Assembly: GCA_947366545.1 (NCBI GenBank)
Contig: CANBAL010000001.1
Location: forward strand, 122,504 to 186,503
Length of the DNA: 64,000 nucleotides
Reading direction: 5' to 3'
Origin: an uncultured Clostridia bacterium
Lineage (GTDB): Bacteria; Bacillota; Clostridia; Christensenellales; UBA1242
In this document: in pieces, positions 1 to 64,000 of the stretch
Layout: the number at the start of each line of letters is the position of its first letter
Numbering within the stretch: the first letter of the stretch is position 1
Notes under the pieces: generated by a model
The model's database searches: none
The model's input: the letters and a program-made list of their open reading frames with translations, nothing else
Told to the model about the DNA's origin: nothing
Made by a program: the position numbers and the translations under genes

Positions 1-3000
1 CACTTTCTTATTTTGGAAATGCGAAAATAGATCATACCGATGGCGATCCTTATTATTATGTGATTGTTGAAGGAGTTAAACATAGGTTTGATACTGAAGA
101 GGAAGCAAATGAATACCTTGCAAAGACCATTATTCCTGAATATGAACTTTATGCAGAAATTGAATTCAAAGCCACCGATGCTTCAATCCCAATCCACTAC
201 AAGACAAATGGGACAATGACAAAAGGGTATCTTAATTTCTACGAAGTAACAAACTTAGGTGATAGCATTTCTGAAACAAGTAAGCCTGCTGTCTTTACCA
301 AGGCTGGAAATTATGAAGTTAAAATATACCAAGCACAAAACAGAGGGCAAGCAGCATCTTTCAGTAACTCTTATCGTTTCAAATTTGTTATTTCTTCACC
401 ACAGCCAGACTTTACCGTTTATAATGGCAACAACTTAAAAGCAAACTTTGTTACTGATGGCGACATAGATACTTATTATGTAAACACTAAAAAGATTTCT
501 ATCAAATGGCAGGATAGCGACAGCAGATACATCGCAAACCTAGATAGAAATAAGGACAAAATCAAAATTACTATTGACGGCACAACATTAAAAAGTGAAG
601 AGTTTGAAGTAGAAAATGATGGTTTGCTCGCTCACCACATAGACCTAAATCTTGAAAAGTACTGGAAAAATGGAACAGAGCTTTCAATTACTATGCAACT
701 GGAAGGTCACAGCGAAAATTACGGCGAAGATTACAGCGATTTGAACAATTACGGCAAGGTTACGAAAAAGGTTGTAATTGATTATACAGCACCACTTGAA
801 AACTTGGCAGACCTTATGAGCAATGTAACAAATAGTTATTCTTCTTTCACTAGGACTTACCAAGAAATTAATATGAGGACCCTTCAAGATTATAATGGTG
901 ACGAAATAGATACAAGTGGCTGGGACCTTAATTGGAATGATGAAACTGCACTTAATGAAAAATTACAAAACGTAAGTTATTCTTATTCTAAGAGTTCTCT
1001 ACCATTCAAATATTACGCTTATAATGTGACAACTGATTTCTTTAGCAATCTGCAAGCACAAATCACCGATAAAGAACATCCACCTCTCCCTACAGATGCT
1101 AAGTATATTTATTATAAAGAAATTGGCAACATGAACGAGTACCTTACAAATTATACTCAAACAAGAAACTTCTCAGAATATAATTACAATTCTATAGAAT
1201 ATCTTGACACCATTTCTTCTGACACTCTCTATGAAATTGCAGAAAGAGATGTCGCAGGTAATACAACTATTTATATCGTACATGTTTATGAGCCTAGCAA
1301 AAACACCGCTATATCATACAAAAATAGCAATGAAACTATATCAATAGATAATGCCGAATTAAAAGACGGCTTTGACATATTCTCAATCACTGGATTTGAA
1401 CTTCAAGAATTAAACTATCTCAGCGACCCATGGGGAATATATGAATTAAATCTATATAATCACAGACCTGCATTATACATGAAATCTCCTTGGTCGAAAT
1501 TAAATAGTAACGAACAAGATATTGACACCACCATTTATAGACTTGAAAACAGCGGTGGAAGAATAAATCTAGTGGAAACTGATATTAAGTCTATCTTTAC
1601 GGGTATGCCTTCTGGGGAACGCAAGCACCATGTGTCTTTGATAAACCGATACCTAGGCACTTCAATAGATTTACGAATTTCAATTTTGAATGCAACCTAC
1701 AATGACTCTAATACAAGAAAGGACTCCACTCCTACCACTGCGACCTTAGAATTAAGAGTTCCTACCCTCGAGCAAGCAACCAGCGCTGATTATGCTTGGC
1801 TATACCCAAAAGAAATAAGGATATCTCAACGAATTGCCGCTTCTCAATCTGTATGGGAAGAATTTGGTGCGTTTACAAATAACACCGCTAATCCTTCTCT
1901 TTGGACAAGCAACAATAGTGCAATTTCATTGAACTACGCAAATGGATATCTTGTTATAACAATCAATCTGGCTGAATACAACGTATTCAAATATGAAATC
2001 CTTGACAACTTTAATCAAACAAGTACGATTTTCCAATATTTGGACGAACCAGACTTTGATGAAATAACAGGCACTAAAAATGTCTACACCACTCCTAGTG
2101 AGGCGGACGGATCAACAACCTACCTTACTTCAGGTGATATCACTTACAGATACAACTCTTTGATATTTGACATAAATATTTTTGATAAAGACCGCAAGGA
2201 TATTACCGATACTATCACCAAAAGGACAGATCCAAAAACAAATATTACTTCTATTACTTTTAGAAAGGGTGAACAAAGTGAATTACTTTACTTTATCGAA
2301 CTTAGCGACCTTATAGAAAAGAAAGCAAATTCTAAAATTAATATTAGAATTTATGACAAACTTCCTACATTCTATGATAATAATAATGCCACCGGCTCCT
2401 TCATATGGTTCCAAGATAAAAACAATAACCCAATATCAGGCAAACAAAGCAGCAGATATGAAACAATATCAATTGACGGCAAATTCTATTCCGCACAAAG
2501 CATGCTGCTTACCACCTATTCTAATAGTGTTACTGCATTATTTAGTGCTAGCCACTCATCTTACACAGATATAAATTACAGTTACAACAATCAATATTCT
2601 TACAGCATCTATTTCTCAAACGATAACGGAAATACTTGGTTGAATGTCAATGATTTTGCTACAAACGGATTTAACTTTATCGGTGCTGGTGATTACAAAT
2701 TCTTGGTAGCTTACGATGATTATTCTATACTTAACGATGCTTGTCAAATCTACTCGATTAAAATTCTTGACTCCTCTTCAGTTTACTATACCGTCTCACT
2801 TAGCGATGGTGAACTAGTAGAAAAGGCAAGAGATACCGACGGCAACCTTTTAAAATATACAATATACAATGACGACAATTTACCAACAGAAACCATAACA
2901 GAAAACTATATTGTAAGCGTTGACTACGGCGACCATGACAGCGTAAATAAAACAGGTAGCACCGAACTTAACATAAAACTTAATCTAATTAGACATTATC

Positions 3001-4421
3001 CTGCAGGCAACGGTGTTGAAGTTGAACTTTGGAACTATAGCGGTGCAAACATTACTGGCAAATTCTCTGTAATATACATTGGTAAAACTGATGATCGTGA
3101 TAGACCACTACTCGACCTTCTGACTTATGAAGATGTTTCAAGTACACCTAATATTGATCTTCACAATAACAATTTACAAATTCCTGTAAACAGCGAAGGT
3201 TTTACATTAAAGCTTAACTGGACAGACCACTTTGGTATAGATGAGAACAAGATTAATATCTATGTAGAAAAACTTTTCAACAATAGTTACATAAAGGTGG
3301 ATGTAAAAGTTTACTCTAATGGAACAACAAGATACACTACTCTTTCAAGAGCAGGCACATATAGAATAAGATTCTACGACTCCTGCACACCAAGCAATGA
3401 ACAATACTTTGGCAGCATAAACAACAACTACTTGAATTTAGTTTTACTAAACACAACCCCATTTACAGTATCTTACAAAGACCCTAACACTGGTGATACC
3501 CTTATAACAGAACCTAATACAAAGGCAGTATATAATGGTGAGGTTACACTAAGTCTTTCCAACCACTTCTCATACTTCCACCATGCACCAGATATCGAAG
3601 TGCATAAAGACGGAAATGAAGAGCCTTACACCGGCTACGACACCTCAACAAACAATTACACTTACACCTTTAAGGAAAATGGATATTATGTAGTTAAGTT
3701 TACAAATGCTGAAACAAAAGAAGGCGAGCCTATCGGCGAAGAAGAGTTTGTATTCACAATCATTAATCCAAATGAATCAAGATATGCTTACGAATTTTCA
3801 CCTTATTCAAATTACTATGTTCAAAAGGTTATGAAAAATGGTTTAGATATCACTGGGGCACTTGTTTCCCTTGCAAACAAGAACGATCTTGTTACAGTTG
3901 ATAGTAAACAGTATTTAACTAAACTTCTACTTTCTTACTTTGATGAAAGATCGGGTGCAGGAAGATACACAATAACTATTAATACTGGTGAGCAAATCTA
4001 CACTAACGCAATCTCAGAATTCACATTCTCACTCTGGATTAATCTTGCTACTCCTCCTGTCACCGTATCTATTGCAAATGGTGGCGCAACTACCGACAAC
4101 ATCTCATTAAGATTCAATGCTTATGACCTATATGATACTGTTGGTGATTGCTACATCCAAATTGGCAGTGATAGATATGACATAAATGCTGAAACCTTAT
4201 CTTCTATTGGTGGAGAAGGTGCTGGTATTACAATAACAAGAAATGGTACCTACTATATTCAGATTTACACCATGAGTGACACCTTACTTTACTCTTACAA
4301 AGTTACTAAAAATGAACCTCTCAACACTTGGGCAATCATTGCCATTGTCATCGGCGTGCTTGCTGTGGGCGTTGTAATCTTCATTACTATTAAACTTAGA
4401 AAGAGATTGAAAGTAAAATAA
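1..4421 (+). CDS. Very large repetitive cell-surface protein with a C-terminal TM anchor (5' end lies outside the window)
   Basis: The frame is open from nt 3 with no upstream stop, so the tracked GTG at 60 is not the true start. The protein is beta-rich and N/T/Y-rich, with a recurring Ig-like signature (aGxYxhxhYD, D.AGN). It ends in a hydrophobic helix (WAIIAIVIGVLAVGVVIFITI) followed by KLRKRLKVK. Confidence 0.8.
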   Translation, partial: LSYFGNAKIDHTDGDPYYYVIVEGVKHRFDTEEEANEYLAKTIIPEYELYAEIEFKATDASIPIHYKTNGTMTKGYLNFYEVTNLGDSISETSKPAVFTKAGNYEVKIYQAQNRGQAASFSNSYRFKFVISSPQPDFTVYNGNNLKANFVTDGDIDTYYVNTKKISIKWQDSDSRYIANLDRNKDKIKITIDGTTLKSEEFEVENDGLLAHHIDLNLEKYWKNGTELSITMQLEGHSENYGEDYSDLNNYGKVTKKVVIDYTAPLENLADLMSNVTNSYSSFTRTYQEINMRTLQDYNGDEIDTSGWDLNWNDETALNEKLQNVSYSYSKSSLPFKYYAYNVTTDFFSNLQAQITDKEHPPLPTDAKYIYYKEIGNMNEYLTNYTQTRNFSEYNYNSIEYLDTISSDTLYEIAERDVAGNTTIYIVHVYEPSKNTAISYKNSNETISIDNAELKDGFDIFSITGFELQELNYLSDPWGIYELNLYNHRPALYMKSPWSKLNSNEQDIDTTIYRLENSGGRINLVETDIKSIFTGMPSGERKHHVSLINRYLGTSIDLRISILNATYNDSNTRKDSTPTTATLELRVPTLEQATSADYAWLYPKEIRISQRIAASQSVWEEFGAFTNNTANPSLWTSNNSAISLNYANGYLVITINLAEYNVFKYEILDNFNQTSTIFQYLDEPDFDEITGTKNVYTTPSEADGSTTYLTSGDITYRYNSLIFDINIFDKDRKDITDTITKRTDPKTNITSITFRKGEQSELLYFIELSDLIEKKANSKINIRIYDKLPTFYDNNNATGSFIWFQDKNNNPISGKQSSRYETISIDGKFYSAQSMLLTTYSNSVTALFSASHSSYTDINYSYNNQYSYSIYFSNDNGNTWLNVNDFATNGFNFIGAGDYKFLVAYDDYSILNDACQIYSIKILDSSSVYYTVSLSDGELVEKARDTDGNLLKYTIYNDDNLPTETITENYIVSVDYGDHDSVNKTGSTELNIKLNLIRHYPAGNGVEVELWNYSGANITGKFSVIYIGKTDDRDRPLLDLLTYEDVSSTPNIDLHNNNLQIPVNSEGFTLKLNWTDHFGIDENKINIYVEKLFNNSYIKVDVKVYSNGTTRYTTLSRAGTYRIRFYDSCTPSNEQYFGSINNNYLNLVLLNTTPFTVSYKDPNTGDTLITEPNTKAVYNGEVTLSLSNHFSYFHHAPDIEVHKDGNEEPYTGYDTSTNNYTYTFKENGYYVVKFTNAETKEGEPIGEEEFVFTIINPNESRYAYEFSPYSNYYVQKVMKNGLDITGALVSLANKNDLVTVDSKQYLTKLLLSYFDERSGAGRYTITINTGEQIYTNAISEFTFSLWINLATPPVTVSIANGGATTDNISLRFNAYDLYDTVGDCYIQIGSDRYDINAETLSSIGGEGAGITITRNGTYYIQIYTMSDTLLYSYKVTKNEPLNTWAIIAIVIGVLAVGVVIFITIKLRKRLKVK

Positions 4422-4447
4422 AAAGAAGGCCTACGGCCTTCTTTTTT
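4422..4447 (+). terminator. Rho-independent terminator
   Basis: Stem AGAAGGCC/GGCCTTCT with a TAC loop, followed by a T-run. Confidence 0.75.
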
Positions 4448-4463
4448 AAAAAATACTAGGGTA

Positions 4464-4491
4464 TTGACAGTGCGCTAAATATGAGTATAAT
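4464..4491 (+). promoter_or_regulatory. Sigma-70-type promoter for the DUF4116 gene
   Basis: TTGACA (4464-4469), 16-nt spacer, TATAAT (4486-4491). A GGAGGG SD lies before the ATG at 4512. Confidence 0.6.
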
Positions 4492-4511
4492 GTAGATATG
4501 GAGGGAAACTA

Positions 4512-5552
4512 ATGACAAAATTTTATTATGAGGGAAAAGGTTATATCGACATAAATCAAATTGTAAATTCAATTTCATCCGCCCCTTATAAAAGAAGTGC
4601 AGAGGAGAAAATAACCCCTGAAGATGAGGCCATTTATCGTGAGGCCATTAAGGGTTTGCCTCCACAAAGGATAACACAAAAATTTGCACAGAAAAGGCTG
4701 GATGCGTTGGAAAGAATTAATATTACAAAAGATAATTGTCAAGACAAAACAGCTGTTATTGCGGCAATTAAAAACGCATCAAGTGATGATATTTATTATA
4801 GTGGCCTTGAATTTCTCGTCCCTTCTTTAAGACTTGATGCTGAAGTCATGCTTAATGTTATATACAAATTTAAGTCTATCGAATATTTAAGATTAATCTG
4901 GAAAAAATTTGTTCCCGCAAAATTAAAACAAAATAAAGACTTTGTTCTTGCAGTAATAAAATACTGCCCTCAAATGTTTTCTGTTTTATATGCCACATGC
5001 TCAAGATTTGTAAAAGATAGCGATATTGCTATTGAAGCGATAACCAGAGAGCCCACACTTGCTAAATTTATTCCCCTCACGCTGCTTCAAAATGATGAAA
5101 TTTGTCTTAGATTAGTTTCAAAAAATGGACTTGCACTAGGAAAAATATATAATCAAAAAGAAGAAATTTTATTTGCAGCAGTGAAACAGAATGGCCATGC
5201 TTTAAGATATGTTGAAAGAGAAAATAAGATGAACCCCGCTCTTTTAATTGAAGCACTTAAAAGTAGAAAAGAGGCGTGGGAATTCGTACCAAATTCTTAC
5301 AAAGTTGACAAAGATTTTGCATTACTTGTTGTAGACAATATTGACTGCGAAATACTTCCCCTGATGAAATACACCTATACGAAAAACAAAATAGACATAA
5401 AGAAATGCTGGAATGACGACTTAGATGTAGGCCTGCACGCATTACTAAAAAGTAGCAGAGCATACAATTACCTAAGCAATGAACTCCAATCAAATCCTAA
5501 GATACTCACCGCTTATGAAAAAGCAAAGGCAAGAGAGGAAGAAAGTGAATAA
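4512..5552 (+). CDS. DUF4116-type repeat protein
   Basis: 346 aa with repeated ~30-aa units of the form ..A(V/I)K.NG.AL.Y(V/A)....K.D.E... typical of DUF4116. It has its own promoter and terminator. Confidence 0.65.
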   Translation: MTKFYYEGKGYIDINQIVNSISSAPYKRSAEEKITPEDEAIYREAIKGLPPQRITQKFAQKRLDALERINITKDNCQDKTAVIAAIKNASSDDIYYSGLEFLVPSLRLDAEVMLNVIYKFKSIEYLRLIWKKFVPAKLKQNKDFVLAVIKYCPQMFSVLYATCSRFVKDSDIAIEAITREPTLAKFIPLTLLQNDEICLRLVSKNGLALGKIYNQKEEILFAAVKQNGHALRYVERENKMNPALLIEALKSRKEAWEFVPNSYKVDKDFALLVVDNIDCEILPLMKYTYTKNKIDIKKCWNDDLDVGLHALLKSSRAYNYLSNELQSNPKILTAYEKAKAREEESE

Positions 5553-5579
5553 AAAAGAACTTAAATAAGTTCTTTTTTA
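5553..5579 (+). terminator. Rho-independent terminator
   Basis: Stem AGAACTTA/TAAGTTCT followed by a T-run. Confidence 0.7.
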
Positions 5580-5587
5580 TTTTTTCC

Positions 5588-5614
5588 TTGACAAATCCCC
5601 CCCCCGAGTATAAT
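5588..5614 (+). promoter_or_regulatory. Promoter with a C9 homopolymer in the -35/-10 spacer
   Basis: TTGACA (5588-5593), AAT, C9 (5597-5605), GAG, TATAAT (5609-5614). The spacer is 15 nt. The TTG start in the ORF track is actually the -35 box. Confidence 0.6.
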
Positions 5615-5620
5615 GAAGGT

Positions 5621-5860
5621 ATGGAGATGAATATGGAAAATCGACCTCAATATCAACCGCAATATCAGCCTCAATCAAAGACAAAATTAGGTGTGCTTAT
5701 ATGTTTTATACCCGGCGTATTTCCGCTTGGATGGATATTTGGACTTTTCTTCCCAAAAGGGTCTTATGAACGAAAAACTTTTTATCGCGGTTATCTACGA
5801 GTAATTTATTTTTGGCTTGCACTATTTGCCATTGGCTTTATAATTGGACTATGTGTATAA
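5621..5860 (+). CDS. Small two-TM membrane protein with a QYQPQYQPQ N-terminus
   Basis: ATGs occur at 5621, 5627 and 5633. GGAG at 5623-5626 favours 5633. Two hydrophobic helices are present (LGVLICFIPGVFPLGWIFGLFF and VIYFWLALFAIGFIIGLCV). Confidence 0.6.
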   Translation: MEMNMENRPQYQPQYQPQSKTKLGVLICFIPGVFPLGWIFGLFFPKGSYERKTFYRGYLRVIYFWLALFAIGFIIGLCV

Positions 5861-5895
5861 AAAAAGAATGGCTTTAATTAGCCCTTCTTTTTTTA

Positions 5896-6576
5896 TTACA
5901 TACCTGAGTTAAGTTTAATACCAACACCCATTGTGGATGCAATGGTGATACTCTTTATGTATTGTCCCTTTGCCGCCGCTGGTTTTGCTTTAATTATAGC
6001 CTCAATTACTGTATTGTAGTTTTCTACAAGTTTCTCTTTACCGAAACTCATTTTTCCAATTACAACATGAATAATGTTGTTTTTATCAAGTCTATATTCA
6101 ACTTTACCTGCTTTAGCATCTTTGATTGCCTTTGCAACATCCATAGTAACAGTGCCGCTTTTTGGGTTTGGCATAAGGCCCTTAGGTCCAAGCACTCTTG
6201 CAACACGTCCAACAACGCCCATCATATCTGGAGTTGTGATACATACATCAAAATCAAGCCATCCGCCTTGGATTTTTGCAACAACATCTTCTGCTCCAAC
6301 GTAGTCTGCACCAGCTTTAACAGCATCGTCTGCCTTATCGCCTTTTGCAATAACTAAAACTCTAACGCTTTTACCAGTACCATTTGGAAGTACGCACACG
6401 CCACGAACCTGTTGATCAGCATTTCTTCCGTCAACGCCAAGTCTTACATGAAGTTCTACTGTTTCATCAAACTTTGCTTTTGGAAGAGAGAGAAGTGTAT
6501 CAAAACCTGAATTTACATCATAAACGTTTTGCTTAAGCATTTCGCTTGCTGCTCTATATCTTTTACCGAATTTCAT
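5896..6576 (-). CDS. rplA: 50S ribosomal protein L1 (uL1)
   Basis: 226 aa beginning MKFGKRYR..., with ..VRLGVD...QQVRG.. motifs. It has an AAGGAGG SD and follows rplK. Confidence 0.95.
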
Positions 6577-6587
6577 ATTGCCCCTCC

Positions 6588-7019
6588 TTAGTCTACTACT
6601 GTAACGCCCATACTTCTTGCGGCGCCTTCAATCATAGACATAGCAGATTCAACACTTGTACAGTTAAGATCTGGCAATTTTGTTTCTGCGATTTGTTTAA
6701 TCTGTTCTCTAGTGATTTTTCCGACTTTTGTTTTGTTTGGTGCTGCTGACCCAGTCTCTAAGCCGATTGCCTTTTTAATAAGAACTGCGGCTGGTGGAGT
6801 CTTAAGCACGAATGTGAAACTTCTATCTTCATAGATAGTAATCACAACTGGAATGATAAGCCCTGCTTGCGCTGCGGTCTTGTCATTGAACTCTTTAGTA
6901 AAGCCAGCGATATTAATACCGTGAGGTCCGAGTGAAGAACCTACTGGTGGTCCTGGTGTGGCTTTACCTGCAGGAAGTTGTAATTTAACAACTGCTGCAA
7001 CCTTTTTCTTTGCTGCCAT
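6588..7019 (-). CDS. rplK: 50S ribosomal protein L11 (uL11)
   Basis: 143 aa with the hallmark [33 protein letters not shown]. Confidence 0.95.
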
Positions 7020-7140
7020 TTTTTCCTCCTTAAGTGGTTAAATTGAACTTTGGCAAAAGTTCTCCCACAAATTTTGGTAGTTTATTGTCGTGCCGGACAG
7101 TGTGCATTATGCACATATTTTAACGCTTTCGCGGTAAAAC

Positions 7141-7740
7141 CTAATTAATTTTTCGTACTTGTGCAAACTCAAGATCTACTGCGGTTTCTCTGCCGAACAT
7201 CTCAACATTAACTGTGATAACATTCATATCTGAATTTACAGCAGAGATTTGTCCGATCATACCGTTAAGTGGGCCATCAACAACCTCAACCTTATCTCCG
7301 ACATTAAGGTCTACCTCAACCTTGATTTTCTCAAGACGAAGTTTCATAACTTCCTCATCAGTTAAGGCAAGAGGTCTTCCCTTAGGGCCAACGAAACCAG
7401 TAATACCTCTGGTTCTTGTTACATTGTGCCAAAGGTCATCGGCATATTTCATTTTTACTAAGATATAGCAAGGCATTGCTTTACGCTGAACAAGTTTTTT
7501 CTTGCCATTCTTTTCTTCAACAACATCTTCCATAGGTATGATAATATCGAAAATTCTATCTCCAAGATTGAACTTATCTACCACGGTTTCAAGATTTTCT
7601 TTCGCCACATTCTCATAACCTGAAAAGGTGTGAAGCACATACCATTTTGCCTCAAGTTTCTGTGCAAGATCACTTGATGACTCTTTTGGCACTGTGATGA
7701 CATCATCCTTTTTTACTTTCTCAAGATTCTTTTCTTCCAT
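7141..7740 (-). CDS. nusG: Transcription termination/antitermination factor NusG
   Basis: 199 aa with WYVLHT.SGYE (NGN domain) and a C-terminal KOW (GDKVEVVDGPL.G..G.I). Conserved secE-nusG-rplK order. Confidence 0.93.
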   Translation of the reverse strand: MEEKNLEKVKKDDVITVPKESSSDLAQKLEAKWYVLHTFSGYENVAKENLETVVDKFNLGDRIFDIIIPMEDVVEEKNGKKKLVQRKAMPCYILVKMKYADDLWHNVTRTRGITGFVGPKGRPLALTDEEVMKLRLEKIKVEVDLNVGDKVEVVDGPLNGMIGQISAVNSDMNVITVNVEMFGRETAVDLEFAQVRKIN

Positions 7741-7761
7741 ATTTCTTATCCTTTTATAATT

Positions 7762-8124
7762 TTAGCCAAATGGATTGAAAGGTTTGCCCATTAAAGCACT
7801 TGAAGCAAGCCCTAACAAGAGGTCAATTCCAAAAAGTACGACTGCAAAAATAATTACAACCGCAAGTACTACGCCCGTTCTTTTCACAACTGTTGGAAAG
7901 GTTGTCCAAGTGACTTTTTTAAGTTCAGAAACTGTTTCCTTGGTCTTTTTAGCGACTGTGTGTTTCTTCTCTTTTTTCTTAGCCTTGTTCTTGTCCGCCT
8001 TTTTGTCCACCTTTGCGTTTACTTTCGTCTCTTGTGTGGACTCCACTTTTTGTGCAGAATCAGGTGCCGTATTTTCTGTTGCAACTTTTACTTCTTCGGT
8101 AACTAATTTTTGCTTTTTAGACAT
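7762..8124 (-). CDS. secE: Preprotein translocase subunit SecE with a Lys-rich N-terminal extension
   Basis: The C-terminal ELKKVTWTT......VV..FA....GIDL motif and a single TM helix are present. It lies between rpmG and nusG. Confidence 0.85.
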   Translation of the reverse strand: MSKKQKLVTEEVKVATENTAPDSAQKVESTQETKVNAKVDKKADKNKAKKKEKKHTVAKKTKETVSELKKVTWTTFPTVVKRTGVVLAVVIIFAVVLFGIDLLLGLASSALMGKPFNPFG

Positions 8125-8136
8125 AGTTCCCCCTAG

Positions 8137-8298
8137 TTACTTTGTTTCTTTATGAACAGTGCGCTTTCCACAACGAGAGCAGAATTTTTTAATTTCAATT
8201 CTCTCTGGATTTGATGCGGAATTCTTTGATGTTGCGTAGTTTCTCTCTTGGCACTCTGTGCAAGCAAGAGTCACATATTTGCGTTTTGGTGCTGCCAT
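8137..8298 (-). CDS. rpmG: 50S ribosomal protein L33 (Zn-ribbon form)
   Basis: I set the true start at MAAPKRK (GGAGAATAAAA before the ATG at 8298). CTEC...CSRC pairs are present. The upstream promoter is TTGACA-17-TATCAT. Confidence 0.9.
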
Positions 8299-8412
8299 TT
8301 TTATTCTCCTACAAAAAACTAACACCCCGCGATGAAGTGTTAGTCATATGATATCATAATAATGTCCCTTTGTCAACAGTTTTAAAAGGATAATATTAAT
8401 ATTTTTGTCAAT

Positions 8413-8685
8413 TTATTTTACATCTTTATCTTGTATTGTCGCCTCAATAAGCATAACAATATCGTCTTTTTTGCAACCAGCCTTAACTTGTAAAAAGTCT
8501 GTAGGCGTATTATAATCAAGGTCATACTTTAACACCTGAATAAAATATTGCCTCAAAAACTCCTTAGCATATAGAAATGCCTCTTCGATTATAGTCCCGT
8601 CTGTAGTAAGTTCTATATCTGGAAATAGTACGCGATATACATCTTCGTCTTTATAAAATATTGCTGGATAGACAACTCTTTGCAT
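8413..8685 (-). CDS. HicB-like antitoxin N-domain protein (UPF0150-type), orphan
   Basis: 90 aa with YPAIF...YRVLFPDI..TTDG.TIEEA...AKE.L, matching the HicB N-terminal fold signature. No HicA-like ORF is adjacent. Confidence 0.6.
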   Translation of the reverse strand: MQRVVYPAIFYKDEDVYRVLFPDIELTTDGTIIEEAFLYAKEFLRQYFIQVLKYDLDYNTPTDFLQVKAGCKKDDIVMLIEATIQDKDVK

Positions 8686-8783
8686 TTTTACTCCTATATT
8701 TAATTAAATAATAACACATTAAATTGATATTTCAAAATATTTTACTAAAAAATTACAAAGAAAAAAGCCTTTTATAAGGCTTT

Positions 8784-8927
8784 TTATTGCATTTCTACTT
8801 CTTTTGCTCTTCCAGCAACATGTGTTTGTTTTGATGTGAAATTTAGATTTCCTTGATTTGCTATCGTAAGCAGAGCATTAGGATTTATATAACTATTCTT
8901 TTCACGCGTACTAACTTTAAGTATCAT
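8784..8927 (-). CDS. Unannotated 47-aa small ORF (MILKVSTREKNSYINPNALLTIANQGNLNFTSKQTHVAGRAKEVEMQ)
   Basis: GGAGG lies 6 nt before the ATG (8927). The upstream promoter is TTTACA-17-TATTAT. The terminator hairpin AGCCTT/AAGGCT overlaps the stop codon. The ORF is below the 60-aa cutoff of the ORF track. Confidence 0.5.
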   Translation of the reverse strand: MILKVSTREKNSYINPNALLTIANQGNLNFTSKQTHVAGRAKEVEMQ

Positions 8928-9039
8928 GATTTACCTCCGTTTATTATGGCTATATAATAGCACACTTTTTCCCATTTGTAAATACTTTTTTGAAAAATTT
9001 TTTATTTATTTTCTCACTCTCAAATCGTGACTAAGTCAC

Positions 9040-10752
9040 CTACATTTTGTCTGGTACTTCTATAGCAAGAACATTAAGTGCCTGCATAAGTTTTTTCTTA
9101 ACAAGGTGTAATAATGCAACCCAGCCAGCCTTCTTTTGGGCATCTTTTTCATTAACAACATTATAGTTGTTATAAAACCCAGAGAATGCACTCGCAAGGT
9201 CATATACCGCAGAGCAAAGTCCATTTAATGACTTCTCTTGATAACATACCTCATATGCAGAATTAAGTTTTATAATAGCACGCATTATATTGCGTTCCTC
9301 TTCTGTCGTTATATTAATGTTGCCAGCAGGAATATCAATCTTATTTAAAATAGAGTTTATACGCACAACAGTATATTGAATATATGGGCCGGTTTTCCCT
9401 TCAAATGCAAGAAATTTATCGAGGTCAAAAATATAATCCTTAGATACATTATTGATAAGGTCGCCAAATTTCATAGCACCAACGCCGATTTTAAGTGCCA
9501 TATCTTCACCGCCTTCAACACCGTTTGCCTTAAGTTTCTCTCCCGCTTTGGTAGAAAGCATAGAAATGATATCTTCAAGTTTTATAGTGTCACCACTACG
9601 CGTTTTAAAAGGCTTTCCGTCCTTTCCGTTCATGGTTCCATTTACAATATGTACAAGCTGTTGCCCTTCAGGAGAAATACCGCTCATTTTACAAACCCTA
9701 AACACCTGTTTAAAGTGGAGCTGTTGACGACCATCGGTTACATATTCAATGCGATCAACATTTTTATACATCTTGTTTCGCATAAGAATTGTCGCAATAT
9801 CAGTGGTTGCATAAAGTGATGCGCCATTTGATTTTTGAATAAGGCATGGGGGCATAGGCGCATTGTCGCTTTCACTTGCAACCTCTACAACCTTTGCTCC
9901 TTCACTAGACTTTAATAGTCTCCTTTTATCAAGTATTTCGATTGCCTCACCGCAATAATCGTCTGCGGTACTTTCTCCATACCAAAGGTCAAACTGCGCT
10001 CCAAGTTTGGAGTAGTTAGCTGCAATTTCTTTCACAGAAAGTTCGCGTATCACTTGATAAATTTCATAGTATGGGCTTTCTTTACGCTGGATTTTAAGTG
10101 TCCAATCTTCCGCCTTCAACCTAAAGTCTTCTTCCTGCCCCTTTCTAGCACTTGCTTTTGGATAGGCTTCGTTTAAATCGTCAAGGGTAAGAGTTTTGTT
10201 CTTGCCTTTGCCGAAATAGCCGTCAAGTTTTCCATCTTCATAAAGTTGCAGTTCGGTAAGCCCCATTTGAAGTCCCCAGTCACCAAGGTGGACATCACTG
10301 ATAACCTTATCACCCATGAGTTTATATAGCCTTTTCAAACTCTCACCAATGATTGCAGGGCGAAGATGTCCCACATGGAGTGCCTTTGCAACATTTGCCC
10401 CGCCATAGTCAAGTATAATAAACTGAGATTTATTGTGTTTTACAAGTCCACCACGCTCATCTTTTAAATACGCCACGCCAAGTTTAGAAAGTTTTTTATC
10501 GGTAAGTTTTATATTTATAAATGCCTTCATTACAAAAAATTCATAATCTTCCGTCTTTTCAATGTTTGCAACAAGTTCCTCCGCGAGTGCGACAGGATTT
10601 TTTCCTACCCTCTTTGCGAGTGCAAAGCACCCATTGCATTGAAAATCACAAACCTCTGGCAAGGAAGAAAAAGATACCTTAAAATCAGCATCCTCAACCC
10701 CTATCTTTTTGCCTGCAATATTAAGCAACTGTTCTATTTCTTTCTTTATCAT
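9040..10752 (-). CDS. argS: Arginine--tRNA ligase
   Basis: 570 aa counted from MIKKEIEQLL (GGGGAG SD). It has the class I HVGH motif (NVAKALHVGHLR) and an ArgRS-type N-terminal domain and anticodon-binding end. Confidence 0.9.
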   Translation of the reverse strand: MIKKEIEQLLNIAGKKIGVEDADFKVSFSSLPEVCDFQCNGCFALAKRVGKNPVALAEELVANIEKTEDYEFFVMKAFINIKLTDKKLSKLGVAYLKDERGGLVKHNKSQFIILDYGGANVAKALHVGHLRPAIIGESLKRLYKLMGDKVISDVHLGDWGLQMGLTELQLYEDGKLDGYFGKGKNKTLTLDDLNEAYPKASARKGQEEDFRLKAEDWTLKIQRKESPYYEIYQVIRELSVKEIAANYSKLGAQFDLWYGESTADDYCGEAIEILDKRRLLKSSEGAKVVEVASESDNAPMPPCLIQKSNGASLYATTDIATILMRNKMYKNVDRIEYVTDGRQQLHFKQVFRVCKMSGISPEGQQLVHIVNGTMNGKDGKPFKTRSGDTIKLEDIISMLSTKAGEKLKANGVEGGEDMALKIGVGAMKFGDLINNVSKDYIFDLDKFLAFEGKTGPYIQYTVVRINSILNKIDIPAGNINITTEEERNIMRAIIKLNSAYEVCYQEKSLNGLCSAVYDLASAFSGFYNNYNVVNEKDAQKKAGWVALLHLVKKKLMQALNVLAIEVPDKM

Positions 10753-10754
10753 GT

Positions 10755-11402
10755 TTACTCCCCAATTATTTTTTTGTAAACCTCTTGAACACATAAATTT
10801 ATTTTTGAAGCATCAAATTGGTAAATCGCTCCGCCTAATTTTTCAAATGGCAGGAGATTTTTCATACTATCATCAATAAATAGGCTTTTTTGCGGTCTAA
10901 TCCCCCACTTTTTTAATGCAAACTCATAAAAAGCCAATTCCGGTTTTCGTAATCCTACATCACAAGAGAATACGCAATCATCAAATTTATTGTAATTTAT
11001 AATAGAAGACAAAACTTCCACAACTTCTTTGCACATATTTGAAAGTAGGTAAACTTTATACCCTTTTTGTTTCAATTTATCAATTAGCTCTAAAGTTTCA
11101 GAATAAAGAAAATTATATTTTAACTCTAGCGCGCTATTAAAAAATATCTCTGCCAGCTTTTTAGGCTCATCTGCCACTTTTAAAACTTCTTGTAACACTT
11201 CGTCTTTAGTGACAAATCCCTTATCCCATTCCTTAAAACAAGGCATAGGCAAGTATTTAGCGACAAAATCGCAAAGCCCAAGACCTTCATACTTTTTAGA
11301 GTATTTTTTCTTTAAGTCAGAAGGCAGCAACTCACTTAATGGCGGGTTGCTTATACCTCTCAAAACGCCATCCAAGTCAAAAATAACATTCTTTATTTTC
11401 AT
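10755..11402 (-). CDS. HAD-superfamily hydrolase (subfamily IA-like)
   Basis: 215 aa with VIFDLDGVL (motif I), LLSN (motif II) and a FIDDS-type motif near the C-terminus. Confidence 0.75.
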   Translation of the reverse strand: MKIKNVIFDLDGVLRGISNPPLSELLPSDLKKKYSKKYEGLGLCDFVAKYLPMPCFKEWDKGFVTKDEVLQEVLKVADEPKKLAEIFFNSALELKYNFLYSETLELIDKLKQKGYKVYLLSNMCKEVVEVLSSIINYNKFDDCVFSCDVGLRKPELAFYEFALKKWGIRPQKSLFIDDSMKNLLPFEKLGGAIYQFDASKINLCVQEVYKKIIGE

Positions 11403-11405
11403 CCT

Positions 11406-11996
11406 TTACCTCATCAACCTTCTCTCTTCCATTGCTCTTGAAAGTGTAACTTCATCAGCGTATTCAAGATCGCTGCCCATAGATACCCCCTGTGCAAGTC
11501 TTGTAACCTTAACACCAAGCGGATTTAGAAGTCTGGCGATATACATTGCTGTTGCATCCCCCTCAACATCAGGGTTGGTTGCCATAATCACCTCTTCAAC
11601 TCCGTCATTTTTTATCCTTTCAAGTAGTTCGCGAATACGAATATCATCTGGGCCTCTATTTTCAAGTGGGCTTATTGTGCCAAACAGCACATGGTAAACC
11701 CCAGCATAATCCTTAACCTTTTCCATTGAAACAACATCTTTAGGTTCCTTCACAACACAGACAATCTTTCTATTGCGTTTTTCGCAGATATCACAAATCT
11801 CTCTATCAGTGAAATTTCCACAAATCTTACAAAAGCCTATTTTTGTTTTTGCCTCAATTATTGCATTAGAAAAATTCTCTGCCCGCGTTTTACTTCCCTC
11901 TATTATTGAGTAAGCATAACGCTGTGCGGTTTTATACCCAACACTTGGCAGAGTTCTAAATTGTTCAATTAGTTTTTCAATAGTTTCGTTTTGCAT
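11406..11996 (-). CDS. recR: Recombination protein RecR
   Basis: 196 aa with an HhH N-terminus, a C4 zinc finger (CKICGN...CDIC) and a Toprim domain. Conserved dnaX-ybaB-recR order. Confidence 0.93.
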   Translation of the reverse strand: MQNETIEKLIEQFRTLPSVGYKTAQRYAYSIIEGSKTRAENFSNAIIEAKTKIGFCKICGNFTDREICDICEKRNRKIVCVVKEPKDVVSMEKVKDYAGVYHVLFGTISPLENRGPDDIRIRELLERIKNDGVEEVIMATNPDVEGDATAMYIARLLNPLGVKVTRLAQGVSMGSDLEYADEVTLSRAMEERRLMR

Positions 11997-11997
11997 G

Positions 11998-12315
11998 TTA
12001 CATTCCTAGAGAAGGAAGTTTCTCTTTCTCCACCCTTTCTATTTGGCCAATCGCATCGTTAAATGCAGAAACAATAAGGTCTTCTAGCATCTCAACATCA
12101 TCTGGGTCAACAACCTCTTGTTTAATTTTTACTGTCTTCAGCGTCTTATTACCAAGCATTACCACCTCTACCATTCCGCCGCCACTACGCGCTGTAAACT
12201 CGGTTTCATCGATTTCGCGTCTTGTCCTTTGCATATCCTCTTGCATTTTCTGTGCTTGACGCATGAGTGACTGCATATTGCCTCCGCCAAAACCTCCAAA
12301 ATTTCCGTATGCCAT
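11998..12315 (-). CDS. ybaB: Nucleoid-associated protein YbaB/EbfC
   Basis: 105 aa with the typical N-terminus GGGNMQSLMRQAQKMQEDMQ and SGGGMVEV. Confidence 0.9.
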   Translation of the reverse strand: MAYGNFGGFGGGNMQSLMRQAQKMQEDMQRTRREIDETEFTARSGGGMVEVVMLGNKTLKTVKIKQEVVDPDDVEMLEDLIVSAFNDAIGQIERVEKEKLPSLGM

Positions 12316-12331
12316 AATTACCCTCCTTACC

Positions 12332-12658
12332 TTATTTTATTATCAAATATTCGCCTAATAGTTTATTAAGTTTTTCTATGTCTTTCTCTTGTCCGCTCTT
12401 TTCAACCGGTGCATATTCTATTTTTAGGGCTAGGTCTATTCCCTGCCACCTTATTGCATTTTCGATTTCTCTACGCCCCTCTGTAAGAAGGTTGTAAATT
12501 GCCAAATCTTTAAGTTTTACTACAAGTTTCCCGTCTTCAATAGTTACATCGGTAATATCTCCGCATGCCACATGGAGAGCCACCTGCCTATGTTCCTTTA
12601 AGAACAAGACTATCTTTCCCCACACGGTTTTTGGCGTTATATTACCTTTGACCGCCAT
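12332..12658 (-). CDS. ORF in the position of the DnaX (tau) C-terminal domain; in the -1 frame relative to dnaX
   Basis: 108 aa counted from the ATG at 12658. There is no SD. It lies 5 nt after the dnaX stop, and its frame is open back through the A9 run of dnaX. It sits between dnaX and ybaB. Confidence 0.6.
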   Translation of the reverse strand: MAVKGNITPKTVWGKIVLFLKEHRQVALHVACGDITDVTIEDGKLVVKLKDLAIYNLLTEGRREIENAIRWQGIDLALKIEYAPVEKSGQEKDIEKLNKLLGEYLIIK

Positions 12659-12663
12659 CAACT

Positions 12664-13776
12664 TTAGTTTTTTTTTACATCCTCGCTATTTAGCCCCATC
12701 ATTGCTGAAAGCGAAAGCGTTTCAAGCAGCAGTCTTGGGGAGAGTGTGTACCGAAGTTCGTTCTCTGCCCCTGCAAAGATTTGCATAAAAGAAATCAGTT
12801 TCTTTTCATCCACCGCCTTAGCCTGAGCGATAAATCTTTCAAGCACCTCTTGTGGCAGATTTAATAGTTTGTTTGGATCATCACAAGTGGCACAAACAAG
12901 CAAGTTTCTTGCATGCTTTGACAAATCCTTTACAAACACTGACATATTCTTGCCAGTTTTATCAAGTTCGTCAATAAATTCAAGCAGTCCACCAATCTCT
13001 TTATTGAAAGCAAGATCATAAAATTTTAACAAATTGTCATAATCTGTACTTCCAAGTACTTTCAATGCATCCTCTTTGGTGACTTTGCCGCCGCTGTATG
13101 CGCATATTGAATCCGCAATCGAAAGCGTGTCTCTCACACTGCCTTCCCCGCTTGCTGCGATGAGTTTTAATGCCTCATCATCATAACTAATATTTTCACT
13201 ATCTAATATATTGCGGAGTAATTTTGTCAGTAACTCCACGCTTACAAGTCTAAAGTCAAATCTTACGCATCTAGAAAGTATTGTGGCTGGAAGTTTATGC
13301 ACCTCTGTGGTTGCCAAAATGAAAATGACATGTTTTGGTGGTTCCTCAAGTGTTTTTAAAAGTGCATTAAATGCACTGTCTGTAAGCATATGCACTTCGT
13401 CAATTATGTATACCTTATATTTAGCACCTACTGGAAGAAACTTCACCTTTTCGCGTATCTCACGAATATCATCCACCCTATTATTCGATGCAGCATCAAT
13501 TTCAATTACATTGATATCGTTTTCACCTTCCAGTCTTTTGCAGGTATCGCATTGCCCACATGGCGAGCCATTTTGATTGTTTTCACAATTTACTGCTTTT
13601 GCAAGTATTCTTGCAACGCTGGTTTTACCTATTCCACGTGATCCTGTGAAAAGATAGGCATGAGATAAACTGCCACTTGCAATTTGATTTGCAAGTGCTT
13701 TCGTAATATGTTCCTGCCCGATAACCTCTTCAAAGTTTTTTGGTCTATACTTTCTATATAATGCTAAATGTTCCAT
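12664..13776 (-). CDS. dnaX: DNA polymerase III subunit gamma/tau, short (370 aa) form
   Basis: Walker A (GSRGIGKTS), a Zn module (CENNQNGSPCGQCDTC), DEVHML and SRC motifs are present. It ends right after domain III. Confidence 0.92.
   Translation of the reverse strand: MEHLALYRKYRPKNFEEVIGQEHITKALANQIASGSLSHAYLFTGSRGIGKTSVARILAKAVNCENNQNGSPCGQCDTCKRLEGENDINVIEIDAASNNRVDDIREIREKVKFLPVGAKYKVYIIDEVHMLTDSAFNALLKTLEEPPKHVIFILATTEVHKLPATILSRCVRFDFRLVSVELLTKLLRNILDSENISYDDEALKLIAASGEGSVRDTLSIADSICAYSGGKVTKEDALKVLGSTDYDNLLKFYDLAFNKEIGGLLEFIDELDKTGKNMSVFVKDLSKHARNLLVCATCDDPNKLLNLPQEVLERFIAQAKAVDEKKLISFMQIFAGAENELRYTLSPRLLLETLSLSAMMGLNSEDVKKN
12668..12676 (-). other. A9 homopolymer (candidate slippery site) at the dnaX 3' end
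   Basis: The minus strand reads GAGGATGTAAAAAAAAACTAAAGTTGATG. Frame 0 gives GTA AAA AAA AAC TAA. The -1 frame gives AAA AAA AAA CTA AAG TTG ATG GCG, which is the downstream ORF. Confidence 0.6.
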
Positions 13777-13816
13777 ATCTTTATATTACACTTTTATCCT
13801 TTAAATTGCAAACAAA

Positions 13817-14563
13817 TTAAACAAGGCTTATTAAATTTAAAAATCCGCCTTCTTCCAAACTTGCCCCACCGATAAGTGCACCATTAACGCCCTTTGCATG
13901 GGTGATACCATGAATATTCTTGTTTGTCACACTTCCGCCATAAAGGACTGTTATGCTCTTTGCCGCTTTAAGGGAAAAGTCGTCTTCAATAACCTTTCTT
14001 ATCGCCCTTACGCCGTATTCAATTTCCCTTATTGTTGCATTTTTGCCGGTACCTATCGCCCAAATCGGCTCATAAGAAATGGTCACGCGCTCAAGCTCAT
14101 TTTCATAAAGCCCTTTTAGTGCTTCTTCTATCTGAGTTTTCAAAGTCTCTAATGTTTTTAAAGTGTTCTTTTCAGCAAGAGATTCTCCTACGCAAAGAAT
14201 TACTCCAAGCCCATTTTTTAGTGCAACTTTAATTTTTTTGTTTATTTGGTTGTTATTTTCTTTAAATTTTACCCGTCTTTCGCTATGTCCTACTATAACT
14301 GTATCAACTCCACTTTCTCTTAGCATAGCACCGCTAATTTCACCGGTGTAGCTGCCGCACTCCTCTTCATGAAGATTTTGTGCGCCAAGTTTTATCTTCG
14401 TACCATTTAATAACAACTTTCCTAGGTACAAAGAGGTGTATGGCAGACAAAGTGTCAAATCGACATTCTTATCACTATCAAATCTAGAAATCATATTGAT
14501 CAAATATTCTCGTGACCTAGATGGCGTTTGATTCATTTTAATATTTGCTACTATCTTTTTCAT
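13817..14563 (-). CDS. tpiA: Triosephosphate isomerase
   Basis: 248 aa with ANIKMN, VGHSERR, YEPIWAIGTG and GGASL motifs. It overlaps the pgk stop. Confidence 0.93.
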   Translation of the reverse strand: MKKIVANIKMNQTPSRSREYLINMISRFDSDKNVDLTLCLPYTSLYLGKLLLNGTKIKLGAQNLHEEECGSYTGEISGAMLRESGVDTVIVGHSERRVKFKENNNQINKKIKVALKNGLGVILCVGESLAEKNTLKTLETLKTQIEEALKGLYENELERVTISYEPIWAIGTGKNATIREIEYGVRAIRKVIEDDFSLKAAKSITVLYGGSVTNKNIHGITHAKGVNGALIGGASLEEGGFLNLISLV

Positions 14564-15735
14564 CTTATCTTCTCCTGAATAACCTCAAGGCATGGCAAGG
14601 ATCCATCTTCAATAAATTTCAAAGTTGCTCCGCCGCCAGTAGAAAGGAAGTTGACCCCACTCGCGTTCTTGCTTGCTTTGACCGCACTCACGCTGTCTCC
14701 GCCGCCAACAACCGAATACGCCTTACTTACACTAATAGCTTTAGCAATTTTATTTGTGCCCTCTCTGAACTCCTCATCTTCATACTTGCCAAGAGGACCA
14801 TTCCATACTATCTGTCCTGCCTTTGCTATTTCTTCACTAAACAGTTTCACCGTCTTTGGCCCGATATCCATACCAACCATATCTTCAATAAGGTTGTCGG
14901 TTACAAACTTTTTAGTAGAGCCCTTTCTTACTGCAACATGATCGATAGGAAGAAGTACCTTCTTTCCCTTTTGCGCTGCGTAATTAAGCACCTCGCGTGC
15001 AACATCAACACTATCAAGGTAGGTTATAGATTCCCCGACCGCGGTGCCTGTGGCAACAAGGAAGGTATACGCCATTGCACCGCCAATCAAAATGGTATCG
15101 GCTTGGTCAATAAAGCGTCTTAATATCTTGATTTTATATGGCACCTTTGCACCGCCGATAACTGCTACAAAAGGTCTTTTAGGGTTTTCCATGGCTTGAG
15201 TAAGAACATTAACCTCTTTCTCCATAAGTAGTCCTATCGCATTTGGCATAAGCCTTGCTATGCCATATGTAGTTGCATGTTTTCTATGGGAGCAACCGAA
15301 AGCATCGTTGACAAAAACATCACCTATTGATGCAAGGTCGCGAGCAAACTTCATGTCGCAATTTACTTCGCCTTCGTAAAATCTTACATTTTCAAGTAAA
15401 AGCACCTCGCCATTATTCATTGAGTGTAGCCTTTCCTTAACCTCTACCCCTACGGCCTTATTGCTGAAATATACCTTGGTGTTAAGTTTTTGCATGAGTA
15501 TTAAAGAAATTGGCCACAGCGATAATCTAATTTCATAGCCTTGTGGACGCCCCATGTGTGACATAATCACTATTTTTGCACCCTGTTCTATTAAATATTT
15601 AATAGTTGGAATAGCAGCATTCACCCTGTTTAAATCCAAAATCTTACCATTTTTGTCGATTGGCACATTGAAATCTACACGAAGTAGCACTACTTTACCT
15701 TTAAGATTTACCAAATCCTTTACCGTTCTTTTCAT
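14560..15735 (-). CDS. pgk: Phosphoglycerate kinase
   Basis: 391 aa with RVDFNVP, SHMGRP and STGGGA motifs. Confidence 0.95.
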   Translation of the reverse strand: MKRTVKDLVNLKGKVVLLRVDFNVPIDKNGKILDLNRVNAAIPTIKYLIEQGAKIVIMSHMGRPQGYEIRLSLWPISLILMQKLNTKVYFSNKAVGVEVKERLHSMNNGEVLLLENVRFYEGEVNCDMKFARDLASIGDVFVNDAFGCSHRKHATTYGIARLMPNAIGLLMEKEVNVLTQAMENPKRPFVAVIGGAKVPYKIKILRRFIDQADTILIGGAMAYTFLVATGTAVGESITYLDSVDVAREVLNYAAQKGKKVLLPIDHVAVRKGSTKKFVTDNLIEDMVGMDIGPKTVKLFSEEIAKAGQIVWNGPLGKYEDEEFREGTNKIAKAISVSKAYSVVGGGDSVSAVKASKNASGVNFLSTGGGATLKFIEDGSLPCLEVIQEKIR

Positions 15736-15782
15736 GATATCTCCTTAACTAAAGAATACTATATTTAATAAAAATCACAAAA

Positions 15783-16703
15783 CTATTTTAATATATCTTT
15801 CAAGATTTTTAAACTCTCGTCTATACTTGGACTTGTCGCAATTTTTAGGCGCGTCTCACTTGCATAAGGAATATCGCAGGTATACCATAAGAAATGTTTA
15901 CGAAGATACAACACCAAAAATTCTTCACTATAATGTTGACGCAAAATATTCACATGCTTTTCTATAACCGCATAAACATCTTTTGGTTTTTCGCCGCCTT
16001 TAAGAATACGAAAAATCCAAGGCTTGCCTTGCGCGCCACGCCCTATCATCACACCGTCAACGCCGGTGCTTTTCATTCTGTTATAACTTTCCATATCTAC
16101 AACATCGCCGTTGCCTATCACGGGAATATTTACGCTGGCTTTAAGTCTTGCTATTGCATCTAGGTCTGCACTGCCACTATAACCCTGCTCGGTTGTCCTT
16201 GCATGGAGAGTGATAAAGCTTGCACCCGCGTCTTCACACATTCTGCCAAATTCCCGACTGATATCTTTATCATATCCTAGCCTAAACTTTACTGACACTG
16301 GCCTTGACGATGCTCGCACGCACGCTCTTATTATCTCTCCTGCAAGTGGTAAATCTTTCATTAGCGCACTGCCCTCACCATTTTTGACAATTTTTGGTGC
16401 GGGACACCCCATATTGATATCAATTACATCGTAGTGACTTAAAAGCGGATTGTTGACCGCTTTTGCCATTATCACTGGCTCATGTCCAAAAATTTGACCA
16501 ACCTTAAACTTCTCCGCCTCGCTTGTCAAGGTCATAAATTCCGTTTTTTTAGGATTATGAAGCATGGCACGGGCTGAAAGCATTTCGCTCCATGACGCAT
16601 CCGCACCTTCTTCACAAGCAAGTTGTCTAAAACCGATATCACTTACGCCTGCCATAGGGGCAAGGCAAAGTGCTTCATGAAAATCTAAATTCCCTATCTT
16701 CAT
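15783..16703 (-). CDS. dus: tRNA-dihydrouridine synthase
   Basis: 306 aa with LAPMAGVSD, DINMGCP and the FITLHART motif of the Dus family. Confidence 0.88.
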   Translation of the reverse strand: MKIGNLDFHEALCLAPMAGVSDIGFRQLACEEGADASWSEMLSARAMLHNPKKTEFMTLTSEAEKFKVGQIFGHEPVIMAKAVNNPLLSHYDVIDINMGCPAPKIVKNGEGSALMKDLPLAGEIIRACVRASSRPVSVKFRLGYDKDISREFGRMCEDAGASFITLHARTTEQGYSGSADLDAIARLKASVNIPVIGNGDVVDMESYNRMKSTGVDGVMIGRGAQGKPWIFRILKGGEKPKDVYAVIEKHVNILRQHYSEEFLVLYLRKHFLWYTCDIPYASETRLKIATSPSIDESLKILKDILK

Positions 16704-16738
16704 AGGTTTATTTTAGCAAATTTGACACAAAAAATAAA

Positions 16739-17011
16739 CTATTTTACCGCCAGTTTAAAGCTTTCAAAACTTTTGAAGGTGGTCACCTTTTTAGGACGGG
16801 ACATATACACCCGTTTTGTAATAGGATTTACGCATCTTCTTGACTTAGTCTCCACCACCTTAAATTTGCCAAAGTTTCTTAAAGACACTTCTTCTCCCTT
16901 CTTTAACACCTCAATAATTGTATTCCTAAACTCAGTTAACACCTTTTCACATTTGAGTTTAGAAAGTTTTGTCTTTCTTGAAACAAGTTCAACAAGTTCG
17001 CTCTTATTCAT
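16739..17011 (-). CDS. hup: HU/IHF-family DNA-binding protein
   Basis: 90 aa with MNKSELV....., G....L..FGKF.V and R..RNP-like arm residues. Confidence 0.88.
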   Translation of the reverse strand: MNKSELVELVSRKTKLSKLKCEKVLTEFRNTIIEVLKKGEEVSLRNFGKFKVVETKSRRCVNPITKRVYMSRPKKVTTFKSFESFKLAVK

Positions 17012-18566
17012 TCTTCTCCTCCCTTTTTAAATGCTTGCCAAGATATACTGTTATTAAACTTTTTATTATCGGTAGGCATAATAAAATATAGGTTATTCCT
17101 CCTAAAATAACAGAAAGCAAGAGCATAACTATACTTGACAATTCTAGGGTGCGTATAAAAATCCATACAACCATAAACATTACAAGGGAAGCAAGCAGCG
17201 GAGTGAAAAACTCAAAAGCCCCTACCTTTACAAGTCCGCCGAGTTTAATCATTGATAAGATGCAAACAATAAGTGCCAAAACAATGTTTGAAAGTGGCAA
17301 TGCAAATATGTTTACCTCTGGCAAAAACGCGGTAAATATGACAATAAGGACTTTGGCAAGTCCACCTACAAAGGTGACTATAAAAGAATAGGTATAATAA
17401 CCTTTCGCTTGTAAAATTGAAAGCAAAAATTGCATAATGGCAGATAATATTATGCTCACTCCACCTATCATTGTAAGACTAATCGCCTGTGACAAATACC
17501 CTTTAATTGCCGAAGGGTATATTATGGGATAAAGCAATGGAGATACCGCCATAATTCCAAAAACAAGGGGCAACAGAAAAAGCCACAAAAGTGAAAACGA
17601 TGTTGAAATGGTACTTTTTTGCCCCTCCAAGTCACCCTTCCCCGATAGAAAAGAAATTTTAGGCAGTAATGCCATGGCCACCGAAAGAGATATGATTAGT
17701 GGAAAGTTTAATATCGCGCCCACCACACCCGTTTGCAACCCATAAAGTGAAGTGGCAACCTCTGCCCCAATACCTGCGATAGCAAGTCTACCGACAATAA
17801 CAAGGGAATCTATCGCATGTGTCAGCGGCAAAACTCCACCCGCAAGGGAAAGTGGCACAACCGCAGTAAAAAAAGGTTTTATAACAAAAGAAGAATCATA
17901 CTTTGATAATTTCATCTTTGTAAGCATATATAAAATTAGGTAACCACCCGCAAGTATTTCACTTAGCGTTATACCGATAAAAGCACCAAACACACCCATT
18001 CCGCGGCTGCCAAGTAACATCGCAAACAATAAACCAAAGGCAAACTTAATTATCTGCTCAAGTATTTGGCTTATCGCAGTTGGAATCATATTCTCATAAC
18101 CTTGAATCACCCCTCTCATACAGCCTATCAGCGAGCCTAATATTAAAAGTGGAAGAATCAGCCTATAAGAGATATAGTTCGCACCTATCCCCTGCGTAGA
18201 TGCAATACTGCGGGCAAATATAAAAAACACACCGCCTATAACCAAACTTAGTCCTACCGAAAAGTAAAGGGAAATCCTAAGATAGCCGCGTATTTTCCCA
18301 TTTTCTCCCCTTGCACGCGACTGCGAAACAAGTTTGGAAAGCGAGGTTGTCACTCCGCCAGTGGTAAGCACAAGCATAAGAGAGTAGAGCGACATTACCA
18401 TTTGGAAAGCACCAATTCCATCAATTCCTATTATATTAGTAAGAGGCAACCGAAACATGGCACCAAAAAGTTTGCAGATAAACCCACTTACAATAAGTAC
18501 TATTGCACCTCTTCCCACACCATTTTTCATAAGATTAGGGTGCGAAAATAGCATTTTTTTATACAA
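17004..18566 (-). CDS. MOP-superfamily flippase (SpoVB/MurJ-like polysaccharide or lipid II exporter)
   Basis: 520 aa, about 14 predicted TM helices, and an N-terminus (G.......G...K..G...R.PL.NIIG..G.G) typical of this family. Confidence 0.75.
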   Translation of the reverse strand: MYKKMLFSHPNLMKNGVGRGAIVLIVSGFICKLFGAMFRLPLTNIIGIDGIGAFQMVMSLYSLMLVLTTGGVTTSLSKLVSQSRARGENGKIRGYLRISLYFSVGLSLVIGGVFFIFARSIASTQGIGANYISYRLILPLLILGSLIGCMRGVIQGYENMIPTAISQILEQIIKFAFGLLFAMLLGSRGMGVFGAFIGITLSEILAGGYLILYMLTKMKLSKYDSSFVIKPFFTAVVPLSLAGGVLPLTHAIDSLVIVGRLAIAGIGAEVATSLYGLQTGVVGAILNFPLIISLSVAMALLPKISFLSGKGDLEGQKSTISTSFSLLWLFLLPLVFGIMAVSPLLYPIIYPSAIKGYLSQAISLTMIGGVSIILSAIMQFLLSILQAKGYYTYSFIVTFVGGLAKVLIVIFTAFLPEVNIFALPLSNIVLALIVCILSMIKLGGLVKVGAFEFFTPLLASLVMFMVVWIFIRTLELSSIVMLLLSVILGGITYILLCLPIIKSLITVYLGKHLKREEKNE

Positions 18567-18660
18567 ATAGGAAAAAATAGAAATATAAAAATTTTTTAAA
18601 AAAGGTATTTACATTTGCATTTTTTTATGCTATCATATAGCCAATAAGAGGAGTATACTA

Positions 18661-19143
18661 ATGGAAAAAAGATATATTACTGATACAAATCCTTATGAAG
18701 GACAGGGCGGAGAATTCTTCCAGCGTATGAATGATATGCTTGCACTTGTTTATTTTGCTTCTTTTAAACTTAGAAAAACACCAGAAGCTTATGATGCTTT
18801 CTTTGCTAAAAAAGAAAAATTTAAAAGAGCGACTGAAAATACAACCAAAATGCAAGAGGATTTAATTAAAATTAAGGAAATGAAAAATATCAAAAGTCAG
18901 CCTATTTTAAACGAGATTAATGATTTCGTTACAAGAATGACAGATGAAGATAAATATACTGATTTGGTTTCATATTATGCAAGAACAGAAGGGCACCCTT
19001 ATTTCTTAGTAAGTAAATTAATGAATGACATTGCAAACAATAGAGTTGACCAAGAACAAGCAGTGGCTGAATTCAAAGAATTTGCAACAAAACTTGAAAA
19101 TGCCTTTGATCATAGACGTGAAAATAATGATGAAAGTGTATAA
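18661..19143 (+). CDS. Hypothetical protein (160 aa, helical)
   Basis: AGAGGAG SD and a TTTACA-17-TATCAT promoter at about 18611-18639. I recognise no motif. Confidence 0.6.
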   Translation: MEKRYITDTNPYEGQGGEFFQRMNDMLALVYFASFKLRKTPEAYDAFFAKKEKFKRATENTTKMQEDLIKIKEMKNIKSQPILNEINDFVTRMTDEDKYTDLVSYYARTEGHPYFLVSKLMNDIANNRVDQEQAVAEFKEFATKLENAFDHRRENNDESV

Positions 19144-19170
19144 AAAATCCCTATAATTAGGGATTTTTTT
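19142..19170. terminator. Bidirectional terminator
   Basis: Stem ATCCCTA/TAGGGAT flanked by an A-run and a T-run, between convergent genes. Confidence 0.75.
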
Positions 19171-19867
19171 ATTGTTCTATCTCTTCTACAACTTTACTTA
19201 TTTGTATTTGCGCCTCAAAAGTCGCCGTGATATTTTCTACACTTTCTTGCACCGCTCGACTACCAAACTCGTCAACATCAGCTTCCACTTGAAGTGCAGC
19301 CGTTTTCTTATCGATATTTTCTAGCACAGAACTTGCATCTTCTTCATCTTGTTGCTTCTTGAAAGCACTAACAATGCTGAGTACTTCTTCCTCTTCGTCA
19401 TGCTCAACGATAGGCTCAGACTTTTTGGTTTTTTCTGTCGTTTCCTTTGCTGGCTCTACTCTTTTCACCTCTGCGGGTTTTTCTTCTTTCGCTTTTTCTT
19501 CATGTTTTATCGTGGTGACAACTGACGCTCCGTACTGACCAGTAGTTGTCTTCTTTTCATCTTTTTTGTCTTTCTTAGCCTTTCCACCCTTGTCTTTTTT
19601 GCCACCCTTGTCTTTTCCTCCACCGCTCTTTTTTGCTGCGGCCTTTTTTGCAGGGGCATCTTTTTTTGCTGCGGCTGGTTTTGCGGAAGTAGTGCCTGCT
19701 TTTTCGCTTTTTGCTTCAGTCTGTTTACTCTTAACCTCAACGCCGGATTTCAGCATTTCAGCCTTTTGCATAGACTGCACAAATTCCTTCATAGGCTTAT
19801 GGATTTCTTCCTTTTCTATTGGAAGAGCCTCAAACCCACCTTTTTCTTCTATAACTTTGTCAAGCAC
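19169..19867 (-). CDS. Lys/Ala/Glu-rich low-complexity protein (start uncertain)
   Basis: The tracked start is a GTG without an SD. The frame is open for 38 more codons upstream, to the TAA that ends the preceding ORF in the same frame. It contains histone-H1-like AKK/KDKGGK repeats. Confidence 0.5.
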   Translation of the reverse strand: MLDKVIEEKGGFEALPIEKEEIHKPMKEFVQSMQKAEMLKSGVEVKSKQTEAKSEKAGTTSAKPAAAKKDAPAKKAAAKKSGGGKDKGGKKDKGGKAKKDKKDEKKTTTGQYGASVVTTIKHEEKAKEEKPAEVKRVEPAKETTEKTKKSEPIVEHDEEEEVLSIVSAFKKQQDEEDASSVLENIDKKTAALQVEADVDEFGSRAVQESVENITATFEAQIQISKVVEEIEQ

Positions 19868-19981
19868 CTTTTGAAGAACGACATTTATATGATCTTGTTT
19901 TTCAAGCGGAGTTTCACTTTTAACTTTTTCTGCTTGTTTTTTATACTCGTTTGCTATTTCTTGCCCTTGTTTACATGGTTT

Positions 19982-20596
19982 TTACATCATTTTCAAGGTA
20001 AGCATCACATAAATCTGCGCACCCAAATCGGTGACTTGGTCAAAAATGATCTCCTCATCTATCATGTTTTGCATTTTTACTGCAAGATTAGGTACAAGTA
20101 AGTCATTATTTTGCTGGATTGAATCAACCAAGTTGAAATTAATATAAATATTTTCTTTAAGTCTATCATTATATGGGAAGATTGCCCTTGCAACAAAGGT
20201 GTGAAGGGACTTTACTGGCTCATAGCCGTCTACCGTCTCATTCAAATATAAAGTAGCCTCAACAAGATCATTATTTTTATAGTCCACCACAACTGAAAAG
20301 TTGAAGGCCTTGCCCATAAACACGCTAAGCGCTGTGTAAATATCTAAAGTGCTGTCGACAACCTCTTTTTTCATTCTAACAAGGTCGCGTCTTATCTCAT
20401 CCTCAAAGGTGTAGTTGCCTTCATCGGTCACAAAACCTACAAGTTTGTTTTTGATTAAAACCTGATTTAATTGTATTTTATAATAATCTATCTCGTCTTT
20501 ATTGGTAAGGATTTTATCCTTGTTCCAAACCTTACAAGAAAGTTCTTCTTGTGGCTCTTCTACAACAAGATGATTTTTCTTTGATCCTCGTGCCAT
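19982..20596 (-). CDS. Hypothetical protein (204 aa counted from MARGSKK)
   Basis: AAGAGGA SD before the ATG at 20596. It ends with a TAA that is in frame with the next ORF. Confidence 0.6.
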   Translation of the reverse strand: MARGSKKNHLVVEEPQEELSCKVWNKDKILTNKDEIDYYKIQLNQVLIKNKLVGFVTDEGNYTFEDEIRRDLVRMKKEVVDSTLDIYTALSVFMGKAFNFSVVVDYKNNDLVEATLYLNETVDGYEPVKSLHTFVARAIFPYNDRLKENIYINFNLVDSIQQNNDLLVPNLAVKMQNMIDEEIIFDQVTDLGAQIYVMLTLKMM

Positions 20597-20655
20597 TGTT
20601 TTCCTCTTGTGTATAGTATACATAATTTAAAAACACAAATCAAGTTTTTGTAAAC

Positions 20656-20964
20656 TTATTTTTGCAGATAACTTACGCAAAAAGGTTTTTCGGTGATTGA
20701 GTTGACTGTAATTCCGTTAGACACACATTTTCCGTCTTTATTGAACAGGCAGTCGGCATGGCAAAGTATTTCAAGGGTTTTGCTGTCTCTTTGAGGTGCA
20801 TACTCTGGCGGCTTCTCAAACAGATGTTTTGTGGTGTCCACCTCTGCCTTCTCCCCCTTTTCATAGGTGCGGCAGGTGGCCTTGTTGGTCACCTTTATTC
20901 CCTTTGCCTTACAAGTGTATCTATCATTATATCGACATAGCGTTTTTCTGCATCTAATATCCAT
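20656..20964 (-). CDS. Cys-rich protein with two DUF1540-like repeats
   Basis: AGGAG SD before the ATG at 20964. Two copies of the C..(x)C......C.A.GI.V.....C.(T/S)Y pattern are present. Confidence 0.6.
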   Translation of the reverse strand: MDIRCRKTLCRYNDRYTCKAKGIKVTNKATCRTYEKGEKAEVDTTKHLFEKPPEYAPQRDSKTLEILCHADCLFNKDGKCVSNGITVNSITEKPFCVSYLQK

Positions 20965-21042
20965 AATTACTCCTAAAAGTATTATTGACATTTGTTTGAC
21001 TTTTTAACCATATATAAAGTAAACTTGTTATAGAGGTGAAAA

Positions 21043-21486
21043 ATGAAAGTAGTTTTACTAAAAGATGTAAAGGGAACAGGAAAGAAGGGAGAAATCAAGG
21101 AAGTCGCTGACGGATTTGCACGAAATTTCCTTTTAAGACAAGGGCTTGCCAAAGAGGCAAACAAATCTACAATAGCGGAAAATGAATTTAAGAAAAATGC
21201 TACGGCATATCACAAAGAAATGGAAAGACAAGAGGCACTTGCACTTGCCAAGCAAATTGAAGGCAAAGTGGTAAACCTTGAAATTAAATGTGGAGACAAT
21301 GGGAAGACTTTTGGCTCCATAACCGCAAAAGAAATTGCAGAGGGACTTAATGCACAAGGTTTTAATCTTGACAAACGCAAGATAGACCTTAAAGAGCCAT
21401 TGAAAACAATAGGTACCTACACCATAATTGCACGGGTATATCCTGAAATTTCCGCAAAATTCACATTAAATATTGTTGCAAAATAA
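21043..21486 (+). CDS. rplI: 50S ribosomal protein L9 (bL9)
   Basis: 147 aa with [30 protein letters not shown], the canonical L9 N-terminus. Confidence 0.95.
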
Positions 21487-21509
21487 AAAGACGAATTCTC
21501 GTCTTTTTT
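21485..21509. terminator. Bidirectional terminator
   Basis: AAAGACGA-ATTC-TCGTCTTT flanked by A and T runs, between rplI and a convergent XRE gene. Confidence 0.7.
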
Positions 21510-21723
21510 ATTCATCTACAAATATTATTAGTTCGCTTAGTTTGCAACCTATCAAATTAGCAACTCTAATTGCAGCAGTAAACCTAAAATTCAATTTATG
21601 CACCAGCATTTTGTTATAAACTTGCGTATTTATCTTGCATAATTCACAAAACGCTTTTTTAGACAAATGATTTTTTTGTCTATACTCCTCTAATATTTCT
21701 AAATTAAATTGTGACTTTTTCAT
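21508..21723 (-). CDS. XRE-family HTH regulator (71 aa)
   Basis: The HTH segment is LSKKAFCELCKINTQVYNKML. It is divergent from a second XRE gene. Confidence 0.7.
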   Translation of the reverse strand: MKKSQFNLEILEEYRQKNHLSKKAFCELCKINTQVYNKMLVHKLNFRFTAAIRVANLIGCKLSELIIFVDE

Positions 21724-21737
21724 GTTTACCCCCTTAT

Positions 21738-21806
21738 TACACGGTGTGTGTACTAATAATACTACACTGTTTGTGTATTGTCAAGCAATTTTACACATTT
21801 TGTGTT
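21738..21806. promoter_or_regulatory. Three palindromic operator-like sites TACAC-N5-GTGTA
   Basis: TACACggtgtGTGTA at 21738-21752, TACACtgtttGTGTA at 21763-21777 and TACACattttGTGTt at 21792-21806. All lie in the 94-bp divergent intergenic region. Confidence 0.6.
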
Positions 21807-21817
21807 ATATTTTTTAT

Positions 21818-22024
21818 ATGAATATGGGACAAAAATTAAAAGAATTAAGAATGGAAAAAGGTGTGTTGCAAAAAGATGTGGCAAAAGCAATCGGCGTTAC
21901 CACAAGTGCTTATGCAAACTACGAGCAAGGCTTGCGTGAACCATCAAATCAAATACTGGTAAGTCTATGTCTGTATTATGGAGTGTCATCCGATTATTTA
22001 CTGGGTATTAAAGATGAATATTAA
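21818..22024 (+). CDS. XRE-family HTH regulator (about 67 aa)
   Basis: I set the true start at MNMGQKLKELR (ATG at 21818 or 21824). It matches the classic XRE HTH (LQKDVAKAIGVTTSAYANYEQG.R.P). Confidence 0.75.
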   Translation: MNMGQKLKELRMEKGVLQKDVAKAIGVTTSAYANYEQGLREPSNQILVSLCLYYGVSSDYLLGIKDEY

Positions 22025-22050
22025 AAAAGCATAACTTCTGTTATGCTTTT
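22023..22050. terminator. Bidirectional terminator
   Basis: Stem AGCATAAC/GTTATGCT with a TTCT loop, flanked by A and T runs. Confidence 0.75.
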
Positions 22051-23136
22051 TTATGCGTTCGCAAGTTTTTCTGCCCTGTCTTTCACAATAAGGGCTTCAA
22101 TAAATTGATCTATATCTCCGTTTAAAACCCCCTCAATATTATACGAGGTGACATTTACGCGGTGGTCGGTAACGCGTCCTTGTGGGTAATTATAGGTACG
22201 CACCCTTTCACTACGGTCGCCAGTGCCGACCTGACTTTTTCTATTCTCTTTGTATTCATTATCGCGTTGTGATTTATATAAATCGTAAAGTTTCGACCTT
22301 AAAATTGACATCGCTCTTTCTTTATTTTTTATCTGGCTTCGCTCATCTTGGCAGTTTACAACAATCCCTGTTGGAAGGTGAGTAATCCTTATTGCGGACT
22401 CAGTTTTATTGATATGCTGTCCGCCAGCACCAGAGGCACGATAGGTGTCAATCTGCAAATCTTTATCATCTATCTCAACATCAACATCTTCTATCTCTGG
22501 CAAAACTGCTACGGTGGCAGTAGAGGTATGTATTCGGCCTTGCGACTCTGTTTCTGGTACCCGTTGCACCCTATGTACGCCGCTTTCAAATTTAAGTCTT
22601 GAATATGCACCCTTTCCTTTCACCATAAAGGTAACTTCCTTAATTCCGCCAAGTTCAGTTTCGTTTAGGTCCATAATCTCCGTCTTCCAGCGTTTACTTT
22701 CTGCATAATATTGATACATTCTCATAAGCACGCTTGCAAAAAGTGCGGATTCTTCTCCACCTGCCGCCGACCTAATTTCAATAATAACATTGTTATCGTC
22801 ATTCTCGTCTTTTGGAAGGAGCAGAATTTTTACTTCCTCCGCTTTTTCTTCAATTTTTTGCCTTAATGCCCCTATTTCCTCATAGAACATATCTCTTAGT
22901 TCTATATTTGTCTCGTTATCATAATCCTTTTGGCAGGCCTCGTGATCAAGCACCAGTTTTTCAAGTTCATCGTGTGCAGCGGCAATATCTTCAAGCATAG
23001 ACCTTTCTTTAACGAGTTTTTTCCATTCTTTATTATCTGCAATAACTTCGGGTTTAGAAATCTCTTCCGTTAAAAAAACAAATCTATCTTTTGCTTTTTG
23101 TGTCTTTATTAGTAAATCATCAGCCAATCTTTCCAT
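22051..23136 (-). CDS. prfA: Peptide chain release factor 1
   Basis: It contains the GGQ motif (SGAGGQHINKT) and the RF1-type RVQRVP.TESQGRIHTS motif. I set the start at ATG 23136, which has an AAAGGA SD. It overlaps the prmC 3' end. Confidence 0.93.
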   Translation of the reverse strand: MERLADDLLIKTQKAKDRFVFLTEEISKPEVIADNKEWKKLVKERSMLEDIAAAHDELEKLVLDHEACQKDYDNETNIELRDMFYEEIGALRQKIEEKAEEVKILLLPKDENDDNNVIIEIRSAAGGEESALFASVLMRMYQYYAESKRWKTEIMDLNETELGGIKEVTFMVKGKGAYSRLKFESGVHRVQRVPETESQGRIHTSTATVAVLPEIEDVDVEIDDKDLQIDTYRASGAGGQHINKTESAIRITHLPTGIVVNCQDERSQIKNKERAMSILRSKLYDLYKSQRDNEYKENRKSQVGTGDRSERVRTYNYPQGRVTDHRVNVTSYNIEGVLNGDIDQFIEALIVKDRAEKLANA

Positions 23137-24850
23137 AAACAATCCTTTCTATACCATTATAGTCTTTAATTATCTTCGTGTCAATAAATCCGCTTTCCTT
23201 CATGAGTTTTCGCACCTTATCTGCCTGTCCTTTGCCTACCTCAAAGTATAAATAGCCCTGTCTATTAAGCCTTGTGACACTTGCAAGGACTATTTTCCTA
23301 TAAAAATCAAGCCCATCATCACCACCGTCAAGTGCAAGACGAGGGTCAAACTTCCTAACCTCAACAGCCAATTTCTCTATCTCTTTTGAAGGTATATATG
23401 GCGGATTAGAAACAATAATATCAAACTTTTTATTCTTTTTCAAGTTATCAAAAAGGTTTGACTCTATAAGTTCCACTTTTGCTTCCTGTTTTTTTACATT
23501 GAGTTCTGCCACTTGTAATGCGGATTTAGATATATCAATACCACATATTTTGCCCTCCACATTCTTTGCCAGTGCAATCGCTATTGCCCCGCTGCCAGTA
23601 CACAAATCACAAATTTCGGGCTTTTTAAAATTTTTAGCCTGCTTAATAACCTCTTCCACCAAAAGTTCGGTCTCCATTCTTGGAGAAAGCACCTTTTTAT
23701 TGATTTCTATCCTAAGACCATAAAAATCAACAAAACCAAAAATGCTTGATAATGGCTCACCCTTCGCCCTACGCTCAGTAGCACGCATAATTTCACGATA
23801 CTCTTTTGGCGAAACAGCACGAACCAGTTTTACCTCTGCCCTATTTTTATTTAGCACGGTGGCAATTATCCAGTCCACATCACTTTTTTCGTATCTATCT
23901 GCTTGCACAAGGCGAGTTTGCATTTCAGCCAGCAGCGCCGACATTGGAATTTTATCTTGTTCCACTTCTTCCATTCCTTTAAATGAAGTATTTTCTATAA
24001 GTGTAGTACGCACTATTTCTTCTTGAGAAAGGTTGGGCTTTATTGCCACCAAAAATGAAGTGAGGATGACAAAATCTTTAAGCCACCTTTGTTTTGTCAC
24101 AGAAATCGCCCATAAAATTTCATAACTTATTGAAATACATCCAAGAAGTATTAAAAAATTATAGATTGCGTTCATATAAAAATTTACACTTATACTAGTT
24201 AAGTGTATCACAAAAGTTGATAGCAATAAAGAAAAAACAAGAAAATTTAAGTAATTTAATGAATAATGTGGACTAAATTTTGAAATTTGCGTAGATTTTT
24301 CCCCACTATTGATAATTTGATTGCATCCGCCATTAAATTTGTATAGTCCTTGCATAAATGGCATAAAGCGTAGGAATAAAAATGTAATAAAAATCATTGC
24401 GACTTTTATTAGTCCTATTATTAATCCTTGCACCACCCCACCTTCTTCATAAATCAAACCAGCAAGATAGGTAGGCAGCAAATCAAATACTAAAAAGCCT
24501 ATAATAAGCCCGCAAATGCTTGCTGTAATTAATTGCACATAACGGGTGGCAATATTCAGTTTTTCCGACACCTTTTTTAGAAGTTTATCTTCACTTAAAT
24601 CGGTATGCATTTTTTCAGTAAGCACAAAAGCGTTGAACTGGGCAATTAGCCCGCAAAAAAAGTATTGGAGCCCACGGAGAAGAAAAAAATTCCAAAATAT
24701 GATTTTATTTTTAGTTTTTGCGCTGCCCACTCTTTTTCGGCCGTGATTATCAATAATGGCAGTGGTAACCTGCCCATCACTATACACACTCACACCGCTG
24801 GAACTAGGGAAATAATATTTCACGACTAAATTATTGACACAAAAAAACAC
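23120..24850 (-). CDS. prmC: Fusion protein: DUF1385-like polytopic membrane domain plus release-factor glutamine N5-methyltransferase PrmC
   Basis: The C-terminal ~280 aa carry DLCTGSGAIAIAL (SAM binding) and VSNPPYIP (NPPY). The N-terminal ~290 aa are hydrophobic with DUF1385-like blocks. The tracked GTG start lies inside the thyA terminator hairpin, so the true start is uncertain. Confidence 0.8.
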   Translation of the reverse strand: MFFCVNNLVVKYYFPSSSGVSVYSDGQVTTAIIDNHGRKRVGSAKTKNKIIFWNFFLLRGLQYFFCGLIAQFNAFVLTEKMHTDLSEDKLLKKVSEKLNIATRYVQLITASICGLIIGFLVFDLLPTYLAGLIYEEGGVVQGLIIGLIKVAMIFITFLFLRFMPFMQGLYKFNGGCNQIINSGEKSTQISKFSPHYSLNYLNFLVFSLLLSTFVIHLTSISVNFYMNAIYNFLILLGCISISYEILWAISVTKQRWLKDFVILTSFLVAIKPNLSQEEIVRTTLIENTSFKGMEEVEQDKIPMSALLAEMQTRLVQADRYEKSDVDWIIATVLNKNRAEVKLVRAVSPKEYREIMRATERRAKGEPLSSIFGFVDFYGLRIEINKKVLSPRMETELLVEEVIKQAKNFKKPEICDLCTGSGAIAIALAKNVEGKICGIDISKSALQVAELNVKKQEAKVELIESNLFDNLKKNKKFDIIVSNPPYIPSKEIEKLAVEVRKFDPRLALDGGDDGLDFYRKIVLASVTRLNRQGYLYFEVGKGQADKVRKLMKESGFIDTKIIKDYNGIERIVYGKIG

Positions 24851-24869
24851 GGATATTCCGTGTCTTTTT
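24841..24869 (-). terminator. Rho-independent terminator after thyA
   Basis: Stem ACACGGA/TCCGTGT with a TAT loop and a T7 run on the minus strand. Confidence 0.75.
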
Positions 24870-24870
24870 A

Positions 24871-26085
24871 TTATTCTGCCACAGGTACCTTTTCGCAGAA
24901 TTTGATGCCTTCATGCTCATAATCATAATTTTCAACATTAAAACTGCTTTCTTCATTCCAAACAAATTTGCCAGTATTTTCATCAGTTTTAAGAGGTGAA
25001 ACAAACTTATAGAAATCTGTTACATTTTCATCAAGTTTAAGTTCTGGCTTGCATAGTCCAAGCACTTCTTCATATTCTGGATGCTTGATGAAAGCATCAG
25101 TGATTTCTTCAATTCTCCAAAAAACTGGTGAGTGGACAAACTCTTCTGCCTCCATTTGATATTGCTTAGTAGAGTATCTCTCAGTTTGCATTTCCATAGA
25201 TTTAGCGCCTCTTATGGCTTTTTCATAATCGGAATGATGCACCGGGTCATTTACAATTCTCTCCCTAAACTTATTAAACTCGCGCCATGCGTCATACCAC
25301 CAAGCGTCACCCTTTTTGAAAACTTTCTCTGTGTCATCACAGCCCAAAGGCATATTGTTGAGTTTCTCTTCAATAAGTTTTGCCCTAGATGCCGCCATAT
25401 CAATAATGAATGGAATATGTCTATCATAAATGTGGCTGTTGACTATCATATGTGATAGTGTGCCGGCTTCAAGTCCCGAAACCTTGGCAAGCATATGTAA
25501 TAACGCGGCGTACTGCACAACATTCCAACTCCCCGCTGCCAAAGTGTCATTTGAACGCTGATTTAAAAACATATTGAGTTTGCCATCACTCACATCCAGT
25601 TGCATACCATGGACACAAGGATAAAGCCCCATTTCATGCAAATCTTCATGTACAAACAGTTCAGTGACCATACTTCTAAATGCTGGCTGATTTTTGAGGT
25701 ACCACAGCACCCTATCAATTTGGTCAAACTCGCCGTCCTTATACTTCGCCTTTCTGCCCACTTGGTAACCATATGCTTTTCCTATTGAGCCGTTTTCATC
25801 TGCCCATTGGTCCCAAATGTGGCTATGTAGGTCTTTGATATTATTGCTTTTCTTTTGCCAAATCCAAAGAACTTCGTCTATTGCCCCCTTCCAGTTTGTA
25901 AATCTTAAGGTGGTGATTGGAAAGCCGTCTGACATTTTATACACATTATTAACAGCAAACACTTTTGCCGTATGTGCTGGCTGGCCGTCTGGCCATTTTG
26001 GTCTTACAGTTTCGTTTGTGTCCCATACTCCATTTTTTAAGATATTGTTTGTTGTCCTTAAATAAATCCAGTCTGCTTTGCTCAT
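24871..26085 (-). CDS. thyA: Thymidylate synthase ThyA (B. subtilis ThyA-like subtype) with a ~100-aa C-proximal insertion
   Basis: Motifs include VRPKWPDGQPAHT, EVLWIWQKKSN, HIWDQWADENGSIG, catalytic LYPCVH, QRSND....WNV.QY, SHIYDRHI and a C-terminal ..KVPVAE. It is 404 aa, against about 264-320 aa typically. Confidence 0.85.
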   Translation of the reverse strand: MSKADWIYLRTTNNILKNGVWDTNETVRPKWPDGQPAHTAKVFAVNNVYKMSDGFPITTLRFTNWKGAIDEVLWIWQKKSNNIKDLHSHIWDQWADENGSIGKAYGYQVGRKAKYKDGEFDQIDRVLWYLKNQPAFRSMVTELFVHEDLHEMGLYPCVHGMQLDVSDGKLNMFLNQRSNDTLAAGSWNVVQYAALLHMLAKVSGLEAGTLSHMIVNSHIYDRHIPFIIDMAASRAKLIEEKLNNMPLGCDDTEKVFKKGDAWWYDAWREFNKFRERIVNDPVHHSDYEKAIRGAKSMEMQTERYSTKQYQMEAEEFVHSPVFWRIEEITDAFIKHPEYEEVLGLCKPELKLDENVTDFYKFVSPLKTDENTGKFVWNEESSFNVENYDYEHEGIKFCEKVPVAE

Positions 26086-26105
26086 TTTTCCACCTCGTTA
26101 GAAAA

Positions 26106-26134
26106 AGTATACGGCATATGGCGAAATATGTCAA
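26106..26134 (-). promoter_or_regulatory. Promoter of thyA
   Basis: On the minus strand: TTGACA (26134-26129), 17-nt spacer, TATACT (26111-26106). A GAGGTGG SD follows. Confidence 0.6.
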
Positions 26135-26142
26135 TAGGCAAA

Positions 26143-26168
26143 TAAAAAAAGTGCCAAAGCACTTTTTA
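26143..26168 (-). terminator. Terminator after rpmE
   Basis: Stem AAAGTGC/GCACTTT with flanking A and T runs. Confidence 0.7.
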
Positions 26169-26375
26169 TTATTTTAAGCCATATTTGCTTTTAAATTTCT
26201 CAACATTACCGCTTGCGTCTACTACCTTCTTCTTTCCTGTGAAGAATGGGTGGCATTTGTTACAAATATCAATGCTCATTGTATCACCTTTAGCGTTTGT
26301 TCTGGTCTTAAAGGTGTTGCCACATGCACATGTTACGGTAACTTCATGATAATCTGGATGTATTTCCTTTTTCAT
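26169..26375 (-). CDS. rpmE: 50S ribosomal protein L31 (Zn-binding type)
   Basis: 68 aa with [20 protein letters not shown] and [10 protein letters not shown]. Confidence 0.95.
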
Positions 26376-26395
26376 AATCTTTACCCCTTTTAATT

Positions 26396-26656
26396 TTAGT
26401 CTCCTACATATGGAAGAAGTGCAACATTTCTTGCTCTCTTAATCGCTGTAGTAAGTTGTCTTTGATGATTTGCACAAACTCCTGTTTGGCGTCTTGGCAA
26501 AATTTTGCCTTTCTCTGTGATGTATTTTTTGATTTTTGCTACATCTTTATAGTCTATATCTTTCTCGCCAGCCACACAGAATGCACATACCTTTTTCTTT
26601 GCAGGCTTGCGGAATTTCTTAACTGATTTTTCCTCAGTTTTAACTACTTCGCTCAT
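26396..26656 (-). CDS. rpsR: 30S ribosomal protein S18
   Basis: 86 aa with KKVCAFC....IDYKD...LKKYI.E.GKILPRR.TG.CA.HQR.L..AIKRAR. Confidence 0.95.
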
Positions 26657-26671
26657 TTTTCTCTCCTTTTA

Positions 26672-27094
26672 TTAGAATGGTAAACTATCGTCATCGATTG
26701 GCTCAAGTTCTGCAGTCTTGGTGCTATTTGCAGGTTTTGAAGCTGGTGCTGGAGCATCTTGAACGCCCTCGCTAGAGCCTCTACCACTTAGGAATTCTAC
26801 TGAATCGGCTATGATATCTGTAGTATATCTCTTAGTACCGTCGTTTGCCTCATAAGAAGAATTTTGAAGTCTTCCCACTACAGCACATTTTGAACCTTTC
26901 TTTAAAAATCTATGGCAGTTTTCACCAAGTGCTCTCCAAACTACAATGTTGAAGAAATCGGCATCACGCTCTCCCTCACTATTTTGGAAGGTGCGTTGAA
27001 CAGCGATTGAAAATCTGCATACTGATACTCCGCTATTTGTTGTCGATAGTTCTGGATCCCTTGTTAGGTTTCCTATTAAAATTACTTTATTCAT
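26672..27094 (-). CDS. ssb: Single-stranded DNA-binding protein
   Basis: 140 aa with MNKVILIGNLTRDPEL (OB fold) and an acidic tail DDDSLPF. Confidence 0.95.
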   Translation of the reverse strand: MNKVILIGNLTRDPELSTTNSGVSVCRFSIAVQRTFQNSEGERDADFFNIVVWRALGENCHRFLKKGSKCAVVGRLQNSSYEANDGTKRYTTDIIADSVEFLSGRGSSEGVQDAPAPASKPANSTKTAELEPIDDDSLPF

Positions 27095-27105
27095 ATCTTT
27101 TCTCC

Positions 27106-27387
27106 TTACTTTCTTACAAACAATTGTCTAACGATACCTTCGGTAATGTTCATAAGTTTTGCCATCGCATCAACTTCTTCTGCTGAAAGAGTTAAGTTCA
27201 TAAGAACATAATATCCTTCTGTTTTGAAGTTTATTGGATAAGCAAGCTTTTTCATTCCCCATTTATCAATTCCGTCTACGACTCCGCCTTTAGACTCAAC
27301 ATATGAAGAAAACTTTTTGATAAGCTCTTCACGCTTGTCTTCAGTCACATCGCTGGAAATGATATAAAGAAGTTCGTACTTATTCAT
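27106..27387 (-). CDS. rpsF: 30S ribosomal protein S6
   Basis: 93 aa with MNKYELLYI, KWGMKKLAYPI and GYYVL. Conserved rpsF-ssb-rpsR order. Confidence 0.95.
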   Translation of the reverse strand: MNKYELLYIISSDVTEDKREELIKKFSSYVESKGGVVDGIDKWGMKKLAYPINFKTEGYYVLMNLTLSAEEVDAMAKLMNITEGIVRQLFVRK

Positions 27388-27413
27388 ATCTCTACCTCCT
27401 TTTGGACTAATTG

Positions 27414-27437
27414 GTCTTTCACACTTTCATGAAAGAC
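27414..27437 (-). promoter_or_regulatory. Perfect 8-bp hairpin in the rpsF 5' UTR (possible S6:S18 autoregulatory leader)
   Basis: GTCTTTCA-N8-TGAAAGAC lies between the promoter and the SD of rpsF. Function is inferred only from position. Confidence 0.3.
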
Positions 27438-27464
27438 AAGGACAGTTTTCCACTGCTATTTGAG

Positions 27465-27493
27465 ATTATATATTATTAATACCTAATTGTCAA
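27465..27493 (-). promoter_or_regulatory. Promoter of the rpsF-ssb-rpsR operon
   Basis: On the minus strand: TTGACA (27493-27488), 17 nt, TATAAT (27470-27465). Confidence 0.65.
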
Positions 27494-27519
27494 GCAAAAC
27501 TATCAATTTTAATTTAATA

Positions 27520-27548
27520 TTGACAATCCCATTAAACTGTGCTAAAAT
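27520..27548 (+). promoter_or_regulatory. Promoter of the 27578-28754 small-gene cluster
   Basis: TTGACA (27520-27525), 17 nt, TAAAAT (27543-27548). Confidence 0.6.
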
Positions 27549-27577
27549 TACACCACATTTACAAAAGGGAGAAAAAT

Positions 27578-27850
27578 ATGAAAGAAATTAGGGAAAAATT
27601 CCGCTTTTTATGTAAAAAGCATACCGATTTGTACTATAAAGTCCAAGACTTAACTGGTAGTGCGAAAGAAATTGCTGATAAAGGACTTGAACACTGCTTA
27701 AATAGATTACGCTCGGCAGACTCTTTTATTGAAAGCAAAAAAAGTACACGAACAATAAATCTTGTTTTGGAAGGCATAGAAAAGGAACTAAAAATAATAT
27801 ACTGGCAGGTAAGCCAAGCCTTGAACGGCGAAAGTGAAACTGAGGAGTAA
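27578..27850 (+). CDS. Small helical hypothetical protein (90 aa), paralogue A
   Basis: GGGAG SD before the ATG at 27578; the tracked GTG at 27539 overlaps the promoter. It resembles the next ORF. Confidence 0.6.
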   Translation: MKEIREKFRFLCKKHTDLYYKVQDLTGSAKEIADKGLEHCLNRLRSADSFIESKKSTRTINLVLEGIEKELKIIYWQVSQALNGESETEE

Positions 27851-27858
27851 TCAAGCAC

Positions 27859-28152
27859 ATGGACACTTTGTATAAACAACTACAATTTCTATTTGAACAA
27901 TATAAGAGACTGGACAACTATTTAAAACCATTTGGAGTGAACAGAACTATAGATACACGAAAAAAATTAAACAAAGTTTTAAGCCAAATTGTCCTACTTG
28001 ACACCATGTTTAAATATGTTGAGCAGTTTGGAGTAACCCGCTACGCAAGCGAATTGTTTGAAATTGAATCCGAACTAAAATGGCTTTATATATATTTTGA
28101 CCTCGACTGGACGGCTCCACAAACTGGTCAAAATTCAACCGCAGAGCAGTAA
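27859..28152 (+). CDS. Small helical hypothetical protein (97 aa), paralogue B
   Basis: It shares the (F/L).FL....Y..L ... L...L......D(S/T).(F/I)...E ... (I/F)E.ELK..Y layout with the preceding ORF. Confidence 0.55.
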   Translation: MDTLYKQLQFLFEQYKRLDNYLKPFGVNRTIDTRKKLNKVLSQIVLLDTMFKYVEQFGVTRYASELFEIESELKWLYIYFDLDWTAPQTGQNSTAEQ

Positions 28153-28199
28153 TATTGTCCAATTGTTGCTATCCATCATAAACTATAAAAGGAGACAAC

Positions 28200-28754
28200 A
28201 TGAAAATTCATACATGGCAATCAGCACCAAACGAACAAGGCTGGAAAAAAGTAAAGTGCGCAGATGGCACTATTGTACTTGAAAATATTAAAACCGGAAA
28301 ACTAATCGATAAAGGCTTTGTTCATACAGATCTACCCAACAATGCGGGCTGGATTTTTGCGGAATATGATATTGAAGGTGAAAAAGAACTTTTCAATGTA
28401 AATTCCGAAAAATTTTTTAAACCAGATGACTATATTATACTGTCAAAACCTAATAGCAAAGGATGGATGTGCGTTAGACATGAGAACACCACCACCTTTT
28501 ACAACATTTATACAAGAAAATATTCAGATATTACTTGCAAACATGCAAAATCACTTGGTGAAGATAGTTGGTCAACAGTTGAACTTGATGACGGCTTTAC
28601 TTACGCTAACCCCGAAATTAATATTATTCTACCCATAAGATTTGAAAGAGAATATTATTTGTCTTGGCACACTGTTTGTATAGAATGCCCAGATGCATTC
28701 AAATATTTACCAACGGTAGTTAAAGAAAAGTATCAAAATAATGAAAGTGAATAA
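28200..28754 (+). CDS. GW/WG-type beta-repeat protein (184 aa)
   Basis: AAGGAGA SD. GW-containing ~30-aa units recur (QGWKKVKC.DG, AGWIFAEYD, KGWMCVRHE, DSWSTVELDDG). Confidence 0.6.
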   Translation: MKIHTWQSAPNEQGWKKVKCADGTIVLENIKTGKLIDKGFVHTDLPNNAGWIFAEYDIEGEKELFNVNSEKFFKPDDYIILSKPNSKGWMCVRHENTTTFYNIYTRKYSDITCKHAKSLGEDSWSTVELDDGFTYANPEINIILPIRFEREYYLSWHTVCIECPDAFKYLPTVVKEKYQNNESE

Positions 28755-28779
28755 AAAACGAGGATACCCTCGTTTTTTT
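28753..28779. terminator. Bidirectional terminator
   Basis: Stem ACGAGG/CCTCGT with an ATAC loop and flanking A and T runs, between convergent genes. Confidence 0.75.
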
Positions 28780-31489
28780 ATTTTCCACAACAATTTTTGT
28801 ATTTCTTTCCGCTTCCGCATGGACATGGGTCATTACGCCCTACCTTGGCTTGTGTGTTGATTACTGTTTTCTGTACCTGTGGTTTCTTTGCTTGTTTTGC
28901 ACGCTCCTCTGGCGTAAGTTCCTTACCTGTGATTACCACATTATAGCGTGGCTGTTCTGGCACTGGTTCCGCACGCTGAAGCCTATTGTTGAGAAGAACA
29001 TAACAGGTTTTTTCCTTAATTTCATAAATCATTTTATCAAAAAGTTCATAGCCGTCTTGTTTATATGCGAGTACTGGATCTTGATTACCAAATCCTCTTG
29101 CAAAAATTTCATTTTTCATGATTTGCATATCTTCAATATGCCCCATCCAGTTGATATCTACCATTCTAAGCAAGACTAATCTCTCGATTTTTGCAAACTC
29201 AACCCCAAGTTCTTCAGCTTCCTTCTTTCTTTCAGCAAATCTTTCTGTGACAAGTTTTAAAACCTTCTCTTCAATATCTTTCACATCGCAGCCTTCTATA
29301 AATTTCTCGTTGACAAGATTGCTGCCTTTTTCAAGAAGTCCTCTTTCTAGTTCGGTGTTAAGTTTCTCGACATCCCATTCGTAATATGGTTTATCATCGT
29401 CAATACATCTTCTTACTACTTTTGAAATAATTTCTGGGAACATATTGAGGATTTGGTCATGCACTGGCATGCCATCAAGCACGGTGTTTCTTTCATTATA
29501 AATTACCTCTCTCTGCTTATTGAGTACATCGTCAAAGCGGAGCACCGTCTTTCTTTGTGCAAAGTTTTGAAGTTCAATCTTTCTTTGTGCAGATTCTATC
29601 TGTCTTGAAAGCATTTTAAGTTGTATTGGCGTTGAATCATCAAGCCTAAACATTGTGGCAATTCGTTTCATCTTATCGCCGCCAAATCGTCTGATAAGAT
29701 CATCCTCAAGTGACAAGAAGAACACACTTGAACCTGGGTCACCCTGTCTTCCGGCACGACCACGAAGCTGGTTGTCAATACGGCGAGATTCATGTCTTTC
29801 AGTGCCTATAATATGAAGTCCGCCAAGAGAAATAACCTCCTCTTTTTCCTTGTCAGTCACAGCCTTATATTCTTTATAAAGTTGATTAAATCTATCTCTT
29901 GCTTCGTTAAGCCTAGCATCATCCACCCTATTGAACGCGGTGGCGTAAGAGATTTCCTCGTCAGTAAAATTCTCCTCTTTTAGGCGTTTCTTTGCCATAA
30001 ATTCTGGGTTACCACCAAGAAGAATATCTGTACCACGGCCAGCCATGTTTGTTGCAATGGTGACAGAGCCTTTTCTTCCTGCCTGTGCTACAATTTCACT
30101 TTCCATTTCATTATTCTTCGCATTAAGCACGGTGTGTTTGATTTTTGCTTGCTTAAGTGCCTTGGAAAGAAGTTCACTCTTATCAATATTGATAGTACCT
30201 ACAAGCACAGGTTGTCCTGTTTCATGGCAACCTTTGATTTCTTCTATAATTGCTTCAATCTTTCCTTTTTCGGTTACATAAACTATATCTGGCTCATCTC
30301 GTCTTTGATTTGGTCTATTTGGTGGAATTTGGACAACGTCAAGGTTGTAAATTGTCCTAAATTCACCCTCTTCGGTTTTCGCAGTACCCGTCATTCCTGA
30401 CAACTTTTTGTATAACCTAAAATAATTTTGGAAGGTAATGGTGGCAAGGGTTTGATTTTCATCCTTTATCTGCACTCCCTCTTTCGCTTCTATCGCTTGG
30501 TGCAAACCTTGATTAAATCTACGTCCCGGCATAAGACGACCAGTAAACTCATCAACAATAAGAATTTCACCATTCTTTACAATATAATTCTCATCGGCAT
30601 GCATAGTATAATTTGCACGAAGAGCATTGTTTATATAGTGAGAAAGTTCCAAATTCTCGATATCAGCAAGATTCTCCACCTTAAAAAATCGTTCAGCCTT
30701 TTCGATACCGCTTTCAGTAAGGTTTAGTTGTTTTGTCTTTTCATCAATTTCAACATCATCTTCCTTCTTTAAGGTTTTTACAAACTTCTGTGCATTAACA
30801 TATCCATCACTGGATTTATTTCCACGGCCGCTTATGATAAGTGGTGTCCTTGCCTCATCAATAAGGATGCTATCCACCTCATCCACGATTGCAAAAGCAT
30901 GCCCGCGTTGTACCCTAGCACCAGCTTCGGCCGCCATATTATCTCTTAGATAATCAAAGCCCAATTCATTATTTGTGCAATATGTGATATCGGCGTCATA
31001 TGCCATCTTCTTTTCTTGTGGATTTTGCCCGCTTAAAGTAACGCCAACCTTTAACCCTAAGAATTTGAATACTTTACCCATCCACTCAGCATCACGCTTT
31101 GCAAGATATTCATTGACTGTAACAATATGCACACCTTTTCCATTAAGTGCATTTAAATAAGCAGGGAGAGTCTCTACAAAGGTTTTACCTTCACCTGTTT
31201 TCATCTCGGCAATTCTGCCTTGATGAATAGCAATACCTCCTAAAATCTGAACATAGAAGTGCCTCATGTTAAGCACTCTTGTCGCCGCCTCCCTCACTAC
31301 AGCATAGGCTTCAGGCAAAAGATCATTCAGCGTTTCGCCTACCTTTAGCCTATCTTTAAACTCCTGTGTGCAGGCAGTAAGTTGCTCATTTGAATAGTTT
31401 TTATACTTGTCTTCAAGTGCAACCACTTTGTCTGCAATTTTACGTAATTTTTTAATTTGTGTTGTGTTTTCGCTTACGAATAGTCCCAT
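28778..31489 (-). CDS. secA: Preprotein translocase ATPase SecA
   Basis: 903 aa with MKTGEGKT (Walker A), DEVDSILIDEARTPLIIS, TNMAGRGTDI and a C-terminal Zn finger CPCGSGKKYKNCCG. Confidence 0.97.
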   Translation of the reverse strand: MGLFVSENTTQIKKLRKIADKVVALEDKYKNYSNEQLTACTQEFKDRLKVGETLNDLLPEAYAVVREAATRVLNMRHFYVQILGGIAIHQGRIAEMKTGEGKTFVETLPAYLNALNGKGVHIVTVNEYLAKRDAEWMGKVFKFLGLKVGVTLSGQNPQEKKMAYDADITYCTNNELGFDYLRDNMAAEAGARVQRGHAFAIVDEVDSILIDEARTPLIISGRGNKSSDGYVNAQKFVKTLKKEDDVEIDEKTKQLNLTESGIEKAERFFKVENLADIENLELSHYINNALRANYTMHADENYIVKNGEILIVDEFTGRLMPGRRFNQGLHQAIEAKEGVQIKDENQTLATITFQNYFRLYKKLSGMTGTAKTEEGEFRTIYNLDVVQIPPNRPNQRRDEPDIVYVTEKGKIEAIIEEIKGCHETGQPVLVGTINIDKSELLSKALKQAKIKHTVLNAKNNEMESEIVAQAGRKGSVTIATNMAGRGTDILLGGNPEFMAKKRLKEENFTDEEISYATAFNRVDDARLNEARDRFNQLYKEYKAVTDKEKEEVISLGGLHIIGTERHESRRIDNQLRGRAGRQGDPGSSVFFLSLEDDLIRRFGGDKMKRIATMFRLDDSTPIQLKMLSRQIESAQRKIELQNFAQRKTVLRFDDVLNKQREVIYNERNTVLDGMPVHDQILNMFPEIISKVVRRCIDDDKPYYEWDVEKLNTELERGLLEKGSNLVNEKFIEGCDVKDIEEKVLKLVTERFAERKKEAEELGVEFAKIERLVLLRMVDINWMGHIEDMQIMKNEIFARGFGNQDPVLAYKQDGYELFDKMIYEIKEKTCYVLLNNRLQRAEPVPEQPRYNVVITGKELTPEERAKQAKKPQVQKTVINTQAKVGRNDPCPCGSGKKYKNCCGK

Positions 31490-31631
31490 TTTATCTCCTT
31501 AATTTGAATACATTTTATCAAAAAAATACTGAAATATCAACTCTTTTACAACCCAGTGTTGTCATTTTTGATTTTTGACAAAGTTTTACTACAAAAAACA
31601 ACATAATTCAATAAAAATAAAAATTTGGGTA

Positions 31632-31660
31632 TTGACTTATCCCTCAACTTGAACTATAAT
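31632..31660 (+). promoter_or_regulatory. Promoter of the 678-aa orphan gene
   Basis: TTGACT (31632-31637), 17 nt, TATAAT (31655-31660). An AAGGAG SD follows. Confidence 0.65.
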
Positions 31661-31689
31661 ACACTTAACAAAATAAAAGGAGAACATAT

Positions 31690-33726
31690 ATGGCACTTTT
31701 TAAAGGTTTAATAAAAGAAGGCAACATTGTAGCAAATCCTGCTGCCGACATAACTCCACTTGCAAATACTGCTTTTAACGAGGCAAGAGCAAAACTTAGC
31801 GATAAAATCACCTCTCTTAAAGACTTTTTTGCTTTTATGCAAAACAATGAAGCATTTCTTGGCGACAAAGTTTTATCTAGCATTAAAGCACGCATTGAAG
31901 AAGCAAGAAAACTTGGAAATCTTAGGCAATATAGAGTAGTGCAACCAGAAACTCTTGAAATCGAAAGTTTTGGGTATAAACATACTATGGATAGGATAAT
32001 TGATGATCAACCAGTAGTGGCAACTGCAAAAATAAACTATCTTCTTGCAAACCTCGATAAAGTGATTGAACTTTTAAGTTTGGAAGATGTGGATTTCAAC
32101 TCTTTTAATCTAGTAAAGCCAGAAGGAAACTGCACATACAATCTTAATCGTTATATCAACAACCTTGCACAACATGCTGATAAACTTCACCTTGTAGAAG
32201 GTAATCTCGGCAACTTAAGTGACACAAAAGAAACATTTTCAGGCGAGTTAGTTGATGCGATTACAAGATACCCTGCTGTCGCAGCTGCAGAAATCGAAAA
32301 TTTTGTTGAAAGAGAAAAAGCTATCAACGCTAAAATAAACGAAATTTTACAAAACTTAGGTGCTGTCGGCGATAGCTGGAATGAGAATTTACAGGGACTT
32401 GCCCAGACATATAAAATTATAAATGAACTGAATAACAAGAGTTTTAATCTTTTGACCGAAAAAGCAGAATATGAAGAACTTTTAAAGACTTTTGAAGCTG
32501 AAATTGACAGTAGAGCAAAAGACGAACCTCTTACCGAACTGAGATCACAACCTTGGCTTAAACAAGAGGAATTTAATGAGAAAAAACTTGCCGCACTTCT
32601 TCAAAAACAGCAATCAAAATATTTAGAGCATCTCCAAGAACTTGCTTCTAAGCAGAATCTGCTTAAGAAAGTAGGAGAAGATTATGAGCTTTACAAAGGA
32701 ATAAACAATTTACTCCCTTACGAGCTTATGAGACTTTTATCAAAAGATAATAATTTTGTAATACATACAAACAATGTTACATTTGATAGCAAAGAAAAAG
32801 ACTTTGCCAAACTTAGTGAAAATGTGCTTTTCTTAACAGACAAACAAAATCTTATCCTTGAATCAGAATATTATAGACTTTGTGACGCAATGAAAACCCG
32901 CAACCTTGGCGGCGAGTTCCCTAACTTTGCCAAAGATTACAAGAATGGCAGAAAGTTTGAAGGCATATCATTTGAAACTAAAAAGGAAATCTTTAATTTT
33001 ATCAATAAAGAAGGCTCATCTCTTTACAAAGCATTAACAGCACAAAAACAAAACAATTTTGACTCATTCTATGTTGATACACTTCTTACAGAACATATAA
33101 TGGTAAACCTTGATACAGTGCACACATTATTGCAACTTGAAGGATACAAAAACACAAAACAAACACTTGAAGAAATAATGCTAAACAACACATATACAAA
33201 TATGGAAGTAAATGAAGAAATTGATAAAAATTATGCAATTTACTGCCAAACTACTCAACAAATGCAAAAACTGCAAGCGGAATACAAAAAATTAGATTTA
33301 AGTATGCAAAAGTACAAAGCGGCATATTACCAACCATACAAAAACTTAGGTTTTGCAGCCTTTGACACTTTCAATAAGGAAATGGCTGAAGTAACATTCC
33401 CTATCAAAAAGGACACCGCTGATAAAACTGGATATTTTGACAAAGAATTTGATGTTTTGGAAATCGATATTGATGCATTCAAAGATGCAGAAGAAAAATA
33501 TGGTGAAAAATGTACAGATGAGATTGAGAAGATTGAACAATGTTTAAACAGCGAAGAAAAAGATGACGCAAACAAAGTCCAAAAGGCACTTGATTTAATC
33601 AGCTTAGATGAAAGACATAAAACAAATATCAGAAAAACAATTGTAAATCACACTATTGCTTTCACTGAACTGGTAAGAATTCTCAACAAGGAACTCTTTA
33701 CTAGCCTTGACAATGAAAATAAATAA
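31690..33726 (+). CDS. Large orphan alpha-helical/coiled-coil-like protein (678 aa)
   Basis: Strong promoter, SD and terminator. The composition is E/K/N/L-rich. I could identify no TM segment, signal peptide, P-loop or known motif. Confidence 0.75.
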   Translation: MALFKGLIKEGNIVANPAADITPLANTAFNEARAKLSDKITSLKDFFAFMQNNEAFLGDKVLSSIKARIEEARKLGNLRQYRVVQPETLEIESFGYKHTMDRIIDDQPVVATAKINYLLANLDKVIELLSLEDVDFNSFNLVKPEGNCTYNLNRYINNLAQHADKLHLVEGNLGNLSDTKETFSGELVDAITRYPAVAAAEIENFVEREKAINAKINEILQNLGAVGDSWNENLQGLAQTYKIINELNNKSFNLLTEKAEYEELLKTFEAEIDSRAKDEPLTELRSQPWLKQEEFNEKKLAALLQKQQSKYLEHLQELASKQNLLKKVGEDYELYKGINNLLPYELMRLLSKDNNFVIHTNNVTFDSKEKDFAKLSENVLFLTDKQNLILESEYYRLCDAMKTRNLGGEFPNFAKDYKNGRKFEGISFETKKEIFNFINKEGSSLYKALTAQKQNNFDSFYVDTLLTEHIMVNLDTVHTLLQLEGYKNTKQTLEEIMLNNTYTNMEVNEEIDKNYAIYCQTTQQMQKLQAEYKKLDLSMQKYKAAYYQPYKNLGFAAFDTFNKEMAEVTFPIKKDTADKTGYFDKEFDVLEIDIDAFKDAEEKYGEKCTDEIEKIEQCLNSEEKDDANKVQKALDLISLDERHKTNIRKTIVNHTIAFTELVRILNKELFTSLDNENK

Positions 33727-33729
33727 AGG

Positions 33730-33759
33730 AAAACGACCTGATTTAAGGTCGTTTTTTTG
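33730..33759 (+). terminator. Rho-independent terminator
   Basis: Stem AACGACCT/AGGTCGTT followed by a T7 run. Confidence 0.75.
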
Positions 33760-33844
33760 TCGATAATTTAAGATATTTGCTCGGTCGATCCTTGACAATA
33801 GGCCTATTAAATGTTATTATTATAATATAATACTGGAGGAATAT

Positions 33845-36800
33845 ATGGCAGAAAGCACAGTTGAAAACAAAATAACAATCAAAGAGGGAGAGGGACAAAC
33901 AAAACTTGTTCAAAAATTTACAATGACAAGTGCTGAGAAGAAGCCCCTTATGACCTTTTCTGTCAATGGCAAACAAATTGGAAGTATTACAAGTAAATTT
34001 CTTCTCACTTTAAAATCGGAAGTTGTAAAGGCTCTGCCACCAGAGATTAAAAAGGCACTTGCTTTTGGTGAAGATGACAACCTTTTGAAAATTGAGCCTA
34101 TTAAAGACGGCGTTTGCCCTATCGAGATAGACGCAAAAAATAATGAACTTAAAGTGCATATCAAAGCAAAAGACGGCAGTAAAATTTATGAATGTCGTAT
34201 CAACGCCACCGGTGTTTACCTTAATTATGACGGAAATGAATCCTCATACACACCTAACGAGGTTGATGGCAAACCTCAGGCTATTGATGTAACAATGAGT
34301 ACAAAATGTTTTGAGAGAATGCTTGATAAGGACAATCCTCAGATTAAACTTGCGGGGGTCTCCAAAACTGAAAACATTACCCCAAAACAAGTGCCTGCTT
34401 TTATGCTTGGCACCTATCTAGAAGCAACCAAGCAAGAAGCCGAAACAGCAGGAGAAAATAATATATCGGAAGATTTTTCCTCCTTCACTCTTTCACTTCC
34501 CAATAAGGTTGGCACAAGTGCTTATCACTTTGTAAAAAATGAGAAAAACGGACAAGTCTACGCTTTCCATAGCGGCTCCTTAAAACCTATTCACAGTTTT
34601 GCAATATTTACGACAAGAGATGAGGATGGCAATGTTAAATCCCCTTACCTTAAAATGAATGTAGGCACAAAGACAAAACCTGTATACGCATACATTGACC
34701 TGCCAAAATCAGAAGGTGAAAATGCTGTGGATCCAAAATTCCTCGACGCGGTTGCACAGATCAAAGAATACTTTGGTGACAGCGTTACCTTCCCTGCCGC
34801 AGAAAGTGGGAAAAGCGTCATTGGCAAGGACAGCAAAGGAAACGAAATATACGCAGAGTGGGCAAGTTCAGATGACGAAAGAAAATTCGAAACAAAGGTG
34901 AAGGGCAAGACTTTTACTTTTAGTGTTGAACCTACCACATTAGAAAGTGGGGATACAGCACATAGCGTAAAAGAAGGAGATGAACTCTCCCCTGCCGCCA
35001 AAGTTAATGAAAAAACCAGCGCTGTCATGGATGAATCCAGCGAAGAAAAAGACACCCCTACACCTGTAAAGAAAGAAGATCCTGTCGCAACAGAAAAAAG
35101 TGGCAAAGAGCGACTTCAAGAAGAGACTCCTTTTGCAAGCACACCTATGAAAAGTGTAGATATGTCAAAGGTTAAATCAAAAATAAGCCCAGATTGGGGT
35201 GTAAATATGATGCTAGCTGGCATGGTACTCATGCTTGTCGGTCTTTTGCTTGGCCCCGCCCTTGCAGCAGTCTTTGCATGTGTTGGCGTAGCCGTAACTG
35301 CTGGTGGCGGCTGGCTTGCTGTAAATGCTGACAGACTTGCAAATCCTTACCTTAAAATAGAACAATACATTATAGACCCATTAAAGAAAAAAGAAAGAGC
35401 GTCTGAAAAAGAAAGAGAAGCACATTGGGAAAAGACTAAAGAACTTAGTGCTGCCAGTGCAAACGCTGAGATGACAAAAGGAAATCTTCTAGACACAAAA
35501 GAAAATCTAGACGCAAAATTTTGGAATGAAATATTTGGAAAGGACTATGAAGATTTTATTAGTGACGGCAACCTACTTAAAAGAAAAGCATTTTTAGAAG
35601 AATTACAACTCATAAACAATGCAAGTGGGGATGAAAAAGCAAAAATGATAGATGCTTTTAAAATTCGTTATGGCCTTTCTGAAGATGGACTTAATAATCT
35701 CCTTGGCGAAGAGAAGGCAGAAGCGAGAGAAAAAGCCCTTGCCGCTATGCGAAAATTAAACCAAGAACAAGAAGATGTCCACAAAAAACAAATGGACATG
35801 ATAGAAAACGCTAAACAACTAAATGAATTCACCTTTAAAAAGATTTGTGAAGATATGAAAAGTCTTTCTCCAGAAGCTAGAAAAGAGGCCATGGAGCAAA
35901 ACAAGTATGCAATTGCTATGCACTTAATGTCCCAAAATCATCTTTCACAGGCAGCGACTGAACAAATCCTCGCTGTTTTGCCAGAAGATTGCCATGAAGC
36001 TTTAACTGGGGCAATAACTGAAATCGCAAAAATGTCAACACAAGTAGATGCTATCACTTTAAATGCAGCAAATAGGACAAAAGACCATCAAAAAACACGC
36101 GATTATGCTGAAACGATGAAAGAAATTGATGCTAAGAATTCTTCAGACTTTGGCTCCCCTACAAAAGTGGGTGAGGCCGCATTATCCTATATAGTTGCAA
36201 ATTCAACAGACGATATGCAAATCCATAAAGAAATTGAAGCATGGACTTTTGGACACACTGACTTTGCAAAAACAATTACTGATAGCATTATAACTGTTGA
36301 TACAAGTGACACCACCCCAAATTCATTGGGAGGTTTGCTAAAAGAACAGCGTGAATTGCTTACAACAAAAATTGGACTTAGAACACTTGGAGAAGCCGTT
36401 TTGACAGATGGACTAAAAGCCGAGGTTGTAACCCCACTTGACAACTCCGCCGATTCTTTAGAAGCACTACACTCTAGATCTGTAGAAAAAGAAAAGGTAG
36501 ACATGCTATATGCTCTTCGTCACCTACCTACAGTTGAAGACAATGTGGATATTGAAGCAGAATTTAATGAAATTGACTCAAAGATTGAAAAAGCAATAGC
36601 CGAATCTATTAATCTTGATGAATTGGAGAAGCGTGTAAACAACATCCCTTCTGCTGCTAAAGCAAGTGTAGCTCCAGAAGTGCTTGATTCTTTCATGAAA
36701 AGTGATAACTTAAAAATGTTTTCTGAAAAACAAAGAAAACAACTTGCTCTTCTATACTCAGCAGATATACCCGAACTCGGCACATTCATGGCTGCAATGG

Positions 36801-37834
36801 CATTGGATGGCACACTGATACCAGCCATCAAAGCTCATTACATTTTGCAGGCAAATGGCATGTCAGAAGCAGACACCACCGATCAAGGTAAACAAAGAAA
36901 AGCAATGGAAGTACAACAACAAGTGGAAAATTATGAGTCCACTCAAAAAACGATGAGCCGCTTGACCGAAGAAGAACTAGAAAAAATCAATGCAAAAAAT
37001 CCTGAATCTTTTAGCGATTTGAAAAAGGCAGTAGAAGACGTTGTTGGGCAAGAAAAACGCGATAATGTGGATGGTAAAACAATCGCCGATGCAGTCAAAG
37101 AAGGACTTGTAAAAGACCAAAAAGACATAAAGCTTGGTATTGATAAACAAGCCGAACAAGAACTGCTTACCATCGAAAGTAAGGTTGGAAAGGATCAGAC
37201 AAAGGTGCTGACAGATACAGCAGTACAAGCACTTAAAAAGCAAAATAACATCACAGACACACAAGAAATTGGCAAAATCCAAGAACTAAAACAAGGAAAA
37301 AGTGTTGAGGATGATATAACGGCAAAAGAGAGTAGATCAAGTAAGAGTTTCCATAAACAAGAAGAAAAACATGATTCTCGAACAGAGCTACGCAAAGAAG
37401 GAATTGAGAAACTAGTTGAAATCATGGCAATGCCTGATGACACTGGCAAAGAAAGAATCACCGCATTGTCTGAATATATAAAGAGTTTCCCTGTCGGAGA
37501 GGCAACTCCTTTTGATGCCCCTGATTTTACTGCAAAAGGTTTTAATCTTGAAAAATGGGTTGAAAAGACTGTAGAACAAGTGAAAAGTGAACAAGAATTA
37601 GACGACAAGGATATAGCTGAAATGGTGGCTAATATGGCAGGTTTTAAACGCGTGACAAGCCACACCACTAGCGCAAAAACAATTGCTAAAAATGCAGCAA
37701 CCTTTACTGAGGCTACAAAAGAAAAAGCCGCTGAAACTAAAGAAGAGCCGGCAAAACTCGCCGAAGAAGAGGTCAAGTCTGACAAATCTAGAAATCCATT
37801 TAAACTTAAAGGACCTGCGGAAAGAGAAGATTAA
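33845..37834 (+). CDS. Very large orphan protein (1329 aa) with a central hydrophobic hairpin
   Basis: GGAGG SD. A beta-rich N-terminal ~380 aa is followed by an acidic linker. Two back-to-back hydrophobic helices follow (VNMMLAGMVLMLVGLLLGP-ALAAVFACVGVAVTAGGGWLAV). The remaining ~830 aa are charged and helical. There is no N-terminal signal peptide. Confidence 0.8.
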   Translation: MAESTVENKITIKEGEGQTKLVQKFTMTSAEKKPLMTFSVNGKQIGSITSKFLLTLKSEVVKALPPEIKKALAFGEDDNLLKIEPIKDGVCPIEIDAKNNELKVHIKAKDGSKIYECRINATGVYLNYDGNESSYTPNEVDGKPQAIDVTMSTKCFERMLDKDNPQIKLAGVSKTENITPKQVPAFMLGTYLEATKQEAETAGENNISEDFSSFTLSLPNKVGTSAYHFVKNEKNGQVYAFHSGSLKPIHSFAIFTTRDEDGNVKSPYLKMNVGTKTKPVYAYIDLPKSEGENAVDPKFLDAVAQIKEYFGDSVTFPAAESGKSVIGKDSKGNEIYAEWASSDDERKFETKVKGKTFTFSVEPTTLESGDTAHSVKEGDELSPAAKVNEKTSAVMDESSEEKDTPTPVKKEDPVATEKSGKERLQEETPFASTPMKSVDMSKVKSKISPDWGVNMMLAGMVLMLVGLLLGPALAAVFACVGVAVTAGGGWLAVNADRLANPYLKIEQYIIDPLKKKERASEKEREAHWEKTKELSAASANAEMTKGNLLDTKENLDAKFWNEIFGKDYEDFISDGNLLKRKAFLEELQLINNASGDEKAKMIDAFKIRYGLSEDGLNNLLGEEKAEAREKALAAMRKLNQEQEDVHKKQMDMIENAKQLNEFTFKKICEDMKSLSPEARKEAMEQNKYAIAMHLMSQNHLSQAATEQILAVLPEDCHEALTGAITEIAKMSTQVDAITLNAANRTKDHQKTRDYAETMKEIDAKNSSDFGSPTKVGEAALSYIVANSTDDMQIHKEIEAWTFGHTDFAKTITDSIITVDTSDTTPNSLGGLLKEQRELLTTKIGLRTLGEAVLTDGLKAEVVTPLDNSADSLEALHSRSVEKEKVDMLYALRHLPTVEDNVDIEAEFNEIDSKIEKAIAESINLDELEKRVNNIPSAAKASVAPEVLDSFMKSDNLKMFSEKQRKQLALLYSADIPELGTFMAAMALDGTLIPAIKAHYILQANGMSEADTTDQGKQRKAMEVQQQVENYESTQKTMSRLTEEELEKINAKNPESFSDLKKAVEDVVGQEKRDNVDGKTIADAVKEGLVKDQKDIKLGIDKQAEQELLTIESKVGKDQTKVLTDTAVQALKKQNNITDTQEIGKIQELKQGKSVEDDITAKESRSSKSFHKQEEKHDSRTELRKEGIEKLVEIMAMPDDTGKERITALSEYIKSFPVGEATPFDAPDFTAKGFNLEKWVEKTVEQVKSEQELDDKDIAEMVANMAGFKRVTSHTTSAKTIAKNAATFTEATKEKAAETKEEPAKLAEEEVKSDKSRNPFKLKGPAERED

Positions 37835-37846
37835 AAGGAATATAAT

Positions 37847-38935
37847 ATGAAAATAGGAGTAGTGGGATTGCCTAATGTTGGGAAAAGCACCCTCTTTAAT
37901 GCAATTACCGAAGCGGGAGCAGAGAGTGCAAATTACCCTTTCTGCACTATCGAGCCAAATGTAGGAATTGTGGATGTCCCAGACCCTCGTTTGGAAATTT
38001 TAGGCAAGTTATACAATACGCAAAAAATTACACCTGCATCCATAGAATTTGTGGACATCGCAGGTTTAGTTGCTGGTGCAAGTCACGGAGAAGGCTTAGG
38101 AAATAAATTCCTAAGCCATATTCGTGAAGTAGACGCTATCGTACATGTGGTACGATGCTTTGACAATCCAAACATCATCCATGTAAGTGGTAGCGTAGAC
38201 CCTATCCGCGATATTGAGATTATCAATCTTGAACTCGTACTTGCAGATCTTGAATCCGTCACAAAAAAATATGAAAAAGACGGAAAACTTATCAAAACTG
38301 GTGATAAAAGCCTTATTGCAGGAGTAAACATACTTGGCAGAATTAAGGAAGGACTTGAAAACAACCAACTTGTTCGCACTATGGACTTTGATGAGGAAGA
38401 GTGGGAATACATAAAATCACTTCAACTTTTGACGGCAAAACCTGTAATATATGTTGCAAACATCGGTGAAAACGACATTGCAAGTGGCAATGATTACGAA
38501 AGAAAAGTAAAAGAATATGCCCTAAAAGAAAATGCAAAAATTATTTCACTTTGTGCAGAAATTGAAGAGGAACTCACTTCCCTATCCCCTGATGAGCGTC
38601 AACTTTTTAAAGAAGAACTCGGCATCAAGGAAAGCGGTCTTGAAAAACTTGTTTCCACAAGTTATGATATGCTTGGACTTATGAGTTACCTCACTGCTGG
38701 CGAAAAAGAGGTTCGTGCATGGACAATCAAAAAAGGTACAAAAGCACCACAAGCCGCAGGTAAGATACACAGCGACTTTGAAAAAGGCTTTATTAAAGCC
38801 GAAATTGTGTCCTATGACGACCTTATAGAAGCCGGCAGTTTCGTGAAGGCTAAAGAAAAAGGTAAAGTGCGAATTGAAGGAAAAGAATATGTCCTTCAAG
38901 ATGGCGATGTCGTACTTTTCCGTTTTAATGTGTAG
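37847..38935 (+). CDS. ychF: Ribosome-binding ATPase YchF
   Basis: 362 aa with [16 protein letters not shown], a TGS domain and a C-terminal [11 protein letters not shown]. Confidence 0.95.
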
Positions 38936-38941
38936 GTAAAT

Positions 38942-39331
38942 ATGAAAAAACAGGAACTATTAAACAAACTTTTGTCCTCCAACCTACTTTCGCTTGCATT
39001 TATAGGTGACAGCGTGCATACTGAGTTTGTACGAGAACAGGTGCTTGCTTCTCATGACGGAAAGATGAACAATTATCACTCACAAGCATCTAAATACTGT
39101 AAAGCCGAGCATCAGTCCAAGGTTATGGAGGGCATTATGCATATTCTTACTCAAGAAGAACTCGATATAGTTAAAAGGGCAAGGAATGCAAAGCCAAAAC
39201 ATCATGCCAAAAATGCTAGTAATGCAGATTATACTTATGCTACTATGTTTGAAGCACTTGTGGGATATCTTTATTTAAGTGACAATACAAAACGACTTGA
39301 AGAGATACTTACACTATCAATAAGTAATTAA
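38942..39331 (+). CDS. mrnC: Mini-ribonuclease 3 (Mini-III)
   Basis: 129 aa with LAFIGDSVHTEFVR and A..FEAL.GYLYL. Conserved mrnC-rlmB-sigH order. Confidence 0.85.
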   Translation: MKKQELLNKLLSSNLLSLAFIGDSVHTEFVREQVLASHDGKMNNYHSQASKYCKAEHQSKVMEGIMHILTQEELDIVKRARNAKPKHHAKNASNADYTYATMFEALVGYLYLSDNTKRLEEILTLSISN

Positions 39332-39342
39332 AAGGAAGCAGT

Positions 39343-40077
39343 ATGTTAATAGAAGGTAAAAATGCCGTAAGAGAGGCCTTGAATAACGGTATAACCATAA
39401 ATAAACTTATGGCGGACAAAAATTTGGAACATCGCAGAGATGAAATAATCAACCTCGCATATCAAAACAAGGTAAAAGTAGAATTCGTACCTAAGTTTAT
39501 TCTTGATAAGAAAAGTCAAACCCAGCATCACCAAGGCTACATAGCAGAAGCGGTGGATTTCAAATATGCAGAAGTAGAAGACATATTAAAAAAGGCAGAG
39601 GACAAAAATGAAATGCCATTTATTGTTCTTCTTGATGGAATTGAAGACCCACACAATTTTGGTGCAATTATTCGTTCCTGTGAATGTGCCGGTGTGCACG
39701 GAATTATCATCCCTAAAAACCGTGCCTGCCAAGTGAATGAAACTGTAATTCGCACAAGCACAGGTGCAATCTCAAATATGCTTATAGCCAAAGTGACAAA
39801 TCTTAAAGAAGCGATTGACACACTGAAGGAAAACAATGTTTGGGTTTTTGTTGCAGAAACTGGCGGCGAAAATATATATAATAAAAATTTAAACCTGCCT
39901 ATCGCAGTTATAGTAGGTAGTGAAGGAAATGGCGTAAAACAATCCATTCGCACCTATTGTGATGGCATTATTACCCTGCCACTTAAAGGGAATGTTAATT
40001 CACTTAACGCAAGTGTAGCATGCGGAGTTGTAATTTTTGAAATACTTAGACAACGAGAAAATGACAAAAAGGAGTAG
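39343..40077 (+). CDS. rlmB: 23S rRNA (guanosine-2'-O)-methyltransferase RlmB (SpoU/TrmH family)
   Basis: 244 aa with DGIEDPHNFGAIIRS, VVGSEGNGV and SLNASVA motifs. Confidence 0.88.
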   Translation: MLIEGKNAVREALNNGITINKLMADKNLEHRRDEIINLAYQNKVKVEFVPKFILDKKSQTQHHQGYIAEAVDFKYAEVEDILKKAEDKNEMPFIVLLDGIEDPHNFGAIIRSCECAGVHGIIIPKNRACQVNETVIRTSTGAISNMLIAKVTNLKEAIDTLKENNVWVFVAETGGENIYNKNLNLPIAVIVGSEGNGVKQSIRTYCDGIITLPLKGNVNSLNASVACGVVIFEILRQRENDKKE

Positions 40078-40080
40078 CAC

Positions 40081-40668
40081 ATGACAGATGAAATTCTTGC
40101 GCTTAAAGCCAAAGATGGTGATGAAGAAGCAATGAATGAACTTTTGACCAAATACAAAAGCACCGTGAATATGCTTGCAAGAAGTTATTTTCTTGTTGGT
40201 GGTGACATGGAAGATATTGTACAAGAAGGAATGATTGGTTTGTATAAAGCAATCCTAAGTTTTAGCAAAGAAAAAGCCTCCTTTAAAACTTTTGCGACTA
40301 TTTGTATAAAACATCAAATTCAAACCGCAATTAGAAAAGCTAGTTCCCAAAAAAATATGTTGCTTTCCTCCGCCCTTCCCATATATGAACTTGAGGATAA
40401 CGAAGATGATGCCGATAAAAGTGAAATAATCTTACCTTCGCAATTACCCTCCCCTGATGACACAATTCTTGCCAACGAAAATATGACGGAACTGAAGAAA
40501 AAGATAAAACAATCTCTTTCCACAATGGAAATAAAAATACTTGCTCTTTATCTAAAGGGATATAGTTATAACGAAATCTCCGACATTGGAGGCTACAGCA
40601 AAAAAAGTATTGACAATGCTTTATCTAGAATTAAAAACAAACTCACTTTCTTAAAGAAAGCAGAATAA
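40081..40668 (+). CDS. sigH: Sigma-70 family factor, SigH-like
   Basis: 195 aa. Region 2 reads DIVQEGMIGLYKAI..F.. and region 4 has an HTH (YSYNEISDIGGYSKKSIDNALSRIK). Its position after rlmB matches Bacillus. Confidence 0.8.
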   Translation: MTDEILALKAKDGDEEAMNELLTKYKSTVNMLARSYFLVGGDMEDIVQEGMIGLYKAILSFSKEKASFKTFATICIKHQIQTAIRKASSQKNMLLSSALPIYELEDNEDDADKSEIILPSQLPSPDDTILANENMTELKKKIKQSLSTMEIKILALYLKGYSYNEISDIGGYSKKSIDNALSRIKNKLTFLKKAE

Positions 40669-40677
40669 GGAGATATT

Positions 40678-42666
40678 ATGAATTTTGAAAGACCAAGACC
40701 AAACTTCCCTAAAAAAGCAGTAATCACTGGCGGAATGCCTTACGGCAATAAATCCCTCCATTTTGGTCATCTTGCGCTTATGGTAAGGGCGGACACTTTC
40801 GCCCGCTTTATGCGTGATAGAATCGGAAAAGAAAATGTCATTTTTGTTTCTGGAACAGACTGCTATGGCTCCCCTGCCGTGGAATCTTTCCGTAAGCTTA
40901 AAGCAAGTGGAGAAATTACTGACAATACTATTGCCGATTTTGTTACTAGAAACCATAACGACCAAGAGGGCACCTTTAAACAATATAATGTTGCTTTCAA
41001 TTATTTTGGTGCATCCGCTATCGGCGAAAGTAAAGATATTCATGAAAAGGAAAGTCAAACCTTTATAAACAACCTTTATAAAGCGGGAAAACTTTCAAAA
41101 CAGGCGTCTTGGCAATTCTATGACGAGAAATGTGGACAATTTTTAAATGGCAGACAGGTTATCGGCAAATGCCCTATTGACGGCTGCCAAAGTGAAAAGG
41201 GGTATGCTGACGAATGTGACTTTGGTCATCAATATCTTCCACAAGACCTTATTGACCCAGTCAGCACATTAAGTGGTGAAAAACCAGTACTAAAAAAGGT
41301 AGAAAACTGGTATTTTAACTTAGAGGACTGCCTTGACATTTTAAATGAATGGATTGATGACCTTTCCAAGAAAAGCGACTCTGCTCAATTTATGATTAAG
41401 GAAATCAAGGAATTCTTTAAAAAGCCAGAAATCTATGTAAAACGCGAATATGAAAACAAAATTAAGGAGTTAAACCTTCCTAAATATGAAATTATGGGCA
41501 AAGAGACCGCACCAAGTTTCACTATGGTGTTTGATAAACTTACTGACCGTGAAAATGCCTGCGAAATTCTTTCCGCAAACGGCGTGCGCTATAGAACTGG
41601 AAAAACACTAACTCCATTCCGCCTTACCGGTGATCTTGAATGGGGTGTACCTTGTCCTATCCTTGATAATCTTTCTGGGCGAACCTTCTATGTATGGCCA
41701 GAAAGCCTTTGGGCACCTATATCTTTCTGCAAAACCTACCTTAAAAAGATAGGTGCAAACGAAGATGAATGGAAAAAATATTGGTGCTGCCGTGACGCGG
41801 AAGTCTACCAGTTTATTGGCGAAGACAATATGTATTTCTACGGCCCAGCGCAGCAGGCCATCTGGCTCTCCTGCCAAGGCAAAAACGCGATTTACCCAGC
41901 ACCAGAAGGGGCGCTTCAAACAACCAAAATTGTGCCTATTAAATCGCTTCTTTATATGAACTCAAAAGCAAGTTCTTCTGGCAAAATGAAACCACCTACT
42001 GCAAGGGAACTACTTAATCACTACACCCCTGACCAATTCCGTATGCATGTGCTTGGTATGAACCTTGGAAATAACAATATCAGTTTCTCTCCAAAATGCT
42101 TTGACCCAGACGCTGATAATGATACCCTTGACCCAGTCCTTAAAGAAGGCAACCTTCTTACAAATGTATACAATCGAATTCTTAGAACGGTGTTCTACTC
42201 ACTTCAAAAAGAATTTGACGGAAAACTTCCACACTGCGAAATCAGTGAAGATATAAAGTCTCAGTGCAAGAAAACAATACTTGACTATGAACGCTTTATG
42301 TATGATAAAAAGTTCCATCAAGTAATAAATGTGCTGGATGTGTTTGTAAGAAATATTAATAAATACTGGGTAAAGGAAGTAAACACTGCTGACACTCTTG
42401 AAAAGAAAGCAAACCTAATTGCAAATACCTGCGAAATGATTAAGGTGGCAAATATTCTCCTTCATCCTATCGCACCTGTTGGTACAGAAAAGGTACGCGA
42501 GTATATGGCATTGAATGAAAATCTTTACAACTGGGATTATATTTTTGAAGATATATATTTCTTTATTTCAAACCCAGAAAATCATAAATTTACTCAGCTA
42601 AAAGAAAAAGAAGATTTCTTTAAAAAACATCAATCACAGCTTGACGCACTGGCAACAAACAATTAA
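40678..42666 (+). CDS. metG: Methionine--tRNA ligase (divergent; non-canonical KMSKS region)
   Basis: PYGNKSLHFGHL (HIGH), GTDCYGSP and a Zn knuckle (CPIDGC...ECDFGH) are present. The KMSKS position reads SKASSSGKMKPP. It has a MetRS-like anticodon domain (INKYW). Confidence 0.75.
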   Translation: MNFERPRPNFPKKAVITGGMPYGNKSLHFGHLALMVRADTFARFMRDRIGKENVIFVSGTDCYGSPAVESFRKLKASGEITDNTIADFVTRNHNDQEGTFKQYNVAFNYFGASAIGESKDIHEKESQTFINNLYKAGKLSKQASWQFYDEKCGQFLNGRQVIGKCPIDGCQSEKGYADECDFGHQYLPQDLIDPVSTLSGEKPVLKKVENWYFNLEDCLDILNEWIDDLSKKSDSAQFMIKEIKEFFKKPEIYVKREYENKIKELNLPKYEIMGKETAPSFTMVFDKLTDRENACEILSANGVRYRTGKTLTPFRLTGDLEWGVPCPILDNLSGRTFYVWPESLWAPISFCKTYLKKIGANEDEWKKYWCCRDAEVYQFIGEDNMYFYGPAQQAIWLSCQGKNAIYPAPEGALQTTKIVPIKSLLYMNSKASSSGKMKPPTARELLNHYTPDQFRMHVLGMNLGNNNISFSPKCFDPDADNDTLDPVLKEGNLLTNVYNRILRTVFYSLQKEFDGKLPHCEISEDIKSQCKKTILDYERFMYDKKFHQVINVLDVFVRNINKYWVKEVNTADTLEKKANLIANTCEMIKVANILLHPIAPVGTEKVREYMALNENLYNWDYIFEDIYFFISNPENHKFTQLKEKEDFFKKHQSQLDALATNN

Positions 42667-42671
42667 CAATT

Positions 42672-42699
42672 AAAAAGATAGTAAAACCTATCTTTTTTA
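42672..42699 (+). terminator. Rho-independent terminator
   Basis: Stem AGATAG/CTATCT followed by a T6 run. Confidence 0.7.
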
Positions 42700-42735
42700 T
42701 TTTGATATTTTATGAATTTAGGTTAAAATATAATT

Positions 42736-43404
42736 ATGTTATTACTTATAACCTTTTTTTGCATGTTAGGTGTAACCTTAATACTAGGTGGACTTTATGT
42801 GGCGTTTAATCCCTCCACAAGCATTTTGCATTTCACATTTAAAACACTTGCACCTACCGCCTGTCTATTTCTCGCTTTAATAAGTGCAAATCTCGCATCT
42901 TCATTCGGTGGCTACACCTTGTTCATCACCCTTGCCCTTGCCGTTATAATCGCCCTAGAAGCCTTTAAATGTGTAAACTCGCAAGCAACCCTTGGCAGCA
43001 CACTCTTTCTTGGAATAAGCAATGCTGTTTCACTTCTTTTGCTGGCTATAGCAGGGATTGTAATTGCTCCATTCAATATCTTTGGACTTTTGATGGGTTT
43101 ACTTCTCGGGCTTGGAATTTCCTGCATCGTACTTTTATTCAAAAAACTTACCCCTCCTCAAATAATCATGTTAATTATAAACTTAGCTATGGCGGGCTTG
43201 CTACTTGGACAAGCAGTTGTACTACTCATCTCTCAAATAAGTCTTGGCACTGCAATAATTTACCTTCTCTCTGCCGCATTAACACTGTTTGAGCTTGTGT
43301 TCACCTCATTCCTCAAGCCTAACAAGGTTATGCCATATATTGCCCGTACAGCACGAATTTTGGCCATTATCGGCTTTGCAATGTCCATTTATGTCATGAT
43401 TTAA
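42736..43404 (+). CDS. Polytopic integral membrane protein (222 aa, about 7 TM)
   Basis: Uniformly hydrophobic with about seven helices. The family is not confidently recognised. Confidence 0.65.
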   Translation: MLLLITFFCMLGVTLILGGLYVAFNPSTSILHFTFKTLAPTACLFLALISANLASSFGGYTLFITLALAVIIALEAFKCVNSQATLGSTLFLGISNAVSLLLLAIAGIVIAPFNIFGLLMGLLLGLGISCIVLLFKKLTPPQIIMLIINLAMAGLLLGQAVVLLISQISLGTAIIYLLSAALTLFELVFTSFLKPNKVMPYIARTARILAIIGFAMSIYVMI

Positions 43405-43535
43405 AAAAAGAGTGAATTATCACTCTTTTTTATTTTATTTAACTTCTTGAAGCGTTGCCATAACTGCTAGTGACAGCGCGTTTTCGCTTGGTGGCAAAAG
43501 TCAAAAAACAGACGGATATGTCGTATATATTTTGA

Positions 43536-43569
43536 ATAAAAAATTCAGGCCTTAAAGCCTGAATTTTTG
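43536..43569 (-). terminator. Terminator downstream of tRNA-fMet
   Basis: Stem ATTCAGGC/GCCTGAAT with a T-run on the minus strand. Confidence 0.7.
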
Positions 43570-43571
43570 CT

Positions 43572-43648
43572 TGGTTGCGGGGGTTGGATTTGAACCAACG
43601 ACCTTCGGGTTATGAGCCCGACGAGCTTCCGAGCTGCTCTACCCCGCG
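43572..43648 (-). tRNA. Initiator tRNA-fMet (anticodon CAT), CCA encoded
   Basis: The reverse complement reads CGCGGGGTAGAGCAGCTCGGAAGCTCGTCGGGCTCATAACCCGAAGGTCGTTGGTTCAAATCCAACCCCCGCAACCA. It has a C1xA72 mismatch and three G-C pairs closing the anticodon stem, and is near-identical to E. coli tRNA-fMet. Confidence 0.95.
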
Positions 43649-43663
43649 TCATCATGCTTTAAT

Positions 43664-43692
43664 AGTATATGCTGTAAAATCTTAAATGTCAA
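43664..43692 (-). promoter_or_regulatory. Promoter of tRNA-fMet
   Basis: On the minus strand: TTGACA (43692-43687), 17 nt, TATACT (43669-43664). It lies about 15 nt upstream of the mature 5' end. Confidence 0.65.
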
Positions 43693-43761
43693 GACAAAAA
43701 CAAAAGTTTTTCAAAAATTTTTATTTGTTTAAATCCACCTATTTTAGCCAAAAATACTGGT

Positions 43762-44334
43762 ATGAAAGCGATTAAAAATATTTTACTCTACCTTAGTGCC
43801 TTTGTACCCATGTATTTTCTTATATTTGTCAAGGTGCTAATTGATATAATAAATGACAATATGTCTTGGAATGTGCTTAATACAATGAATTTAATTACTC
43901 TCCTACTTTTGATTATACTTGGTATATTGGGGCTTTACTGGAACATTCATTTAAACAAAGAGCCTCCCAAAGAAATTGTTATACTAAAAAAACAAAACAT
44001 CACCGACAAGCATTTTTTAGGCTACTTTTCATTATTTGTGTTTTTTGCTATTCCCCTCGACCTTAACTATATAAGTGGTTACGCCATGTATGTGCTTATA
44101 ATCATCATGATAGGAATAGTATATATTAATAACTCCCTTTATTATATCAACCCTCTTTTAAACCTTTTAGGCTACAACTTCTATGATATTACCTATCAAG
44201 AGCGAGGCTCAACACAAGCAAAAAATGCAAAGTTTTTCTACAAAGGTACACTGGAGATTGAAGACAAAACCTACTGGGTTAAACTAAAAAATACAAATTT
44301 TTCCTTTATTGATAAAAGAAAAAAGAAGGATTAA
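43762..44334 (+). CDS. Four-TM membrane protein with a basic C-terminal tail (190 aa)
   Basis: Four hydrophobic helices and a soluble ~60-aa C-terminus ending KRKKKD. There is no clear SD, so the start is uncertain. Confidence 0.55.
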   Translation: MKAIKNILLYLSAFVPMYFLIFVKVLIDIINDNMSWNVLNTMNLITLLLLIILGILGLYWNIHLNKEPPKEIVILKKQNITDKHFLGYFSLFVFFAIPLDLNYISGYAMYVLIIIMIGIVYINNSLYYINPLLNLLGYNFYDITYQERGSTQAKNAKFFYKGTLEIEDKTYWVKLKNTNFSFIDKRKKKD

Positions 44335-44957
44335 TCCTTCTTCTTTTTCACTGTTTTTGCTTTTACTTCTTTTTTCTCGTTGCTGTCAATACTCTTTCTA
44401 AATACCACAAACGTTTGCCACAAGAATTCTAATATGAAATTAATTATCATACAAGTCACAAGCCCGATTATAAATGCAAAGTCACCACCTATACTTGTCT
44501 TTAAAGCATTTTCTATTGTAGCAATATACCAAACTTGGAATGGATAGAAAGGAACATAGAATAGGAAGGCGAGAAGCATTGCAATTGGTACATTGTTTGC
44601 GGATTTGAAAGTAAATTTCCTATTAAATGTGAAATTCCAAATCACAGAAAGGGCAAGCCCCACCGTGTCCGCAATAAAAGTTGAGGTGGCTTGCTCAGTG
44701 ATAAAAAATATTGTAGAATCCGCAGGAATTATATAATCAAGCAGCACAAGCTTCAACAACAGCGAAGAAATAATTTGTATTGCACCAGCAGATAATGAGA
44801 AAAGTACAAATTTTACCGCTCTCCAAATTTCTTTCTTTTTCTTGCTACTTTCCTTATTTTCTGGGGCTTGTAGCGTTTGTAAATTATCATTTTCATTCAC
44901 TTTTGCAGGAATGTTGTTTTTCTCTTGATTTTCCATAGTTTCCGGCTGTTTTTTCAT
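44331..44957 (-). CDS. GtrA-family membrane protein
   Basis: 208 aa with a GGGGAG SD, four TM helices and the FNRKFTFKS motif typical of GtrA-like proteins. It overlaps the convergent gene by 4 nt. Confidence 0.7.
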   Translation of the reverse strand: MKKQPETMENQEKNNIPAKVNENDNLQTLQAPENKESSKKKKEIWRAVKFVLFSLSAGAIQIISSLLLKLVLLDYIIPADSTIFFITEQATSTFIADTVGLALSVIWNFTFNRKFTFKSANNVPIAMLLAFLFYVPFYPFQVWYIATIENALKTSIGGDFAFIIGLVTCMIINFILEFLWQTFVVFRKSIDSNEKKEVKAKTVKKKKD

Positions 44958-45080
44958 ATTTCTCCCCTTTTTTCAGGACTATACTAACATACACAAGGAA
45001 AACTTGTCAACAAATTACAAAAGAAGGTTTAAAAATACTTGTTTTTTTCTATATTATATTATATAATATTATATATATAA

Positions 45081-47051
<1,971 letters not shown>

Positions 47052-47059
47052 GAGAGAAT

Positions 47060-47353
47060 ATGAAAGTAGTAACCATGTGCGGTAGCATGCGTTTTGAAAA
47101 GGAAATGATTAAAATAGCCGCCGAACTTGAAACAAAGAAAAATTACTGCGTTATTCAATGCGTATATGGGCTTAAAAATATCACCGAGGAAGAGAAAAAA
47201 CAAATTGGTGTTATACATTATAAAAAAATTGATATTTCAGATGCAATTTATGTAGTCAACATTAGCGGCCATATAGGCGAAAGTACAAAACAAGAAATTG
47301 GATATGCCAAAGCCCACAATAAAGAAATTATTTATCACGAAAGTATAAAATAA
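47060..47353 (+). CDS. Small hypothetical protein (97 aa), possibly with a nucleoside 2-deoxyribosyltransferase-like fold
   Basis: AGGAGAG SD. The pattern CGSMRF...[21 protein letters not shown] reminds me of small NDT-like/Rossmann proteins; this assignment is tentative. Confidence 0.5.
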
Positions 47354-47363
47354 GGAGATAAAA

Positions 47364-49868
47364 ATGGAAAAATTTGAAAACAAAAAGCCTTTGAGTGAAT
47401 TATTCAAAGATGAAAAAATTGAAAAAAGAGACACTTCACAGGAACTTAAACATTCCTTTATCTCCTATGCCATGGCGGTGAACGTATCTCGTGCCATACC
47501 TGATGTACGAGATGGCTTAAAGCCAGTACACAGAAGAATTCTTTTCAGTATGGGTGAAATGAACAACTTCTACGACAAGCCAACCAAAAAGAGTGCAAGA
47601 ATTGTCGGCGAAGTTATGGGTAAGTATCACCCTCATGGTGACAGTTCTGTTTATGATGCTATGGTAAGACTTGCACAGGACTTCTCCATTCGCTATCCTC
47701 TTGTAGACGGACAGGGAAACTTTGGCTCTGTCGACGGTGACCCTCCTGCTGCTCAGCGTTACACCGAGGCGCGCCTAAGTAAAATCGCCGCCCTTATGCT
47801 TGAAGATATAGACAAGGAAACTGTAGACTTTTATCCAAACTTTGATAATACACTCATGCAGCCAGTGGTACTGCCAGCAAAGATACCTAATCTGCTTATA
47901 AATGGTGCAGACGGAATTGCAGTTGGTATGGCGACTAATATTCCTCCTCACAACTTAAAAGAGGTTTTAAATGGCTTACAAGCCCTTATAGACAATCCAG
48001 ATATTGATATTGACGAACTTATCAAATACATTCCAGCACCCGACTTTCCTACTGGCGGAATTATCATGGGAAGAAGTGCTGTAAAACACGCATATAAAAC
48101 TGGCCGAGGCGGAATTGTTGTACGCGGTAAAGCTGAAATTGAAGAACTTAATAACGGCAGAACTCGCATTGTCATCACCGAACTTCCTTATATGGTAAAT
48201 AAAGCACAATTCATTGTGCAAATGGCAGACCTTGTAAAGAATAAGAAACTTGACGGCATAAGCGATATTCGCGAGGAAAGTGACCGCGAAGGTATGCGTA
48301 TTGTTGTAGATATCAAAAAGGACGCTAACGCACAAGTGGTGCTTAACTCTCTTTATAAACACACCCTTCTTCAAAAAGGAAGCGGAATTATCTTCCTTGC
48401 ACTTGTAAATAATCAACCACGCATTCTCAACCTTAAAGAAATGCTTTACTACTATCTTGAACATCAGAAAGAGGTACTTGTTAGAAAAACTCAATTCGAC
48501 CTTAAGAAAGCAGAAGAGCGTGAACATATTGTAAAAGGCCTTGTTATTGCACTTGCAAATATTGACGAGGTTATTAGAATTATTAAAGCATCCGAGGACA
48601 AACAAGATGCGGCAAGTAAACTTATGGAAAGCTTTGAACTTGACGAAATACAAGTAAATGCAATCTTAGAGATGAAACTTTCAAAACTTACAAGTTTGGA
48701 AGTAGAAAAACTCAATGAAGAATTACGCGAACTTGACGCATTAATCGCCGATTATAAAGACATTCTTGCAAAACCTGAAAGAGTGCTTAAAATCCTTCGT
48801 GACAACTTTGAAGAAATCAAAAATCAATATGGTGACGCAAGAAAGACTGAAATCAGCCTAGAGGCAGGCGGAATTGATATTGCTGATCTTATTGAAAAAG
48901 AAAATGTTGTAATTTCTATGACACATGAAGGCTATATCAAGCGTATGTCTACAAGCGAATACAAATCACAAAACCGTGGTGGAGTTGGCGTCACTGCACA
49001 CAAAACCAAGGATGAGGACTTTGTAGAACGTATGTTTATCACTTGCACCCACAACGACCTTCTATTCTTCACCAACATGGGAAAGGTATACAGCATAAAG
49101 GCCTATGAAGTGCCAGAAGCACAGAGAACTGCAAAAGGCCGTGCAATTATCAACTTGCTACAACTCTCCCCTGACGAAAAAGTAACCACCATTATTCCTC
49201 TTGAAGAAAACAGCACCGGAAATCTTATCATGGCAACAAAATATGGTCTTATTAAGAAAACAATCCTTAATGAATTTGCTTCTATAAGAAAGGTAGGGAA
49301 AATTGCAATCAAACTTGTTGAAGGCGACGCACTTATCGGTGTTGAAGTTTCAAGTGGCGAAGATGAAATCTTAGTGGCAAGTCATGACGGCAAATGTATA
49401 AGATTTGCTGAAGCAGATGTTCGCTCTGTCGGCAGAGATAGCCAAGGCGTAAGAAGTATGAAACTCACCGGTGATGACTATATTGTAGACATGAGCGTAA
49501 TAAAACCAAATAGCGAAATGATAACAATAACCGAACATGGCTATGGCAAGCGTAGTAGCGTAGATGACTATAGACTCCAGTCTCGTGGCGGTATGGGTGT
49601 TAAGGCCGGCGTATTCAATGAAAAAACTGGTAAGCTTATTGCATTAAAACAAGTGGTAGATAACTGCGATATCATGCTTATAGCAGATAACGGAATTATT
49701 ATTAGAACACCACTTGAACAAATCAGCAAACTTTCAAGAGTAAGTCAGGGCGTGCGTATCATGAAACTTAGGGAGGATGCAAAAATAGTTGCCGTTGCCC
49801 TCACTGAAAAAGAGCCAGAGGAACCAACTGAAGAACTTGCTGAAGAAGGTACCTTAGCAGAAGAATAA
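47364..49868 (+). CDS. gyrA: DNA gyrase subunit A
   Basis: 834 aa with [21 protein letters not shown], the catalytic [10 protein letters not shown] and C-terminal beta-pinwheel repeats. Confidence 0.97.
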
Positions 49869-49871
49869 AAT

Positions 49872-49901
49872 AAAAGGGATGTAATCTCACATCCTTTTTT
49901 C
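49872..49901 (+). terminator. Rho-independent terminator after gyrA
   Basis: Stem AAAGGGATGT/ACATCCTTT followed by a T-run. Confidence 0.75.
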
Positions 49902-49964
49902 TTTTTTATTGCTTTTTTTGTTAAATTATGGTATAATATGCTCGAAATTTTTAGGGAGGGCAAG

Positions 49965-52064
49965 ATGGATAAGGAAGAGCAAAAGTACTTCAATAGTACC
50001 ATTGAGATACTAAACAATGATATAAACAGGACTAGAAAAAAGATAAATGAGGTGGACGAAGAATTTGTTATGGCAAAAAAGGACCTTGCCGACAACTTTT
50101 ATGAAATCACCAGAGGTCATGCCGATGACCCTACTTCAAATGCCGATGACCTTTCCAACCACTATGCCCTTCTCAACCAAATGGAAGAACTCAGTGTCGA
50201 CCTACGAAATCGATTAAAAGGACTGCAAGCACAAAAGAAAAGCCCATATTTTTCTAGAATTGACTTTCTTACAAAGGGCAAAACTGAAAAGATATACATA
50301 GGTCTCTCAAATCTTATGGATAAGGACAATATTATCGTATATGACTGGCGCGCACCTATTTCTTCTATGTATTATGATTATGAACTTGGGGCAGCATCTT
50401 ATAAGGTGGGCAAAAGCACCTTTAAGGGAGAAATTACATTAAAACGCCAATTCAAAATTGAAAACGAAACTTTGCTTTCATATTTTGATACCAGTCTTAC
50501 AATTCAAGACGACATTCTCCAAGAGGTATTAAGTAAAAACTCCTCTGCCAAAATGAAACAGATTGTTTCTTCCATCCAAAAGGAACAAAACTATATTGTG
50601 CGTACTGAGGAATTTGATAATCTGCTCGTGCAAGGCGTGGCAGGAAGTGGAAAAACCTCAATAGCCCTGCATAGAGCCGCCTACCTTCTTTACAGCCATC
50701 GTGGCACTTTAAAGAGTAATGACATCCTTATTATGTCGCCTAACAACATATTTTCAAGTTATATCAGCGAGGTACTCCCACAGCTCGGTGAAGAAAACTT
50801 AGTTGAAACTTCCTATGAGCAAATTGCCCGAATGGAACTAAGAAAACCTATAGAGTCAAGAGAAGCCCTACTTGATAGAATTGCATCAAATCCCACCCAA
50901 GAAGAACTTAATGAAATTTCTTTCAAAAGCAGTTTTGAATATATGGGAGAACTTATTAAATTTCTTCGTGGCGACTTCCTTAACACCTTCACCCCTCAAA
51001 CCCTATCCTTTGTTGTAGGTGTAAAAAAGAGCGAAGATGATAGCGAAGAAAAGATCGAAGAAATCTTCCCTGCCGAAACAACCAGCAAGCTTTTCTTTTC
51101 CACCTTCAAAAATATGACTATAGCAGAGAGAATCAATAAAATTGCATGGCAATATGCAATGTACTTCACGAAAAAGCGACATTATAATAAAGAACAAAAT
51201 CGCGGGCTTAAGGAAAGATTTAAATCGCTTCTCTACAATTTCCTTCCAATTAAAGATATTTTTAAAATTTTTGAGATTTTTGTCACTAGAATGGGTTTAA
51301 AAACCACCAATGATGAAACAGTGTGCTATATGGACAAAGGGGCCCTTCTTATAATTAAAAACTATATTTATGGATTAAGCCATGATTTTAGTGCGAAATA
51401 TTTGATTATTGATGAAATGCAAGATTTTTCGCCAGTAGATTTGTTTATCTTCAAAAAAATGTGGAACTGCCCTAGCATAGTACTTGGCGATATCAATCAG
51501 TGCATAGAGAAAACACTTTCTCCTGACTACCTGCAAGAAATGTCTGACTTTTTAGGCACCAAACTTTTAGAACTGAAAAAGACTTACCGCTCAACAAAGG
51601 AGATTGCTAAGTTTGCACATGATATGATTGGCTTGCAAGGCGTAGAATATGTTAATAGAAGTGGACAGGAGCCAAGGCTTTATGCCACCGAAGATGTTGC
51701 AGCAGCAATTCAAAAGATAATAGAAAACGAATGTAAGGATTTCGCACATATCGCAATTATATGTAAATGCCAAAGCGAACTCGACAAACTTGCCACAAAA
51801 CTTAAAGGTAAAATAGATTTTAAAGAACTAGTCGAACCTGAGGACTATAATAATAAAGTGCTTCTTACCACATGTGCCACCGCGAAAGGTATTGAGTTTG
51901 ACTGTGTTATCATTCCATATGCCGATAAGGATAACTATAGAAACAGCCTAGATAAGAATATATTATATGTTTCTTCAACAAGGGCACTACATAAACTCTT
52001 TTTCATAGCAGAAAAAGAGCAGACGAAATTTTTAAAAGATATAAAAGATATACAAAATTTATAA
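49965..52064 (+). CDS. helD: HelD-like (helicase IV / UvrD-family) RNA polymerase-associated helicase
   Basis: I set the start at MDKEEQKYF, which has an AGGGAGGG SD; the tracked ATG at 49938 abuts the -10 element TGGTATAAT. Motifs include PYFSRIDF, VYDWRAPISS, VQGVAGSGKTS and IIDEMQD. Confidence 0.78.
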   Translation: MDKEEQKYFNSTIEILNNDINRTRKKINEVDEEFVMAKKDLADNFYEITRGHADDPTSNADDLSNHYALLNQMEELSVDLRNRLKGLQAQKKSPYFSRIDFLTKGKTEKIYIGLSNLMDKDNIIVYDWRAPISSMYYDYELGAASYKVGKSTFKGEITLKRQFKIENETLLSYFDTSLTIQDDILQEVLSKNSSAKMKQIVSSIQKEQNYIVRTEEFDNLLVQGVAGSGKTSIALHRAAYLLYSHRGTLKSNDILIMSPNNIFSSYISEVLPQLGEENLVETSYEQIARMELRKPIESREALLDRIASNPTQEELNEISFKSSFEYMGELIKFLRGDFLNTFTPQTLSFVVGVKKSEDDSEEKIEEIFPAETTSKLFFSTFKNMTIAERINKIAWQYAMYFTKKRHYNKEQNRGLKERFKSLLYNFLPIKDIFKIFEIFVTRMGLKTTNDETVCYMDKGALLIIKNYIYGLSHDFSAKYLIIDEMQDFSPVDLFIFKKMWNCPSIVLGDINQCIEKTLSPDYLQEMSDFLGTKLLELKKTYRSTKEIAKFAHDMIGLQGVEYVNRSGQEPRLYATEDVAAAIQKIIENECKDFAHIAIICKCQSELDKLATKLKGKIDFKELVEPEDYNNKVLLTTCATAKGIEFDCVIIPYADKDNYRNSLDKNILYVSSTRALHKLFFIAEKEQTKFLKDIKDIQNL

Positions 52065-52165
52065 ATGTAAATTTATTCATTTTAAACAAATAAACATGGC
52101 AAATTTGTTTAACAAATTGGAATAACCAAATAGACTTTTTGCAAAAAGTTTAAATGCAAATAAAT

Positions 52166-52360
52166 AAATCCACATTAAATAAAAAACAAAAAGCTAAAAA
52201 ACACCTAATTCTTGCCATATTACAAATTTTAGGTGTGGAAATGTGGATAACTTCGGTGTTTTTGTCCACATATGCACCAATATTCAACATTTTGCATAAA
52301 AATAAACGCAAATGTATAAATATTTATTTGTGGAAATGTGGATAACTGAAATGTGGATAA
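52166..52360. promoter_or_regulatory. DnaA-box cluster (candidate oriC element or DnaA-binding regulatory region)
   Basis: TGTGGATAA (reverse complement of TTATCCACA) occurs at 52242-52250, 52337-52345 and 52352-52360. TTGTCCACA lies at 52262-52270. Weaker boxes lie at 52166, 52234 and 52329. The 19-nt repeat TGTGGAAATGTGGATAACT occurs twice. Confidence 0.6.
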
Positions 52361-52386
52361 ACTAGCCTTGTCACACCCTTAATTGC

Positions 52387-52415
52387 TTGACATGGCAGGA
52401 TTTTTCATTTAAAAT
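52387..52415 (+). promoter_or_regulatory. Promoter of hisS
   Basis: TTGACA (52387-52392), 17 nt, TAAAAT (52410-52415). An AAGGAG SD follows. Confidence 0.6.
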
Positions 52416-52441
52416 AAGATATTAAAATATAAGGAGCAAAT

Positions 52442-53752
52442 ATGCAAAATAACAATAAAATCACGCCTCGAAAATTGTCGGGTTTTATGGAACTAATGCC
52501 AGAAAAGCAGATTATCTTTGACAATATGCGTGATAAAATACAAAAAGTATTTTCTAGAAATTGTTTCTCCCCTCTCGATACCCCAGTGTTGGAACTTGCA
52601 AATGTTCTACTTGCAAAATCAGGTGGAGAAATTGATAAAGAAATATATCACTTCTATAAAGGTGACACAGAGGTTGCAATGAGATATGACCTCACCGTGC
52701 CACTTGCACGCTTTGTTGCAATGAATTATGATAAACTCACCTTCCCATTTAAAAGATATCAAATAGGTAAAGTGTACCGCGGAGAAAAGGCACAAAAAGG
52801 GCGATTTAGAGAATTCTATCAATGTGACGCTGATATTATCGGCAATGAACAACTTCCAATTGTTGCAGACGCGGAATGTGTAAACCTTATCTATGAAGTG
52901 TTTAACGAACTCAACTTTGATGTCACAATAAATGTATCAAATAGGAACATTTTGTTTGGACTTGTTGAGAACTTAGGCTATAAAGACTTAACAATGGATG
53001 TCTTAACGGTACTTGACAAACTTCCTAAGATTGGAAAAGATACAGCAAAAGACTGGTTGAAAGAATATGGTTTAAATGAAAACGCTATCAATACATTGAT
53101 TGAAGTTTGCAGTTTGTGCGGCGAAAGCGATTTCATTTTAAACAAAGTATCAGTCCTTGCAAACAATGAGACCTATAACAAAGGCGTAAGCGAACTTAAG
53201 GAACTCTTTGGTTACATTAAAGCCTTCGGCATTACCAATGCTGTACTCAACCTAGGTATCATTCGCGGTCAAAACTATTACACCGGCACAATCTTTGAAA
53301 CATATATGAATGGACACCCTGAATTTGGTGCTATCTGTGCAGGCGGCCGATATGACAACCTTGCCGAGTACTATACCGACAAAAAACTTCCAGGCGTTGG
53401 AATGAGTATTGGTCTTACACGACTTTTCGATCAATTAGATAGTCACAATATGCTTGGTGAAAGCAATCTTAATATCACCGAACTTGAAATTATTCCTCTT
53501 GGTGACACAATAACACACTGCCTTGAACTTAGCACCTATTTCAAAAGCCAAGATATAGTTTGTGAAGTAAACTATGACACCCGCTCTTTCAAAGCAAAAC
53601 TAAGGGAGGCAGATAAAAAGAAAATTCCTTACATTCTTGTTGTGGGAGAAAATGAGGTTGCCTCTGGCACCTATTCACTTAAAGATATGACAAAGGGCGA
53701 ACAATACAACCTAAGCAAAGAAGAGTGCGCGGAAATTATAAAAAACAAATAA
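52442..53752 (+). CDS. hisS: Histidine--tRNA ligase
   Basis: 436 aa with class II motifs (KVYRGEKAQKGRFREFYQCDADIIG and AGGRYDNL) and a C-terminal anticodon-binding domain. Confidence 0.9.
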   Translation: MQNNNKITPRKLSGFMELMPEKQIIFDNMRDKIQKVFSRNCFSPLDTPVLELANVLLAKSGGEIDKEIYHFYKGDTEVAMRYDLTVPLARFVAMNYDKLTFPFKRYQIGKVYRGEKAQKGRFREFYQCDADIIGNEQLPIVADAECVNLIYEVFNELNFDVTINVSNRNILFGLVENLGYKDLTMDVLTVLDKLPKIGKDTAKDWLKEYGLNENAINTLIEVCSLCGESDFILNKVSVLANNETYNKGVSELKELFGYIKAFGITNAVLNLGIIRGQNYYTGTIFETYMNGHPEFGAICAGGRYDNLAEYYTDKKLPGVGMSIGLTRLFDQLDSHNMLGESNLNITELEIIPLGDTITHCLELSTYFKSQDIVCEVNYDTRSFKAKLREADKKKIPYILVVGENEVASGTYSLKDMTKGEQYNLSKEECAEIIKNK

Positions 53753-53767
53753 CCGAATTAAAATGTT

Positions 53768-53806
53768 GAAAAAATGAACTCATAAAATTTGAGTTCATTT
53801 TTTATT
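53768..53806. terminator. Bidirectional terminator
   Basis: Stem ATGAACTCA/TGAGTTCAT flanked by A and T runs, between convergent hisS and the SDR gene. Confidence 0.75.
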
Positions 53807-53821
53807 TCTTAACTTGTTAGA

Positions 53822-54562
53822 CTATCTACTTGCAAGTTTTCCTCCATCTATAACTAAATCAGCTCCTGTTATCCATCCTGCCTTTTCACTTGAAAGATAT
53901 GCTATTGCATTTGCTATGTCTATTGGTGCCCCTATTCCAAAAGGGTAATCTACGCTTTGCTTTTCTAACATGTCTTTATACTGCTGTTCATTCATAACAT
54001 TATTGTGTATGTGAAAACCCGTGTTAACCATTCCTGGCGAAATTATATTTACTCGTATATTATATTTAGCTAAATCTTTTGAAAGCGTTTGAGCAATCAT
54101 ATTTACACCTGCTTTTGCGCAAGAATAGGCAATTGAGCTTCCGCCAGCCGTAGCAGATATTGAAGAAATACACACAATGTTTGCATTTGTTCCTTTTTTT
54201 AGTAATGGCAAAAAAGCCTTTGAAACATAAAAATAACTTGAAAAGTTTGACTTTATTACTTCATCCCATCCCTCAGCAGTAAGAGTTTCTATATTGCCTG
54301 GAATAATGCTTCCCGCATTGTTTACCAAAACATCTACTTTCGAATATTTCTTTTCAACCCGTTCTGCAATCTTTAGCAAAGCGTCATAGTCTGACACATC
54401 ACACTGTAAGAATTCTACCTTTGGCAACTGATTCTTTACCTCTTTAATTTTATCTAAACTCTTAGACAAGCTTATTACCTTTGTGTTTTTCTCCTGTGAA
54501 AAAAGCTTAGCTGTTTCAAATCCAATCCCAGATGTTGCACCTGTAATTAAAATAACCCGCAT
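53822..54562 (-). CDS. Short-chain dehydrogenase/reductase (FabG-like)
   Basis: 246 aa with ITGATSGIG, NNAG and the catalytic YSCAK. Confidence 0.85.
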   Translation of the reverse strand: MRVILITGATSGIGFETAKLFSQEKNTKVISLSKSLDKIKEVKNQLPKVEFLQCDVSDYDALLKIAERVEKKYSKVDVLVNNAGSIIPGNIETLTAEGWDEVIKSNFSSYFYVSKAFLPLLKKGTNANIVCISSISATAGGSSIAYSCAKAGVNMIAQTLSKDLAKYNIRVNIISPGMVNTGFHIHNNVMNEQQYKDMLEKQSVDYPFGIGAPIDIANAIAYLSSEKAGWITGADLVIDGGKLASR

Positions 54563-54675
54563 TTACATCCTCCCTATATTTTGATTATAACATATTCTCT
54601 AATAACTTGTATAATTTTTTAATATATAAAACTGTTTTTTGTTAAAATTTAATGTAAATATGGTATAATAGTATC

Positions 54676-56490
54676 GTGAATAACCGCATTAAAGAAAAAA
54701 TTAAACTACTTCCCAACAAAAGTGGCGTATACATCATGAAAGATTGTAGCGGCACTGTCATTTATGTTGGCAAGGCAAAGGTGTTGAAAAATAGAGTAAG
54801 CCAATATTTCCGCAATTCCCCTAAGCCAAGCAAGGTACAAGCCATGGTGGACAGTGTGGACGATTTTGAATACTTTATAACCATGAGTGAAATGGACGCC
54901 CTTGCACTTGAAAGCAACTTAATAAAAAAGTATCAACCCTTCTATAACATTCTACTTAAAGATGGCAAGCAGTTTCCATATATAAAAATAAACATGAAAG
55001 AGCCTTACCCAAAACTTGAAATAGTACGAAAGGTTAAAAAAGACGGGGCGAAATACTTTGGCCCATATTTTGCTGGGCTTGATGCAAGAGAAATAATAAA
55101 AACAATTAACGCAGCCTTCAAACTTCGCACTTGCAATCAAAAGATAACTGCAACCTCTATGGCGAAAAGAGAATGCTTAAATTATAGCCTTGGACTTTGC
55201 AGCGGGGCTTGCACCAAACAAATTTCGCCTAGCGATTATGCAAAGGAAATCGATAAGGTAATCAACTTTTTAAATGGAAATGATGATGAAATTGAAGAAA
55301 TTCTTAAAAATAAAATGGAAATTGCCTCACAAAATGAAAATTATGAAAGCGCACTAATCTATCGCGATAGGTTAAAAATGATTTCAAAACTTAAACAAAG
55401 AATTGTCGCAAACCTTCCAAAGAATGTCAATAAAAATATTTTTGCCTATCAAACAAATGGACTTTCTGGCGTGATAACAAGCATGGTTGTACGCGGTGGA
55501 AAAATTCTCGGTGTAATGAACTACGCCTATAATGACGCCGAACTTGAGGAAAAAGAAACCTTGTTCAACTTCTTAATTCAATATTACCAAAATGTACTTG
55601 TACCAGATGAAATAGTTTTAAGTCATGAAATAGACAATCCGCAGTTGCTGCTAGACTATATAGGAAAGAAAGCAAGCATCATAACAAACCCGCATGGTAT
55701 AAATAAAAAACTTTTAGATATGGCGAAAGACAATGCAAACGATTACCTTGAAAAACATATTGAGAAAGAAAAAATAAAATATAACAACACTTTTGGTGCA
55801 CTAAAATTATTACAAGAAAAACTACATTTAAACAACTTTCCTCATCGTATGGAATGTTACGATATTTCCAATATCAGCGGAACAAACAAAGTATGCTCCA
55901 TGGTAGTATTTATCAATGGTGAGCCATCTAAGAAAAACTATAGAAAATTTAAGATAAAATATGTAAAGGGCTCAAACGACTTTGCTTCACTGCAAGAGGC
56001 CTTAACAAGAAGGCTTACCCGACTTAAAAATGCGGACGGCGAAAGTTTTAAGGAAAAGCCCGACTTACTCATCATAGACGGTGGCAAGGGACAACTTTCT
56101 TCTTGTTATGAAATTTTGCAAAATAGTGGCATAACTGGAATTGATATGATAAGCCTTGCCAAGCGTATTGAAGAAGTGTTTAAACCTGACTCAAATATTC
56201 CGACCCTGCTTAAACCTGCAAGTGCGGAGTTACGCTTACTGCAACGCATTCGAGATGAGGCACACCGTTTTGCAATCACCTTCCATAGAGAGTTAAGAAC
56301 GCAAAAGCAAACTCATAGTGCTCTTGACGATATCAAAGGACTTGGAGACAAGAAAAAACAAGCACTGCTTGACGCATTTGAAAATATTGACAATATAAAA
56401 AATGCGTCAATCGATGAACTAATTATAGTTAAAGGAATACACATGGCTCTTGCACAAACTATATATAATCATTTTCATAACGATAACTGA
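54676..56490 (+). CDS. uvrC: Excinuclease ABC subunit C
   Basis: 604 aa with a GIY-YIG N-terminus (SGVYIMKD..GTVIYVGKAKVLKNRVSQYF), a UvrBC domain and a C-terminal (HhH)2. It has a GTG start and a TGA stop. Confidence 0.93.
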   Translation: MNNRIKEKIKLLPNKSGVYIMKDCSGTVIYVGKAKVLKNRVSQYFRNSPKPSKVQAMVDSVDDFEYFITMSEMDALALESNLIKKYQPFYNILLKDGKQFPYIKINMKEPYPKLEIVRKVKKDGAKYFGPYFAGLDAREIIKTINAAFKLRTCNQKITATSMAKRECLNYSLGLCSGACTKQISPSDYAKEIDKVINFLNGNDDEIEEILKNKMEIASQNENYESALIYRDRLKMISKLKQRIVANLPKNVNKNIFAYQTNGLSGVITSMVVRGGKILGVMNYAYNDAELEEKETLFNFLIQYYQNVLVPDEIVLSHEIDNPQLLLDYIGKKASIITNPHGINKKLLDMAKDNANDYLEKHIEKEKIKYNNTFGALKLLQEKLHLNNFPHRMECYDISNISGTNKVCSMVVFINGEPSKKNYRKFKIKYVKGSNDFASLQEALTRRLTRLKNADGESFKEKPDLLIIDGGKGQLSSCYEILQNSGITGIDMISLAKRIEEVFKPDSNIPTLLKPASAELRLLQRIRDEAHRFAITFHRELRTQKQTHSALDDIKGLGDKKKQALLDAFENIDNIKNASIDELIIVKGIHMALAQTIYNHFHNDN

Positions 56491-56553
56491 TGTATTTTGT
56501 TTTGAATTTTTGGAGAAAAAATATATACTTAACTTATAAAAGGAGATAAATAT

Positions 56554-57696
56554 ATGAATAAAATCACAATGGTACAATATGGATGCGGCAAGATGAGCAA
56601 GTACACAATGCGTTACGCACTTGAGAAAGGAATTAAACTTATTGGTGCTTTCGACATTGACCCAAACAAAATTGGCAAGGATGCTGGACTTTTACACGGC
56701 GACAAGAAGTACAATGTCAAAGTGCAAGATGCCAAAGAATTTGAAGCATTCCTTGAAAATCATGAGGTTGATGTTGCAATCGTAACAACCACAAGTCTTA
56801 TGAGCGAACTTGAAGATGTGCTTACAATTTGTGCTGAATATGGTGTAAACGCTATCACCACCTGCGAAGAAGCTTTCTATCCACAAAACAGCAATCCAAA
56901 AGTATTCAAGAAAATCAACAAACTTGCTGAGGAAAGTGGTGCAACCATTTGCGGCAGCGGATATCAAGATGTTTTCTGGGGCAACCTTATCAGCGTGCTT
57001 GCTGGTGCAACACATAAAATCACCAAAATTGTTGGAAAATCAAGTTATAATGTAGAGGACTATGGTATTGCTCTTGCAAGAGTACATGGTGCAGGACTTA
57101 CTAAAAAGAAATTCCAAGAGGAAATTGCTTCAGCAGATAATATCACTCCGGAAGAGAGAAAGAAAATCATCAATAAAGGACAATTTGCCCCAAGCTATAT
57201 GTGGAATGTAAATGGATGGCTTGCAAGCAAACTTGGGCTTCATGTAACAAAGCAGGTACAAGAATGCGTACCACAAATAGCAAAAAATGACCTCAAGAGT
57301 GAAACCCTTGGCATGGTTATTCCAAAAGGCAGATGTACAGGTATGAGTGCAGTTGTTACTACAGAGACTAAAGAAGGCATCACAATTCAAAGTGAATGCA
57401 TTGGAAAAGTCTATGATCAAGATGAATTCGACTGCAATAATTGGAAGATTATCGGCGAGCCAAATACAGAAGTGATTATCAACCGCCCTTCTACAGTAGA
57501 ACTTACTTGCGCAAGCGTCATCAACAGAATTCCAGAAGTGCTTTGCGCACCAGCAGGATACTTCACCACAGACATGATGCCAGAAAACTACTATAAAGCA
57601 CAAAACCTTGATAAGTATGTTGAACTTGCTTGTGACTGTGGTTGTGGACTCGAAGATTGTGAGCATGAACACTGCCATGGAGATTGTCATCACTAA
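56554..57696 (+). CDS. DapB-N-like NAD(P)-binding oxidoreductase (amine-dehydrogenase-like) with a Cys/His-rich C-terminal tail
   Basis: 380 aa. The N-terminal Rossmann segment reads VQYGCGKMSKY..RYALEKG..L.GAFDIDP. The tail reads ACDCGCGLEDCEHEHCHGDCHH. Confidence 0.6.
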   Translation: MNKITMVQYGCGKMSKYTMRYALEKGIKLIGAFDIDPNKIGKDAGLLHGDKKYNVKVQDAKEFEAFLENHEVDVAIVTTTSLMSELEDVLTICAEYGVNAITTCEEAFYPQNSNPKVFKKINKLAEESGATICGSGYQDVFWGNLISVLAGATHKITKIVGKSSYNVEDYGIALARVHGAGLTKKKFQEEIASADNITPEERKKIINKGQFAPSYMWNVNGWLASKLGLHVTKQVQECVPQIAKNDLKSETLGMVIPKGRCTGMSAVVTTETKEGITIQSECIGKVYDQDEFDCNNWKIIGEPNTEVIINRPSTVELTCASVINRIPEVLCAPAGYFTTDMMPENYYKAQNLDKYVELACDCGCGLEDCEHEHCHGDCHH

Positions 57697-57748
57697 GATC
57701 GGCAGTATACGAGTCATAATTGAATAGACAACGGAGGGACAAAATATA

Positions 57749-58216
57749 ATGATAGAATTTCGTGGAGAATTGTCACATAATAGTAAAATGCATCTTATAA
57801 GATTAGAAAAGAGAACCCTCTTGCTATCTGCACTTATTGTTGATTTAATTGCTAGTATTCCCATAATATGCCTAACCATATATTTTGATTGGATATTCGC
57901 ACTTGCATTTTTTCCTCTCCTTATACTCATGCTAATATCTATAATCCCTCTAAATGAAAAAAGATGCAATTTAATATTTCCAACAACCATCTTTATAAAA
58001 GATGATATAATAATATGTATAGGAAAGGAATTTAAAGTTTCAAATCAAGTCGATTCAGTTAAAAAAATAATTGACTATGGTGACTGGTATCATATAATTT
58101 TTAAATTTCCACACAAAAGTTTGAGATTTTTATGTCAAAAAGATTTATTAGTAGAAGGAAGCCTTGCAAATTTTGAAGCTCTTTTTGAAAACAAAATAGT
58201 TCGAGTAAAGTTGTAA
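57749..58216 (+). CDS. Two-TM membrane protein with a small soluble C-terminal domain (155 aa)
   Basis: GGAGGG lies upstream. Two hydrophobic helices fall at about aa 25-75. Confidence 0.55.
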   Translation: MIEFRGELSHNSKMHLIRLEKRTLLLSALIVDLIASIPIICLTIYFDWIFALAFFPLLILMLISIIPLNEKRCNLIFPTTIFIKDDIIICIGKEFKVSNQVDSVKKIIDYGDWYHIIFKFPHKSLRFLCQKDLLVEGSLANFEALFENKIVRVKL

Positions 58217-58305
58217 ATTTTAACAAAATAAAAAGCGGATGAACTTCCCGCTTTTTTATTTTGTTTTTGTCCGCCTTTATATTAAAATTGAACTTGGAGG
58301 TACTC

Positions 58306-58938
58306 ATGAAAAAGAAGGGAATTTTTATTACATTTGAAGGTGGAGAGGCTGTTGGAAAGACAACTCAAATTGCTTTGCTTCAAAATTATTTAGAGAAAAA
58401 GTTGCCAAACAAAGTGGTGTTTGTGCATGAGCCTGGCGGCACTACCCTTGGCGAAAAAATAAGAAACCTACTTTTGACCGATGAAAATGTAAAAATGTGT
58501 GGCAAGGCAGAACTTTTACTTTTTATGGCATCCCGTGTGGAATTATACGAAAAAGTAATTAAAAAGGCCTTAAAAGAAGGCAAAATCGTCATTGCCGACA
58601 GGTATTATGACTCCACTGTGGCTTACCAAGGCAGTGCAAGAAAGATTATGGATAAAGAGGAAATCCTTGCAATCAACAAATTCTTTTTGGATGGACTGAC
58701 GCCAGATTTAACAATCTACCTAAAAATGCCAGCAGAAAAAGCATTTCTAAGGAAAGGCAACGCAAGCCTTGATAAGATAGAACTAGAAGGTATGGATTTT
58801 CACCATGCAGTATCAAAAGGGTATGACTTTATGGCAAAAAAAGAGCCTGAGCGTTTCTTTACAATAGATGCCTCAAAATCCATAGAGGATATACACAACA
58901 TGATTGTAAATAAGGTGGATGAACTTATCAAAAAATAG
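58306..58938 (+). CDS. tmk: Thymidylate kinase
   Basis: I set the start at MKKKGIFITFEGGEAVGKTTQ (GGAGG SD). A DRY motif (IADRYYDS) is present. Confidence 0.92.
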   Translation: MKKKGIFITFEGGEAVGKTTQIALLQNYLEKKLPNKVVFVHEPGGTTLGEKIRNLLLTDENVKMCGKAELLLFMASRVELYEKVIKKALKEGKIVIADRYYDSTVAYQGSARKIMDKEEILAINKFFLDGLTPDLTIYLKMPAEKAFLRKGNASLDKIELEGMDFHHAVSKGYDFMAKKEPERFFTIDASKSIEDIHNMIVNKVDELIKK

Positions 58939-58977
58939 TCACAACATGTGACTATTTTTGTTTTCATAAACTTTTTC

Positions 58978-59014
58978 TTGACAAACTCCCCCCCCCACGC
59001 CGTATACTTATAAT
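58978..59014 (+). promoter_or_regulatory. Promoter with a C9 homopolymer between the -35 and -10 boxes
   Basis: TTGACA (58978-58983), AACT, C9 (58988-58996), ACGCCG, TATACT (59003-59008), with TATAAT at 59009-59014. The spacers are 19 and 25 nt. Confidence 0.55.
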
Positions 59015-59042
59015 GACTTAAAAAACAAAAAGGGAGGATAGT

Positions 59043-59795
59043 ATGAAAAAAGTTTTTAAAAGTCTAGTAGTGGGAGCCCTTGCAATTCCATGTGCATTAC
59101 TTTGCACAGCCTGCGGCACTGATAATTCAGTAAAGGTAGACACAAGTGGAGATTGGAAACCAATTGATAAAACAAGTGCTTATACCGAAGTTTCAACCAT
59201 ACCAACTGAGAATTTAGACTTTGACGGGCTTAGGTTTACAATTAAACAAGAGATGGAAGGTCAAGGACAAAAAGCCACAATTACCATGAACGGAATGGCT
59301 TTATACAATGGACAAAACGTTGATTTTAAAATGGACATGACGGTGGCAGCATCCGGAAAAAGCGAAACCATGCATATGTATTTGAATGAAAACATTTTGT
59401 ACATAAATGCCATGAATCAAAAATACAAAGTTACTTTTGGAAGCAGTGATACTGATTTTGATCAATATATTGAAATGGTACCAGATGCAGAGTTTGTAAC
59501 AGGCGCAATAGAGCAAATGCAAAATGCCATTTTAGACAGTCAAAAGTCTGAGGTTGACGGTGTGACAAAATACTACTTCAAACTTGATGGCGATCAAATG
59601 GCAGAGGCAGCAGACATGACATTTGAGGAATGGATTGTATTAAAGGACGGCAAATTTGATAGTTTCAAAATAATTACAAGTGGTGTTATGCAAGGTTTCT
59701 CAACCAAGATTACTATGGACATGGAAAAATACACTGGCACTATTGATTTCCCAAGTTTTGACGGCTATGTTGATATGGGCTCTATGGTTGGTTAA
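59043..59795 (+). CDS. Putative secreted lipoprotein (250 aa)
   Basis: GGGAGGA SD. The signal peptide MKKVFKSLVVGALAIPCALLCTAC-G carries a lipobox-like TAC. Confidence 0.7.
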   Translation: MKKVFKSLVVGALAIPCALLCTACGTDNSVKVDTSGDWKPIDKTSAYTEVSTIPTENLDFDGLRFTIKQEMEGQGQKATITMNGMALYNGQNVDFKMDMTVAASGKSETMHMYLNENILYINAMNQKYKVTFGSSDTDFDQYIEMVPDAEFVTGAIEQMQNAILDSQKSEVDGVTKYYFKLDGDQMAEAADMTFEEWIVLKDGKFDSFKIITSGVMQGFSTKITMDMEKYTGTIDFPSFDGYVDMGSMVG

Positions 59796-59804
59796 AAATT
59801 AAAA

Positions 59805-59836
59805 ATAAAAAAGCATATCGTTTGATATGCTTTTTT
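59805..59836. terminator. Bidirectional terminator
   Basis: Stem AAGCATATC/GATATGCTT flanked by A and T runs, between convergent genes. Confidence 0.75.
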
Positions 59837-59843
59837 ATTTAAA

Positions 59844-62471
59844 TTATTTTCTTGGGTTTTTGATGTTTGCTTGTGCAGCTGCAAGGCGTGCAATTGGCAC
59901 TCTGTATGGGCTGCAAGAAACATAGGTAAGCCCTACATTATGGCAGAACTCAACAGAAGATGGGTCCCCGCCATGTTCGCCGCAAATACCGAGTTTGATA
60001 TCAGGTCTTGTCGCTCTTCCGAGGTCACAAGTCATTTTTACAAGTTTGCCAACGCCATTTTGATCAAGACGAGCAAATGGATCACTCTCAAAAAGTTTCT
60101 TAGCATAATAAACATCAAGGAATTTACCAGCATCGTCACGACTGAAACCATAGGTCATTTGGGTAAGATCGTTTGTACCGAATGAGAAGAACTCAGCGTA
60201 CTGTGCAATTTGGTCGGCAGTAACAGCAGCACGAGGAATCTCAATCATAGTTCCTATCTTATAGTGCATATCCACGCCCTTCTTTGCGATGATTTCATCA
60301 GCCTTATTAGCAACTATATCACGCACATATTTAAACTCTTTACTATCACAAGAAAGTGGAATCATGATTTCAGGAACGATTTCATAGCCCTCACTCTTGC
60401 TAACCTCTATAGCGGCCTCAATAACAGCCTGAGTTTGCATTTCAGCAATTTCTGGATAGGTAACAGCAAGTCTAAGTCCACGGTGTCCCATCATTGGGTT
60501 GAACTCATGAAGGTCAGCCACTGTTTGTTTAAGTCTATCAAATGTGATGCCCATCTCTTTTGCAAGCACTTTGATTTCAGCATCATCATGTGGTAGGAAT
60601 TCATGAAGTGGTGGGTCAAGAAAACGGATTGTTACGGCTTTGCCCTTCATTGCCTTGTAAATTCCTTTAAAGTCTTTCTTTTGCATTGGAAGGATTTTAG
60701 CGAGTGCTTTCTTTCTCTCTTCAACTGAAGTAGATACAATCATTTCACGCACTGCCATAATTCTATCAGCCTCAAAGAACATATGCTCTGTTCTGCAAAG
60801 ACCTACGCCCTCTGCACCAAAATCAAATGCTGTTTTAGCATCTCTTGGATTATCAGCGTTTGTACGCACTTGAAGTTTGCGGTACTTGTCAGCCCATTCC
60901 ATGATAGTTGCAAATTCACCAGAAATTTTTGCAGGCTCAGTTGCAATTTCGCCGTCATAGATTTTTCCAGTAGAGCCATCAAAGGAGATTACATCACCCT
61001 CTTTGTATTTCTTTCCATTAAGTGTGAAGGATTTTTCATCTTCTGCAAATTTAATTGCACTGCATCCTGCAACGCAGGCAGTACCCATACCTCTTGCTAC
61101 AACAGCAGCGTGAGAAGTCATACCACCTCTTGCAGTTAAGATACCTTGGCTCGCAGCCATACCTTCAATATCTTCAGGAGAAGTTTCAAGACGAACAAGT
61201 ACTACCTTACCTTTCTTTCCGCCTTGCTCTTTTGCTTTTTCAGCGGTAAATACAATTTTACCACAAGCAGCACCAGGAGATGCAGGAAGCGCCTCAGCAA
61301 TTACTTTTGCTTTCTTAAGCGCGGTTGCCTCAAATTGTGGGTGCAAAAGTGCATCAAGTTGTTTAGGGTCAAGCATCATAAGTGCTTCTTTCTCAGTGAT
61401 AAGTTTCTCGTTAACAAGGTCAACGGCAATTTTAAGAGCTGCTTTTGCAGTTCTCTTGCCATTTCTTGTTTGAAGCATATAGAGTTTGCCATTTTCGATA
61501 GTGAACTCCATATCTTGCATATCTTTGTTGTGACGCTCAAGTTTCTTTGCGATTTCCACAAACTGTTTGTAAACAGCAGGGTTTTGCTGCTCAAGAGTAG
61601 AAATAGCAAGTGGAGTTCTAATTCCAGCAACAACATCCTCTCCTTGTGCGTTCATAAGATATTCACCATAAAGTTTGTTTTCACCAGTAGATGGGTTTCT
61701 TGTGAAGGCAACGCCTGTACCACTTTCCTCACCCATGTTACCAAATACCATTGATTGAACATTTACAGCAGTACCCCAGTCATATGGAATGTCATGCATT
61801 CTTCTATAAACATTTGCTCTATCATTGTCCCAAGAACGGAATACGGCCTTAACTGCCTCAACAAGTTGAACCTTAGGCTCTTGAGGGAATTCCTCGCCTT
61901 GTGCTTTCTTGTAAAGGTCTTTGAAAAGCTTTACGATTTCCTTAAGGTCATCAGCAGTAAGATCTTTATCATATTGTACCTTTTTCTTTGTTTTGATTTG
62001 GTCTAAGATTTTTTCATATTTAGATTTTTCTTGTTGCATAACAACATCACTAAACATTTGAATAAAGCGTCTGTAAGAGTCATATGCAAAACGTGGATTA
62101 CCAGTAAGGCGAGCCAACCCCTCAACAACCTCGTCATTAAGTCCAAGGTTAAGGATTGTGTCCATCATACCAGGCATAGATACTCTTGCGCCAGAACGCA
62201 CTGAAACAAGAAGAGGATTCTCTACACTGCCAAATTGTTTGCCAGTAGTTTTTTCAAGCAATGCCAAGTTCTTGGTGATTTGCTCTAGTATTGCGTCATT
62301 GATTTTTCTTCCATCTTTATAGTACTGTGTACAAGCCTCAGTGGAAATAATAAAACCTTGTGGCACTGGAAGTCCGAGTTTGGTCATCTCAGCAAGATTT
62401 GCACCTTTTCCACCAAAGAGTGCCTTGTTTTTACCATCTGCTTCTTTAAATGAGTAAACAAATTTTTTCAT
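59844..62471 (-). CDS. ppdK: Pyruvate, phosphate dikinase
   Basis: 875 aa with GGKGANLAEM, the phospho-His loop GGMTSHAAVVARG and the C-terminal PEP/pyruvate domain (FFSFGTNDLTQ and YVSCSP). Confidence 0.96.
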   Translation of the reverse strand: MKKFVYSFKEADGKNKALFGGKGANLAEMTKLGLPVPQGFIISTEACTQYYKDGRKINDAILEQITKNLALLEKTTGKQFGSVENPLLVSVRSGARVSMPGMMDTILNLGLNDEVVEGLARLTGNPRFAYDSYRRFIQMFSDVVMQQEKSKYEKILDQIKTKKKVQYDKDLTADDLKEIVKLFKDLYKKAQGEEFPQEPKVQLVEAVKAVFRSWDNDRANVYRRMHDIPYDWGTAVNVQSMVFGNMGEESGTGVAFTRNPSTGENKLYGEYLMNAQGEDVVAGIRTPLAISTLEQQNPAVYKQFVEIAKKLERHNKDMQDMEFTIENGKLYMLQTRNGKRTAKAALKIAVDLVNEKLITEKEALMMLDPKQLDALLHPQFEATALKKAKVIAEALPASPGAACGKIVFTAEKAKEQGGKKGKVVLVRLETSPEDIEGMAASQGILTARGGMTSHAAVVARGMGTACVAGCSAIKFAEDEKSFTLNGKKYKEGDVISFDGSTGKIYDGEIATEPAKISGEFATIMEWADKYRKLQVRTNADNPRDAKTAFDFGAEGVGLCRTEHMFFEADRIMAVREMIVSTSVEERKKALAKILPMQKKDFKGIYKAMKGKAVTIRFLDPPLHEFLPHDDAEIKVLAKEMGITFDRLKQTVADLHEFNPMMGHRGLRLAVTYPEIAEMQTQAVIEAAIEVSKSEGYEIVPEIMIPLSCDSKEFKYVRDIVANKADEIIAKKGVDMHYKIGTMIEIPRAAVTADQIAQYAEFFSFGTNDLTQMTYGFSRDDAGKFLDVYYAKKLFESDPFARLDQNGVGKLVKMTCDLGRATRPDIKLGICGEHGGDPSSVEFCHNVGLTYVSCSPYRVPIARLAAAQANIKNPRK

Positions 62472-62570
62472 ATTTTCTCTCCTTTTTTTACTACTGAAAT
62501 AGTATAAAATAAAGTAAAAAAATACGCAAATGAATTGCGTATGAATATGATAAATTTTGATAGGATTTTA

Positions 62571-63140
62571 TCAATAACCCGTTCTTATTTCTGATATTAC
62601 TACATTCTCTTTATTGATTCCAAGTTTGCAATCGTAAACACCAAACTCTACAATCACATCATAAAGTTCATGGTCAGAAATATAGCGTGCAATTTTATCA
62701 AAGCCGTTTATTTTCCACACCCTATCTTCGTCTAGTGATGCGTGAAGGTTATATTCTGGCTCTTCATAAATATTGCGATGTGTTGCCTCACTATCGCTGC
62801 GTGCAGTTAAGTCCACCGTGCCAGCACCATAATTTCGGCTTATCTTTATATCACCCATAAGCACAATATCTTCTTTATATGGTCTGTATGATACAACTAC
62901 AGTCACCTCAGTTTTAAACTTTGGAAGTAGTTTTTCTGCCTCTTCATAGTTTTTCACAAAATAAAATTTTGCCTTGGTACGATTAGGGTTTCTAAGGACA
63001 TATTCCTCCGCCTTATACTTATCAAAAAACTTCTTTATTCCTTTCTTGTCTGTCACAGAAAAGATGTCAACAGGAAAATGATTAAGCCCAAGTTCCTTAA
63101 TCTTTATAATTGCATCCTTTTTGTCTTTTATTGTTATCAT
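62571..63140 (-). CDS. Hypothetical protein (189 aa)
   Basis: Its start lies 3 nt after the stop of the upstream 87-aa ORF. It is followed by the terminator ATACGCAA/TTGCGTAT at about 62514-62543. Confidence 0.6.
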   Translation of the reverse strand: MITIKDKKDAIIKIKELGLNHFPVDIFSVTDKKGIKKFFDKYKAEEYVLRNPNRTKAKFYFVKNYEEAEKLLPKFKTEVTVVVSYRPYKEDIVLMGDIKISRNYGAGTVDLTARSDSEATHRNIYEEPEYNLHASLDEDRVWKINGFDKIARYISDHELYDVIVEFGVYDCKLGINKENVVISEIRTGY

Positions 63141-63143
63141 CTT

Positions 63144-63407
63144 TTATCCCTGTAAGCCGTTTGCTTGACGCACCATGTCTTCCACAACTATGTCGTAAAT
63201 TTCTCCAAGTGTGGCACAATATTCAAGCACCTGCCAAGGCTTATTTGTGTGGAAATGGATTTTAATTAATTCCTCATCCCCAACAGCCAAAAGGCAGTCA
63301 CCCTCAAAATGAGTATTGAAATATTCGCGAATAGCATCTTCGCTTAAATTTTTTCCCTCAATCAAAAGTTGTGTGTCATATCTGTAGTCAATTACTTCAT
63401 CTTCCAT
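63144..63407 (-). CDS. Stand-alone 87-aa protein resembling the central domain of FakA/YloV (DAK2-fusion) proteins
   Basis: The sequence ..TQLLIEG....E..IREYF....GD.LLAVGDEELIKIHFHTN.P..VLEY....GEIYDIVVEDM..Q parallels the CTEF..-GDSL.VV.D....KVH.HT..P-IENM block. It has its own AAGGAG SD and a TGCTATACT -10 element. Confidence 0.6.
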   Translation of the reverse strand: MEDEVIDYRYDTQLLIEGKNLSEDAIREYFNTHFEGDCLLAVGDEELIKIHFHTNKPWQVLEYCATLGEIYDIVVEDMVRQANGLQG

Positions 63408-63499
63408 AATTTTCTCCTTATGTTAATAGTATAGCATTTCATCAAAAAAAATAAAAATAAATTGACTATTTAAATAAAAAAGACCTTAAAAAGGTCTTT

Positions 63500-64000
63500 C
63501 TAACTTTGTTCATCCTCTGTTTTCTTTGCAAGACGCGTTTTCTCTTCTTCACGAATACGCTTTCTCGCTTCTTTAAGTTTTGCCTTTGCGTCTTCCTCAG
63601 AAAGAATATTATCTTCGCTTATCACATGGTCGGTGTCAATAAACATATACTTATCGCCGGTATACATTTTCACGATCTCTGGCTCGCCACTATAAAACTT
63701 TGGTGCAGTGGCAAATTCGTATGGAAGAAAAGTTAAATCATCACGCATAAGTTTCCAACCTTCATGTATGTCTTGTCTTACGGCAGCAATGTTCCCATTA
63801 AATGGTTTCGCATCAATAAAATCAATGTCAATTAAATCATGTGTATTTGAATCTAAGTAAGTTTTTCCTTCTATAATAGTCACAAGTCTCAATGAACATT
63901 GAGAATTTCTGGCTGTGGCGGGCAAACTATATGGCAGACGCGAACTTCTCCCCTCGCAACCTATATAAACCAAATCCCCACCTTTCAAAATCCCTCGTCC
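63500..64000 (-). CDS. WG-repeat-like protein with a charged helical tail (5' end lies outside the window)
   Basis: The frame is open to the window edge, so the tracked TTG at 63988 is not a proven start. It contains AKPFNGNIAAVRQDIHEGWKLM, a WG-repeat-like unit. The terminator is at 63474-63499. Confidence 0.6.
   Translation of the reverse strand, partial: GRGILKGGDLVYIGCEGRSSRLPYSLPATARNSQCSLRLVTIIEGKTYLDSNTHDLIDIDFIDAKPFNGNIAAVRQDIHEGWKLMRDDLTFLPYEFATAPKFYSGEPEIVKMYTGDKYMFIDTDHVISEDNILSEEDAKAKLKEARKRIREEEKTRLAKKTEDEQS

Follow-up and report, generated by a model that had tools for sequence, protein, structure and literature searches.

Promoters in which the length of a repeat tract sets the spacing between the −35 and −10 boxes form a well-known mechanistic class. 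The fim promoters of Bordetella are of the C-stretch type. In Neisseria meningitidis porA, the spacer that separates the −35 box from the −10 box contains a poly-G tract of ~9–11 residues (van der Ende 1995, as cited in PMC5084427; discussed in PMC7864442), and in Neisseria opc a poly-C tract overlaps the −35 box (Sarkari 1994, as cited in PMC5084427). In Treponema pallidum, the tp0126 promoter carries a poly-G tract between the two boxes and is optimal at 17 nt, while the poly-G tract of tprL ranges from 7 to 11 residues in vivo with most copies at 9, and such tracts are common to the subspecies (PMC7864442). Campylobacter jejuni is known for its poly-G contingency loci (PMC3025981). Multi-locus repeat-based phase variation has been described almost only from pathogens, and a recent review treats this restriction as an open question that may reflect database bias (PMC11868660).

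The locus described here (site 1) lies in a 64-kb stretch of DNA, hereafter the window, and carries a C9 homopolymer between perfect −35 and −10 hexamers; a sister promoter (site 2) is located further downstream. Their features, in window coordinates, are as follows.

5545..5556, plus strand: left copy of a 12-nt direct repeat, GTGAATAAAAAA, overlapping the DUF4116 stop codon (repeat search)
5548..5581, plus strand: terminator-like hairpin (two arms of 16 nt, 100% complementary) with a T run behind it (inverted-repeat search)
5588..5593, plus strand: −35 hexamer TTGACA, perfect consensus (sequence)
5594..5608, plus strand: spacer AAT-C9-GAG of 15 nt, with AAT at 5594–5596 and GAG at 5606–5608 (sequence)
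5597..5605, plus strand: C9 homopolymer, putative slippage-prone tract (run census)
5609..5614, plus strand: −10 hexamer TATAAT, perfect consensus (sequence)
5623..5626, plus strand: Shine-Dalgarno sequence GGAG, 6 nt ahead of the ATG at 5633 (sequence)
5633..5860, plus strand: gene for a protein of 75 aa that has two hydrophobic segments and, at its N-terminus, a PQYQ repeat (ORF; sole clear relative P0008)
5853..5864, plus strand: right copy of the direct repeat, GTGTATAAAAAA (repeat search)
5857..5896, no strand assigned: bidirectional terminator hairpin common to the small gene and the convergent rplA (inverted-repeat search)
58978..59014, plus strand: sister promoter TTGACA-AACT-C9-ACGCCG-TATACT-TATAAT (sequence), with TTGACA at 58978–58983, C9 at 58988–58996, TATACT at 59003–59008 and TATAAT at 59009–59014
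59043..59795, plus strand: gene downstream of the sister promoter, encoding a 250-aa protein with a lipoprotein-type signal (LLCTAC|G)

The arrangement TTGACA-AAT-C9-GAG-TATAAT with its 15-nt spacer, as given by an earlier sequence-only reading of this DNA, was confirmed at 5588–5614, and so was the near-identical TTGACA-AACT-C9 that it had pointed out at 58978, where the spacer to TATACT measures 19 nt. The same reading had called a C9 tract very improbable by chance, and this was borne out: at a window GC content of 37.1%, the two C9 runs are the only C/G runs of at least 6 within 64 kb, ~0.02 runs of at least 9 being expected, and the pattern TTGACAAA-N0-3-C6 had two matches in the window versus none in 100 dinucleotide-preserving shuffles. 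Both tracts exceed the slip-capable length of about 7–8 or more. At site 1, a terminator lies upstream of the tract promoter, from which transcription presumably starts, and a Shine-Dalgarno sequence and ATG lie downstream. The hairpin at 5548..5581 is predicted to end the DUF4116 transcript and, by its position, belongs to an inserted cassette described below. An Rfam search returned no RNA element near site 1 or site 2. A reading of site 1 as an invertible promoter (fimS type, as found by PhaseFinder) was rejected, since the promoter is not enclosed by any pair of inverted repeats; within 5300–6100, the strongest such repeats are those of the two terminator hairpins.

The source genome is a MAG of an uncultured gut Clostridia bacterium near Christensenellaceae. 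Species-representative genomes were scanned with NusG, for which the best matches were 97% and 95% identical, and this gave 80 loci (L001–L080), all from uncultured gut Clostridia and with records labelled Christensenellaceae, Christensenella, Catabacter or Eubacteriales MAGs, which together with the window provided 1.42 Mb for a census of C/G runs. Runs of 6 were observed 8 times (52 expected) and runs of 7 once (9 expected), while runs of 8 occurred 4 times (1.6 expected), runs of 9 occurred 9 times (0.27 expected) and a run of 10 occurred once (0.05 expected). Run lengths were thus bimodal, with depletion at 6–7 and ~30-fold enrichment at 9; the longest tract was 10, and none exceeded this length. 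Against a simple composition model, runs of 5–7 were strongly depleted in the same set. Long G/C runs are over-represented against a background that avoids them, as in multi-locus contingency genomes of the Campylobacter, Neisseria and Treponema type, and the depletion points to slippage-prone runs being avoided throughout the genome except in the promoter tracts.

Thirteen of the 15 runs of at least 7 were found between a TTGAC[AG] box and a −10 hexamer (at least five of six positions, TAnnnT), the latter being a perfect TATAAT in five. On the coding strand, the tract reads as C in some promoters and as G in others, and its position within the spacer differs among promoters, which fits a length device better than a binding site at a fixed position. 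Among the 12 downstream genes that could be read, 11 encode envelope proteins, i.e. lipoproteins or proteins with a signal peptide or membrane anchor (p ~1.5e-5). The flanks of the tract are biased: on the C strand, the 3′ base is G in 15 of 17 tract promoters (p ~7e-8), and AAT stands on the 5′ side in 8 of 17. These flanks do not depend on the orientation of the tract in the promoter, CAAAT-C9-G in C-type promoters being the reverse complement of C-G9-ATTTG in G-type promoters (L006 at 5063 and L008 at 12485). Low-GC chance matches among the metagenome matches listed did not show the bias; this metagenome pattern scan, whose listed matches were mostly chance hits from unrelated environments, served as a flank-composition control only.

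The optimum of 17 nt that the earlier reading had assumed holds for this clade. Ordinary −35/−10 pairs in the 1.42 Mb showed an excess of 125 at 17 nt versus 13–29 at 15, 16 and 18–20 nt, and in the window itself nine of the 12 other promoter-like TTGACA/−10 pairs had a spacer of 17 nt and one a spacer of 16 nt. Because ordinary promoters of the clade use 17 nt, the spacers of site 1 (15 nt) and site 2 (19 nt) are off-optimum. The same was true of every tract promoter in the census: the 13 spacers measured 12, 14, 15 (four promoters), 16 (four promoters), 18, 19 and 20 nt, and the chance of finding none of 13 at 17 nt is ~7e-6 if 60% of real promoters have that length.

With porA, these promoters share a G/C homopolymer in the spacer and the link to a surface protein; porA expression depends on reaching 17 nt. 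The two differ in that experiments have established that porA length varies and that expression changes with it, both of which are predictions for the promoters reported here, and also in the perfect hexamers, the Gram-positive-type gut commensal host and the absence of any observed allele at the optimum. The tp0126 and tpr loci of T. pallidum are similar in having multiple tracts of ~8–10 in envelope-gene promoters with a modal length of 9; in T. pallidum the tracts are conserved among subspecies and yet vary within isolates. They differ in that T. pallidum is a spirochaete pathogen in which this variation was measured by fragment-length analysis (PMC7864442), and in that the clade tracts are found on both strands and move together with small gene cassettes. 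Promoter poly-C acts as a volume control for a surface protein in Neisseria opc and Bordetella fim as well; in those systems, the tract replaces or overlaps the −35 box and works with an activator, whereas here a perfect TTGACA stands upstream of the tract. Like C. jejuni, the clade is AT-rich, avoids G/C runs yet is enriched for them at ~9, and has its loci tied to surface structures, but the C. jejuni tracts are mostly coding and act by frameshift, unlike the 13 of 15 found here in promoter spacers (PMC3025981).

The gene directly behind the site-1 promoter encodes the small two-TM protein that the earlier reading had proposed, in so far as its 75 aa contain two hydrophobic segments (residues 17–41 and 53–75); an independent gene call (P0001) has the same start as the ORF at 5633–5860. 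Three tandem 12-nt units at 5637–5675 encode the PQYQ repeat, which is missing from the homologue P0008. No Pfam family was assigned to the small protein or to the site-2 lipoprotein. A word-index search of 5.8 billion clusters matched the small protein to itself only, and a full HMMER search identified the 84-aa homologue P0008 (57% identity) on a contig of another organism, L205, where it adjoins a pyruvate phosphate dikinase gene and has right upstream the promoter TTGACA-TT-C8-GTAT-TAAAAT with a spacer of 14 nt. A more distant homologue (39% identity) had no tract.

The upstream neighbours named by the earlier reading, a very large surface protein and a DUF4116 protein, were both recovered, the latter by Pfam (E=1.6e-22). 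The former (60–4421) is at least 1453 aa long, being cut at the window start, has no Pfam family and ends in a C-terminal membrane anchor with the terminal residues RKRLKVK; its L004 counterpart (13355–20503) has 2382 aa, and in several relatives this gene adjoins the rplA–nusG cluster. A perfect TTGACA-16 nt-TATAAT promoter precedes the DUF4116 gene at 4464–4491, and promoters of this genome are in general unusually near consensus. Elsewhere in the window, two adjacent large ORFs of 678 aa and 1329 aa (31690–37834) had no Pfam match, and genes of 834 aa and 708 aa that had been considered as MutS and MutL are GyrA and a UvrD-like helicase.

Terminator hairpin, C9 promoter and small gene together form a 308-bp insertion (repeat spacing 308), flanked by the 12-nt direct repeat GTG[A/T]ATAAAAAA and absent from the genomes of the two closest species, L001 and L002. 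There, the rplA terminator follows directly after the DUF4116 stop codon, and the hairpin at 5857..5896 in the window is its orthologue. The insertion looks like a small promoter–gene cassette gained at a terminator. A decayed copy was found in L004 (12245–12345), in the opposite orientation relative to rplA: the C8 promoter and ribosome-binding site are intact (TTGACAAAT-C8-GAGTAAAAT), the ORF stops after four codons (MEVG*), and a terminator follows. Tract length at these homologous site-1 loci is thus C9 in the window and C8 in both L205 and L004. Since the non-C spacer bases sum to 6 in all three copies, C11 would give 17 nt; the earlier reading had put the gap to the optimum at one or two C. 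A BLAST comparison of the 308-bp cassette with plasmids and phages gave no match, and scans of viral contigs found no copy of it, only unrelated tract sites. One group of these viral contigs, an unrelated system, shows a one-base tract-length difference between relatives at the same site (TTGACAAATA-C8 or C9-GAAAGAAC), with C8 in L216, L227 and L234 and C9 in L226 and L229.

When L1, the small protein, the DUF4116 protein and the site-2 lipoprotein were each looked up by exact sequence, no further contig of this species came up. Allelic diversity was seen at another tract promoter of the clade. A ~1.25-kb segment of L007 and L008 (in 6400–8000 and 6360–7960, minus strand), carrying a C9 promoter and the gene for a 310-aa membrane protein, is 99.7% identical between two genomes that are otherwise ~89% identical, which points to a recent exchange between species, and the few differences within it are clustered in the promoter core. 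Across assemblies, four alleles were found upstream of the 310-aa gene, those of L007, L008 and L207 differing by flank indels and by interruption of the tract.

Allele 1: TTGACA-AAT-C9-GAG-TATACT, spacer 15 nt
Allele 2: TTGACA-C9-GAG-TATAAT (AAT deleted), spacer 12 nt
Allele 3: TTGACA-ATCA-C6-GAG-TATAAT, spacer 13 nt
Allele 4: promoter replaced by terminator-like sequence

The second tract loci of L007 and L008 did not align as orthologues. Three of five Logan contigs for genes behind tract promoters end in the tract or within ~60 nt of it (L212 at 1–10, L083 at 1–27 and L211 at 1); these ends were considered as a sign of tract heterogeneity, and low coverage explains them equally well.

Site 2 could be followed over larger evolutionary distances. 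Four orthologues of its lipoprotein (L081–L084) share 74–77% amino-acid identity, and as L083 begins just downstream of the −10 box, promoters were compared among the window, L081, L082 and L084. L082 and L084, which read TTGACAAATT-C9-GCATCG-TATACTTATAAT, match the window in both C9 and the 19-nt spacing, while in L081 the tract is interrupted (CCCCCTACC instead of C9) with the total length unchanged. Synonymous divergence (dS) of the lipoprotein genes is 0.3–2.6 overall and 0.9–2.2 when each orthologue is compared with the window; a dN/dS of 0.06–0.2 indicates purifying selection on the gene, which is by this measure functional. As tract length and spacing persist over a saturated synonymous divergence (dS 0.9–2.6), they are under constraint, and this conservation suggests direct selection on exactly C9 and 19 nt. 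A tract length invariant across strains, which the earlier reading had named as refuting, is seen in part, at site 2, where length is the same in four species; the homologous site-1 loci have C9, C8 and C8.

The reading that we prefer is that C9 is a slippage-prone tract tuning the spacing and strength of the promoter, as a member of a multi-locus envelope-gene set. The tract would fix how far apart the consensus −35 and −10 boxes stand, and the RNA polymerase of the clade would need 17 nt between them; since the assembled site-1 allele has 15 nt, it is predicted to be weak or off. Gain or loss of C at replication would shift promoter strength, with an optimum at C11. Site 1 would be one of many C- or G-tract promoters controlling envelope-protein genes in these uncultured gut Clostridia, and promoter and gene would be gained, lost and exchanged together as small cassettes. 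On/off switching of such promoters is plausible. Spacer-length phase variation, the central proposal of the sequence-only reading, is favoured by the anatomy, the off-optimum spacing, recurrence in the clade, the C8/C9 difference and the four alleles, but not by the constancy of C9 and 19 nt at site 2. Slippage also fares less well with other observations: no tract promoter of the clade sits at the predicted 17-nt optimum, the optimum of the site-1 cassette is two or three steps away, the AAT deletion is a non-C indel among the alleles, and the 3′ G in 15 of 17 tracts is left unexplained. Because exact C9 is kept at site 2 and the 3′ G is conserved, we regard slippage as about an even prospect. 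In T. pallidum, a modal length of 9 is kept across lineages, so a conserved length is compatible with within-population variation.

The main rival to slippage is a fixed sequence-specific element whose length selection keeps constant. [A/T]C9G would then be bound by a regulator of envelope genes peculiar to the clade, or serve it as a structural signal, and such a regulator could be a repressor that occupies the spacer of strong promoters; we hold this to be rather unlikely. It would account well for C9 and total spacing conserved at site 2 in four species at saturated synonymous divergence, for the tight mode of tract length at 9 and for flanks (3′ G in 15 of 17, 5′ AAT in 8 of 17) that are independent of facing, differ from the listed chance matches and are mirrored as reverse complement between CAAAT-C9-G and the C-G9-ATTTG of L006 and L008. 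However, such an element gives no reason for the avoidance of 17 nt or for spacers ranging over 12–20 nt, the tract has no fixed place in the spacer, lengths 8, 9 and 10 all occur (C8 versus C9 even at homologous promoters), and interrupted tracts persist beside intact genes in L081 and L207. To our knowledge, no bacterial regulator recognises a homopolymer, which also counts against it.

That the promoters are deliberately weak or supercoiling-sensitive, the off-optimal GC-rich spacer setting low, condition-dependent expression and the homopolymer being incidental, appears improbable. Every tract promoter does combine consensus hexamers with a non-17 spacer, and the genes behind them are under purifying selection and must therefore be expressed to some extent from these promoters, but neither a pure homopolymer spacer, nor the avoidance of runs of 6–7 against ~30-fold enrichment at 9, nor the occurrence of both short and long spacers is explained in this way. 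Least probable is a functionless tract, left behind as copies of a single promoter cassette spread through the genome, or else an assembly or sequencing artefact at homopolymers. The tracts appear in independent assemblies from NCBI, ENA, JGI and Logan, many of the promoters have unrelated flanks and opposite orientation, and conservation over dS >1, the enrichment of long runs and the strong envelope-gene link likewise speak against it, even though a 27-nt core, TTGACAAAT-Cn-GAGTAtAAT, recurs at unrelated loci (window, L004, L007 and L008), the site-1 promoter and gene are a 308-bp insertion, and the Logan contigs L083, L211 and L212 stop at the tract or close to it. Returning to slippage, a broader picture can be offered only tentatively: this non-pathogenic clade may express envelope-protein genes across the genome from portable promoter–gene cassettes in which [A/T]C8-10G tracts keep consensus hexamers 1–3 bp off the optimum, which would amount to multi-locus repeat-based phase variation in a commensal Firmicute, possibly together with a tract-specific binding factor, which would account for the conserved flanks.

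Literature searches turned up no description of homopolymer promoters from Christensenellaceae or from their relatives among the gut Clostridia, and multi-locus tract promoters in a clade of uncultured commensal Clostridia appear to be unreported. If tract length does vary, abundant uncultured commensals would diversify their surface by the trick known from Neisseria and Treponema, which bears on whether multi-locus phase variation is restricted to pathogens (PMC11868660). If this is true, metagenome-assembled genomes would report only the majority state of such genes, which would mostly be the off state.

Follow-up and report, generated by a model that had tools for sequence, protein, structure and literature searches.

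A conserved A9 run between two frames of dnaX in uncultured Clostridia, a probable site of programmed recoding

The dnaX gene of an uncultured Clostridia bacterium (Christensenellales, UBA1242) ends early, and a small ORF in the -1 frame follows it at once. Is the small ORF a gene of its own, is the frame break an error in the sequence, or are both ORFs one dnaX gene joined by recoding? The window, i.e., the whole stretch of DNA that was analysed, comprises 64,000 nt (GCA_947366545.1, contig CANBAL010000001.1, positions 122,504-186,503, forward), and the comparative set consisted of MAGs and metagenome contigs throughout. In all databases, dnaX and the small ORF are annotated as separate genes. 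The features of the locus are as follows, in positions of the window.

12664-13776, minus strand: dnaX ORF1, the gamma-like clamp-loader subunit of 370 aa by standard decoding (ORF list and Pfam).
12680-12684, minus strand: GAGGA, 3 nt 5' of the A9 run, in the Glu-Asp codons GAG GAT; non-conserved.
12668-12676, minus strand: slippery A9 run (T9 on the plus strand), a conserved homopolymer and putative recoding site.
12664-12666, minus strand: zero-frame stop codon TAA, one nt (the C of AAC) past the A9 run, which ends the gamma-like product.
12332-12667, minus strand: putative tau-specific coding sequence in the -1 frame, reading L-K-L-M-A-V-K..., with its stop codon at 12332-12334.
12332-12661, minus strand: ORF of 109 codons inside the tau-specific sequence, listed separately by gene callers (ORF list).
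12347-12634, minus strand: folded C-terminal domain predicted by AlphaFold2, approximately residues 10-105 of the small ORF.
11998-12315, minus strand: ybaB/ebfC, the next downstream gene (Pfam YbaB_DNA_bd, 1.6e-30), with the SD sequence AAGGAGG upstream of its ATG.
11406-11996, minus strand: recR (Pfam RecR_HhH, RecR_ZnF, Toprim_4, and RecR_C).

The 370-aa ORF was assigned by Pfam to DNA_pol3_delta2 (1.9e-48), DNAX_ATPase_lid (1.1e-12), and DNA_pol3_gamma3 (3.6e-09). These domains I-III were confined to this ORF as compared with the 109-aa ORF, and a four-Cys zinc module was recognizable in its translation. The dnaX 3' end reads ...GAG GAT GTA AAA AAA AAC TAA on the minus strand. A preliminary description of this DNA had reported that dnaX stops after 370 codons, that its end carries a T9 tract on the plus strand with GAGGA 3 nt upstream, and that the 109-codon ORF lies in the -1 frame, stop-free from the run onward. 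The junction was confirmed in all these respects and is not an artefact. The small ORF had also been said to start 5 nt after the dnaX stop, which is right for an ATG, whereas the listed start is a TTG one codon earlier, 2 nt after that stop. By adding one A in silico, a 482-aa product, ...SEDVKKKLKLMAVKGN..., was obtained. The split dnaX is followed by ybaB and recR, and dnaX-ybaB-recR is a conserved cluster.

The preliminary description had proposed a comparison of dnaX 3' ends among relatives, and both the A-run and the frame relation were found to be conserved. The A9 run (A10 in a few) was kept in 79/79 informative genome loci, in which DnaX identity was 67-96%, and in 34/34 informative metagenome loci. 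The whole arrangement, in which an A9 or A10 run is closely followed by a zero-frame stop and continued by an ORF in the -1 frame, was present in the window itself, in 78 of the 79 species-level genomes that were informative, and in all 34 informative metagenome contigs. Long-linker lineages with a DnaX identity of about 52% also showed the split arrangement. The A that opens the run is a wobble base, and it is invariant; the codon to which it belongs encodes V, A, T, S, or E (GTA 50, GCA 19, ACA 5, TCA 3, GAA 2). Elsewhere in these dnaX genes, only 73% of Lys codons are AAA. The base 3' of the run is C (T in two loci) and never G. Of 79 split loci, 75 have the zero-frame stop one nt past the run (TGA 52, TAA 23) and four have it two codons further on, and the shift direction is uniformly -1 in every split locus. 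The +1 frame closes within 9 codons in 78/79 loci, which is weak evidence because the sequence is AT-rich. Past the run, the -1 frame reads KKKL(K/N/I/Q) in all loci, its first codon there always being CTN (Leu), and the distance from the run to an invariant HVACGDIT motif is fixed at 93 nt (90 or 96). The conservation of the nine A's is partly entangled with coding, i.e., KK-N in frame 0 and KKK-L in frame -1.

Long homopolymers are rare in these genomes. Among A/T runs in the 64-kb window, 150 have a length of 6, 37 a length of 7, and one each a length of 8 and 9; the dnaX A9 is the sole run of at least 9. Across 421 kb of related loci, 80 runs of at least 9 were found at the dnaX junction and two elsewhere, both intergenic, and A/T runs of at least 8 are otherwise strongly avoided. 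Such avoidance of long runs has been linked to slippage-prone polymerases (Baranov et al. 2005, PMC1088944). Local codon usage predicts xxA AAA AAA with a chance of about 0.19 per species, and the joint chance was about 1e-57 when 79 species were treated as independent, a figure overstated by the kinship among them. The A9 arrangement at the dnaX junction is far beyond chance.

The preliminary description had placed the small ORF in the slot of the tau C-terminal region, and this was borne out in distant relatives. By profile search, the small-ORF domain was located in P0214 and P0221, where it forms the very C-terminal end of a continuous DnaX; these fusions are 488 aa and 507 aa long and are followed by ybaB-recR. 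L081 and L083 likewise represent lineages with an unsplit dnaX. The comparison supports the assignment of the 109-aa ORF as a DnaX C-terminal domain. An alignment of 33 small-ORF sequences showed 16 invariant columns. AlphaFold2 predicted a compact alpha/beta domain (H-H-E-E-H-H-E-H) with a mean pLDDT of 88.1. In Foldseek, the best PDB matches were DnaA domain I (4TPS, probability 0.98, rmsd 2.5 A; 2JMP; 2E0G) and DciA (8A3V, 7YKM), all weak (probability 0.89-0.98, E 0.02-0.2, TM 0.4-0.69), and E. coli tau domain V appeared at E of about 1 only. The predicted fold thus most resembles DnaA domain I and DciA, a fold group to which the tau C-terminus also belongs (PMC9825169). A comparison of the 109-aa ORF with known DnaX C-terminal families had also been proposed, and it gave no Pfam match to tau domain IV or V. 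No Pfam family reached threshold in a search at E<=1; SporV_AA, the one hit listed, at E=0.13 and 13 bits, was far under its 25-bit cut-off. Membership in tau domain IV/V by sequence is not claimed because Pfam gave no significant match. The profile search of the 109-aa ORF against PDB sequences returned only noise (E>=0.26), and the small-domain profile search did not reach B. subtilis-type tau at E<=0.001. The domain is presumed to be a putative replisome-interaction domain of tau.

Two separate genes might be supposed, i.e., a self-initiated 109-aa protein, started at TTG/ATG or by termination-reinitiation, that acts in trans with a gamma-only DnaX. This agrees with the split database annotation, with the TTG and ATG that stand 2 and 5 nt past the dnaX stop in the window, and with a canonical start codon at most 12 nt from the run in 34/79 loci. 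However, the start is not conserved. At the TTG position of the window, a canonical start (ATG/GTG/TTG) occurs in only 27/78 loci, and in 19/78 the codon is unable to start translation. In 31/79 loci the first possible start lies at least 39 nt downstream, inside or beyond conserved residues, and the gene-call starts of the small ORF are ragged, some of them inside the invariant core. The lack of an SD sequence before the small ORF, pointed out earlier for the window, extends to the relatives; none is found because the upstream sequence is the A-run itself. It had been argued beforehand that relatives with separately initiated genes and no A-run would speak against slippage; in the relatives, it is the A-run that is conserved and the start codon that is not. 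An independent start was rejected for the clade, as neither a start codon nor an SD is conserved and conserved residues precede the first start in 31/79 loci. Nor would separate genes explain why the A9, the Leu codon and the length of the linker are kept constant, and in distant relatives the domain is fused within one DnaX. This alternative is very unlikely. Still a little less credible is an error of sequencing or assembly, i.e., a truly continuous A10, or a phase-variable tract in which replication slippage changes A9 to A10 and back. Homopolymers are error-prone, and three in-frame A10 records exist (L028, L088, and P0285 of locus L125). One of them shows A10 and A9 within one species, as L028 has a 98.15% identical relative with one gap, L100, that carries A9; for this reason, L028 was ruled out as a relative with a fixed, continuous dnaX. 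A coexistence of A9 and A10 genotypes in one species is expected if both give both proteins through slippage. P0285 comes from a contig of 2.4x coverage and is the only fusion-length protein among the closest 120 DnaX cluster representatives, of which the other 119 are gamma-length (327-393 aa). The in-frame A10 cases are few and seem to be polymorphisms or errors at low coverage. Either A9 or a -1-phased A10 was read in over 110 independent assemblies, which stem from various studies and pipelines, and several within-species replicate assemblies at 97-99.9% identity have A9 in all. The homopolymer error that the preliminary description had left as an alternative is thereby ruled out for the clade, and on/off switching of a subunit that organises the replisome is biologically implausible.

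Programmed -1 ribosomal frameshifting on A_AAA_AAA or A_AAA_AAC of a faithful A9 mRNA, possibly aided by slow termination at the adjacent stop, was also considered as the main route. The E. coli dnaX cassette consists of A_AAA_AAG, an upstream SD-like element and a downstream stem-loop (Rfam DnaX element). In the Clostridia run, the heptamer A_AAA_AAG is missing, and the two overlapping heptamers A_AAA_AAA and A_AAA_AAC stand in the right X_XXY_YYZ phase beside the stop codon. These two are far less shifty in E. coli than A_AAA_AAG (PMC5009743). The GAGGA element was considered as an SD-like stimulator. Any SD-like 4-mer within 25 nt upstream of the run was found in only 26/79 loci, and GAGGA was rejected as a conserved feature; in the window, GAGGA is present because of Glu-Asp codon choice. 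A stem-loop stimulator was rejected as well. The folding energies per locus, 60 nt up- and downstream, were the same as those of a control segment (mean z -0.42 vs -0.45), and RNAalifold gave zero consensus pairs in 30 diverse downstream segments of 75 nt. Rfam detected no DnaX element at the junction at E<=10, and none over the whole window. The sole above-threshold Rfam match in the 64 kb was one tRNA. Because a conserved SD, a downstream structure and an Rfam element are absent, the E. coli analogy fails and a Thermus-type polymerase slippage is favoured. On the side of the ribosome stand the phased heptamers, the zero-frame stop directly after the site in 75/79 loci, and the constant -1 shift, a one-directionality that Antonov et al. 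(PMC3711429) used as a hint of frameshifting. Ribosomal frameshifting has also been considered for some reversed dnaX genes, e.g., that of Chlorobium phaeobacteroides (Atkins et al. 2016, PMC5009743). Against it, all nine A's are invariant including the wobble position, whereas a ribosomal heptamer requires only seven, and an A9 template is expected to provoke polymerase slippage anyway. As a main route it is rather improbable; some stimulator-free frameshifting is possible because both heptamers adjoin the stop codon. The KKKL junction peptide is identical under ribosomal and polymerase slippage.

The preferred reading is one dnaX gene in two frames, joined by programmed recoding at A9, most likely by RNA polymerase slippage (probability about 0.7). 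Slippage itself, its transcriptional level, the product ratio and the binding partner of the domain are what we infer. By standard decoding, translation would stop one codon past the run and give the gamma-like 370-aa DnaX with domains I-III. In some transcripts, RNA polymerase would slip on the T9 template and add one non-templated A (A10; A13 or A7 would serve as well). Ordinary translation of the slipped mRNA would then pass through KKK-L-K into the -1 frame, and some 25 aa of linker plus a C-terminal domain of some 85 aa would be appended to make a 482-aa tau-like DnaX. Transcripts with A8 or A11 would lead into the third frame, which in almost every species closes after 9 codons at most, and yield further gamma-like forms. 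Both clamp-loader subunits would come from one gene, and the tau-specific domain would presumably tether the clamp loader to the polymerase and/or the helicase. The comparative evidence supports the earlier proposal of two products, a 370-aa gamma-like form by linear decoding and a tau-like form of about 480 aa by a -1 slip or an extra A.

Nine A's are known to slip efficiently in Thermus thermophilus dnaX (PMC5009743, PMC1088944). There, transcriptional slippage on A9 yields the two subunits, as Larsen et al. (2000) are cited in these two papers. The Clostridia gene shares with it a sense-strand A9 near the end of domain III and stops close by in the non-tau frames; in T. thermophilus, two clamp-loader subunits come from one gene and RNA structure is not required. 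However, the zero frame of Thermus gives tau and slippage gives gamma, whereas here the zero frame gives gamma and tau would need an extra A. The rare A10 genotypes L028 and L088 of the Clostridia clade reproduce the Thermus arrangement. E. coli dnaX is similar in the position at the end of domain III, the A-rich slippery site and the -1 direction. It differs in having A_AAA_AAG, an upstream SD-like element, a downstream structure and an Rfam match, and its frameshift product is the short gamma, whereas the putative recoded product in Clostridia is tau. In Shigella flexneri mxiE, homopolymer transcriptional slippage fuses two overlapping ORFs into a longer protein (PMC1088944). The likeness is that the longer, functional protein arises from the two ORFs only after the polymerase has added one nt; mxiE, however, is an unrelated gene for a transcription activator and makes no stoichiometric subunit pair.

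The closest known kind is the two-ORF dnaX of Chlorobi, Bacteroidetes, and Verrucomicrobia, in which recoding is needed for tau (Antonov et al. 2013, NAR 41:6514, PMC3711429), as restated by Atkins et al. 2016 (PMC5009743). Its proposed mechanism is transcriptional realignment. In that kind, as here, the ORF for domains I-III ends at or just after an A run, a neighbouring -1-frame ORF encodes the tau C-terminus, related genomes keep the run, and the arrangement is unannotated in databases. The preliminary description had called the logic of the Clostridia gene inverted; gamma as the default product holds, but its novelty does not, as the inverted type is already in these papers. The examples named by Antonov et al. 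mostly have A10 followed by G, whereas the Clostridia dnaX has A9-C followed directly by TAA or TGA. The host also differs, i.e., uncultured Clostridia (Bacillota). The part specific to tau is very short, at about 112 aa, and belongs to a small domain family that lacks a Pfam model. Among the papers searched, none with a two-ORF dnaX of Clostridia or Firmicutes was found, although 5 of the 17 genes of Antonov et al. are unnamed in the text of PMC3711429.

The split dnaX of Clostridia is an unannotated addition to the two-ORF kind already described in other phyla. Current understanding is not overturned, because the principle was published as early as 2013, and the reversed, recoding-dependent tau is extended to a new phylum. 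The gut Clostridia genomes concerned number well above one hundred; in them, dnaX is recorded as a short gene, and the tau C-terminus, which looks like an essential piece of the replisome, carries the label 'hypothetical protein'. The split dnaX should be handled as one recoded gene by annotation pipelines and in calls of completeness or pseudogenes. A small new family without a Pfam model is defined for the tau C-terminal domain, and its predicted DnaA-domain-I/DciA-like fold points to a candidate helicase- or polymerase-binding role. The roughly 115 independent junctions form an unusually clean set for comparison: their surroundings drift, but all nine A's, the codon for Leu and the nearby stop do not change. 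Such a set is of use in telling polymerase slippage from ribosomal frameshifting. Bacillota model species, B. subtilis among them, are not known to make a DnaX form other than tau. It is a tentative idea, somewhat doubtful as it stands, that a large uncultured clade of gut Clostridia independently evolved a reversed dnaX that depends on slippage, with gamma only as the default and tau, carrying a minimal DnaA-domain-I-like tether, made only from slipped transcripts. If true, the homopolymer length and the polymerase slippage rate, e.g., under the influence of NTP pools or growth rate, would set the tau:gamma stoichiometry, and this would be the first evidence of a gamma form and of a tunable replisome composition in Bacillota.

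The end of dnaX in the window was followed by a small ORF one nucleotide back from the dnaX frame, i.e., in the -1 frame. The features of the locus are listed below.

12664-13776, minus strand, dnaX, 370 aa, ending in ...AGC GAG GAT GTA AAA AAA AAC TAA
12668-12676, minus strand, A9 run at the 3' end of dnaX (T9 on the plus strand)
12332-12661, minus strand, small ORF in the -1 frame, 109 aa, TTG start with an ATG one codon on
12347-12634, minus strand, predicted folded tau-specific domain, no Pfam model, 151 representative clusters in 1.84 billion proteins

By translation of the window, no stop was found in the -1 frame between the run and the small ORF, and this junction is exactly as given in the preliminary description. 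Pfam search placed domains I-III (DNA_pol3_delta2, DNAX_ATPase_lid, and DNA_pol3_gamma3) within the 370-aa ORF and gave no domain for the small ORF. In silico insertion of one A extended the product to 482 aa, with ...SEDVKKKLKLMAVKGN... at the junction. The locus is flanked by ybaB, recR, and tpiA. The tpiA gene (13817-14563, minus) overlaps pgk (14560-15735, minus) by 4 nt, i.e., 14560-14563. An arginyl-tRNA-synthetase-like ORF (9040-10794) and a HAD hydrolase ORF (10755-11402), both on the minus strand, overlap as listed by 40 nt (10755-10794), possibly by an over-extended start call. A tRNA (43575-43648, minus) was the sole Rfam family above threshold in the 64-kb window.

Searching with the small-ORF protein gave 85 clusters, all of 82-125 aa, with ragged called starts, some inside the invariant LHVACGDIT core. 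Eighty loci, one per species-level genome, were fetched from uncultured Clostridia or 'Christensenellales-like' MAGs, including Candidatus Caccovivens, and 79 of them include the dnaX end. Two family proteins (P0005 and P0059) carry the NCBI MAG labels Acetobacter sp. or Treponema sp.; because all other members are from Clostridia MAGs, these labels are probably binning or taxonomy errors.

In 78 of the 79 loci, as well as in the window, dnaX ends in A9 and the small ORF follows in the -1 frame. Two loci showed A10 in a different phase with the -1 relation kept. The zero-frame stop lies 1 nt past the run in 75/79 loci and two codons later in four. The codon giving the first A is GTA, GCA, ACA, TCA, or GAA, so the residue varies and the wobble base is always A. 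CTN is the first codon past the run in every locus, and the invariant HVACGDIT motif lies 93 nt from the run (90 or 96 nt in a few loci). In the conservation profile, the positions flanking the run vary freely, and DnaX identity to the window ranges over 67-96% across the locus set. Lysine is encoded by AAA in just 73% of cases elsewhere in these genes. The chance of xxA AAA AAA is approximately 0.19 per species, or 1e-57 for 79 species, a value overstated by the assumption of independence. On this comparative evidence, the recoding site is considered real and under selection. Recoding of some kind is given a probability of about 0.93. A variant junction, TTA AAA AAA AAC GAA ATT TGA, was seen in three loci (L121, L122, and L124), where the run precedes the WG motif by about 45 nt; a Leu codon supplies its wobble A, zero-frame translation terminates two codons further on, and KKKRNLIK replaces KKKLK in the -1 frame.

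Two explanations without recoding were considered. The small ORF could be a separately initiated gene, and a TTG is indeed present in the window. This was rejected for the clade on the absent Shine-Dalgarno sequence, the unconserved start codon, and the late first starts. As first described for the window, no Shine-Dalgarno sequence precedes the small ORF there or in the relatives, the upstream sequence being the A-run itself. At the position of the window TTG, relatives have ATT (28), ATG (14), TTG (13), and a range of others; the start is canonical in just 27/78, and 19/78 have codons unable to start translation. In 31/79 loci, the first in-frame ATG/GTG/TTG lies at least 39 nt downstream, within or beyond conserved residues. 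The other explanation, raised in the preliminary description, is a true A10 misread through sequencing error. One genome (L028) is in frame with A10, and a 480-aa protein with A10, from a contig at 2.4x coverage, was present among the 120 closest DnaX protein clusters. With independent assemblies as a stand-in for raw reads, metagenome contigs were scanned, and A9 was found in 34/34 informative loci, with the -1 relation in 31/31 of determinable frame; many of these are non-identical (97-99.9%) replicates of species in the genome set. L028 is 98.15% identical, with one gap, to the A9-bearing L100, and the other 119 DnaX clusters are of 327-393 aa. Systematic homopolymer error is thereby excluded, and A10 is read as only a rare polymorphism or error.

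The tau-like protein would be made either by RNA polymerase adding an extra A or by a -1 ribosomal slip, which would give the same product. Transcription is probably the main level of recoding, since all nine A's are invariant, including the wobble base, and a ribosomal heptamer needs only seven. Polymerase slippage is also favoured because runs of eight or more are otherwise avoided. The dnaX run is the sole A/T homopolymer of at least 9 in the window, where runs of 6, 7, 8, and 9 number 150, 37, 1, and 1. The abrupt drop from length 7 to 8, with approximately 2.7 runs of at least 9 expected under an independent-base model at 37% GC against one observed, suggests that slippage-prone runs are strongly avoided genome-wide. 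In 421 kb of fetched loci, the only other such runs were two intergenic T9 tracts, and one (L078:5054-5062) forms the U-tract in an intrinsic terminator of textbook type (AAGCAAGAA-TTGT-TTTCTTGC-T9). Long-run avoidance is a mark of slippage-prone polymerases (Baranov et al. 2005, PMC1088944), and A9 in T. thermophilus dnaX drives approximately 50% slippage (PMC1088944, PMC5009743).

None of the stimulators known from the E. coli cassette is conserved here, which again favours polymerase slippage: an SD-like 4-mer near the run occurs in just 26/79 loci, folding energies near the run equal that of the control, no consensus structure was found, and the Rfam DnaX element gave no match. Of the two analogies first drawn, the Thermus type thus holds better than E. 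coli-type stimulation. Moreover, A_AAA_AAG, the shiftiest bacterial heptamer (PMC5009743), is used in no locus, and both A9 and A10 genotypes occur in one species, as could be tolerated if each template gave rise to both mRNAs. Beside polymerase slippage, a contribution may come from ribosomal frameshifting on A_AAA_AAA or A_AAA_AAC, which adjoin the stop.

Antonov et al. 2013 (PMC3711429) described 17 dnaX genes, from 12 genera, that are split into two ORFs and need recoding to make tau; A7-A10 tracts are present in 12 of the genes, and the genera given by name belong to Chlorobi, Bacteroidetes, and Verrucomicrobia. Such dnaX genes are also treated by Atkins et al. 2016 (PMC5009743). The window case agrees with this class in every sequence-level feature, so the 'inverted' logic is not itself a novelty. 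The features that define the E. coli cassette are lacking, and tau is encoded in a different frame from that in Thermus dnaX. In the literature searched, no earlier two-ORF dnaX from Clostridia or Bacillota was found. The new points are this phylum, the A9-C-stop motif, how widely and strictly the site is conserved, and the very short tau-specific part with its previously unmodelled domain family.

About 20 further representative clusters, with linkers up to approximately 90 aa, begin ...[RK]KKKL[IK].... DNA checks confirmed an A9-C-TAA junction (L085:1878-1886) and two G-A10-C-TAA junctions (L086:2018-2027 and L087:374-383), each with a -1 ORF; DnaX in these lineages is only approximately 52% identical to that of the window, the tau linkers are much longer, and the second ORFs encode 196-211 aa. 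In long-linker lineages, gene callers stretch the -1 ORF upstream to a chance ATG/GTG, giving N-termini such as MCEFRPFKKKLIDE. A distant relative on a JGI 3300014204 contig (L088:600-680; P0113) reads GTC AAAAAAAAAA TAA CTG, where A10 leaves dnaX in frame across a linker of approximately 110 aa and into a small-ORF-type C-terminal domain. Loss of one A would put TAA directly after the run. L088, which shares the domain family, resembles Thermus dnaX and mirrors the arrangement in the window. Two unsplit dnaX genes (L081:2001-3467 and L083:957-2480; 488 and 507 aa) encode this C-terminal domain as well, and no A run in either gene exceeds 7. In sequence distance (47-53% DnaX identity) they match the long-linker lineages with a split gene, so the split may have been gained or lost on more than one occasion.

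The family profile was searched against 1.84 billion representative proteins, and the majority of the 151 matches were short with the domain C-terminal. Two of the long matches, P0214 (488 aa) and P0221 (507 aa), are full DnaX proteins with Pfam domains I-III; they carry the small-ORF domain at the extreme C-terminus, lack the lysine run, and have ybaB-recR next downstream. By this fusion, the domain is judged a genuine DnaX C-terminal domain, which bears out the first assignment of the small ORF to the tau C-terminal part. AlphaFold2 predicted a confident, compact alpha/beta domain (pLDDT 88). The best PDB fold matches were DnaA domain I (4TPS, probability 0.98, rmsd 2.5 A over 75 columns; 2JMP; 2E0G) and the helicase loader DciA (8A3V, 7YKM), and E. 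coli tau domain V matched just at E ~1. The DciA domain shares structural homology with both the N-terminus of DnaA and the C-terminal domain of tau (PMC9825169). The modelled fold is consistent with a tau-type interaction module, the weak scores being supportive only. Because the closest folds are helicase-binding modules, the tau-specific domain may contact the replicative helicase, instead of or besides the polymerase.

Follow-up and report, generated by a model that had tools for sequence, protein, structure and literature searches.

A compact DnaA-box module upstream of hisS in a genus of small-genome gut Clostridia: a probable non-origin site of DnaA control

The spacer between a UvrD/HelD-like helicase gene and hisS in an uncultured Clostridia bacterium holds a cluster of DnaA boxes which, by sequence comparison, is a conserved module in a genus of small-genome gut Clostridia. 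Our analysis indicates that the cluster is probably a self-contained site of DnaA assembly and control outside the replication origin, whose most likely effect is to restrain DnaA. What the sequence establishes is how the module is built, that it is conserved, that it lies outside the origin and that its box pair is identical to pairs found in origins. The stretch that we analyzed (the window, 64 kb) corresponds to C1:122504-186503 in the source genome, G000 (950,806 bp in 17 contigs). The module takes up about 127 bp of it (52234-52360), and the cluster lies at 174.7 kb on contig C1. The features of this region are listed below in window coordinates.

45099-47051: gyrB, upstream of the cluster
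47364-49868: gyrA, upstream of the cluster
49938-52064, plus strand: UvrD/HelD-like helicase gene, directly the 5' neighbor of the module
52166-52174, plus strand: two-mismatch box AAATCCACA, in the non-conserved left spacer; kept only in the closest relative, L070
52234-52252, minus strand: 19-mer copy 1, reading AGTTATCCACATTTCCACA on the minus strand, with a perfect box (52242-52250) followed by an overlapping two-mismatch box (52234-52242)
52262-52270, plus strand: opposed one-mismatch box TTGTCCACA, 11 bp beyond copy 1
52291-52307, plus strand: AT-rich repeat R1, TTTGCATAAAAATAAAC, with core TGCATAAAAAT at 52293; near-invariant in a 16-species alignment
52311-52327, plus strand: AT-rich repeat R2, AATGTATAAATATTTAT, with core TGTATAAATAT at 52313; a near-invariant block
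52329-52347, minus strand: 19-mer copy 2, the same weak and perfect pair (perfect box 52337-52345), 95 bp from copy 1
52352-52360, minus strand: third perfect box, 6 bp past the perfect box of copy 2 and 4 bp past its 19-mer, in the same orientation
52387-52415, plus strand: proximal hisS promoter TTGACA-17-TAAAAT (11/12 matches), about 26-27 nt past the last box
52442-53752, plus strand: hisS, the usual 3' neighbor of the module

A first-pass annotation of this DNA had reported three perfect boxes, one box with a single mismatch, at least three with two mismatches and a duplicated 19-mer, and all of these were recovered at the same positions. The perfect boxes start at 52242, 52337 and 52352 (read as TGTGGATAA on the plus strand, the reverse complement of TTATCCACA); they are the only perfect TTATCCACA boxes in the 64-kb window, and all three fall inside 119 bp. 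The one-mismatch box is TTGTCCACA at 52262 on the plus strand, opposed in orientation to the perfect boxes, and the two-mismatch boxes are AAATCCACA at 52166 and TGTGGAAAT at 52234 and 52329. The 19-mer TGTGGAAATGTGGATAACT is present twice (52234-52252 and 52329-52347), and both copies and the third box share one orientation. Within 127 bp there are three perfect boxes, one with one mismatch and two with two mismatches. The annotation was also right about the surroundings, with gyrB and gyrA just upstream and the helicase gene and hisS as flanks. One-mismatch boxes show no excess across the window (19 vs. 18.6 expected), and the genome contains 14 perfect boxes vs. 11.7 expected from composition; the genome-wide chance expectation for a box triplet inside 119 bp is 1.7e-5. 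A scan of the 951-kb genome for other box clusters, which the annotation had proposed, found none denser: the hisS-side cluster ranks first in box density, followed by the dnaA-dnaN spacer.

The two central repeats share TGYATAAA with a 20-bp period, and R2 includes a 12-bp palindrome (ATAAATATTTAT). R1 sits a fixed 17 bp ahead of the R2 hexamer, and this tandem R1-R2 arrangement occurs once in G000. TTGCAT at 52292-52297 in R1 is readable as a weak -35 element and TATAAA at 52315-52320 in R2 as a weak -10 element. To the left of the cluster the DNA is AT-rich (79.5% A+T in 52065-52230 vs. 62.9% window-wide) and has an inverted repeat in which AAACAAAT (52084) pairs with ATTTGTTT (52103). Both had been noticed earlier and taken for an adjacent unwinding element. 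They are indeed present, but that role is not borne out, as neither these 170 bp nor the inverted repeat is conserved, even in comparison with the closest congener with full flanks (left spacer 41% identical to that of G002). The box AAATCCACA at 52166 is probably incidental. A 63-aa ORF overlapping the module (52154-52345) has its start in the same non-conserved spacer and was treated as spurious.

For the comparison across the genus we used hisS loci from 24 congeners (genomes of 0.7-1.3 Mb, HisS 48-68% identical), searching 1.5 kb 5' of hisS in each. A same-orientation box pair was found inside this region in 23 of the 24, and the exception, G023, has its pair 1.9 kb upstream of hisS. The paired boxes in the 1.5-kb regions are perfect save in G009, which has TTATCAACA. 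Across all species examined the perfect boxes are 95, 94, 86 or 85 bp apart and never at any other spacing; this amounts to 8 or 9 helical turns, so that both copies are placed on the same face of the DNA. The aligned layout consists of the 19-mer (TGTGGAAA-TGTGGATAA-CT), a gap, R1, R2, the 19-mer again and the third box. Copy 1 and R1 are separated by 41 or 31 bp of variable sequence, whereas the unit made up of R1, 17 bp, R2 and copy 2 is rigid across species, including the distance from R2 to copy 2 (consensus TTTGcATAAAAATaAgC for R1 and TTTGtATAAATATTTA for R2, 20 bp beyond R1). A second sequence subfamily has TTGAATATTCATAAAT and TTGAATATTTATAAAT as R1 and R2, and TGTGGATAA-GTGGAAA as the right-hand pair.

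Conservation reaches at least 90% in four blocks of the 16-species alignment, with the gap and both flanks at background. Each column of 19-mer copy 1 is conserved at 90% or above in these species, and in each central repeat conservation spans about 16 nt, spacer positions included. About half of the species have an opposed box (TTGTCCACA, TTATCCACA or TTATCCACT) 9-11 bp past copy 1, and in the remaining species this box is degenerate or missing; the third box is perfect in G000 and its three closest relatives (G002, L070 and L071) and degenerate (TGTGGNTAA or TGTGYATAA) in most others. Over its 127 bp the module of G000 shares 91% identity with that of G002, as compared with 31-41% for the flanking spacers and 47% for hisS third codon positions; neutral sites between these genomes are saturated, and 91% identity in the module indicates strong selection. 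In two closer MAGs (HisS 81-82% identical) the three perfect boxes and TTGTCCACA are all retained. We found the 17-mer core in 16 of 16 sampled genomes of the genus, in two of five others of the family and in 5 of about 380 genomes in the remainder of the order (reversed control: 0). By nhmmer, G000 carries the full module once (E = 1e-48), and the additional 19-mers of G308 and G353 are isolated single pairs; other genera of the same family (HisS 34-37% identical) have no box cluster near hisS.

The identity of the ligand is suggested by the origins of related genomes. G056, of the same genus, and G131, of another family, have an identical 17-mer between dnaA and dnaN (both genes confirmed by Pfam); there it reads TTATCCACATTTCCACA, and trio-like runs come after it. 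The tandem pair consists of TTATCCACA followed by (A)TTTCCACA, the upstream box being nearer to the consensus. Intergenic matches to the 17-mer in G000 with up to three mismatches are the two module copies and the oriC pair at C3:56940 (2 mismatches), and no others. Since the 17-mer is shared with dnaA-dnaN spacers, the duplicated 19-mer represents this lineage's origin-type pair of a strong and a weak box, and the sharing argues strongly for DnaA as the ligand of the module. A second candidate for a common element, the 11-mer ATAAATATTTA found in both the module and the AT tract of oriC, was set aside, with 10 genome-wide matches (about the chance level).

The position of the origin itself was located by gene content and GC skew. 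In G000, dnaA is at C3:55461-56822, on a contig other than that of the cluster, and is followed by dnaN; cumulative GC skew on C3 is lowest at dnaA, in the bin of 52-56 kb. A skew maximum near 50 kb on C2 is read as the terminus. On C1 the skew is negative over 1-156 kb, about 0 over 156-184 kb, a stretch with a plus-strand gene run, and once more negative over 184-188 kb, and no switch from minus to plus is seen at the cluster (174.7 kb). The dnaA-dnaN spacer of G000 reads TTGTCCACA ... TTATCCACA-attacacattca-CTA ATA ATA TTA CTA TTA TTA, followed by an AT tract. Five congeners share with G000 this order of a canonical box, a spacer of about 12-13 bp, CTA/TTA trios and an AT tract between dnaA and dnaN, and origins of the genus carry six or seven CTA/TTA trios. 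No DnaA boxes occur in the 110-bp spacer upstream of G000 dnaA, so the origin there is one-sided. After copy 2 in the module, with 13 bp in between, TAT-AAA-TAT is read on the lower strand before the pattern breaks off; three middle adenines in a row are about what chance gives at 74% A+T, and on the same lower-strand reading no trio run follows copy 1.

The skew was also followed in two congeners that have dnaA and the module on one contig. In G006 both lie on one 218-kb contig (dnaA at 72.6 kb, cluster at 131.7 kb); the skew minimum is at 72 kb, and the skew is positive on either side of the cluster, 59 kb from dnaA. In G190 the minimum is again at dnaA (268 kb), the cluster is 72 kb away (195.6 kb) inside uniformly negative skew, and the block is head-on, as in G000. 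Synteny shows C1 of G000 antiparallel to the right replichore of G006, with the gyrB-gyrA and helD-cluster-hisS-uvrC blocks locally inverted, and it is because of this local inversion that the gene run is head-on in G000. The first-pass annotation had compared the layout to an oriC DnaA-assembly region, while pointing to the lack of dnaA and dnaN in the window and to the head-on genes as arguments against it. Both objections were sound (dnaA and dnaN are on C3, and the head-on run is a local inversion), and the comparison with oriC itself has to be given up: the check that it had suggested, locating dnaA and the GC-skew minimum, finds the minimum elsewhere and a dnaA-linked oriC present. As the skew turns at dnaA and the dnaA-dnaN spacer is canonical, the cluster is not the origin. 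The distance from dnaA to the module is 58, 59, 62 and 72 kb in G118, G006, G011 and G190, the four congeners with both on one contig (genomes of about 0.9-1.0 Mb), i.e. about 6-8% of the chromosome, with either orientation relative to the fork; for G000 it is at least about 69 kb, provided that C1 is joined to C3. That the distance from oriC is constant may be a consequence of conserved gene order and not of selection on gene dosage.

The relation of the module to hisS is looser than its internal layout. From the stop codon of the helicase gene to the module there are 77-268 bp, with no gene of at least 90 aa in between, in the species examined. Within the genus, the module and hisS are as little as 90 bp or as much as about 1.9 kb apart; the distance is at most about 330 bp in 18 of the 24 congeners, and the orientation of the module is that of hisS in every species. 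The gap contains GC-rich repeats of about 114 bp in G006, G007 and G011 (in G007 also an inserted 205-aa ORF), and in G023 the gene next to the module is on the opposite strand. A promoter-like hexamer, TTGAC(A/T), lies beside hisS in four of the five examined species with long gaps, which suggests that hisS retains its own promoter. The distance from the boxes to this proximal promoter is not fixed (26 nt in G000, more than 1 kb elsewhere), and no conserved sequence was found downstream of the module in the 16-species alignment. In the window, the proximal hisS promoter at 52387 is a neighbor of the module and lies outside it. Because the distance to hisS is variable, hisS has its own hexamer and the downstream sequence is unconserved, the module is not a positioned operator of the proximal hisS promoter, and the earlier suggestion that DnaA controls this promoter is weakened accordingly. 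On the other hand, with the module mostly within about 330 bp of hisS, a local transcriptional role is inseparable from a role in replication. When the spacer and the long module-hisS gaps of six congeners were compared with Rfam, matches were limited to an unrelated tRNA, and neither a T-box nor any other RNA family came up; the module does not encode a conserved RNA or peptide.

Several other readings of the module were weighed. If the 19-mers were bound mainly by a protein other than DnaA, the match to the DnaA box being incidental, this would fit with the conservation of the whole 19-mer beyond the 9-mer, the trailing CT included. We regard this as scarcely credible, as the core is the exact DnaA consensus, the same composite is used in dnaA-dnaN spacers, the origin of G000 itself has a two-mismatch version, and extra boxes in both orientations sit beside the 19-mers. 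It is also very improbable that the cluster is the chromosomal origin, one half of a split origin or a secondary origin used under certain conditions. An origin would be in keeping with tandem boxes identical to those in true origins of relatives with AT-rich DNA next in the same direction, with the three middle-adenine trinucleotides 13 bp past copy 2, which satisfy the minimal rule of the search program of PMC8287927, and with the one-sided origin at G000 dnaA, where the 110-bp upstream spacer is free of boxes. Yet the skew switches at dnaA in all three genomes (G000, G006 and G190) and not at the module, the dnaA-dnaN spacer holds a complete unwinding arrangement with its six or seven canonical trios, and the TAT-AAA-TAT trios of the module are non-canonical and expected by chance in DNA of 74% A+T. 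The module also occurs in both orientations relative to fork direction, and at 58-72 kb from dnaA it is too distant to be half of a split origin.

A further possibility, which we consider unlikely although it deserves more room, is that the module is a DnaA-controlled promoter region with no role in replication control. A sigma-A core, TTGCAT-17-TATAAA, would then point rightwards, with copy 2 at about +1 to +20 as the operator and copy 1 upstream, and hisS, or whichever gene lies downstream, would be expressed according to DnaA status. Promoters of the form TTGCAT-N17-TATAAT/TATATT with TG before the -10 element do drive an ArgR-like and a MurG-like gene in G000, the corresponding hexamer of the second subfamily is TATATT or TATAAT in five species, the module has the orientation of hisS everywhere and is within 330 bp of it in most species, and in B. 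subtilis DnaA-box clusters likewise regulate neighboring genes (PMC3245932). The conserved positions, however, are the TGYATAAA cores and differ from the bases critical for a promoter: the first T of the '-35' is an A in about half of the species, the '-10' is without its final T in 14 of the 15 readable species of subfamily A, and ATGCAT-17-CATAAA, which is all that some species have, scores 6/12. TTGCAT-17-TATAAA is not called by a consensus promoter scan, and conservation covers the spacer positions as well (about 16 nt per repeat). The unconserved downstream sequence, the hexamer that stays beside hisS in four of five long-gap species and the opposite-strand gene in G023 also speak against this reading. 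In short, the boxes are at a fixed position relative to the internal promoter-like core, but the core is of poor promoter quality.

Since the invariance lies in the TGYATAAA cores and not in the promoter bases, we slightly prefer to read the central repeats as a putative site for a sequence-specific partner over a promoter. ArgR was considered and rejected as the partner: R1 and R2 resemble ARG boxes and a look-alike tandem lies upstream of the ArgR-like gene, but this look-alike and a third one, upstream of the MurG-like gene, are ordinary TTGCAT-17-TATAAT/TATATT promoters. The IHF consensus WATCAANNNNTTR is absent between the boxes of the module; G000 encodes two HU-family proteins. For YabA, no match above the curated cut-off was obtained in 121 genomes of the order, so that YabA is uninformative as to a correlation of its loss with the module.

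To our knowledge, the mechanism of non-origin DnaA sites that tune initiation is understood only in E. coli (datA and DARS), and in Bacillota such sites are known mainly as loose clusters of boxes. The closest of these to our module are the DnaA-box clusters of B. subtilis, which, according to Okumura et al. 2012 (PMC3245932), bind DnaA stably in vivo and damp initiation in a dosage-dependent manner, with early initiation upon deletion, while some of them regulate neighboring genes. They resemble the module in having consensus boxes in intergenic, non-origin but origin-proximal DNA of a Bacillota chromosome, and their dual role in initiation and gene regulation is the one that we would assign to the module; they lie at other loci, none of them hisS (PMC3245932), and are not known to have a rigid internal architecture. 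In contrast, the module forms one compact unit, in which an origin-type pair is duplicated exactly, the helical phase is kept and the invariant center is not a DnaA box; it is found genus-wide with one full copy per genome.

The E. coli systems were compared in the same way. datA contains strong and weak boxes in the same orientation with optimized spacing, is located near oriC, has an IHF site between boxes 2 and 3, and stimulates hydrolysis of DnaA-bound ATP (review PMC5742627). Like datA, the module is intergenic and has strong boxes in one orientation with an adjacent low-affinity box, a specific non-DnaA site between the strong boxes and constrained spacing; the distance from oriC is about 10% of the chromosome for datA vs. 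about 6-8% for the module. The two are from different phyla and have no sequence relationship, the center of the module is without the IHF consensus, and its box pair is a copy of the origin's own pair. DARS elements have a three-box core with fixed spacing, in which box I is opposed to boxes II and III (PMC5742627). DARS1 and DARS2 are, like the module, small non-origin box clusters with fixed spacing, and the opposed box 9-11 bp past copy 1 in about half of the species recalls box I, but this box is not universal, the spacing is different, same-orientation pairs dominate and there are no IHF or Fis sites in the module. The third comparison is with the basal unwinding system of oriC, as defined by Pelliciari et al. 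2021 (PMC8287927): tandem boxes (the upstream one nearer to the consensus) and then, about 13 bp from the strong box, a run of three or more DnaA-trios (3'-GAT-5' type, with a middle adenine). The dnaA-dnaN spacers of G000 and the five congeners agree with this definition. The module 17-mer is identical to the tandem pair of G056 and G131 (two mismatches to that of G000), with AT-rich DNA next to it in the same direction. Unlike this system, the module has no canonical run of 3'-GAT-5' trios and lies off the skew switch and away from dnaA and dnaN, and its AT-rich part is made up of two sequence-specific repeats instead of the degenerate trio array of oriC.

A datA-like DnaA site, which the first-pass annotation had listed among its alternatives, is the explanation that we favor. 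We infer that DnaA binds the module, that a partner occupies R1 and R2 and that the complex affects initiation. DnaA would occupy the high-affinity boxes and then spread cooperatively to the weak ones, while a putative sequence-specific partner (a protein or RNA polymerase) sits on the central repeats and shapes the complex. At about 6-8% of the chromosome from oriC, the module would be duplicated early after initiation, and it would then hold or inactivate DnaA and damp re-initiation, which is its most likely job, as with the B. subtilis clusters or datA. With no more than about six or seven boxes, the module would offer little room for simple titration. A secondary effect on transcription may be expected, as transcripts running from the weak core TTGCAT-17-TATAAA towards hisS would begin with the first base of copy 2, and DnaA on copy 2 would cover their start point.

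A more specific version of this explanation, which we put forward tentatively and hold to be rather doubtful as it stands, is that the module is a decoy half-origin, a functional counterpart of datA in Bacillota, built from a copy of the origin pair and a putative new architectural protein on the TGYATAAA repeats. DnaA would be folded into a complex that either inactivates it or opens the DNA non-productively. If true, the module would be a main brake on re-initiation in a reduced-genome lineage without detectable YabA.

With respect to origin prediction, these genomes give a warning, in that their densest box cluster is not the origin. What sets the module apart is that it is compact, rigid, strongly selected and visibly derived from the box pair on the unwinding side of the origin, and its invariant central element points to a putative partner. 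It provides a defined 127-bp substrate for studying how DnaA may be restrained in Clostridia without known regulators.

The contig that carries the window (C1 of the studied genome, G000) has negative GC skew except at window positions ~33500-61500 (G000:C1:156000-184000), where a plus-strand gene run has a skew near 0. Each of two blocks, gyrB-gyrA and helD-hisS-uvrC, is inverted in place relative to the congener G006. As a result, transcription of gyrBA, helD and hisS in G000 runs head-on against replication; in a second congener, G190, the blocks have the same orientation as in G000. On a larger scale, G000:C3:69800-120000, to the right of dnaA, matches left-replichore genes of G006 (C1:2000-58000) in inverted orientation, which is the pattern that origin-symmetric inversions between congeners would leave.

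HisS itself (window 52442-53752) shares only 34-37% identity between this genus and other genera of its own family. Among GTDB species genomes, the next-best matches beyond the genus are from Bacteroidota (32-36%; Flammeovirgaceae, Ohtaekwangia and Tannerella), and the identity to Bacillota (Paenibacillus) is lower, at ~26%. The low identity within the family, together with next-best matches in Bacteroidota rather than Bacillota, suggests that the hisS of the genus ancestor was replaced via horizontal transfer.

The gap between hisS and the module (the conserved DnaA-box element between helD and hisS) holds repeats in some congeners. In G007 (locus L018, ~215-700 when oriented by hisS), four tandem repeats of ~114 bp each, containing gcaaaaagatatcgcttcgtcgtgctcactcttgcaagcaagttcgcattcctcgcgataacttttgca, lie immediately 3' of the module, and one or two related copies are found in the same gap of G006 and G011 (loci L017 and L019). 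Each repeat is closed by GATAACTTTTGCA, identical to the end of the 19-mer (the strong-plus-weak DnaA box pair found twice in the module) and the bases that follow it. The repeat family is GC-rich although the host genome is AT-rich.

YabA (PF06156) had no match above the curated cut-off in G000 or in any of 121 genomes from the order. Two HU-family genes are present in G000:
G000:C1:111846-112115, HU-family gene
G000:C1:139248-139514 (window 16745-17011), HU-family gene

Dense TGCATAA/TGAATAA motifs are found at G000:C2:38540-38780, in front of an ArgR-like gene that precedes a RecN-like gene; they look like ARG boxes and overlap the TTGCAT-17-TATAAT promoter of the ArgR-like gene, and this motif-packed region probably serves ArgR autoregulation.

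Some congeners contain stand-alone additional 19-mer box pairs, mostly in other intergenic regions:
G308:C2:43401, 89181, 176930 and 253719, four copies besides the module
G353:C17:6572, one copy, which may lie inside a coding region
G353:C22:3208, one copy
These stand-alone copies may mark further DnaA-regulated loci.

Follow-up and report, generated by a model that had tools for sequence, protein, structure and literature searches.

A C9 tract in the promoter spacer of a lipoprotein gene is a candidate slippage-prone dimmer in an uncultured gut Clostridia bacterium

Homopolymer phase variation is textbook biology for a few mucosal pathogens. In Bordetella pertussis, the length of C-stretches in the fim promoter determines transcription of an outer-surface protein gene. 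The vlp lipoprotein genes of Mycoplasma hyorhinis, studied by Yogev, Citti, Wise and colleagues, are reportedly each switched by a poly-A tract of 17–20 nt in the promoter spacer. Campylobacter jejuni lacks MutS/MutL mismatch repair and carries its runs mostly within genes. In Neisseria meningitidis, a G-run lies between the −35 and −10 boxes of porA, and expression is high with 11G, 2-fold lower with 10G and 13-fold lower with 9G (Tauseef et al. 2013, PMC3639595); the reference list of PMC5084427 gives van der Ende et al. 1995 for this poly-G promoter. For the poly-C promoter of N. meningitidis opc, tract length determines transcription (Sarkari et al. 1994, as cited in PMC5084427). The phasome of C. 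jejuni, whose genome is small, numbers about 29 G/C runs of 7 nt or more (PMC3401435; PMC4965091). Its modal G-run length is nine, with a bias to insertion at G8–9 and to deletion at G10–11 (Bayliss et al. 2012, PMC3401435), and this bias at G8–11 offers a mutational explanation for such a tight mode.

Here, we analyzed a 64,000-nt stretch of DNA (the window) from an uncultured Clostridia bacterium with a genome of 950,806 bp (37% G+C, 97% complete). Positions 58978–59014 read TTGACA-AACT-C9-ACGCCG-TATACT-TATAAT, which confirms the layout described in a first-pass annotation, including spacers of 19 nt for TATACT and 25 nt for TATAAT. The C9 run lies between TTGACA and TATACT, both of which are invariant in orthologs, and its length sets the spacing of these putative promoter boxes. 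The downstream gene has orthologs on seven contigs from other samples (40–77% protein identity). The features of the locus, with their state in the orthologous contigs, are as follows.

58306-58938: tmk, the thymidylate kinase gene, upstream neighbour of the element
58931..58959, + strand: intrinsic terminator of tmk, with a 13-pair stem and a T-run after it; L038 and L151 have an equivalent hairpin
58978..58983, + strand: predicted −35 box TTGACA; CTTGACAAA is invariant across the five orthologous promoters (alignment A1)
58984..58987, + strand: left linker AACT; AATT or AATA in orthologs
58988..58996, + strand: C9 homopolymer, presumed slippage-prone part of the spacer; also C9 in L038, L151 and L152
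58997..59002, + strand: right linker ACGCCG; 6 nt of variable sequence in four orthologs, 3 nt (GAT) in L153
59003..59008, + strand: predicted −10 box TATACT, 19-bp spacer; invariant in 6/6 orthologous contigs that cover the box
59009..59014, + strand: second hexamer TATAAT, 25 nt from the −35 box, probably no −10 box; ATTTAT in L152, GGAAGT in L153
59032..59037, + strand: ribosome-binding site GGGAGG, 5 nt 5′ of the ATG (59043); GGAGG is invariant in orthologs
59043..59795, + strand: 250-aa lipoprotein gene; lipobox CTAC followed by G, Cys24
59803..59840, both strands: bidirectional terminator, a 17-pair stem read on both strands
59844-62471, minus strand: ppdK, the pyruvate phosphate dikinase gene, convergent with the lipoprotein gene and sharing the terminator at 59803-59840

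Judged from the sequence, the element heads a self-contained, monocistronic unit with predicted terminators on both sides. This arrangement supports a putative sigma-A-type promoter (housekeeping sigma) that would drive a single envelope-protein gene. A standard promoter scan accepts only 16–18-nt spacers and misses the C9 promoter because its spacer to TATACT is 19 nt. We considered a MerR-type long-spacer promoter and rejected it: the spacer AACTCCCCCCCCCACGCCG has no inverted repeat, and the neighbours are tmk and ppdK, with no regulator gene.

The window holds one further element of this kind.

5588..5614, + strand: sister poly-C promoter TTGACA-AAT-C9-GAG-TATAAT with a 15-bp spacer; its product is a 77-79-aa two-TM membrane protein

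The two elements had been described as matching over the first 8–9 nt after the −35 box. The resemblance is approximate, with linkers of AAT and AACT. Two such elements are more than chance would supply: TTGACAAANT followed by C7, allowing one mismatch, occurs twice in the window and in none of 100 shuffles. Likeness to other loci extends over only ~20–25 nt (−35 box, linker and tract). We therefore rejected a mobile cassette as well as a longer dispersed repeat, the latter an outcome that the first-pass annotation had named as telling against its reading.

The full promoter is covered by the window and four contigs (L038, L151, L152 and L039), which were aligned with each other (alignment A1).

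Window, this genome: TTGACA-N4-C9-N6-TATACT
L038, JGI: TTGACA-N4-C9-N6-TATACT
L151, ENA: TTGACA-N4-C9-N6-TATACT
L152, NCBI, 44% identity: TTGACA-N4-C9-N6-TATACT
L039, Logan: CCCCCTACC replaces C9, total length equal

Alignment A1 has no gap between the boxes, and the spacer is 19 bp in 5/5 promoters. We predict that TATACT is the −10 box, with a spacer of 19 bp, because it is kept in six orthologous contigs while the most distant full one (L152) loses TATAAT. The TATAAT at 59009, which had been proposed as an alternative −10 box, is lost in both L152 and L153 and was set aside. The four tract-bearing assemblies represent at least three lineages, with 44–77% protein identity to the window's product. 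Length polymorphism, on which the first-pass annotation had staked its reading, did not appear at this locus: the window, L038, L151 and L152 all have C9 and 19 bp, and the fifth ortholog combines CCCCCTACC with the same 19 bp. A more distant contig, L153 (40% identity), starts within the run and reads C8-GAT-TATACT, so its tract is at least C8. Contig L150 (Logan) starts directly after the promoter boxes. The breaks of L150 and L153 at the element are a weak hint of graph ambiguity there, which might stem from mixed tract lengths in the samples concerned or from low coverage of the run. Metagenome scans with a DNA pattern open to any tract length and with a protein alignment (A2) returned no match, although L038 comes from a JGI sample, and exact-protein look-ups for the window's lipoprotein and Tmk gave no further contigs of the same species.

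These comparisons bear on whether the element could be an artefact of sequencing or assembly, or something other than a promoter, such as part of a dispersed repeat or an RNA element with no role in transcription initiation. Homopolymers can be mis-called in MAG assemblies, and two Logan contigs (L150 and L153) break at or inside the element. Against this, C9 is shared by independent JGI, ENA and NCBI assemblies made with different pipelines, the likeness to other loci is as short as described above, and no Rfam family was found at threshold, which also disposes of a known RNA family. Boxes, ribosome-binding site and flanking terminators together form a complete transcription unit, which argues against a non-promoter reading. 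We regard such an origin as exceedingly improbable.

Synonymous sites between the orthologs are saturated (dS 0.9–2.7), so retention of the run and of its spacing is not mere inertia. Pairwise dN/dS among the orthologs is 0.06–0.37, which places the lipoprotein gene under purifying selection. The L039 gene is informative here, since it shows purifying selection against its close orthologs (dN/dS 0.06–0.15) despite the non-slippery CCCCCTACC. A promoter locked at 19 bp ahead of a constrained gene means that 19 bp cannot simply be OFF, and at C9 with 19 bp the promoter probably works, though weakly. The same contig has kept the gene without C9, so the tract is dispensable in that lineage. Where the tract is present, its retention together with the off-optimum 19 bp over long divergence suggests selection for a weak, adjustable setting, not for an ON/OFF switch.

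Two other readings draw on the same alignment. In the first, C9 in its T-C9-G context is a fixed cis-element whose function does not depend on length change, for example a site bound by a lineage-specific protein or a rigid spacer that keeps an otherwise perfect pair of boxes weak, and any regulation would be by a factor, not by mutation. The identity of C9 and 19 bp in four assemblies despite saturated synonymous sites fits this; the loss of the run in L039 with the gene kept does not. In the second, the run does mutate but has no function: a mutational process peculiar to the lineage would create and keep G/C runs, the promoter would be constitutive at a low level, and length variants would carry no adaptive role. 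The locked L039 promoter, with its kept spacing and constrained gene, and the orthologs without length difference agree with neutrality, whereas retention of the tract down to 40–44% protein identity speaks against it. Both readings make wider predictions about runs elsewhere in the genome, to which we return below.

The product itself begins with MKKVFKSLVVGALAIPCALLCTAC followed by G, a signal peptide that closes with a lipobox and its invariant Cys, and the earlier assignment as a lipoprotein with a signal peptide thus stands. Cys24 and the lipobox position are invariant among six aligned homologues, and the lipobox reads CTAC or FTGC. Pfam gave no family match for the 250-aa protein. Its family consists of eight proteins, the window's own included, among 5.8 billion sequences, and we class it as an orphan family. 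An AlphaFold2 model of modest quality (pLDDT 57.5, pTM 0.59) contains eleven strands plus helices, and the best Foldseek matches in the PDB are Mycobacterium tuberculosis LprG (E 4e-6, TM 0.40–0.50) and Porphyromonas gingivalis LolA3, with TM of 0.4–0.5. From this model we suggest, with low confidence, a surface lipoprotein that is possibly a LolA/LprG-like half-barrel lipid binder.

We then compared spacer lengths between promoters with and without a tract. Tract-less promoters, defined as TTGACA and TATAAT pairs that lack a C-run and have at most one mismatch in total, show a sharp maximum at 17 bp in this genome (111 promoters, compared with 32–35 at 16 or 18 bp and ~25 as background). Poly-C promoters of the same genome have spacers of 14 (2), 15 (5), 16 (1), 18 (2) and 19 bp (2), and none at 17. 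In other genomes, where part of the set was chosen by an AAT linker plus C9 with the distance to the −10 box left free, the mode is 16 (54), followed by 15 (38), with 6 promoters at 17 and a minor class at 19–20. The lipoprotein promoter, at 19 bp, belongs to the minority long-side class. Spacing off 17 would place the consensus state on a shoulder of the activity curve, the region most sensitive to a change of one base. The earlier suggestion that loss of C would optimise the spacer agrees with the 17-bp peak of the tract-less promoters, in that losing 2 C's fits TATACT. That the poly-C class avoids the 17-bp optimum is also in keeping with a fixed element. Compensation between linker and tract length, with longer linkers expected at C8 promoters, was considered and dropped, the weak trend in an unbiased sample being ~0.5 nt and too small to claim.

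The C9 run is far from alone in this genome. G/C runs number 322 at 5 nt, 7 at 6 nt, 1 at 7 nt, 5 at 8 nt, 23 at 9 nt and 1 at 10 nt, a bimodal distribution with 29 runs of 8–10 nt (23 of exactly 9) and eight of 6–7 nt. C9 is within the length range of hypermutable G/C runs (about 8 nt or more). Promoter spacers between TTGACA-type and TATAAT-type boxes hold 12 C8–9 runs and ORFs hold 16, and 9/12 products downstream of the poly-C promoters have signal or TM segments. There is thus a genome-wide excess of long repeats placed at expression-critical sites. A thirteenth spacer run, shorter (C7), lies at G000 C1:28314. On the sense strand, every intragenic run is G and every promoter run is C; the G within genes is likely due to tolerance of GGG codons, where CCC, encoding Pro-Pro-Pro, would stall ribosomes.

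A five-member family of 770–980-aa surface proteins carries G8, G9 or G10 directly after the signal peptide (…LLLTSN-GGG-ILEPDNSQEE…). Of the copies, the one on C8 is in frame; the remaining four are out of frame, and their ORFs are otherwise intact.

G000 C8:24927-27869, − strand: surface family copy, in frame
G000 C4:3078-6064, + strand: surface family copy, out of frame
G000 C7:5919-8317, + strand: surface family copy, out of frame
G000 C2:11294-14201, + strand: surface family copy, out of frame
G000 C4:98355-98486, + strand: surface family copy, out of frame

Such a mixture of in-frame and out-of-frame copies is the classical signature of reversible frameshift switching, and the family looks like a one-on, many-off antigenic repertoire.

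Other in-frame G9 runs encode Gly-Gly(-Gly) near enzyme N-termini (G000 C2:57763, C4:91440, C3:19494 and C2:51367). Going by N-terminal motifs alone, we take these four genes to encode a histidine phosphatase, an SDR, a Nudix hydrolase and an alpha/beta hydrolase. Housekeeping-type enzymes with G9 are not typical contingency genes. Contig C14 of G000 (8,280 bp) has three poly-C promoters within 4.5 kb (790-830, 4370-4410 and 5190-5230), two of them near-identical (CTCTTGACAAAT-C8-GCGTATAATAGAGGTATGGAGGAG) and ahead of genes for non-membrane proteins, and it may be a mobile element or plasmid fragment. Since the genome encodes MutS and MutL, we rejected the idea that hypermutability arose from lost mismatch repair. 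Promoter-like boxes at intragenic runs gave an inconsistent result as candidate antisense promoters, and the idea was dropped.

The genome-wide picture also bears on neutrality. Runs in housekeeping-type enzymes (histidine phosphatase, SDR, Nudix hydrolase), where switching is not obviously useful, speak for it. However, runs of 6–7 nt are almost absent while those of 8–10 nt are common, which argues for selection on long runs, and their placement is precise, either within promoter spacers or directly behind signal peptides and start codons. We consider a functionally neutral run quite unlikely.

The bases that flank the runs are not random. The 5′ base is T in 27/29 long runs of this genome, AA[A/C]T stands immediately 5′ of 19/29 long runs as against 2.1% of C4–5 runs, and the 3′ base is G in 23/29 as against 21% for C4–5 runs. 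Among 75 distinct C9 contexts from 14 relatives, 49/62 non-promoter C9 runs are followed by G. The flanks follow a T(A)-C9-G rule, and since it holds in all three reading frames, the rule acts at the DNA level.

Together with the concentration of long runs at exactly 9 nt (23/29 here, and a mode of 9 in 14 relatives), these flanks lend support to the fixed cis-element set out above. Several observations weigh on the other side. Runs also occur in unrelated ORFs, in all three frames, and in frameshifted paralogs, which agrees with switching by mutation but not with a factor that binds promoters; homologous promoters also carry lengths of 8, 10 and 11; known mutational bias explains a mode of nine (PMC3401435); and no candidate binding protein was identified. 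On balance, a fixed element at this promoter, the main rival to slippage, seems to us rather unlikely. We also entertain, as a speculative and very doubtful variant, that T-C9-G elements are a length-stabilised class of cis-elements, through which a dozen envelope genes would be controlled by a factor or programmed process and not by random mutation alone. Their length of nine would then be maintained at the conserved flanks, either by a protein devoted to this task or by biased repair, and promoters would be placed 1–2 bp short of, or 2–3 bp beyond, the 17-bp optimum.

Long runs also occur in relatives of this bacterium, which are labelled uncultured Clostridia, Christensenella or Eubacteriales and come from rabbit, mouse and other guts. 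Counts in 14 relatives are 20 for C7, 38 for C8, 112 for C9 and 14 for C10, with the mode at 9 as in C. jejuni. Within the genus, TTGACA-N0-5-C8+ is found in 46/81 genomes, while a reversed control pattern gives 3 hits in 2 genomes; across a sample of the order, it is found in 14/201 genomes. Five of the 14 relatives (G005, G006, G007, G011 and G013) carry at most one G/C run of 8 nt or more. In L002 (G011:C3), which encodes a distant homologue of the lipoprotein (29% identity), the gene has an ordinary, tract-less TTGACA promoter with a 17–18-bp spacer. The run-poor genomes and this tract-less promoter indicate that the phasome is restricted to certain clades within the genus.

At another locus, the orthologous promoters of L014, L018 and L022 carry C9, C10 and C8T, respectively, and downstream they differ by 3 substitutions and no indels. 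Tract differences next to near-identical downstream sequence mean that an indel has occurred at a promoter tract. In L030 (G012:C2:15342-15361), TTGACA abuts C9-GAG-TATAAT with a 12-bp spacer; this spacing is far outside the workable sigma-A range, and the promoter resembles 15-bp versions in other genomes. Outside the phylum, TTGACAAAT-C9-N3-TATAAT with a 15-bp spacer also occurs in Mucispirillum/Deferribacterales MAGs (L044, L076, L077 and L109), and related layouts are found in a Helicobacteraceae MAG (L082 and L094). Shared layout and off-optimum spacing in an unrelated gut phylum suggest convergence.

Long G/C runs throughout the genome, the genus and its relatives bear out the proposal that the two elements of the window are a deliberate set and no chance pair. 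They support a slipped-strand contingency system at the level of the lineage, and we count the C9 run among the hypermutable G/C homopolymers, or phasome, that this lineage would share. For the promoter itself, the reading that we favour, with moderate confidence, is a slippage-prone dimmer of the porA type with C9 and 19 bp as its weak working state; both slippage at this locus and the setting of its transcription level by spacer length are inferred. Slipped-strand mispairing during replication would add or remove C, and so alter how far apart the −35 and −10 boxes lie and how they are rotated relative to each other. The promoter would work weakly at C9 (19 bp) and more strongly at C8 (18 bp) and C7 (17 bp), and C10 or longer would weaken or silence it. 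The tract would thereby act as a heritable and reversible dimmer of a surface lipoprotein, not as a clean ON/OFF switch. Mutational bias would keep the tract near 9, with cells of other lengths as minority variants. The uniform C9 of the four tract-bearing assemblies and the locked L039 promoter temper this reading, and two further points count against such a dimmer. Reaching 17 bp takes two deletions from C9, and deletions are the rarer event at G8–G9 in C. jejuni. In addition, MutS and MutL are present, unlike in Campylobacter, though Neisseria also has both.

If the dimmer reading and its lineage-wide setting are correct, a large group of gut Clostridia with 0.7–1.5-Mb genomes (at least 80 species-level genomes) would diversify its envelope through ~30 mutational switches per genome, and ~40% of the switches in this genome (12/29) would be promoter dimmers. 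This would bear on strain-level variation and on 'frameshifted' genes in MAGs, where gene callers will mis-annotate OFF copies, as well as on phage and immune evasion in commensals. Our literature search found no paper tying homopolymer phase variation to Christensenellales or Mucispirillum, and a broader search on gut MAGs gave pathogen work only.

Among the described systems, porA shares a 9–11-nt G/C homopolymer in the sigma-70-type spacer of a surface-protein gene. While the common state of porA is the optimum and slippage lowers expression, the consensus state here is 2 bp over the optimum, and the host is an uncultured, Gram-positive-type gut commensal. The opc and fim promoters likewise have poly-C in the promoter region of an outer-surface protein gene, but their tracts are longer, at about 10–15 C, their hosts are proteobacterial pathogens, and in fim the run stands between an activator site and the −10 box instead of between the −35 and −10 boxes. 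M. hyorhinis vlp is alike in host and product, a small-genome bacterium of the Firmicutes lineage with surface lipoproteins and a homopolymer in the promoter spacer; there, poly-A makes up the whole spacer, whereas here C9 is set between fixed linkers. C. jejuni shares the number of runs and their modal length of nine with this genome. Its runs are mostly intragenic, however, whereas 12/29 runs here fall within promoter spacers, and this genome has MutS and MutL.
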